Source of the DNA: Nemertoderma westbladi
Taxonomy: Eukaryota > Animalia > Xenacoelomorpha
NCBI GenBank assembly: GCA_032718475.1
Contig: JAUCBJ010003364.1
Location: 1-42,668 of the forward strand
Length of the DNA stretch: 42,668 nucleotides
Reading direction: 5' to 3'
Shown: in pieces, positions 1 through 42,668 of the stretch
Numbering within the stretch: position 1 is the stretch's first letter
Layout of the letters: each line of letters opens with the position of its first letter
The notes under the pieces: model-generated
Told to the model about the DNA's origin: nothing
Seen by the model: the letters and a program-made list of their open reading frames with translations, nothing else
Database searches by the model: none
Program-made: the position numbers and the translations under genes

Positions 1-583
1 ATAGAATCATAAAAATATGCCTTTCACAGTACACATACGGAGGAAATAGGTCTTAGATCCTCTAAAAACACCGATACAGCAATAATACGGTCTCTTACAC
101 TTATTAAATCAACTACAGAGTATTTTAAGGTAAAAGATAATAAAAATAACGGGGCAATTCAGCAAAGGCTTTTACATAGGTAGGCCTACTGCTGTACTGC
201 AGTACTGTCTGTTTGTATTACATGTATTACTGTATTAGGCCTACTGTATTATGTTGTAAAAATTTATCGGTTTATACTGCAGCAGACTACTGCAGTATTA
301 AAAAATTAAAAGGCGAGCGTAGTGAGTAAAGAAATTTTGGAGAAATATTAAGATTAACACAGTCAGACAGTAGCCTACTGCAGTACGTACAGTATTACAG
401 TAGTCGCCAGATAGGGCCTACCGGTAGTAGGTCAACCGACTGTTTTTCAATTACAGATGTGATTAAATTGCGAGCGGAGCGAGCAAGAAAATTTTAACAT
501 TTATAGGCCTAGTTCTGTAGTTCAGTAGTTATGCCAACGAACAGTTTTTTCAATACAGGTCGGTGATACAGTGATATCTGGAT

Positions 584-1376
584 CAGGGATGGCAAAAACC
601 ATGGTTTTTTGAAAAAAAATTTTTGGTTTTGGTTTTATTGTTTGGTTTTTTATAGTTTTTTTCGGTTTTTTATGGTTTTTTATGGTTTTTCTGTGGTTTA
701 ATTAAATCCAATACAGCAATGGTGGCAATACATACAAATGTAGGGTCTACGTACAGACGTACAACAGTCTGACAGTATAACCCTTGCAGCCTTGCCTGCT
801 TGCTGCCTTGCTCTTGCCCAATACTGCAATAGAACAAAATACTGGAATAACTGATAACTGAATAAAGCCACATACCATGCATACAGTATGCTGGTTTGAG
901 GCGTTTCTTCTGCTGTTCTGTCCTTACTCTACGCCAGCGAAGCACGAAGCGAGCAAACCCTTTTCATTAACATTGCAAAATGAACAGATGAAAAAGAAAC
1001 GCGAGCAAAACTCAAAGTGAGAGAAATTTGTTCATTCTAACAGCTGAACAGTGCAAAACAGCAAAATGATAAGATAAGGAAACGCGAGCAAAACTCAAAG
1101 TGAGCGAAATTTTTTCCTTCTAACAGTGCAAAATGAAAAAGAAACGAGTCGAGCAAAACTCAAAGTGTTCGAAATTTTTTCATTCTAACAGTGCAAAATG
1201 AAAAAGAAATGTGACTACCAGTCTGCTTTATATTATTTACAGCGTTAATTATAAAATTTTATGAAAAACCATAAAAAACCATAAAAAACCAATTTTTTCG
1301 CCTTTTTTTTAAAGTTGGTTAAACCAAAAAACCATAAAAAACTAATGGTGAGAAAAACCATTGGTTGCCAACCCTG
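584..1376. mobile_element. Non-autonomous hAT-type DNA transposon (MITE), 793 bp
   Basis: Terminal inverted repeats CAGGGATGGCAA (584) / TTGCCAACCCTG (ends 1376), 1 mismatch; perfect 8-bp target-site duplication ATCTGGAT at 576-583 and 1377-1384; subterminal GGTTTTT/AAAAACC arrays in inverted orientation; no transposase ORF. Confidence 0.9.
945..1210. repeat. Imperfect ~65-80 bp tandem repeat inside the hAT MITE
   Basis: Recurrent GCGAGCAAAACTCAAAGTG...TTCTAACAGTGCAAAATGAAAAAGAAAC units near 949, 1001, 1084 and 1150. Confidence 0.8.
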
Positions 1377-1979
1377 ATCTGGATATAGGCGATTTTGGAC
1401 TTGATCCAATTTTGGAACTTGCTAAGTCAAAATTGGACTTCCATTCAGCCATTCCAATATCGGAATTAATTTGGATATGACTGTATGAATTACAGTGAAT
1501 TTTCCACGGCCTACAATTTTTTCAGACGGGATTTGAAATTTAACCTACATGTTCTTTACTGCAAAATAAGAGTATTAACCGTGCACGAGAAAATTCCACG
1601 GTGCACCACAAAGACAACCGACATTTAAAGTTTTGTGCATCCAATTTTGGACTTTAGGTCCAATTGTTGTCTTTCCATCAGCACTATACTACACTGTACG
1701 TACAGTACACTGCAGTAAAATGGCATAATGGGTAGCGTATTGTTTGTATTGAACAGCACATAGCAGCACTTAACACTTACTGACTTAAGCCCACAGTTTT
1801 CTTTCTGAATGAAAATGATCTTTAGGTCTACTCTATTTTGTTTCACTTTCTGACTTGTCAATGTACATACGTAAATTGATTTTAAAAACTAGAACGTCAA
1901 TAAATATCAATATCATCAGAATGTGAAATAAAGTCTGCACTGCAAACCATCTCAAACCACCTAAAAAAACGTGAAGAAA

Positions 1980-2670
1980 ACGACTGAAACAATCCGATCA
2001 AACGTTTAAGAGACCTTTCGTGCAGCACATGGGGTACTGTAACAATCTGTTGAAATGATTAAGATACCTTCCACCTTCCTGCATTCACACAATATGTGCT
2101 GATGTGAGATACTGAAACAATCCGTTGAAACGTTTAAGAGACCTTCGTGCAGCATGTGGGGTACTGTAACAATCTGTTGAAACGTTTGTGAGCTGGTGAG
2201 ACCTTCATGCAGCACATGGGATACTGTAACATTGTGTAACAATCTGATAAAACGTTTGAGAGACCTTCGCGCATCACGTGACGTGGGGTACTATAACAAT
2301 TTATGGAAACGTTTAAAAGACCTTCACGCAGTATGTGAGAAACTGAAACAATCTGTTGAAACGTTTGAGACCTTCGCGCAGCATGTGGCAAACTGTAACA
2401 TTGTGTAACAAGCTGTTGAAACGTTTAAGATACCTTCGTGCAGCACGTGTAGTACTGAAACAATCTGTTGAAACGTTTAAGATACCTTCCTGCCTTCACG
2501 CAGTAGGGTATGTGAGATACTGAAACAATCTGTTGAAACGTTTGAGACCTTCGCGCAGCAAGTGGCGTAATGTACTATAACATTGTGTAACAATCTGTTG
2601 AAACGTTTAAGATCCCTTCGCGCAGCACGTGATGTACTCCAACATTGTGTAACAAACTCTTCAAACATTT
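1980..2670. repeat. Degenerate minisatellite, ~50-70 bp units, roughly 11-12 copies
   Basis: Repeated core ACTG(A/T)AACAATCTGTTGAAACGTTT(A)AGA(G/T)ACCTTCG(C/T)GCAGCA. Confidence 0.85.
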
Positions 2671-2676
2671 ACGAGA

Positions 2677-2856
2677 CAAAAAAACTTTTTGTAGATTTCA
2701 ACTCAGTTCGCACATTAGATGTCATCAAATGGTTAACAGCTTCACTTCACAGCTTCACACTTCGATTCGAATTGTGAAGCTGTGAAGTGAAGCTGTTAAC
2801 CATTTTATGACATCTAATGTGCGAACTGAGTTGAAATTCGACAAAAAGTTTTTTTG
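2677..2856. repeat. Near-perfect 180-bp palindrome / fold-back element
   Basis: CAAAAAAACTTTTTGT...CAGCTTCACA-CTTCGA-T-TCGAAT-TGTGAAGCTG...ACAAAAAGTTTTTTTG; the arms are reverse complements with only a few mismatches. Confidence 0.9.
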
Positions 2857-3182
2857 GACCACCATCTCTCATTTACATGAGGTCAAAATTAACCTCAAAG
2901 GAATCCCTGAATCCAGGAATCATTTGAGAAACAAAGGGGTACACAATGGTTATTTATCTTGACAGTTGACATCTTGATGCAGTGATGCTTGATGTTTCTT
3001 TATGTACAGACAGATGTATACCTGCCAGCCTGTCCTGTACCGTATTTCTGTATGTATACTATAGCCGTATACTGTCAGACTGTGTACTGAATGTATACAG
3101 GTATAGGCCTATCTCTTATCTGTATTCTCTGGCTATTGCATGCTTTCAGTACCGGTAATTGCATTTAATATTTTTATTTCTG

Positions 3183-3394
3183 ATGGCGACATCGAATCCC
3201 GATATCCAGTGGTCCTTTTCACAAGTAAAAGGCACCGTCGATGAGGATATTTCCGAGGCTGATATTATATCAGCTGTTGAGTTTAACCAAGATGGATCTC
3301 TGTTAGCAACTGGTGATAAGGGCGGACGCGTGGTTATATTTCAAAGACACATTGCGAATAAATTACCGTGTGCTACAGAATATAACCTCTACAG
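3183..3394 (+). CDS. PPP2R2: PP2A regulatory subunit B55/PR55 (twins), coding exon 1
   Basis: ATG at 3183; [17 protein letters not shown]...[31 protein letters not shown] is the B55 N-terminal signature; phase-2 donor AG|GTATGT at 3394/3395. Confidence 0.95.
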
Positions 3395-3581
3395 GTATGT
3401 TTTTTTTATTTATACCGGCACCGGGCGTCATTGTTTATTCAGTTACACTTACATACAGTACAGTAGGCCTACTGAACTGAACAGCTGAACCGGCAGACAG
3501 GCGTTGTCGTTGAATGCATGTTAAACCTTACGCACTGTTCACTGTGGCACTTTATTTCATCATTTTCTTTCATTATTTCAG

Positions 3582-4038
3582 TACATTCCAAAGCCACGAG
3601 CCAGAGTTTGACTACCTTAAAAGCCTGGAGATCGAGGAAAAAATAAATAAAATCCGGTGGTTGCCACGGCAGAACTCTGCGCACTTCCTTCTCTCAACCA
3701 ACGATAAAACTGTAAAACTCTGGAAACTCCAGGAGAAAGAGAAAACCGCAACCGGGTTTAATTTACGGGATGAGAACGGCGACCGACTGGCGGACGCCAA
3801 CATAACGGCGTTGCGAATCCCAAAGTTTAAACCGTCCGAGTTGGTAGTGGAGGCGAGTCCCAGACGGGTGTTCGCCAACGGCCACACCTACCATATTAAC
3901 TCAATCAGTCTGAACAGCGATAATGAAACATTTATATCGGCGGACGATCTTCGGATTAACTTGTGGCACCAGAGGATCACGGATCATTGTTTCCAGATCG
4001 TGGATATCAAACCAGTTAATATGGAAGAGTTGACCGAG
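3582..4038 (+). CDS. PPP2R2: PP2A B55, coding exon 2
   Basis: Polypyrimidine tract + CAG acceptor ending 3581; [27 protein letters not shown]...NDKTVKLWK...HTYHINSIS...[11 protein letters not shown]...[12 protein letters not shown]; phase-0 donor GAG|GTAGGT. Confidence 0.96.
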
Positions 4039-4224
4039 GTAGGTATCTTATATAGACCCAGCCGTGGCGTGTCGTGGCAATACATTTTTTTATATATTAA
4101 AATGGTGGTGTGATAGTCGACGGCCACTGGCCGGGCCGGAAATAGTTTATATGGGGTGGTTCCGGTATTTTATAATGGGTTTTAACACTCGCCGAACTCA
4201 AGAGAACTCCAATCATAAAGCACA

Positions 4225-4405
4225 GACTATTTTATGAAATCCCTGCGGAGGTATCTAAAGGTCAACTAAAGCCTCTCCCCAAGAAAGGAGACCTCGGTAT
4301 ACCAACAAACTATCGTGGGATCTGTCAGCTTGTGGTAGCTGCCAAAATATACAATAAAATGATTCTATATAGGATTAGGCCTCACATAGAGAAACTACTG
4401 CGTAA
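4225..4405 (+). mobile_element. Decayed non-LTR retrotransposon reverse transcriptase (RTE-like), part upstream of nested insertion, in B55 intron 2
   Basis: Translates to ...LKPLPKKGDLGIPTNYRGICQLVVAAKIYNKMILYRIRPHIEKLLR, the PKKG...NYRGI motif that starts LINE RT domains. Confidence 0.85.
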
Positions 4406-5309
4406 CCCTATTACCACTGAGGTGTTTTGACCATTAGCACCACTGGGGGGGGGGGGGGGGCGATTTCTAAAAACTAATAGTGTGGCAGTGTTGGCTAGAT
4501 TTAGTAGGTTTTTCAAGACGCTGAATCGAATGTGATTATATTCCATTTCCAAAAATTGTTCGTGCACCTAAGAAGTGGGCGTGGCACTTCAAATTTTGAA
4601 AAATTAGATATTCAGAAAATGCCCCTAATTTTTTATTTCAACGCATCTTTATAGGTTTTCTGGGCCGCTGAATCGATTGAAAGTAATATAGAAGCCTGAA
4701 GACTTAGTGGTTCGCCATTTTTGATGTACCAAAATTAGGGCGTGGCACTTCAAATTTTGAAAAATGAAATGAAAAATTTTGGTGCACCAAAAATGGCGAA
4801 CCACTAAGTCTTCAGGCTTCTATATTACTTTCAATCAATTCAGCGCTTCAGAAAACCAATAAAAATGCTTCGAAATAAACACTTTAGTAGTAAATTTTCC
4901 GAATAAAGTAATTTTGAAATTTTAAAGTGCCACGCCCTAATTTTGGTGCCCCAAGAATGACGTACCACTACACTTACATACTTGTATAGAGCATTAGAGT
5001 GATCCAAACCAATAAAAATGAATAAAAATAGCCCAAACATAAATAATTACTAAATCACGAATGACTTTGTAAAATTCGAAAATTTCAAAAAATTTGGTGC
5101 TGGAGACCAAATTTTGAGGTGGCACCCACATCGAAAAGTAGAAATCCAATTGCAACGTCGTTTTTTGCAAAAGATGCGGCATTAAATTTGGCTAATTCTC
5201 AATAAAAATTGGGCCGGTACGTAATGTGGTTGCATAGTTACAGCAACTAAAAACTAGGAAGTGGCCGATTCGCCCCCCCCCCCCCCCCCCCCCCCCCGTT
5301 GTAATAGGG
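4406..5309. mobile_element. piggyBac-like (TTAA) non-autonomous element, 904 bp, nested in the LINE fragment
   Basis: TIRs CCCTATTACCAC / GTTGTAATAGGG (1 mismatch); flanks GTAA (4402-4405) and TTAA (5310-5313); subterminal poly-G/poly-C; long internal inverted repeat (~4665-4735 vs ~4775-4845); removing it rejoins the RT frame. Confidence 0.85.
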
Positions 5310-5313
5310 TTAA

Positions 5314-5739
5314 GAGCCAAAACGGATTTCGACCAGGTAGATCAACAATAGCTCCGATACTTGCACTACGGAGACTGATTGAAGGAATTAAGTCGAAGAA
5401 TCTCCCCGCAGTCATGACTTTTGTCGACTCCATCCATAGAGGTAAAATGCTTGAAATCCTAAGAACTTATGGAATACCAGAAGTAATTGTTGCTAGCATT
5501 GGAATGCTATATTGTGATACAGAAGCGCAGGTACTCTCACCAGATGGTGAAACTGAGTTTTTCTCAATCCTGGCTGGCGTACTGCAAGGTGACACATTAG
5601 CACCATTACTATTTGTAATTGTGCTGGATTACGCAATGAGGACGGCCACAAAGGGTGAAGATCTGGGATTCACACTATAGAACGCAGAAGTAGTAGATAT
5701 CCGGCAACTACAGTCACAGACACCGACTTTGCGGATGAA
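5314..5739 (+). mobile_element. Decayed non-LTR RT, part downstream of nested insertion
   Basis: SQNGFRPGRST...TFVDSIHR (FKKAFD-type segment missing)...GVLQGDTLAPLLFVIVLDY, then a stop/frameshift and TDTDFAD (catalytic FADD-like motif) where similarity ends. Confidence 0.9.
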
Positions 5740-6005
5740 AATGTATTGTGTGACATGCAGTCTAGAGATGGCTTAGCAGGGAACACGTTCTTAACCAAAT
5801 AATAATCCACTTATCTTGTTCTGCTTATCTTGTTCTTGTGCAATGGTAAATGCATTTACCAAAGTTGTGATAATTGAATGCTACTCCCATCAAGCCATTT
5901 TGCTGTTATGGTCCAGTCCAGTATCCATTATTTATTGAACCGGTTATTATAATTGTGCATATGTTTATTATGTATTACAAAACGCTATATGTTTATTAAT
6001 TTAAG

Positions 6006-6671
6006 GTAATAACAGCTGCGGAGTTCCACCCGAACCAATGCAACCTGTTCGTATACAGTACGAGTCGCGGTACCATTCGTCTCTGCGACCAGCGCCAGAA
6101 CGCCATCTGCGACGCCCACGTGAAACTCTTCGAGGAACCGGAGGATCCGTCGACCAAGAGTTTCTTCTCCGAGATCATCTCCTCCATATCCGACGTCAAG
6201 TTCAGCAACTCGGGCCGCTACATGATCTCCCGGGACTATCTGTCCGTGAAGGTGTGGGACCTCCAGATGGAGAAGCGCCCCGTGGAGACCTACCAGGTCC
6301 ATGAATACCTCCGATCGAAACTGTGCTCGCTCTACGAGAACGACTGCATCTTCGACAAGTTCGAGTGCTGCTGGGGCCGGGGCGACAACCAGATCATGAC
6401 CGGATCCTACAACAACTTTTTCCGAATGTTCGACCGACCGGGGAAGAAGGACGTGACCCTGGAAGCCTCGCGGGACATCGTGAAACCCGGGACTGTGCTG
6501 AAACCGCGACGGGTTAGCTCCACGGGCAAGAGAAAGAAGGATGAGATCAGTGTGGATAGTTTAAACTTTATGAGGAAGATTCTCCACACGGCTTGGCACC
6601 CGAAGGACAACGTGATCGCCGTCGCAGCCACCAATAGTTTATACTTGTTTGAGGGGAAGTCGGTATCGTGA
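6006..6671 (+). CDS. PPP2R2: PP2A B55, terminal coding exon (spliced product 444 aa, WD40 propeller)
   Basis: AAG acceptor ending 6005; VITAAEFHP...[16 protein letters not shown]...[11 protein letters not shown]...[13 protein letters not shown]...[12 protein letters not shown]...KILHTAWHP...TGA. Exons sum to 212+457+666=1335 nt, in frame. Confidence 0.96.
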
Positions 6672-6763
6672 TTCTGTAGCCCCTAACTATCCCCGAATAC
6701 CTAAGGAATCGTGTCTTACCGGGGATACGATTATCATATAGTCTGGCAATTATTCTCGTCCCA

Positions 6764-6769
6764 AATAAA
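6764..6769 (+). promoter_or_regulatory. Candidate polyadenylation signal of the B55 gene
   Basis: First AATAAA downstream of the stop codon, followed by GT/T-rich sequence. Confidence 0.35.
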
Positions 6770-8453
6770 CGTGGATATCAATTAGCCGACCCGGTCGTTT
6801 ACAGTAGTTCCTACCTTGAATTGTTCGGTTAAGATCACCTGTCATTGTTGAGCGGTTTTATAATCAGCTGTGTAGGTTGCCAAATTTCTCGTCCCCCCTG
6901 GGTGAGTCTAACTAGTTTTATGGGCCGTTTTATTGCCGTTTTATTTATCTCGATACATATTATGTGCCATATTCCCTACTTTAAACATCTAGTTCTACCT
7001 TGATTGTGGTTGACCTTTCTGGATAACGGTATCTTTTAACAATTGTGACTTTTCTTGATAGCGTGATATGTGGGTACACGAATATAATAACCAAGTTCCT
7101 ACTATCAGAGAGACATCTGTTAGTATCCCCCCCCCCCCCCCCTCCCCCCCAACCTTCCCATCGATCCTCTTTTGAGGTGCTTCCCCTTACATCCACGGCT
7201 GCTCCTAACTTACCGCCACTGTTTTTCACTAATTAATTTGTCAGAATGTCATATAAACTCAATTATTTGTACGATTAGAAACAAAACACTATTGTTTCAG
7301 ATAAATAGATAATTATCGTTAATTTGTCTGATTTGTTATAATTTTTAGGTCTTATAATTATTAATATACGCGACTTCTAGGATTTTTTGTTGTTGTACGT
7401 TATTTTAGATTTTACATTGTGATTATTCGTCAACAGTCGTTTATTGCATTTCATCAACCCACAACTTCTCCTGCTATTTCTTTTCCATCTCCGTGATTCA
7501 CAAAGTCTCAGGTACACGATCATGCGCGCCCAGGTCCCTCTTGATTTGTACACAGAAATTTCCGTTATCGAATTCTATTTTTACCACTTTTTTCAGTGAG
7601 TTCTTTACTAGCAGTTTGTAATTGTGCTATGCAAAATATCCAACCAACAGGAAAGCTTTTCTGTTTACATTTAAACGCGTTACAATTCTAAAAATTAATT
7701 TAATGCTAGATTTATCCTCTGATAATAACATCACAGTTGTTTTAATTGATTGTAAAACACCCCGGTGGTGTTGCCTTTGGTACCATGAAAGAATGTTGAC
7801 AAGCGAATCTGAAAGCGATAGGAAAATCAATACAATTTGTATCGGATTAATATGAAAATATATTCGGTTCCTAAGTAACCTCCGGTTAGGCTTTAGTTTA
7901 ACTTGATATTTATATGAAATTTTCTGTTTTAATTTCCCATACGTAGTTTTATATTTTTTCTGAATTTACAATTCTCTGTTTTAACAGATAATTAATTATG
8001 TAATAAGTTATATTATTACTAAGGATAAACAATGACTATTTATATCTCGTTTATGGGTTTTGTCTTTTTCTATTAAGCATACACGTTTATCATTATTAAT
8101 GTAATTGTTAAATTATATTTTTCATGTGATTCGTTTGAAAGAGGTTTCTATCGAGTACTACTTGCTACATAATAGTCAATTATTTTGGTAATTTTCCTTT
8201 CAGATTCCAATTATATACAATACAATTCCAGTTGTTATTAGGCCTCCTCTACTATGTTGTGTTCGTATTAGATGATTTGGGTCTCAGGATTTAGTAGTGA
8301 TTTTATTGACCTATTATTATTCGTTTTCGAATATTTTTTACCGCAGATATGTGAAAAGCGTGAAACGTGTATTTTTAGTAGAGTAAATTACTTTATGCAC
8401 CTGTTTTATTATGAATTGAGAATTCACACAAATTACAGATTGCACGATTTTAA

Positions 8454-8570
8454 TAAACCTTGTCCGGGAATTGTAATGTGATGTAGTGTCGTAACCCCCC
8501 CCCCCCCCCCCCAAATTTTTTTTTTGGAGGGGGTTGTCAATGAATTACGACACTACGCGGACAAGGTTTA
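8454..8570. mobile_element. Small fold-back / MITE-like remnant
   Basis: TAAACCTTGTCCG / CGGACAAGGTTTA terminal inverted repeat plus inner pair GTAGTGTCGTAA / TTACGACACTAC around a poly-C/poly-T core. Confidence 0.55.
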
Positions 8571-11500
8571 TGTACTGTAGATTGAAAATGAATGGGAATC
8601 ATTCAGCAAGTTTATTGGATCCACAAACTTGCAACAAGTGGGTATCCTTGGAGACAGCGGGGGGTGTTGGGTTGGGTTTTTGACGCAAATCCTATCTGGG
8701 TGAATTGACACAATTAAGTGTGCAGAACAATAAACACTACCACAGATTTTTAGTTTCATTATTACTAATTTCCAGCTGTTATTTGCGCAGAATTTCCCTT
8801 AGAAAGTGTTTCCTATTGATAATGTAAAGACGCCCCCACCCCCACCCGCCCTCCCGACACCTATCTGGTTTGTTTTTAACTTATATATATTGGGGATTTA
8901 GTGTTTCATAATAATACATTAATTATTCCACCAGTTTCAAATATGGTCGTTTATTCTAAAACCATCTTCCACACCCCCCCTTCTCCACCATTGTGTCCAC
9001 CGGGCCATTTTCTTGTCGACACTTATCACCCCTCCACTTTGACCAACCATCATTATCTAATTATCGCCAGGATCAACTCATTGTTCGCCATCCACTGTCG
9101 TTTTTCCAGCCCGCTATCTCTATACACGTGTTATTTACCTCTTCTGAACTACTCTCTGTCCGTTCACTCACCCACCGACCATTAGTTTCCACGCCGCTGG
9201 TTGGTACTTTTATAACAAATAATAGTATCATTAGAACAATAATTAATTCTGTCGTGATACGGCAAACACCTTATCGCAAAAATCTTGTTTTAAGTAAATG
9301 GGAAAAAGTGAATGTAGGTGGGAAATACAGAAAACGGATAAACCCAAAAATAAAGAGCATTCCCGATCGTTTGGGAAGAAACCATATCACGGCAGAATAA
9401 GAATTTGTGTTTGTGTAATTAGTAATGTAATTGTAAAATAATTGGAAGAATTAATCATTTGGATGTCCCTGGATGAGGTGGCGTTGCAGTAAAATAATCA
9501 ATTTTGTTATGGAAGTTGCATTTATTTACTGTGCTGACTATTGCGGTGCTACATACATCACCCGTACTTATTGTGTAATTTTCAATAAATGCTGATTTTT
9601 GATGTATTAATTCTTGTTATCTATCAATATTGGTTGAAGACTAACATGACAATTGGCACGGATATTTACCGGAGGCCATGTCTTTTTTGCAACTCACTGT
9701 GTGTTAAGATTACACGGTTTCCGCAGTTTATGAATAACTATAGCTAATTATTAGATGACATTATAATTTACTTTAAAACTTACCATTCTTTTACACATAT
9801 AGTTTTTTTAATATTTCGGCCTTGAATGCCTCATACGCATACTAACTTACAAGCAAGTTAAGTTTATATTAAACGTGCTCCCAGTTGTAGAGATCAGCTG
9901 ACCTTCATGAATTATTATCTACAAACCTCCACGGCTACCATTCCCTATAGGGAATGAACTTGTCTGAAGATGATGCAAATTATTACCTTGAATTGCTATA
10001 TTATGCAGGTTAGTAATGGAACAGGTTATAATGATAGATTGTGGGGGGGGGGGGGGGGGGCAATTCCCATTCGCCCCGACTTGAGAAGGTCGGAGGTGTC
10101 TGTCTGTCTTAGATATACCGAGAACAGACTCCAGGACAGAACAGCCCCCCCCCCCCCCCCCCCCCCCCAGAACTATAATTACTCAGAAGAAACTGCTACT
10201 CATTAACCAGTTAAGGATACAAGGCAGATAAATGATACCTCCTGGCTAGTCAATGTAAAGACCCCCCTGGCCTCAGGCGGGGTTTTTTGACACGATCAGG
10301 TTGCAGTTTTATTTTTGGGGGTTAATCAGGTATTATTTGCGTCGATTTTCCCGTAGAGAGGAATACATTTTGATTTCGTCTAACCCCGAATTCGATTTGG
10401 ACCACGTCATTTGGCCATTTTGTATCGGAATGCAGGGGATTGGGTAGAGGAGTTGCACTGCAATCAATCAAGGATTGAAAACAGGCAGGTATTTACAAAC
10501 AATTTGTGTTTTAAAAGTAATATATTTTAGGCGTGGAAGCGACCCAATTTTTAAGAAATATTACATCTTACCTTATGCCTATAGTATTGATTCTGAAATA
10601 TAAATTTACCATCTCAACACCTCAACGAAATTATTTAGCTAATTATTCTAAAGAATCACGATTAAATACTCTGCCAATCATTTTGCGAGATAAAAAATAA
10701 GCAAGTTGTCTTATTATTAGCTCTTACACTGCTGCCTGTCATAGGCTTAGGTGTAATTACCCCTTGCTTCATTAGTGGTGATGTGGGACGGGTTGGACTG
10801 GTTCCCAGCTATACAATAACAAGCACGCCATTGAATGGGGGAGCTGAACGTATAGGGTGTGGTAGACAGTGCATTTTTGTAAGTTGAATTACGTTTATAT
10901 TAATTATAAACACATTTCTTAAAGCAAATCTCTTGAACTAATTAAAAACTATAATGGAATGGGGTATGGTGATTACAACTGTATAATTTCTAAGTATAAT
11001 TATTGAAATCTTATATTATAAAATAATTAATTTTCATTAATTATTTAGTATTTGGGCTAGCACCAAAATTTGCCATATTACTCCGAAAAATACGTGTAGC
11101 AATGACATGGCAAATTAGAAATGTATTCCATTAGAATCAGCGCCCCAGAAAACCTATAATAATAGGGGGGTGGTGGTTACAGAGTCGCAACCATTCACAA
11201 ACAACCATTTATAGTAATTAGATCAATTTTAAATATTTTCCAATGGATTTTGCGCCCCGGAAAACCGTATTGCAATACAATTAGCTGTTGTACTAGTTAC
11301 TGTTACAATTACTGTGTAATTGTAACTTTGAAATTTTATGAAACTTGTTCGCTACTTGTAATTTTGGTGCTGCAATATAACCAAACGACCCCAGTACATT
11401 TTTTCGAACATATTTTTCGGTCGGATTCGGACTTGTGAAATCTACGTACAAACAAATAATCAGACGTTTTCGTTAAAATTTGTAGATTCTAGGGGAGGCT

Positions 11501-11711
11501 AAAATATATATAAAATATATAATATGACCCCCCCCCCCCGGTATTTGTTTCAAAAATGTAAAAATTGTTTGTAATGTTTGTAAAAATTATATATTATCCT
11601 TAATTCAACAATTATTTACTAGGCCTACAAGTAAAAAAATGTCCCCGAAGCTGTTTCACTATCATGCTCTGATGAAAATTTCACCAAAAAAAATTATTTA
11701 ACACCAATTTA

Positions 11712-12324
11712 AATCCGCAATAACAGCATTGATCCTCATTGTTGATCCGCAATAAAAGCATTGATTCGCGTTGTTGATTCGCTAACAGCATTGATCCACA
11801 ATAACAGCATTGATCCGCATTGTTGATCCGCAATAAAAGCAATGATCCGCGTTGTTGATTCGCTAACAGCATTGATCCGCAATAACAGCATTGATCCGCA
11901 TTGTTGATCCGCAATAACAGCATTGATCCGCATTGTTTATGCGCTAAAAGCATTGATCCGCGTTGTTGATCCGCAATAAAAGCATTGATCCGCATTGTTT
12001 ATCCGCTAACAGCATCGATCCTCATGGTTGATCCGCAATAAAAGCATATTGATCCGCGTTGTTGATCCGCTAACAGCATTGATACGCAATAACAGCATTG
12101 ATACGCATTGTTTATCCGCTAAAAGCATTGATCCGCATTGTTGATCCGCAATAAAAGCATTGATCCGCATTGTTTATCCGCTAACAGCATCGATCCTCAT
12201 GGTTGATCCGCAATAAAAGCATTGATCCGCGTTGTTGATCCGCTAACAGCATTGATACGCAATAACAGCATTGATACGCATTGTTTATCCGCTAACAGCA
12301 TTGATCCTCATTGTTGATCCGCAT
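11712..12324. repeat. Compound minisatellite built from GCATTGATCC-type submotifs
   Basis: Alternating GCAATAA(C/A)AGCATTGATCC and GCATTGTTGATCC modules over ~600 bp. Confidence 0.9.
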
Positions 12325-12654
12325 CCTTGCTTTCCATCAGTACCAACATATCACTACAGTACGAGGTTGAAGAATAACTGCGGTGTAACTGGTGCAATAT
12401 CGATGGCGACACTTTTCTCAAACGCTTGTAGATAAAGATTGAAAGCAAAAATTAAAATTCTTCCTCACCCAGGAAGGAGGAGGAGGGAGGTGAAACCGTC
12501 TCTTTTTCAAATTTCATGCAATCTCAAGGGGAGATGGTACCCCAGATCTTTTCAAAATATGAAAAATTTTCGAAATTTTTTTTTTATTAATTCTAAATCA
12601 GAATTTAACGTAGATTTCAGAAATCGAAATCCCAACATCATATCATAAGCTTAA

Positions 12655-13605
12655 CCCTTTCGGTACCAAGGCACATACGTCTGTTCCATGAGAGCGCGCG
12701 CCATGACACACACGTCTGTTCCATGACATTTATTCGATTTCTAAGAAAGGGAAATGTTGCTGGACTCTTAAGTACATGCTTCTTTCTATATGTTAGCGTC
12801 GCATTTCAGCTTGTATCTACTGTAATTTAACTACGGTAGGCCTACTCCAGATCTGCTTGCAGACTGCCATACTGCAGCAATAAGGTAAACCCTGAAGTTA
12901 GTTTTCAAATTGGACAGACTGACTGACAGACAGACCGACAGACAGTCTGGATAGGGTCAAAAGTGAAAACTGACTGCGGAAATGAAATCCTTGACCAGGA
13001 AAACCCCCATAGCGAGAATTTTAATTAGCTAATGTGATTCCTTATATTTTTGACGGACAGACAGATGACAGACAGACCGACATACATTCTGGATAGAGTC
13101 AAAAGTTAAAACTGACAGCGGAAATGAAATCCTTCACCAGGAAAACCCCCATAGCGAGAATTTTAATTAGCTAATGTGATTCCTTATATTTTGGCAGACA
13201 GACTGACCGACAGACAGGCCGACAGACAGTCTGGATGGGTGAAAAGTTAAAACTGACAGCGGAAATGAAATCCTTGACCAGGAAAACCCCTATAGCGAGA
13301 ATTTTAATTAGCTAATGTGATTCCTTATATTTTGACAGACAGACTGACCGACCGACAGACCGACAGACAGACCGACAGACAGACCGACAGACAGACCGAC
13401 AGTCTGGATGGTTGAAAAGTGAAAACTGACCTCGGAAATGAAATCCTTGACCAGGAAAACCCTTCACAGTGAGAATGTTAGTCGATTTTATTATTTCTAA
13501 AGTCTTCACAGACAAACTGACAGAAAGACAGACAGACTTCAGAAAGTCATGAATTAGACTTGGGCATTTGGGATTTGAATAATTTCCAGTTAGGTACCGA
13601 AAGGG
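12655..13605. mobile_element. piggyBac-like MITE, 951 bp
   Basis: Perfect 13-bp TIRs CCCTTTCGGTACC / GGTACCGAAAGGG with TTAA on both sides (12651-12654, 13606-13609). Confidence 0.9.
12913..13480. repeat. ~142-bp tandem repeat (4 units) with GACA/GACC microsatellite linkers
   Basis: CTGGAT...AAAAGT(G/T)AAAACTGAC..CGGAAATGAAATCCTT.ACCAGGAAAACCC recurs at ~12947, 13089, 13231 and 13404. Confidence 0.85.
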
Positions 13606-14901
13606 TTAAGTTGTCTGTTTTACTATTTGTCTGCCTATTGGTCTGTTTTTCTGTTCGTCAACAAGTTATGGATATAAAATTGTACACCACCTAACTAAAA
13701 TTATTGCTACATGGGTTTTCGTGGTCGCGGATTTCATTTCCGGGGTCAGTTTTGAAATTTGACGTAATTTAGTTTGTCTGTCTGTTTGTCCGTCTGTCGG
13801 TCTGTCTGTCAAAAACATAACGAAACCCACTACGTAACTAAAATATTCAATGTGGGGGTTTTTAAGGTCGGTGATTTCATTTCTGGTGTTATCCTTCCTG
13901 TTTGGAGGAGTCTATTATGCCTGTATATTTGTCTGTCAGTCGATCTATCTATCAAGAAAGACAAACAGACGGACTTAAACAGACAGTCTATTATTAAAAA
14001 TGAAATGGGAAAAGAAATCAGCGACTAGGAAAACCCCCATATCTGAAATTTTGTTCAGGTGATATGCCTCGTTATATTTTGACTGACAGACAGACAGACA
14101 TAAAAACAGACAAATAGACATTCTAGGTTCAGTCAAATATTAAACTTGACATCGGAAATGGAATCAGCACCTAGGGAATCCCCCATATCATCAATTATAG
14201 TAAAGTGGTGTGCTTACTTACTTATTGTCTGTGAGATTGACAGTTAGACAGACAGACAGACATAATGACAGACAAACAGACAGTCCAGATGTCATCAAAC
14301 ATTGAAACAGATATCAGAAATGAACTCAGGGACTACAAAAACCCCTATTTGCATAAAATTAGCGGGAAGGTTTGAAAACCTTAAATGCGTTTTTCTTAGC
14401 ATTTTCTTTTTCGTGAAATTTAGAGATAAATGTACCTTTTTCTCGAGAACGGCTTGATGGAATGGGCTGAAATTTTCGCAGCAGGTTTGTTGTTCTGAGA
14501 CACAATTGTGGAACCTCTAAAAACATAGGCCTATGTTTAAAACAATTATCAAATGTATTTCTAATATAAACTTCGAAAACGTGTCATTTTTTGGTTTTTG
14601 ACCCTCAAATATAGACACAAAAACAATTTTCAATTTTTTTTAGGTTCCAGGTGTGTCTCGATAGTTACTCCGCCCTTCTGCAAATTTTCATGAAATTCCT
14701 TCTTGTACTGTAGAACCAGCGTAATGGGTACATACTGTATGTGTTAATAATAGTAAAATGTATGGGGATAGCCTGGGGTACCATCCCCCCTTTTAAGATT
14801 TGTAGAACAATTTGGGGGCGGGGTTGTTGGGGGTGTCTTTATCACCACGAATAATTATTCATCATAAAAAATACTGCAATATACTGATATCGGTCAGGCC
14901 T

Positions 14902-14930
14902 TGCGTCATCTACTGATCTGTGATTGGCTG
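14902..14930. promoter_or_regulatory. Possible promoter motifs upstream of KARS1 (TGCGTCA CRE-like site and inverted CCAAT box)
   Basis: TGCGTCA at 14902 and TGATTGGCTG at 14921; motif match only. Confidence 0.25.
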
Positions 14931-15356
14931 AAACCTGCGTTGATTTTATAAACTGTATGAATGAAAAGCTCGTGGGAGGAGGTATGTAATAGGCCTATTC
15001 CAATAGTCAGCTAATACCGGCAACGGTAACGTGTTTGTAGTCGACATACTGACATCGGCTGTAGGCTGATAGGTCTGTTCTGTAAGTAGACGTAGGGGGT
15101 AGCGGCGTACAGGCGTAGGAGGCCTGTACGAGGATTTTTACCTGGTTCCCGGTCAGCCGGTAGGCCTACTTAAATTAATGTCAATAATGTGCTGTATCTG
15201 TATATGACTAGTATAATGAATTATCTGTTTAGTTATTTATTGTGCATGTGCAGTCTGGCAGTTGTCATGTCAGTTGTGTGTGTCTAGAGCTAGAGTCCTA
15301 GAGTAGTAGAGTAGGCCTAGGCCTATATTCACAGTTCAACTTTTGTTGTAGGCCCT

Positions 15357-15824
15357 CATTCTAGAACAACGGGTTCGCGCCAAGAAGGTCCATTATAGCG
15401 CGGTGTGCGAGGACAGGAGGATCTCCTTCACCCCCCTAGTAGGTACCACCGACGGGGTGTGGTGCAAGGAGGCAGAGATCCTGATCCGCCACCTCGCTGA
15501 GACCCTCGTTGCCCGGCGGCAGGGGATGCGGGAACGTGGCCTTGCTTGCGTTCTTGGGGGAGTTCGGAGGCGGCTTCAGTTCGCGCTCCTCCGCTCCAAC
15601 TCCCTGTGTTTGCGTGGGGGTCGGCGGTCCTGGAGGTGTCTCGGGTTCGGGGACGGAGCTGGTCTGCGTGGGTCTGACTTACCAGACAATTATTGATTTG
15701 GTGGTGGCATTCTTGCTATTCCTTGGTGGTGCGATTTTTAATTGCTTTTAATTGTTTGTTCGTTACTTTTATATTGTGTTATCCTGTATAATTATAACGT
15801 TTGAGTTGAATTTAGAAAGTAATA
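15357..15824 (+). mobile_element. 5'-truncated non-LTR retrotransposon, restriction-like endonuclease C-terminus (CRE-like clade) plus 3' UTR
   Basis: GC-rich ORF KKVHYSAVCEDRRISFTPLVGTTDGVWCKEA...VRRRLQFALLRSNSLCLRG resembles the C-terminus of RLE-bearing non-LTR ORFs; flanked by the 14-bp direct repeat TTGTTGTAGGCCCT (15343-15356, 15825-15838). Confidence 0.75.
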
Positions 15825-16208
15825 TTGTTGTAGGCCCTAGCCTACAATGCTGCAATGTTTCCAGTAGGCAGGCAGGCAGGTAGGCGCTACGCTAGTACTG
15901 AGTACTGTAGTATAATAAATAAAATAGTAGGGCATAGCATCATACTGGCATAGGCTGATAGGTGCTGAGGTGACTGGTTGATATCAGATATAGGGCATAA
16001 ATTAATAATCGGTCAGTAGATAGGTACAGGTGCGGTACTTCCTTCTTTAGCCTATCTGATCTGTCTATTAGGATAGGATACTACATTGCTAGGCTAGATA
16101 GCATAACCACGGATACCTGACGCAGACAGGACAAAGCAATTATCAACCTTCAGGTTTCAGCTCGGATACTCTGATACTATTCTAACAAACTTTGAATAAC
16201 AGATAACA

Positions 16209-16237
16209 ATGGACACAGAAGAGAAGATGAGTAAAAA
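16209..16237 (+). CDS. KARS1: Lysyl-tRNA synthetase, cytosolic-isoform first coding exon
   Basis: ACAATGG start context; MDTEEKMSK(N) then phase-2 donor AA|GTACGT; joined to 16924 it gives SKNEMKRRLKAE, matching the conserved eukaryotic LysRS SKNELKRRLKAE helix. Confidence 0.85.
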
Positions 16238-16384
16238 GTACGTGTAACAACTGAACAAACAACCCATATTTATTGAATTTAATGTATGGGTCTTAATTGT
16301 CCTATCCTACTCAGCTACTCCTGTACTCACCAACATTTATTTAGGCTTGAAAGGCCTATGTCAGTATGTTGAGGGTTTAATCTA

Positions 16385-16479
16385 ATGTTTCGTTTAGCCA
16401 TTAAACCTCCTAATTTATTATCCAATGTTTATTCATTTCCGTCGATTTCAACAACGTATAATGGCAACTTTTTGCGAAG
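16385..16479 (+). CDS. KARS1: Lysyl-tRNA synthetase, alternative exon encoding a putative mitochondrial presequence
   Basis: MFRLAIKPPNLLSNVYSFPSISTTYNGNFLR: no acidic residues, S/T/R/L-rich; phase-2 donor AG|GTCAGT joins in frame to 16924 (FLRSEMKRRLK); possible upstream acceptor TTTAG ending 16344. Confidence 0.7.
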
Positions 16480-16923
16480 GTCAGTCACTGTCTTTCTTTC
16501 CAACATTAGGCCTGCACTAGGCCCTATAGTATTTGGTGTATAAATATTTTCACAGTTGAAAGATCCCAGAACTGCTGAACTGTAATTTGTTAAACATGTC
16601 GTATGATTTTTGCTAACGTTTTACCTGTCGCAGTTCTAAAACGTAACCGGACTGCCGGACACCGGAAGCGCTAATTCCCACATACCTTATCGTGCTGAAG
16701 CCTCACTGTACCGTACTGTACATTGCATACGTCTCACAACCAAAAACGTACGACTGCTAGACTAATTCTACTCCTAGTCCTTTCTACGTTGTTCTATTAC
16801 CGTAACTGAACGGATTATAGTCATCAGCAGGGCTCAGGGGCTAGACCCTACTTCCAACTAGTGGAGTAAATTGCCAGTCCTAAGTAAATAAGTACATTTA
16901 TTCGGGTATTTCTGTGTCTCTAG

Positions 16924-17086
16924 TGAGATGAAGCGACGTTTAAAGGCCGAGCGCAAGCAGAAGGAGAAGGAAGATAAACAGGTTGCTGACGCCGCTTCGT
17001 CTAAAAATCAACTGGAGACAAATAATGTTGCCGCGGAAACCATTAATGTTTCTAAACTTGTCGACGAGGATCAACTGGATGCCAAT
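16924..17086 (+). CDS. KARS1: Lysyl-tRNA synthetase, first shared exon (N-terminal extension)
   Basis: TAG acceptor ending 16923; EMKRRLKAERKQKEKEDKQ...DEDQLDAN; phase-0 donor AAT|GTAAGA. Confidence 0.92.
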
Positions 17087-17442
17087 GTAAGATGATTATG
17101 AATTTAATTCAATAATAATAACTCCCTCTACCATCTACGTGTTTTCCATTGCACTCACTGTTTAATCAGTCGTATTGATAACAATACTGCGCTACTGACT
17201 GGAAGTATATTGTTTAGTAATTAAATGTCACTGTAACCTGTTCTTTTCCCTTAATTGATAATTAACCTTATAAATTCTCCCAGACGAGACATTACTTCAG
17301 ATATTTCGCGGATATGTGGTTTGTATGGTTTGAAGTCCCCCCCCCCCCCCCCCCCCACTCCCCATCTCACTAATATCAATTTGTATTATATTATTAATTT
17401 ATATTTAATATTAATTTGTTTTTATTTTATTTACCCACTTAG

Positions 17443-17582
17443 CAATACCATAAGATCCGCAGCCGGACAATAGCCGCACTAAAACAAACCCCTGAACATC
17501 CATATCCTCACAAGTTCGACGTGTCTGTCAGTCTCAGTGAGTTTATTGAGTTGTACAACGAGACGCCGACGGGAACAATAAA
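17443..17582 (+). CDS. KARS1: Lysyl-tRNA synthetase exon
   Basis: QYHKIRSRTIAALKQTPEHPYPHKFDVSVSLSEFIELY (QYxKIRS...PYPHKF LysRS signature); phase-2 donor AA|GTAAGT. Confidence 0.95.
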
Positions 17583-17793
17583 GTAAGTTGGCTTCATTTA
17601 TAACTTTATTTCACCCCACCCCCTTGCCGATTTAATATAGTTGGTATATGAATATTAATCTGTTATTTTACAAGATTTTGAGGACATTTTTATAGGAAAT
17701 TTAAATTATTTTAATGGTAATTTTGAGAGGATAAATAAAGTTAAATTAATAAAATAATATTACCCCTCCCCGTTGTATGTCTGTTTGTTTCAG

Positions 17794-17913
17794 AGAGGAC
17801 ATTACTGTCAGCGTAGCTGGGCGAGTTCACGCTATGCGGGAATCCGGAAGCAAATTAGTGTTTTACGATCTTAGAGGGGAAGGAGTGAAAATACAGATAA
17901 TGGCCAACGCTAG
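17794..17913 (+). CDS. KARS1: Lysyl-tRNA synthetase exon (OB-fold anticodon-binding domain); gene continues beyond the window or is truncated
   Basis: TTTCAG acceptor ending 17793; [39 protein letters not shown](R); phase-2 donor AG|GTGAGT at 17913/17914. Confidence 0.96.
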
Positions 17914-20900
17914 GTGAGTAAATAAACAGATAATGGCAACCAACGTTAGGTGAGTAAATAAACAGATAATGGCCACCAACGTTAGGTGAGTAAATAAACA
18001 GATAATGGCCAACGCTAGGTGAGTAAATAAACAGATAATGGCCACCAACGTTAGGTGAGTAAATAAACAGATAATGGCCACCAACGTTAGGTGAGTAAAT
18101 AAACAGATAATGGCAACCAACGTTAGGTGAGTAAATAAACAGATAATGTAAACCAACGTTAGGTGAGTAAATAAACAGATAATGGCAACCAACGTTAGGT
18201 GAGTAAATAAACAGATAATGGCAACCAACGTTAGGTGAGTAAATAAACAGATAATGGCAACCAACGTTAGGTGAGTAAATAAACAGATAATGGCAACCAA
18301 CGTTAGGTGAGTAAATAAACAGATAATGGCAACCAACGTTAGGTGAGTAAATAAACAGATAATGGCAACCAACGTTAGGTGAGTAAATAAACAGATAATG
18401 GCAACCAACGTTAGGTGAGTAAATAAACAGATAATGGCAACCAACGTTAGGTGAGTAAATAAACAGATAATGGCAACCAACGTTAGGTGAGTAAATAAAC
18501 AGATAATGGCAACCAACGTTAGGTGAGTAAATAAACAGATAATGGCAACCAACGTTAGGTGAGTAAATAAACAGATAATGGCAACCAACGTTAGGTGAGT
18601 AAATAAACAGATAATGGCCACCAACGTTAGGTGAGTAAATAAACAGATAATGGCAACCAACGTTAGGTGAGTAAATAAACAGATAATGGCAACCAACGTT
18701 AGGTGAGTAAATAAACAGATAATGGCAACCAACGTTAGGTGAGTAAATAAACAGATAATGGCAACCAACGTTAGGTGAGTAAATAAACAGATAATGGCAA
18801 CCAACGTTAGGTGAGTAAATAAACAGATAATGGCAACCAACGTTAGGTGAGTAAATAAACAGATAATGGCAACCAACGTTAGGTGAGTAAATAAACAGAT
18901 AATGGCAACCAACGTTAGGTGAGTAAATAAACAGATAATGGCCACCAACGTTAGGTGAGTAAATAAACAGATAATGGCAACCAACGTTAGGTGAGTAAAT
19001 AAACAGATAATGGCAACCAACGTTAGGTGAGTAAATAAACAGATAATGGCAACCAACGTTAGGTGAGTAAATAAACAGATAATGGCAACCAACGTTAGGT
19101 GAGTAAATAAACAGATAATGGCAACCAACGTTAGGTGAGTAAATAAACAGATAATGGCAACCAACGTTAGGTGAGTAAATAAACAGATAATGGCAACCAA
19201 CGTTAGGTGAGTAAATAAACAGATAATGGCAACCAACGTTAGGTGAGTAAATAAACAGATAATGGCAACCAACGTTAGGTGAGTAAATAAACAGATAATG
19301 GCAACCAACGTTAGGTGAGTAAATAAACAGATAATGGCAACCAACGTTAGGTGAGTAAATAAACAGATAATGGCAACCAACGTTAGGTGAGTAAATAAAC
19401 AGATAATGGCAACCAACGTTAGGTGAGTAAATAAACAGATAATGGCAACCAACGTTAGGTGAGTAAATAAACAGATAATGGCAACCAACGTTAGGTGAGT
19501 AAATAAACAGATAATGGCAACCAACGTTAGGTGAGTAAATAAACAGATAATGGCAACCAACGTTAGGTGAGTAAATAAACAGATAATGGCAACCAACGTT
19601 AGGTGAGTAAATAAACAGATAATGGCAACCAACGTTAGGTGAGTAAATAAACAGATAATGGCAACCAACGTTAGGTGAGTAAATAAACAGATAATGGCAA
19701 CCAACGTTAGGTGAGTAAATAAACAGATAATGGCAACCAACGTTAGGTGAGTAAATAAACAGATAATGGCAACCAACGTTAGGTGAGTAAATAAACAGAT
19801 AATGGCCACCAACGTTAGGTGAGTAAATAAACAGATAATGGCAACCAACGTTAGGTGAGTAAATAAACAGATAATGGCCACCAACGTTAGGTGAGTAAAT
19901 AAACAGATAATGGCAACCAACGTTAGGTGAGTAAATAAACAGATAATGGCAACCAACGTTAGGTGAGTAAATAAACAGATAATGGCCACCAACGTTAGGT
20001 GAGTAAATAAACAGATAATGGCAACCAACGTTAGGTGAGTAAATAAACAGATAATGGCAACCAACGTTAGGTGAGTAAATAAACAGATAATGGCCACCAA
20101 CGTTAGGTGAGTAAATAAACAGATAATGGCAACCAACGTTAGGTGAGTAAATAAACAGATAATGGCAACCAACGTTAGGTGAGTAAATAAACAGATAATG
20201 GCCACCAACGTTAGGTGAGTAAATAAACAGATAATGGCAACCAACGTTAGGTGAGTAAATAAACAGATAATGGCAACCAACGTTAGGTGAGTAAATAAAC
20301 AGATAATGGCCACCAACGTTAGGTGAGTAAATAAACAGATAATGGCCACCAACGTTAGGTGAGTAAATAAACAGATAATGGCAACCAACGTTAGGTGAGT
20401 AAATAAACAGATAATGGCAACCAACGTTAGGTGAGTAAATAAACAGATAATGGCAACCAACGTTAGGTGAGTAAATAAACAGATAATGGCAACCAACGTT
20501 AGGTGAGTAAATAAACAGATAATGGCAACCAACGTTAGGTGAGTAAATAAACAGATAATGGCAACCAACGTTAGGTGAGTAAATAAACAGATAATGGCAA
20601 CCAACGTTAGGTGAGTAAATAAACAGATAATGGCAACCAACGTTAGGTGAGTAAATAAACAGATAATGGCAACCAACGTTAGGTGAGTAAATAAACAGAT
20701 AATGGCAACCAACGTTAGGTGAGTAAATAAACAGATAATGGCAACCAACGTTAGGTGAGTAAATAAACAGATAATGGCAACCAACGTTAGGTGAGTAAAT
20801 AAACAGATAATGGCAACCAACGTTAGGTGAGTAAATAAACAGATAATGGCAACCAACGTTAGGTGAGTAAATAAACAGATAATGGCCACCAACGTTAGGT

Positions 20901-23900
20901 GAGTAAATAAACAGATAATGGCAACCAACGTTAGGTGAGTAAATAAACAGATAATGGCAACCAACGTTAGGTGAGTAAATAAACAGATAATGGCAACCAA
21001 CGTTAGGTGAGTAAATAAACAGATAATGGCAACCAACGTTAGGTGAGTAAATAAACAGATAATGGCCACCAACGTTAGGTGAGTAAATAAACAGATAATG
21101 GCAACCAACGTTAGGTGAGTAAATAAACAGATAATGGCAACCAACGTTAGGTGAGTAAATAAACAGATAATGGCCACCAACGTTAGGTGAGTAAATAAAC
21201 AGATAATGGCAACCAACGTTAGGTGAGTAAATAAACAGATAATGGCAACCAACGTTAGGTGAGTAAATAAACAGATAATGGCCACCAACGTTAGGTGAGT
21301 AAATAAACAGATAATGGCAACCAACGTTAGGTGAGTAAATAAACAGATAATGGCAACCAACGTTAGGTGAGTAAATAAACAGATAATGGCCACCAACGTT
21401 AGGTGAGTAAATAAACAGATAATGGCAACCAACGTTAGGTGAGTAAATAAACAGATAATGGCAACCAACGTTAGGTGAGTAAATAAACAGATAATGGCAA
21501 CCAACGTTAGGTGAGTAAATAAACAGATAATGGCAACCAACGTTAGGTGAGTAAATAAACAGATAATGGCAACCAACGTTAGGTGAGTAAATAAACAGAT
21601 AATGGCAACCAACGTTAGGTGAGTAAATAAACAGATAATGGCAACCAACGTTAGGTGAGTAAATAAACAGATAATGGCCACCAACGTTAGGTTAGTAAAT
21701 AAACAGATAATGGCCACCAACGTTAGGTGAGTAAATAAACAGATAATGGCCACCAACGTTAGGTGAGTAAATAAACAGATAATGGCCACCAACGTTAGGT
21801 GAGTAAATAAACAGATAATGGCCACCAACGTTAGGTGAGTAAATAAACAGATAATGGCAACCAACGTTAGGTGAGTAAATAAACAGATAATGGCCACCAA
21901 CGTTAGGTGAGTAAATAAACAGATAATGGCCACCAACGTTAGGTGAGTAAATAAACAGATAATGGCAACCAACGTTAGGTGAGTAAATAAACAGATAATG
22001 GAAACCAACGTTAGCTGAGTAAATAAACAGATAATGGCAACCAACGTTAGGTGAGTAAATAAACAGATAATGGCAACCAACGTTAGGTGAGTAAATAAAC
22101 AGATAATGGCCACCAACGTTAGGTGAGTAAATAAACAGATAATGGCAACCAACGTTAGGTGAGTAAATAAACAGATAATGGCCACCAACGTTAGGTGAGT
22201 AAATAAACAGATAATGGCCACCAACGTTAGGTGAGTAAATAAACAGATAATGGCAACCAACGTTAGGTGAGTAAATAAACAGATAATGGCCACCAACGTT
22301 AGGTGAGTAAATAAACAGATAATGGCCACCAACGTTAGGTGAGTAAATAAACAGATAATGGCAACCAACGTTAGGTGAGTAAATAAACAGATAATGGAAA
22401 CCAACGTTAGCTGAGTAAATAAACAGATAATGGCAACCAACGTTAGGTGAGTAAATAAACAGATAATGGCAACCAACGTTAGGTGAGTAAATAAACAGAT
22501 AATGGCCACCAACGTTAGGTTAGTAAATAAACAGATAATGGCAACCAACGTTAGGTGAGTAAATAAACAGATAATGGCCACCAACGTTAGGTGAGTAAAT
22601 AAACAGATAATGGCCACCAACGTTAGGTGAGTAAATAAACAGATAATGGCCACCAACGTTAGGTGAGTAAATAAACAGATAATGGCCACCAACGTTAGGT
22701 GAGTAAATAAACAGATAATGGCCACCAACGTTAGGTGAGTAAATAAACAGATAATGGCAACCAACGTTAGGTGAGTAAATAAACAGATAATGGCCACCAA
22801 CGTTAGGTGAGTAAATAAACAGATAATGGCCACCAACGTTAGGTGAGTAAATAAACAGATAATGGCAACCAACGTTAGGTGAGTAAATAAACAGATAATG
22901 GCCACCAACGTTAGGTGAGTAAATAAACAGATAATGGCAACCAACGTTAGGAGAGTAAATAAACAGATAATGGCAACCAACGTTAGGTGAGTAAATAAAC
23001 AGATAATGGCAACCAACGTTAGGTGAGTAAATAAACAGATAATGGCAACCAAAGCTCGGTGAGTAAATAAACAGATAATGGCAACCAACGTTAGGTGAGT
23101 AAATAAACAGATAATGGCCACCAACGTTAGGTGAGTAAATAAACAGATAATGGCCTCCAACGTTAGGTGAGTAAATAAACAGATAATGGCAACCAACGTT
23201 AGGTGAGTAAATAAACAGATAATGGCAACCAACGTTAGGAGAGTAAATAAACTGATAATGGCAACCAACGTTAGGTGAGTAAATAAACAGATAATGGCAA
23301 CCAACGTTAGGTGAGTAAATAAACAGATAATGGCAACCAAAGCTCGGTGAGTAAATAAACAGATAATGGCAACCAACGTTAGGTGAGTAAATAAACAGAT
23401 AATGGGAACCAACGTTAGGTGAGTAAATAAACATATAATGGAAACCAACGTTAGGAGAGTAAATAAACAGATAATGGCCACCAACGTTAGATGAGTAAAT
23501 AAACAGATAATGGCCACCAACGTTAGGAGAGTAAATAAACAGATAATGGCAACCAACGTTAGGTGAGTAAATAAACAGATAATGGCCAACGTTAGGTGAG
23601 TAAATAAACAGATAATGGCAACCAACGTTAGGTGAGTAAATAAACAGATAATGGCAACCAACGTTAGGTGAGTAAATAAACAGATAATGGGAACCAACGT
23701 TAGGTGAGTAAATAAACAGATAATGGCCACCAACGTTAGGTGAGTAAATAAACAGATAATGGCCACCAACGTTAGATGAGTAAATAAACAGATAATGGCA
23801 ACCAACGTTAGGTGAGTAAATAAACAGATAATGGCAACCAACGTTAGGTGAGTAAATAAACAGATAATGGCAACCAACGTTAGGTGAGTAAATAAACAGA

Positions 23901-26900
23901 TAATGGGAACCAACGTTAGGTGAGTAAATAAACAGATAATGGCCACCAACGTTAGGTGAGTAAATAAACAGATAATGGCCACCAACGTTAGATGAGTAAA
24001 TAAACAGATAATGGCAACCAACGTTAGGTGAGTAAATAAACAGATAATGGCAACCAACGTTAGGTGAGTAAATAAACAGATAATGGGAACCAACGTTAGG
24101 TGAGTAAATAAACAGATAATGGCCACCAACGTTAGGAGAGTAAATAAACAGATAATGGCAACCAACGTTAGGTGAGTAAATAAACAGATAATGGCAACCA
24201 ACGTTAGGTGAGTAAATAAACAGATAATGGGAACCAACGTTAGGTGAGTAAATAAACAGATAATGGCAACCAACGTTAGGTGAGTAAATAAACAGATAAT
24301 GGGAACCAACGTTAGGTGAGTAAATAAACAGATAATGGCCACCAACGTTAGGTGAGTAAATAAACAGATAATGGCAACCAACGTTAGGTGAGTAAATAAA
24401 CAGATAATGGCCACCAACGTTAGAAGAGTAAATAAACAGATAATGGCAACCAACGTTAGATGAGTAAATAAACAGATAATGGCCACCAACGTTAGATGAG
24501 TAAATAAACAGATAATGGCCACCAACGTTAGGTGAGTCAATAAACAGATAATGGCCACCAACGTTAGGAGAGTAAATAAACAGATAATGGCAACCAACGT
24601 TAGGTGAGTAAATAAACAGATAATGGCAACCAACGTTAGGTGAGTAAATAAACAGATAATGGCCACCAACGTTAGGAGAGTAAATAAACAGATAATGGCC
24701 ACCAACGTTAGGAGAGTAAATAAACAGATAATGGCCACCAACGTTAGGAGAGTAAATAAACAGATAATGGCCACCAACGTTAGATGAGTAAATAAACAGA
24801 TAATGGCAACCAACGTTAGGTGAGTAAATAAACAGATAATGGCCACCAACGTTAGGAGAGTAAATAAACAGATAATGGCAACCAACGTTAGGTGAGTAAA
24901 TAAACAGATAATGGAAACCAACGTTAGGAGAGTAAATAAACAGATAATGGCAACCAACGTTATGTGAGTAAATAAACAGATAATGGCAACCAACGTTAGA
25001 TGAGTAAATAAACAGATAATGGCCACCAACGTTAGATGAGTAAATAAACAGATAATGGCAACCAACGTTAGGTGAGTAAATAAACAGATAATGGCAACCA
25101 ACGTTAGGTGAGTAAATAAACAGATAATGGCCACCAACGTTAGGAGAGTAAATAAACAGATAATGGCCACCAACGTTAGGAGAGTAAATAAACAGATAAT
25201 GGCCACCAACGTTAGATGAGTAAATAAACAGATAATGGCAACCAACGTTAGATGAGTAAATAAACAGATAATGGCAACCAACGTTAGGTGAGTAAATAAA
25301 CAGATAATGGCCACCAACATTAGGTGAGTAAATAAACAGATAATGGCAACCAACGTTAGGTGAGTAAATAAACAGATAATGGCAACCAACGTTAGGTGAG
25401 TAAATAAACAGATAATGGCCACCAAAGTTAGATGAGTAAATAAACAGATAATGGCAACCAACGTTAGGTGAGTAAATAAACAGATAATGGCCACCAACGT
25501 TAGGTGAGTAAATAAACAGATAATGGCCACCAACGTTAGGTGAGTAAATAAACAGATAATGGCCACCAACGTTAGGTGAGTAAATAAACAGATAATGGCC
25601 GCCAACGTTAGGTGAGTAAATAAACAGATAATGGCCACCAACGTTAGGTGAGTAAATAAACAGATAATGGCCGCCAACGTTAGATGAGTAAAAAAACAGA
25701 TAATGGCAACCAACGTTAGATGAGTAAATAAACAGATAATGGCAACCAACGTTAGGTGAGTAAATAAACAGATAATGGCAACCAACGTTAGGTGAGTAAA
25801 TAAACAGATAATGGCCACCAACGTTAGATGAGTAAATAAACAGATAATGGCCACCAACGTTAGATGAGTAAATAAACAGATAATGGCAACCAACGTTAGG
25901 TGAGTAAATAAACAGATAATGGCAACCAACGTTAGATGAGTAAATAAACAGATAATGGCAACCAACGTTAGGTGAGTAAATAAACAGATAATGGCCACCA
26001 ACGTTAGATGAGTAAATAAACAGATAATGGCCACCAACGTTAGATGAGTAAATAAACAGATAATGGCAACCAACGTTAGGTGAGTAAATAAACAGATAAT
26101 GGCCACCAACGTTAGATGAGTAAATAAACAGATAATGGCCACCAACGTTAGATGAGTAAATAAACAGATAATGGCAACCAACGTTAGGTGAGTAAATAAA
26201 CAGATAATGGCCACCAACATTAGGTGAGTAAATAAACAGATAATGGCAACCAACGTTAGGTGAGTAAATAAACAGATAATGGCAACCAACGTTAGGTGAG
26301 TAAATAAACAGATAATGGCAACCAACGTTAGGTGAGTAAATAAACAGATAATGGCAACCAACGATAGGTGAGTAAATAAACAGATAATGGCCACCAACAT
26401 TAGGTGAGTAAATAAACAGATAATGGCAACCAACGTTAGGTGAGTAAATAAACAGATAATGGCAACCAACGTTAGGTGAGTAAATAAACAGATAATGGCA
26501 ACCAACGTTAGATGAGTAAATAAACAGATAATGGCCACCAACGTTAGATGAGTAAATAAACAGATAATGGCAACCAACGTTAGGTGAGTAAATAAACAGA
26601 TAATGGCCACCAACGTTAGGTGAGTAAATAAACAGATAATGGCAACCAACGTTAGGTGAGTAAATAAACAGATAATGGCAACCAACGTTAGGTGAGTAAA
26701 TAAACAGATAATGGCCACCAACGTTAGATGAGTAAATAAACAGATAATGGCAACCAACGTTAGATGAGTAAATAAACAGATAATGGCCACCAACGTTAGA
26801 TGAGTAAATAAACAGATAATGGCAACCAACGTTAGGTGAGTAAATAAACAGATAATGGCCACCAACGTTAGGTGAGTAAATAAACAGATAATGGCAACCA

Positions 26901-29900
26901 ACGTTAGGTGAGTAAATAAACAGATAATGGCAACCAACGTTAGGTGAGTAAATAAACAGATAATGGCAACCAACGTTAGGTGAGTAAATAAACAGATAAT
27001 GGCAACCAACGTTAGGTGAGTAAATAAACAGATAATGGCAACCAACGTTAGGTGAGTAAATAAACAGATAATGGCAACCAACGTTAGGTGAGTAAATAAA
27101 CAGATAATGGCAACCAACGTTAGGTGAGTAAATAAACAGATAATGGCAACCAACGTTAGGTGAGTAAATAAACAGATAATGGCAACCAACGTTAGGTGAG
27201 TAAATAAACAGATAATGGCAACCAACGTTAGGTGAGTAAATAAACAGATAATGGCAACCAACGTTAGGTGAGTAAATAAACAGATAATGGCAACCAACGT
27301 TAGGTGAGTAAATAAACAGATAATGGCAACCAACGTTAGGTGAGTAAATAAACAGATAATGGCAACCAACGTTAGGTGAGTAAATAAACAGATAATGGCA
27401 ACCAACGTTAGGTGAGTAAATAAACAGATAATGGCAACCAACGTTAGATGAGTAAATAAACAGATAATGGCAACCAACGTTAGATGAGTAAATAAACAGA
27501 TAATGGCAACCAACGTTAGGTGAGTAAATAAACAGATAATGGCAACCAACGTTAGGTGAGTAAATAAACAGATAATGGCAACCAACGTTAGGTGAGTAAA
27601 TAAACAGATAATGGCAACCAACGTTAGGTGAGTAAATAAACAGATAATGGCAACCAACGTTAGGTGAGTAAATAAACAGATAATGGCAACCAACGTTAGG
27701 TGAGTAAATAAACAGATAATGGCAACCAACGTTAGGTGAGTAAATAAACAGATAATGGCAACCAACGTTAGGTGAGTAAATAAACAGATAATGGCAACCA
27801 ACGTTAGGTGAGTAAATAAACAGATAATGGCAACCAACGTTAGATGAGTAAATAAACAGATAATGGCAACCAACGTTAGATGAGTAAATAAACAGATAAT
27901 GGCAACCAACGTTAGGTGAGTAAATAAACAGATAATGGCAACCAACGTTAGGTGAGTAAATAAACAGATAATGGCAACCAACGTTAGGTGAGTAAATAAA
28001 CAGATAATGGCAACCAACGTTAGGTGAGTAAATAAACAGATAATGGCAACCAACGTTAGGTGAGTAAATAAACAGATAATGGCAACCAACGTTAGGTGAG
28101 TAAATAAACAGATAATGGCAACCAACGTTAGATGAGTAAATAAACAGATAATGGCAACCAACGTTAGGTGAGTAAATAAACAGATAATGGCAACCAACGT
28201 TAGGTGAGTAAATAAACAGATAATGGCAACCAACGTTAGATGAGTAAATAAACAGATAATGGCAACCAACGTTAGGTGAGTAAATAAACAGATAATGGCA
28301 ACCAACGTTAGGTGAGTAAATAAACAGATAATGGCAACCAACGTTAGATGAGTAAATAAACAGATAATGGCAACCAACGTTAGGTGAGTAAATAAACAGA
28401 TAATGGCAACCAACGTTAGGTGAGTAAATAAACAGATAATGGCCACCAACGTTAGGTGAGTAAATAAACAGATAATGGCCACCAACGTTAGATGAGTAAA
28501 TAAACAGATAATGGCAACCAACGTTAGGTGAGTAAATAAACAGATAATGGCAACCAACGTTAGGTGAGTAAATAAACAGATAATGGCAACCAACGTTAGA
28601 TGAGTAAATAAACAGATAATGGCAACCAACGTTAGGTGAGTAAATAAACAGATAATGGCAACCAACGTTAGGTGAGTAAATAAACAGATAATGGCAACCA
28701 ACGTTAGGTGAGTAAATAAACAGATAATGGCAACCAACGTTAGATGAGTAAATAAACAGATAATGGCAACCAACGTTAGGTGAGTAAATAAACAGATAAT
28801 GGCAACCAACGTTAGATGAGTAAATAAACAGATAATGGCAACCAACGTTAGGTGAGTAAATAAACAGATAATGGCAACCAACGTTAGGTGAGTAAATAAA
28901 CAGATAATGGCCACCAACGTTAGATGAGTAAATAAACAGATAATGGCAACCAACGTTAGGTGAGTAAATAAACAGATAATGGCAACCAACGTTAGGTGAG
29001 TAAATAAACAGATAATGGCAACCAACGTTAGGTGAGTAAATAAACAGATAATGGCAACCAACGTTAGGTGAGTAAATAATCAGATAATGGAAACCAACGT
29101 TAGGTGAGTAAATAAACAGATAATGGCTGCCAACGTTAGAGGAGTAAATAAACAGATAATGGAAACCAACGTTAGGTGAGTAAATAAACAGATAATGGCC
29201 ACCAACGTTAGGTGAGTAAATAAACCGATAATGGCAACCAACGTTAGGTGAGTAAATAAACAGATAATGGCCACCAACGTTAGGTGAGTAAATAAACAGA
29301 TAATGGCAACCAACGTTAGGTGAGTAAATAAACAGATAATGGCAACCAATGCTAGGTGAGTAAATAAACAGATAATGGCAACCAACGTTAGGTGAGTAAA
29401 TAAACAGATAATGGCAACCAACACTAGGTGAGTAAATAAACAGATAATGGAAACCAACGATAGGTGAGTAAATAAACAGATAATGGCAACCAACATTAGG
29501 TGATTAAATAAACAGAAAATGGCAACCAACGCTAGGTGAGTAAATAAACAGATAATGGAAACCAACGTTAGGTGAGTAAATAAACAGATAATGGCAACCA
29601 ACGTTAGGTGAGTAAATAAACAGATAATGGCAACCAACGTTAGGTGAGTAAATAAACAGATAATGGCAACCAACGTTTGGTGAGTAAATAAACAGATAAT
29701 GGAAACCAACGTTAGGTGAGTAAATAAACAGATAATGGCCACCAACGTTAGGTGAGTAAATAAACAGATAATGGCAACCAACGCTAGGTGAGTAAATAAA
29801 CAGATAATGGAAACCAACGTTAGGTGAGTAAATAAACAGATAATGGCAACCAACGTTAGGTGAGTAAATAAACAGATAATGGCAACCAACGTTAGGTGAG

Positions 29901-32900
29901 TAAATAAACAGATAATGGCCACCAACGTTAGGTGAGTAAATAAACAGATAATGGCCACCAACGTTAGGTGAGTAAATAAACAGATAATGGAAACCAACGT
30001 TAGGTGAGTAAATAAACAGATAATGGCAACCAACGTTAGGTGAGTAAATAAACAGATAATGGCCACCAACGTTAGGTGAGTAAATAAACAGATAATGGCA
30101 ACCAACGTTAGGTGAGTAAATAAACAGATAATGGAAACCAACGTTAGGTGAGTAAATAAACAGATAATGGCCACCAACGTTAGGTGAGTAAATAAACAGA
30201 TAATGGCAACCAACGTTAGGTGAGTAAATAAACAGATAATGGCAACCAACGTTAGGTGAGTAAATAAACAGATAATGGCAACCAACGTTAGGTGAGTAAA
30301 TAAACAGATAATGGCAACCAACGTTTGGTGAGTAAATAAACAGATAATGGAAACCAACGTTAGGTGAGTAAATAAACAGATAATGGCCACCAACGTTAGG
30401 TGAGTAAATAAACAGATAATGGCAACCAACGCTAGGTGAGTAAATAAACAGATAATGGCAACCAACGTTAGGTGAGTAAATAAACAGATAATGGCTGCCA
30501 ACGTTAGAGGAGTAAATAAACAGATAATGGAAACCAACGTTAGGTGAGTAAATAAACAGATAATGGCAACCAACGTTAGGTGAGTAAATAAACAGATAAT
30601 GGCAACCAACGTTAGGTGAGTAAATAAACAGATAATGGCTGCCAACGTTAGAGGAGTAAATAAACAGATAATGGAAACCAACGTTAGGTGAGTAAATAAA
30701 CAGATAATGGCCACCAACGTTAGGTGAGTAAATAAACCGATAATGGCAACCAACGTTAGGTGAGTAAATAAACAGATAATGGCCACCAACGTTAGGTGAG
30801 TAAATAAACAGATAATGGCAACCAACGTTAGGTGAGTAAATAAACAGATAATGGCAACCAACGCTAGGTGAGTAAATAAACAGATAATGGAAACCAACGT
30901 TAGGTGAGTAAATAAACAGATAATGGCAACCAACGTTAGGTGAGTAAATAAACAGATAATGGCAACCAACGTTAGATGAGTAAATAGACAGATAATGGCA
31001 ACCAACGTTAGGTGAGTAAATAAACAGATAATGGCAACCAACGTTAGGAGAGTAAATAAACAGATAATGGCAACCAACGTTAGGTGAGTAAATAAACAGA
31101 TAATGGCAACCAACGTTAGGTGAGTAAATAAACAGATAATGGCAACCAACGTTAGGTGAGTAAATAAACAGATAATGGCCACCAACGTTAGGTGAGTAAA
31201 TAAACAGATAATGGCAACCAACGTTAGGTGAGTAAATAAACAGATAATGGCAACCAACGTTAGGTGAGTAAATAAACAGATAATGGCAACCAACGTTAGG
31301 TGAGTAAATAAACAGATAATGGCAACCAACGTTAGGTGAGTAAATAAACAGATAATGGCAACCAACGTTAGGTGAGTAAATAAACAGATAATGGCAACCA
31401 ACGTTAGGTGAGTAAATAAACAGATAATGGCAACCAACGTTAGGTGAGTAAATAAACAGATAATGGCAACCAACGTTAGGTGAGTAAATAAACAGATAAT
31501 GGCAACCAACGTTAGGTGAGTAAATAAACAGATAATGGCCACCAACGTTAGGTGAGTAAATAAACAGATAATGGCAACCAACGTTAGGTGAGTAAATAAA
31601 CAGATAATGGCAACCAACGTTAGATGAGTAAATAGACAGATAATGGCAACCAACCTTAGGTGAGTAAATAAACAGATAATGGCAACCAACGTTAGGTGAG
31701 TAAATAAACAGATAAATGGCAACCAACGTTAGGTGAGTAAATAAACAGATAATGGCAACCAACGTTAGGTGAGTAAATAAACAGATAATGGCAACCAACG
31801 TTAGGTGAGTAAATAAACAGATAATGGCAACCAAAGTTCGGTGAGTAAATAAACAGATAATGGCAACCAAAGTTCGGTGAGTAAATAAACAGATAAATGG
31901 CAACCAACGTTAGGTGAGTAAATAAACAGATAAATGGCAACCAACGTTAGGTGAGTAAATAAACAGATAATGGAAACCAACGTTAGGTGAGTAAATAAAC
32001 AGATAATGGCAACCAACGTTAGGTGAGTAAATAAACAGATAATGGCAACCAACGTTAGGTGAGTAAATAAACAGATAATGGCAACCAACGTTAGGTGAGT
32101 AAATAAACAGATAATGGCAACCAACGTTAGGTGAGTAAATAAACAGATAATGGCAACCAAAGTTCGGTGAGTAAATAAACAGATAATGGCAACCAAAGTT
32201 CGGTGAGTAAATAAACAGATAAATGGCAACCAACGTTAGGTGAGTAAATAAACAGATAAATGGCAACCAACGTTAGGTGAGTAAATAATCGGGAGAATAG
32301 CAACCAACGTTAGGTGAGTAAATAAACAGATAATGGAAACCAACGTTAGGTGAGTAAATAAACAGATAATGGCCACCAACGTTAGGTGAGTAAATAAACA
32401 GATAATGGCAACCAAAGTTAGGTGAGTAAATAAACAGATAATGGCAACCAACGTTAGGTGAGTAAATAAACAGATAAATGGCAACCAACGTTAGGTGAGT
32501 AAATAAACAGATAATGGCAACCAACGTTAGATGAGTAAATAGACAGATAATGGCAACCAACGTTAGGTGAGTAAATAAACAGATAATGGCAACCAACATT
32601 AGGTGAGTAAATAAACAGATAATGGCCACCAACGTTAGGTGAGTAAATAAACAGATAATGGAAACCAACATTAGGTGAGTAAATAAACAGATAATGGCAA
32701 CCAACGTTAGGTGAGTAAATAAACAGATAATGGCAACCAACGTTAGGTGAGTAAATAAACAGATAATGGCAACCAACGTTAGGTGAGTAAATAAACAGAT
32801 AATGGCCACCAACATTAGGTGAGTAAATAAACAGATAATGGCCACCAACGTTAGATGAGTAAATAAACAGATAATGGCAACCAACGTTAGGTGAGTAAAT

Positions 32901-35900
32901 AAACAGATAATGGCAACCAACGTTAGGTGAGTAAATAAACAGATAATGGCAACCAACGTTAGGTGAGTAAATAAACAGATAATGGCAACCAACGTTAGGT
33001 GAGTAAATAAACAGATAATGGCAACCAACGTTAGGTGAGTAAATAAACAGATAATGGCAACCAACGTTAGGTGAGTAAATAAACAGATAATGGCAACCAA
33101 CGTTAGGTGAGTAAATAAACAGATAATGGCCACCAACGTTAGATGAGTAAATAGACAGATAATGGCAACCAACCTTAGGTGAGTAAATAAACAGATAATG
33201 GCAACCAACGTTAGGTGAGTAAATAATCAGATAATGGCCACCAACGTTAGATGAGTAAATAGACAGATAATGGCAACCAACCTTAGGTGAGTAAATAAAC
33301 AGATAATGGCAACCAACGTTAGGTGAGTAAATAAACAGATAATGGCAACCAACGTTAGGTGAGTCAATAAACAGATAATGGCAACCAACGTTAGGTGAGT
33401 AAATAAATAGATAATGGCAACCAACGTTAGGTGAGTAAATAAACAGATAATGGCCACCAACGTTAGGTGAGTAAATAAACAGATAATGGCAACCAACGTT
33501 AGGTGAGTAAATAAATAGATAATGGCAACCAACGTTAGGTGAGTAAATAAACAGATAATGGCAACCAACGTTAGGTGAGTAAATAAACAGATAATGGCAA
33601 CCAACGTTAGGTGAGTAAATAAACAGATAATGGCCACCAACGTTAGGTGAGTAAATAAACAGATAATGGCCACCAACGTTAGGTGAGTAAATAAACAGAA
33701 AATGGCAACCAACGTTATGTGAGTAAATAAACAGATAATGGCAACCAACGTTAGGTGAGTAAATAAACAGATAATGGCAACCAACGTTAGGTGAGTAAAT
33801 AAACAGATAATGGCAACCAACGTTAGGTGAGTAAATAAACAGATAATGGAAACCAACGTTAGGTGAGTAAATAAACAGAAAATGGCAACCAACGTTAGGT
33901 GAGTAAATAAACAGATAATGGCAACCAACGTTAGGTGAGTAAATAAACAGATAATGGCCACCAACGTTAGGTGAGTAAATAAACAGATAATGGCCACCAA
34001 CGTTAGGTGAGTAAATAAACAGATAATGGCAACCAACGTTAGGTGAGTAAATAAACAGAAAATGGCAACCAACGTTAGGTGAGTAAATAATCGGGAGAAT
34101 AGCAACCAACGTTAGGTGAGTAAATAAACAGAAAATGGCCACCAACGTTAGGTGAGTAAATAAACAGATAATGGCAACCAACGTTAGGAGAGTAAATAAA
34201 CAGATAATGGCAACCAACGTTAGGTGAGTAAATAAACAGATAATGGCAACCAACGTTAGGAGAGTAAATAAACAGATAATGGCAACCAACGTTAGGTGAG
34301 TAAATAAACAGATAATGGCAACCAACGTTAGGTGAGTAAATAAACAGATAATGGCAACCAACGTTAGGTGAGTAAATAAACAGATAATGGCCGCCAACGT
34401 TAGGTGAGTCAATAAACAGATAATGGAAACCAACGTTAGGTGAGTAAATAAACAGATAATGGCAACCAACGTTAGGTGAGTAAATAAACAGATAATGGCA
34501 ACCAACGTTAGGTGAGTAAATAAACAGATAATGGCAACCAACGTTAGGTGAGTAAATAAACAGATAATGGCAACCAACGTTAGGTGAGTAAATAAACAGA
34601 TAATGGCAACCAACGTTATGTGAGTAAATAAACAGATAATGGCAACCAACGTTAGGAGAGTAAATAAACAGATAATGGCAACCAACGTTATGTGAGTAAA
34701 TAAACAGATAATGGCAACCAACGTTAGGTGAGTAAATAAACAGATAATGGCAACCAACGTTAGGAGAGTAAATAAACAGATAATGGCAACCAACGTTAGG
34801 TGAGTAAATAAACAGATAATGGCCGCCAACGTTAGGTGAGTCAATAAACAGATAATGGAAACCAACGTTAGGAGAGTAAATAAACAGATAATGGCAACCA
34901 ACGTTAGGTGAGTAAATAAACAGATAATGGCAACCAACGTTAGGTGAGTAAATAAACAGATAATGGCAACCAACGTTAGGTGAGTAAATAAACAGATAAT
35001 GGCAACCAACGTTAGGTGAGTAAATAAACAGATAATGGCCGCCAACGTTAGGTGAGTAAATAAACAGATAATGGCAACCAACGTTAGGTGAGTAAATAAA
35101 CAGATAATGGCCGCCAACGTTAGGTGAGTCAATAAACAGATAATGGAAACCAACGTTAGGAGAGTAAATAAACAGATAATGGCAACCAACGTTAGGTGAG
35201 TAAATAAACAGATAATGGCAACCAACGTTAGGTGAGTAAATAAACAGATAATGGCAACCAACGTTAGGTGAGTAAATAAACAGATAATGGCCGCCAACGT
35301 TAGGTGAGTCAATAAACAGATAATGGAAACCAACGTTAGGTGAGTAAATAAACAGATAATGGCAACCAACGTTAGGTGAGTAAATAAACAGATAATGGCA
35401 ACCAACGTTAGGTGAGTAAATAAACAGATAATGGCAACCAACGTTAGGTGAGTAAATAAACAGATAATGGCAACCAACGTTAGGTGAGTAAATAAACAGA
35501 TAATGGCAACCAACGTTATGTGAGTAAATAAACAGATAATGGCAACCAACGTTAGGAGAGTAAATAAACAGATAATGGCAACCAACGTTATGTGAGTAAA
35601 TAAACAGATAATGGCAACCAACGTTAGGTGAGTAAATAAACAGATAATGGCAACCAACGTTAGGAGAGTAAATAAACAGATAATGGCAACCAACGTTAGG
35701 TGAGTAAATAAACAGATAATGGCAACCAACGTTAGGTGAGTAAATAAACAGATAATGGCAACCAACGTTAGGTGAGTAAATAAACAGATAATGGCCGCCA
35801 ACGTTAGGTGAGTAAATAAACAGATAATGGCAACCAACGTTAGGTGAGTAAATAAACAGATAATGGCCGCCAACGTTAGGTGAGTCAATAAACAGATAAT

Positions 35901-38900
35901 GGAAACCAACGTTAGGAGAGTAAATAAACAGATAATGGCAACCAACGTTAGGTGAGTAAATAAACAGATAATGGCAACCAACGTTAGGTGAGTAAATAAA
36001 CAGATAATGGCAACCAACGTTAGGTGAGTAAATAAACAGATAATGGCCGCCAACGTTAGGTGAGTCAATAAACAGATAATGGAAACCAACGTTAGGTGAG
36101 TAAATAAACAGATAATGGCAACCAACGTTAGGTGAGTAAATAAACAGATAATGGCAACCAACGTTAGGTGAGTAAATAAACAGATAATGGCAACCAACGT
36201 TAGGTGAGTAAATAAACAGATAATGGCAACCAACGTTAGGTGAGTAAATAAACAGATAATGGCAACCAACGTTATGTGAGTAAATAAACAGATAATGGCA
36301 ACCAACGTTAGGAGAGTAAATAAACAGATAATGGCAACCAACGTTATGTGAGTAAATAAACAGATAATGGCAACCAACGTTAGGTGAGTAAATAAACAGA
36401 TAATGGCAACCAACGTTAGGAGAGTAAATAAACAGATAATGGCAACCAACGTTAGGTGAGTAAATAAACAGATAATGGCAACCAACGTTAGGTGAGTAAA
36501 TAAACAGATAATGGCAACCAACGTTAGGTGAGTAAATAAACAGATAATGGCCACCAACGTTAGGTGAGTAAATAAACAGATAATGGAAACCAACGTTAGG
36601 TGAGTAAATAAACAGATAATGGCCACCAACGTTAGGTGAGTAAATAAACAGATAATGGCAACCAACGTTAGGTGAGTAAATAAACAGATAATGGCAACCA
36701 ACGTTAGGTGAGTAAATAAACAGATAATGGCAACCAACGTTAGGTGAGTAAATAAACAGATAATGGCAACCAATGTTAGGAGAGTAAATAAACAGATAAT
36801 GGCAACCAACGTTAGGTGAGTAAATAAACAGATAATGGCAACCAACGTTAGGAGAGTAAATAAACAGATAATGGCAACCAACGTTAGGTGAGTAAATAAA
36901 CAGATAATGGCAACCAACGTTAGGTGAGTAAATAAACAGATAATGGAAACCAACGTTAGGTGAGTAAATAAACAGATAATGGCCGCCAACGTTAGGTGAG
37001 TAAATAAACAGATAATGGAAACCAACGTTAGGTGAGTAAATAAACAGATAATGGCAACCAACGTTAGGAGAGTAAATAAACAGATAATGGCAACCAAAGT
37101 TCGGTGAGTAAATAAACAGATAATGGCAACCAACGTTAGGTGAGTAAATAAACAGATAATGGAAACCAACGCTAGGTGAGTAAATAAACAGATAATGGCA
37201 ACCAACGTTAGGTGAGTAAATAAACAGATAATGGCAACCAACGTTAGGTGAGTAAATAAACAGATAATGGCAACCAACGTTAGGTGAGTAAATAAACAGA
37301 TAATGGCAACCAACGTTAGGTGAGTAAATAAACAGATAATGGCAACCAACGTTAGGTGAGTAAATAAACAGATAATGGCAACCAACGTTAGGTGAGTAAA
37401 TAAACAGATAATGGCAACCAACGTTAGGTGAGTAAATAAACAGATAATGGCAACCAACGTTAGGTGAGTAAATAAACAGATAATGGCAACCAACGTTAGG
37501 TGAGTAAATAAACAGATAATGGCAACCAACGTTAGGTGAGTAAATAAACAGATAATGGCAACCAACGTTAGGTGAGTAAATAAACAGATAATGGCAACCA
37601 ACGTTAGGTGAGTAAATAATCAGATAATGGCAACCAACGTTAGGTGAGTAAATAAACAGATAATGGCAACCAACGTTAGGTGAGTAAATAAACAGATAAT
37701 GGCAACCAACGTTAGGTGAGTAAATAAACAGATAATGGCAACCAACGTTAGGTGAGTAAATAAACAGATAATGGCAACCAACGTTAGGTGAGTAAATAAA
37801 CAGATAATGGCAACCAACGTTAGGTGAGTAAATAAACAGATAATGGCAACCAACGTTAGGTGAGTAAATAAACAGATAATAGCAACCAACGTTAGGTGAG
37901 TAAATAAACAGATAATGGCCGCCAACGTTAGGTGAGTAAATAAACAGATAATGGCAACCAACGTTAGGTGAGTAAATAAACAGATAATAGCAACCAACGT
38001 TAGGTGAGTAAATAAACAGATAATGGCAACCAAAGTTCGGTGAGTAAATAAACAGATAATGGCAACCAACGTTAGGTGAGTAAATAAACAGATAATGGCA
38101 ACCAAAGTTAGGTGAGTAAATAAACAGATAATGGCAACCAAAGTTGGGTGAGTAAATAAACAGATAATGGCAACCAACGTTAGGTGAGTAAATAAACAGA
38201 TAATGGCAACCAACGTTAGGTGAGTAAATAAACAGATAATGGCAACCAACGTTAGGTGAGTAAATAAACAGATAATGGCAACCAACGTTAGGTGAGTAAA
38301 TAAACAGATAATGGCAACCAAAGTTCGGTGAGTAAATAAACAGATAATGGCCACCAACGTTAGGTGAGTAAATAAACAGATAATGACAACCAACGTTAGG
38401 TGAGTAAATAAACAGATAATGGCAACCAACGTTAGGTGAGTAAATAAACAGATAATGACAACCAACGTTAGGTGAGTAAATAAACAGATAATGGCAACCA
38501 AAGTTCGGTGAGTAAATAAACAGATAATGGCCACCAACGTTAGGTGAGTAAATAAACAGATAATGGAAACCAACGTTAGGTGAGTAAATAAACAGATAAT
38601 GGCAACCAAAGTTAGGTGAGTAAATAAACAGATAATGGCAACCAAAGTTAGGTGAGTAAATAAACAGATAATGGCAACCAACGTTAGGTGAGTAAATAAA
38701 CAGATAATGGCCGCCAACGTTAGGTGAGTAAATAAACAGATAATGACAACCAACGTTAGGTGAGTAAATAAACAGATAATGGCAACCAAAGTTCGGTGAG
38801 TAAATAAACAGATAATGGCAACCAACGTTAGGTGAGTAAATAAACAGATAATGGCAACCAACGTTAGGTGAGTAAATAAACAGATAATGGAAACCAACGT

Positions 38901-41900
38901 TAGGTGAGTAAATAAACAGATAATGGCAACCAACGTTAGGAGAGTAAATAAACAGATAATGGCAACCAAAGTTCGGTGAGTAAATAAACAGATAATGGCA
39001 ACCAACGTTAGGTGAGTAAATAAACAGATAATGGCAACCAACGTTAGGTGAGTAAATAAACAGATAATGGCAACCAACGTTATGTGAGTAAATAAACAGA
39101 TAATGGAAACCAACGTTAGGTGAGAAAATAAACAGATAATGGCAACCAACGTTAGGTGAGTAAATAAACAGATAATGGCAACCAACGTTAGGAGAGTAAA
39201 TAAACAGATAATGGCAACCAAAGTTCGGTGAGTAAATAAACAGATAATGGCAACCAACGTTAGGTGAGTAAATAAACAGATAATGGCAACCAACGTTAGG
39301 AGAGTAAATAAACAGATAATGGCAACCAACGTTAGGTGAGTAAAGAAACAGATAATGGCAACCAACGTTAGGTGAGTAAATAAACAGATAATGGCAACCA
39401 ACTTTAGGAGAGTAAATAAACAGATAATGGCAACCAAAGTTCGGTGAGTAAATAAACAGATAATGGCAACCAACGTTAGGTGAGTAAATAAACAGATAAT
39501 GGCAACCAACGTTAGGTGAGTAAATAAACAGATAATGGCAACCAACGTTAGGTGAGTAAATAAACAGATAATGGCAACCAACGTTAGGTGAGTAAATAAA
39601 CAGATAATGGCAACCAAAGTTCGGTGAGTAAATAAACAGATAATGGCAACCAACGTTAGGTGAGTAAATAAACAGATAATGGCAACCAACGTTAGGTGAG
39701 TAAATAAACAGATAATGGAAACCAACGTTAGGTGAGTAAATAAACAGATAATGGCAACCAACGTTAGGAGAGTAAATAAACAGATAATGGCAACCAAAGT
39801 TCGGTGAGTAAATAAACAGATAATGGCAACCAACGTTAGGAGAGTAAATAAACAGATAATGGCAACCAACGTTAGGTGAGTAAATAAACAGATAATGGCC
39901 GCCAACGTTAGGTGAGTAAATAAACAGATAATGGCCGCCAACGTTATGTGAGTAAATAAACAGATAATGGCCACCAACGTTAGGAGAGTAAATAAACAGA
40001 TAATGGCAACCAACGTTAGGAGAGTAAATAAACAGATAATGGCAACCAACGTTAGGTGAGTAAATAAACAGATAATGGCAACCAACGTTAGGAGAGTAAA
40101 TAAACAGATAATGGAAACCAACGTTAGGTGAGTAAATAAACAGATAATGGCCACCAACGTTAGGTGAGTAAATAAACAGATAATGGCAACCAACGTTAGG
40201 TGAGTAAATAAACAGATAATGGCAACCAACGTTAGGAGAGTAAATAAACAGATAATGGCAACCAACGTTAGGTGAGTAAATAAACAGATAATGGCAACCA
40301 ACGTTAGGTGAGTAAATAAACAGATAATGGCAACCAACGTTAGGTGAGTAAATAAACAGATAATGGCAACCAACGTTAGGTGAGTAAATAAACAGATAAT
40401 GGCAACCAACGTTAGGTGAGTAAATAAACAGATAATGGCAACCAACGTTAGGTGAGTAAATAAACAGATAATGACAACCAACGTTAGGTGAGTAAATAAA
40501 CAGATAATGGCCGCCAACGTTAGGTGAGTAAATAAACAGATAATGGCAACCAACGTTAGGTGAGTCAATAAACAGATAATGGCAACCAACGTTAGGTGAG
40601 TAAATAAACAGATAATGGCAACCAACGTTAGGTGAGTAAATAAACAGATAATGGCAACCAACGTTAGGTGAGTAAATAAACAGATAATGGCCGCCAACGT
40701 TAGGTGAGTAAATAAACAGATAATGGCAACCAACGTTAGGTGAGTCAATAAACAGATAATGGCCACCAACGATAGGTGAGTAAATAAACAGATAATGGCA
40801 ACCAACGTTAGGTGAGTAAATAAACAGATAATGGCCACCAACGATAGGTGAGTAAATAAACAGATAATGGCAACCAACGTTAGGTGAGTAAATAAACAGA
40901 TAATGGCCACCAACGTTAGGTGAGTAAATAAACAGATAATGGCAACCAACGTTAGGTGAGTAAATAAACAGATAATGGCAACCAACGTTAGGTGAGTAAA
41001 TAAACAGATAATGGCAACCAACGTTAGGTGAGTAAATAAACAGATAATGGCAACCAACGTTAGGTGAGTAAATAAACAGATAATGGCCACCAACGTTAGG
41101 TGAGTAAATAAACAGATAATGGCAACCAACGTTAGGTGAGTAAATAAACAGATAATGGCCACCAACGTTAGGTGAGTAAATAAACAGATAATGGCAACCA
41201 ACGTTAGGTGAGTAAATAAACAGATAATGGCAACCAACGTTAGGTGAGTAAATAAACAGATAATGGCCGCCAACGTTAGGTGAGTAAATAAACAGATAAT
41301 GGCAACCAGCGTTAGGTGAGTAAATAAACAGATAATGGCAACCAACGTTAGGTGAGTAAATAAACAGATAATGGCCACCAACGTTAGGTGAGTAAATAAA
41401 CAGATAATGGCCACCAACGATAGGTGAGTAAATAAACAGATAATGGCAACCAACGTTAGGTGAGTAAATAAACAGATAATGGCCACCAACGTTAGGTGAG
41501 TAAATAAACAGATAATGGCAACCAACGTTAGGTGAGTAAATAAACAGATAATGGCAACCAACGTTAGGTGAGTAAATAAACAGATAATGGCAACCAACGT
41601 TAGGTGAGTAAATAAACAGATAATGGCAACCAACGTTAGGTGAGTAAATAAACAGATAATGGCCACCAACGTTAGGTGAGTAAATAAACAGATAATGGCA
41701 ACCAACGTTAGGTGAGTAAATAAACAGATAATGGCCACCAACGTTAGGTGAGTAAATAAACAGATAATGGCAACCAACGTTAGGTGAGTAAATAAACAGA
41801 TAATGGCAACCAACGTTAGGTGAGTAAATAAACAGATAATGGCCGCCAACGTTAGGTGAGTAAATAAACAGATAATGGCAACCAGCGTTAGGTGAGTAAA

Positions 41901-42641
41901 TAAACAGATAATGGCAACCAACGTTAGGTGAGTAAATAAACAGATAATGGCCACCAACGTTAGGTGAGTAAATAAACAGATAATGGCAACCAACGTTAGG
42001 TGAGTAAATAAACAGATAATGGCAACCAACGTTAGGTGAGTAAATAAACAGATAATGGCAACCAACGTTAGGTGAGTAAATAAACAGATAATGGCAACCA
42101 ACGTTAGGTGAGTAAATAAACAGATAATGGCCACCAACGTTAGGTGAGTAAATAAACAGATAATGGCCACCAACGTTAGGTGAGTAAATAAACAGATAAT
42201 GGTAACAAACGTTAGGTGAGTAAATAAACAGATAATGGCAACCAACGTTAGGTGAGTAAATAAACAGATAATGGCCGCCAACGTTAGGTGAGTAAATAAA
42301 CAGATAATGGAAACCAACGTTAGGTGAGTAAATAAACAGATAATGGCAACCAACGTTAGGTGAGTAAATAAACAGATAATGGCCACCAACGTTAAGTGAG
42401 TAAATAAACAGATAATGGCCACCAACGTTAGGTGAGTAAATAAACAGATAATGGCCACCAACGTTAGGTGAGTAAATAAACAGATAATGGCAACCAACGT
42501 TAGGTGAGTAAATAAACAGATAATGGCAACCAACGTTAGGTGAGTAAATAAACAGATAATGGCAACCAACGTTAGGTGAGTAAATAAACAGATAATGGCA
42601 ACCAACGTTAGGTGAGTAAATAAACAGATAATGGCAACCAA
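17897..42641 (+). repeat. 36-bp tandem satellite (~690 copies, ~24.7 kb) derived from the KARS1 exon/intron junction
   Basis: Consensus ATAATGGCAACCAACGTTAGGTGAGTAAATAAACAG repeated head-to-tail without spacers; the first copy overlaps the last 17 nt of the exon (ATAATGGCCAACGCTAG). Confidence 0.99.
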
Positions 42642-42668
42642 TGTGACGGGATCCAGGAGGGATCCCGA

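What the first reader, a model, noticed from the sequence alone, without database searches (positions are those of the whole stretch)
17888..42641. A 25-kb satellite made of an amplified exon/intron junction: ~690 tandem splice donors inside an essential gene
Seen: the monomer is the last ~17-20 nt of the KARS1 exon (IMANAR codons) plus the first 16 nt of its intron, so almost every copy carries a strong U1-type donor TAG|GTGAGTAA essentially identical to the real one. About 114 consecutive copies keep GT before the first donor-destroying variant (CTGAGT near 22015). Reading past the first donor gives AGG TGA, and all three plus-strand frames contain stops, so only donor #1 is productive. Established: animals usually have one LysRS gene serving both cytosol and mitochondria, so loss should be lethal. 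Inference: the cell must select the first of hundreds of equivalent donors or remove the array stepwise. This would be an extreme natural case of splice-site choice, and possibly a class of splice-junction satellites in this genome.
Basis: partly seen in the sequence, partly recalled or inferred. Interest (0 to 1): 0.92.

Follow-up and report, generated by a model that had tools for sequence, protein, structure and literature searches.

The report
Giant splice-donor satellite in lysyl-tRNA synthetase
In an animal's lysine-tRNA-charging gene, a 36-base piece covering the end of an exon and its splice signal is repeated at least 687 times over 25 kb, yet the assembled RNA uses the first signal, so this is likely a harmless but unusually large example of a repeat type already known from human and lancelet genes.

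Summary
A 36-bp unit forms 687.5 copies at 17893-42641, and its first copy straddles the exon 4/intron 4 border of a lysyl-tRNA synthetase (KARS1) gene. 600 of 687 copies keep GT and 556 match the real donor from -3 to +8; the first GT loss is copy 115 (22015).

It is not an assembly artefact. The unit's k-mer depth is about 1,000 times the flank's in run X1, the array joins the same exon in a second sample, and it has higher-order blocks. The gene is live: spliced contigs from two studies leave at donor 1 into the next KARS exon, and no internal-donor product was seen, although contigs and decay would hide rare ones.

The kind is known: donor-spanning minisatellites (human F7, CBS, 6-16; amphioxus 'mirages'), where the most upstream donor is normally used. 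What is new is scale, about 25-100 times the copy numbers I found in print. Structure masking and an antisense protein were tested and rejected. Each unit also carries AATAAA just behind its U1 site. Verdict: new, extreme member of a known kind.

The parts
16209..16237 (+). KARS1 exon 1, coding part (cytosolic start, MDTEEKMSK-N); the transcribed 5' part reaches at least 16084
   Evidence: translation; joint 16237>16924 GT..AG in X4 and X5 contigs
16385..16479 (+). Predicted alternative first exon for a mitochondrial isoform (MFRLAIKPP...; phase-2 GT donor at 16480)
   Evidence: sequence and frame only; not seen in the RNA contigs; role inferred from the recalled human KARS1 layout
16924..17086 (+). 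KARS1 exon 2
   Evidence: joints 16237>16924 and 17086>17443
17443..17582 (+). KARS1 exon 3
   Evidence: homologs are animal lysyl-tRNA ligases, 55-61% identical; joints
17794..17913 (+). KARS1 exon 4 (start of the anticodon-binding OB fold); its last 21 nt are the start of the first repeat unit
   Evidence: Pfam PF01336; PDB human LysRS; joint 17582>17794
17911..17921 (+). Authentic 5' splice site (donor 1), TAG|GTGAGTAA, phase 2; the strongest U1 match of the gene's five donors in the window
   Evidence: X4 and X5 contigs leave here into the next KARS exon; duplex energy -12.2 versus -3.3 to -6.5 kcal/mol
17893..42641 (+). 36-bp donor-spanning tandem array: 687 full copies, 600 with GT, 675 AATAAA hexamers, higher-order blocks
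   Evidence: depth
22015..22016 (+). First donor-destroying variant (GT>CT), copy 115
42642..42668 (.). Start of a high-copy dispersed repeat (begins TG, possibly an LTR end) that cuts the array mid-monomer
   Evidence: summed depth 14,000-21,000 in X1, X2, X3 with several different left flanks; the LTR reading is an untested guess

Best explanation
This is a donor-spanning ('mirage') tandem repeat grown to satellite size inside intron 4 of an expressed KARS1 gene, and the mature mRNA is spliced from the first donor, likely because that donor is the first one transcribed and the only one with a real exon and acceptor upstream of it. Origin (inferred): a slip between similar short sequences in the exon end (GTGA-AAATA-CAG) and the intron start (GTGA-GT-AAATA-AA-CAG) duplicated the junction. 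Unequal exchange then amplified and homogenised the unit, while the coding first copy was held to the protein sequence. Splicing (outcome shown, mechanism inferred): exon 4's pyrimidine-rich acceptor pairs with donor 1 by exon definition or 5'-to-3' scanning. Internal copies have AG dinucleotides but no polypyrimidine tract, so they are unlikely to define exons. Any slip to a later donor puts TGA straight after the Arg codon, so the product would be a nonsense-decay target. The array is probably tolerated rather than functional.
For: Spliced contigs in X4 (study P2) and X5 (study P3) show three GT..AG joints, stop matching at 17913/17914 and continue into sequence that reads R-NYESEALYLA by my hand translation, like the residues after MANA in homologs. 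The X4 contig is 1,984 nt, with 0 mismatches over the four exons, about the length of a full LysRS mRNA. X4 comes from the same sample as DNA-like runs X2 and X3, in which exon 4 runs into the array. In X5 the depth over 17901-17961 (429.7) equals the mRNA contig's 14-nt share exactly (1872.2 x 14/61), so no repeat contig was laid at about 1,870x mRNA depth. X4 has one free unit contig at 75.8x and no unit-to-exon-5 loose end. Real acceptors have 10-11 pyrimidines (7-9 T) in the 14 nt upstream; no AG in the array has more than 8 (at most 4 T). Higher-order blocks: a 21-monomer block holding 9 rare variants is duplicated at 34920/35676, versus 2-3 rare variants in 20 shuffles. Copy 4 is identical to the coding copy. 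GT loss is tolerated in 87 of 687 copies. Precedent: PMC1557585, PMC3087553, PMC3902484.
Against: The runs are Logan contigs labelled 'DNA?'; that X4 and X5 are RNA is my inference from their joints. Contigs drop rare forms, and decay would remove mis-spliced RNA, so fidelity at the splicing step is not measured. In human 6-16 and CBS the next two donors are used (as cited in the PMC1557585 introduction), so some leak is plausible. No DNA run exists for the X5 sample, so that animal's array is unverified. Size varies by run: about 960-1,090x in X1, at least about 100x in X2 (100-1,600 depending on contig lengths), only 65x in X3. The downstream exons were not located in DNA. The two GT positions rank 2nd and 4th of 36 in variant copies (6 of 630 position pairs do as well; post hoc), a weak hint of selection against donors rather than strict neutrality.
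Confidence: 0.75

Rival explanations
1. The array is removed stepwise by recursive splicing: joining donor 1 to an internal TAG regenerates AG|GTGAGT, so the intron is shortened in rounds.
For: Geometry allows it: 556 copies read TAG|GTGAGTAA. The end product would be the same mRNA that is seen.
Against: No polypyrimidine tract before any array AG (at most 8 of 14 pyrimidines and at most 4 T, versus 10-11 and 7-9 at real acceptors). AG before GT is expected from the unit's origin as a donor.
Confidence: 0.07
2. The array is functional: each unit's U1 site shields the AATAAA that sits 7 nt behind it (telescripting), or leaky donors feed nonsense-mediated decay and tune KARS1 levels.
For: AATAAA lies at intron +8..+13 and occurs 675 times in the array, versus 30 in the 17.9 kb before it. 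The donor is the gene's best U1 match. Every slip creates an immediate stop. Telescripting is described in a passage of PMC7544216.
Against: GT is among the most often mutated positions while AATAAA is kept, the opposite of what shielding predicts. The unit is A-rich with no clear GU/U-rich downstream element (read from the sequence).
Confidence: 0.08
3. The array sits in a dead or separate copy or allele, and the mRNA comes from an array-free KARS1 copy.
For: The genome is not held and the 3' exons were not located. The loose-end table was cut (102 rows not shown).
Against: X4 mRNA matches this copy with 0 mismatches. DNA contigs cross 17913 unbroken into the array in X1 (17337-17940) and X2 (to 17933), and the X3 flank contig does the same. 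Flank depth is flat at 10-11.4 in X1.
Confidence: 0.04
4. The 25 kb is an assembly over-expansion of a few copies.
For: X3 gives only a 65-fold unit-to-flank ratio, about 110 copies. X1 may be the source sample of the window.
Against: X1 unit depth is 10,903 against 10-11.4 for the flank, where the window's own copies predict about 400-fold per haplotype. There are 67 monomer types in nested higher-order blocks. X2 shows many variant contigs. The array has no GATC site, so a restriction-based library would under-sample it, but the X3 library is not on record.
Confidence: 0.03
5. The array encodes an antisense repeat protein, since two minus-strand frames of the unit are stop-free.
For: Minus-strand stop-free stretches of up to 3,738 codons.
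Against: At least two minus frames are open in 13,199 of 20,000 shuffled units. 10 of 41 substitution types are synonymous against 27 of 108 possible. Eight 37-bp units shift the frame.
Confidence: 0.02

Closest known systems
Human F7 intron 7 37-bp VNTR (Borensztajn et al. 2006, PMC1557585; abstract, introduction and parts 3-4 of 6 read)
   Same: First unit spans the exon/intron border; identical donors follow; only the most upstream is used; unit length 37 versus 36 bp.
   Different: F7 has 5-9 copies (up to 12 in minigenes); here at least 687 (about 25 kb) with higher-order structure. The F7 unit holds 4 exon nt, this one 17-21. The donor here is a much better U1 match and is followed by AATAAA.
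Amphioxus 'mirage' minisatellites (Adh3, globins BflGb6/BflGb9, TnC, PGBD5; passages of PMC3087553 and PMC3902484; the original Adh3 paper not read)
   Same: Tandem copies of an exon/intron boundary in an invertebrate gene that do not disturb normal splicing; concerted evolution within the cluster.
   Different: The globin examples have 3-6 units. Nothing in the passages seen approaches hundreds of copies.
Human CBS intron 13 31-bp VNTR and 6-16 (IFI6) intron 2 minisatellite (CBS passages in PMC2630376; splicing data second-hand from the PMC1557585 introduction)
   Same: Donor repeated in every unit, and the unit includes a long exonic part (CBS: 24 exon + 7 intron nt).
   Different: 16-21 and 26 copies. 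In both, two extra donors are used, whereas none was detected here (contig-level evidence only).
Satellite-filled giant introns of Drosophila Y-linked genes (passages of PMC11207136)
   Same: Satellite DNA transcribed as part of an intron and removed by splicing.
   Different: Those introns reach megabases in germline genes, and nothing in the passages seen says their units are splice donors. Here the unit is the gene's own donor in a housekeeping gene.

Membership tests
Donor-spanning minisatellite ('mirage', F7-type) | First tandem unit overlaps a real exon/intron boundary | tested here: met
   Unit 1 = 17893-17925; exon ends at 17913 by RNA contigs
Donor-spanning minisatellite ('mirage', F7-type) | Following units reiterate the splice signal inside the intron | tested here: met
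   556 of 687 identical at -3..+8; 600 of 687 keep GT
Donor-spanning minisatellite ('mirage', F7-type) | Normal mRNA is made from the most upstream donor | tested here: met
   X4 and X5 contigs, two studies; minor forms not measurable
Donor-spanning minisatellite ('mirage', F7-type) | Copy number varies between alleles or individuals | tested here: inconclusive
   Unit-to-flank ratio about 1,000 (X1), 100-1,600 (X2), 65 (X3), but X2 and X3 are one sample and libraries are not on record
Donor-spanning minisatellite ('mirage', F7-type) | Silent donors are functional and the next one takes over when the first is mutated | not testable with these tools
   Needs a minigene; shown for F7 in PMC1557585
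Donor-spanning minisatellite ('mirage', F7-type) | Minisatellite scale (a few to a few tens of copies) | tested here: not met
   At least 687 copies, 24.7 kb. Size is a trait of the known cases rather than of the mechanism, so it is treated as the point of difference.
Recursive-splicing (ratchet) sites | AG|GT with a strong donor | tested here: met
   TAG|GTGAGT in most units
Recursive-splicing (ratchet) sites | Polypyrimidine tract before the AG (feature recalled) | tested here: not met
   At most 8 of 14 pyrimidines and at most 4 T, versus 10-11 and 7-9 at real acceptors
Recursive-splicing (ratchet) sites | Intermediate junction reads or saw-tooth nascent coverage | not testable with these tools
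   Only contigs were available
Intron born by tandem duplication of an AG|GT proto-splice site | Intron absent from orthologs, and a duplicated copy supplies the acceptor | tested here: inconclusive
   mRNA continues into new exon sequence, not into a repeat copy. Ortholog intron position not verified: two searches found nothing relevant; I recall, unverified, a human intron at the same codon.
Eukaryotic class II lysyl-tRNA synthetase (KARS1) | OB-fold anticodon domain homologous to human LysRS | tested here: met
Eukaryotic class II lysyl-tRNA synthetase (KARS1) | Single gene with cytosolic and mitochondrial first exons | tested here: inconclusive
   Candidate exon 16385-16479 is in frame but absent from contigs; no genome to count copies

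The most novel reading that the evidence does not exclude
At hundreds to over a thousand copies, a unit that packs a near-perfect U1 site directly against a poly(A) hexamer makes this intron a regulatory device: U1 loading on the array keeps KARS1 transcription from ending early, or the array is ratcheted out stepwise, so array length and donor decay set the output of an essential gene and are under selection.
Probability: 0.12. Interest if true: 0.75.

Novelty: new member of a known kind. Interest (0 to 1): 0.42.

Why it matters
The first-donor rule was worked out on 5-12 copies in human minigenes. This locus shows correct mRNA being made with at least 600 GT donors in a row, in a housekeeping gene of an animal with no close relative in the protein collection searched. 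It is a ready natural test of whether position alone explains donor choice, how much is left to nonsense-mediated decay, and whether U1 can shield 675 poly(A) hexamers. It also shows that a junction duplication can seed a satellite with higher-order structure at what looks like a single locus. It does not, on present evidence, reveal a new mechanism.

Tried and rejected
RNA-structure masking of internal donors: rejected. The opening energy of the 11-nt U1 window is 2.3-2.9 kcal/mol for donor 1 against about 2.4-3.1 for consensus copies at three window sizes, and six consensus units fold no better than shuffles (z -0.91).

Antisense coding repeat: rejected.

Genome-wide scan for similar arrays, location of exon 5 and KARS copy count: not possible, no genome is held. 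Look-ups of earlier findings by place and by sequence returned nothing.

The mitochondrial exon and the introns have no cover in X4 and X5, which is no evidence either way. No contig bridging the array-to-tail junction and no unique 3' exit of the array was listed (191 records not shown), which is also no evidence.

Lineage: not resolved. The neighbouring PP2A-B55 exon is 75-80% identical to vertebrate, arthropod and mollusc proteins alike among the 120 of 215 hits listed (one 46% oomycete hit), so I say only 'an animal'.

Rfam at gathering threshold on 1-18300: 0 matches. Conservation of the intron position in human KARS1: two searches gave nothing usable. PMC10078293 passages showed no donor-array case.

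Full report
Observation. Tandem Repeats Finder reports one array from 17893 to 42641 with period 36, 687.5 copies and 96% matches. Parsing gives 687 full units (676 of 36 bp, 8 of 37, 3 of 33) and a partial one. The first unit is the last 21 nt of an exon plus 12 intron nt. The exon (17794-17913) encodes the start of the LysRS anticodon-binding fold (Pfam PF01336; human LysRS 123-160, E 6e-14). 600 of 687 units keep GT and 556 are identical to the real donor from -3 to +8. The first 114 are unbroken and unit 115 has CT at 22015. Read-through gives AGG TGA, and all plus frames have stops.

The gene. Upstream exons lie at 16209-16237, 16924-17086 and 17443-17582, with GT..AG introns of 686, 356 and 211 nt. 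A candidate mitochondrial first exon lies at 16385-16479. Exon 3 finds animal lysyl-tRNA ligases at 55-61% identity (4 hits among 10 candidates). The host is an animal with no close relative in the collection searched. No genome is held.

Is the gene spliced? Six public runs were listed, none on record as RNA; five were laid. X4 and X5, from two studies, cover only exons and carry all three upstream joints, so I take them as RNA. Both contigs stop matching at 17913/17914 and continue into sequence that I translate as R-NYESEALYLA. Homologs have KYYESPEAF, SSYKSEELF and KLYTSEEEF at the matching place. The X4 contig is 1,984 nt with no mismatch to the four exons, and X4 is from the same sample as X2 and X3, where exon 4 runs into the array. 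In X5, with mRNA depth 1,872, the depth over the first two units is exactly what the mRNA contig alone gives, so no repeat contig was laid. In X4 a single free unit contig has depth 75.8 against 57.9 for the mRNA, with no loose end leading to exon 5. That caps repeat RNA at about 1.3 consensus units per transcript from all sources. Limits: contigs drop rare forms, decay would remove mis-spliced RNA, and the X5 sample has no DNA run.

Is the array real? In X1 the unit contig has depth 10,903 against 10-11.4 for the flank, a ratio of 960-1,090. The window's own copies predict about 400 per haplotype, so the depth fits about 820-940 units per haplotype if the flank depth is haploid, or about 1,650-1,880 if it is diploid. 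X1 may be the source sample, but depth does not depend on the assembly. X2 gives between about 100 and 1,600 depending on contig lengths. X3 gives only 65, which counts against a uniform large size; the array lacks GATC and that library is not on record. Internally, a 21-unit block with 9 rare variants is duplicated, against 2-3 in 20 shuffles, as unequal exchange would produce. Exon 4 was the only unique flank listed for the unit in X1 and X3, which fits a single locus. The array ends mid-unit at a 27-nt tail with summed depth 14,000-21,000 and several other left flanks, so it is cut by a high-copy element and may resume beyond the window.

How it most likely works. Shown: the mature mRNA uses donor 1. 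Inferred: position decides. Donor 1 and donor 2 have the same U1 duplex energy (-12.2 kcal/mol) and similar accessibility, and the array is not specially structured, so neither strength nor masking separates them. What donor 1 alone has is a real acceptor 120 nt upstream. Real acceptors have 10-11 pyrimidines in 14 nt, while no AG in the array has more than 8, with at most 4 T. This fits exon definition and 5'-to-3' scanning and argues against recursive removal. A slip to any later donor adds TGA at once, so decay would act as a safety net (inferred). The origin is likely a slip between similar short sequences at the exon end and the intron start (sequence comparison). Copy 4 is identical to the coding copy, and the internal consensus would add a residue if it overwrote copy 1.

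Each unit has AATAAA at intron +8..+13, 675 in all, so U1 shielding of poly(A) sites is conceivable (telescripting, passage in PMC7544216). But GT decays while AATAAA stays. The two GT positions rank 2nd and 4th of 36 in variant copies (49 and 42 of 676; 6 of 630 position pairs and 2 of 36 adjacent pairs do as well), yet hold only 4 of 41 substitution types. This is a weak, post hoc hint of selection against donors. Two minus-strand frames are open for thousands of codons, but that occurs in 66% of shuffled units, and there is no excess of synonymous types.

What is known. PMC1557585 (abstract, introduction, parts 3-4 of 6 read) describes the human F7 37-bp VNTR whose first unit spans the exon 7 border. 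It has 5-9 copies, only the first donor is used, copy number up to 12 does not change this, and stronger downstream sites compete only when perfect. Its introduction lists 6-16 (25 pseudo-sites), CBS (15-20), LAMIN B2 (10-15) and PDGF (16-18). Amphioxus 'mirages' are the invertebrate equivalent and do not disturb splicing (passages of PMC3087553 and PMC3902484). Five literature searches (listings seen, open-licence library only; supplements not consulted) turned up no donor array of hundreds of copies. The largest among this scan's unchecked earlier notes is about 56. The same notes show the kind turning up in sharks, a ray, an abalone and an annelid, so it is common.

Verdict. Real, expressed, correctly spliced, and of a known kind. 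It stands out for size, about 25 times the largest published case I saw and about 100 times F7, and for lying in a housekeeping gene. New member of a known kind; interest 0.42.

Noticed in passing
window 3183-6671 (+): PP2A regulatory subunit B55 gene in three coding exons (3183-3394, 3581-4038, 6006-6671); the last exon is up to 80% identical to animal B55 proteins.
   Followed up: partly
window 4200-4400 and 5330-5740: Inside the B55 intron, fragments that read by eye like a non-LTR retrotransposon reverse transcriptase (GVLQGDTLAP motif), interrupted by another insert with C/G runs at its ends.
   Followed up: no
window 42642-42668: High-copy element starting with TG cuts the array mid-unit; seen with several other left flanks in three runs. 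Possibly an LTR end.
   Followed up: partly
window 17229-17270: Short dispersed repeat in KARS1 intron 2 with very high summed depth and many flanks in all four runs laid.
   Followed up: no
window 16385-16479: Candidate mitochondrial-targeting first exon of KARS1, in frame with exon 2, not present in the RNA contigs.
   Followed up: partly
window 2102-2671, 11713-12323, 12913-13537: Other composite minisatellites (52-65 bp, 19/30/32 bp, 141-173 bp units); none overlaps a mapped exon end.
   Followed up: partly
window 17893-42641 (-): Two minus-strand frames of the unit are stop-free, giving spurious ORFs of up to 3,738 codons that could mislead gene callers; expected from composition.
   Followed up: yes
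window 23644-26523: A zone where about 38% of units have lost GT (mainly GT>AT and GT>GA), whereas the first 114 and the last 47 or so units all keep it.
   Followed up: partly
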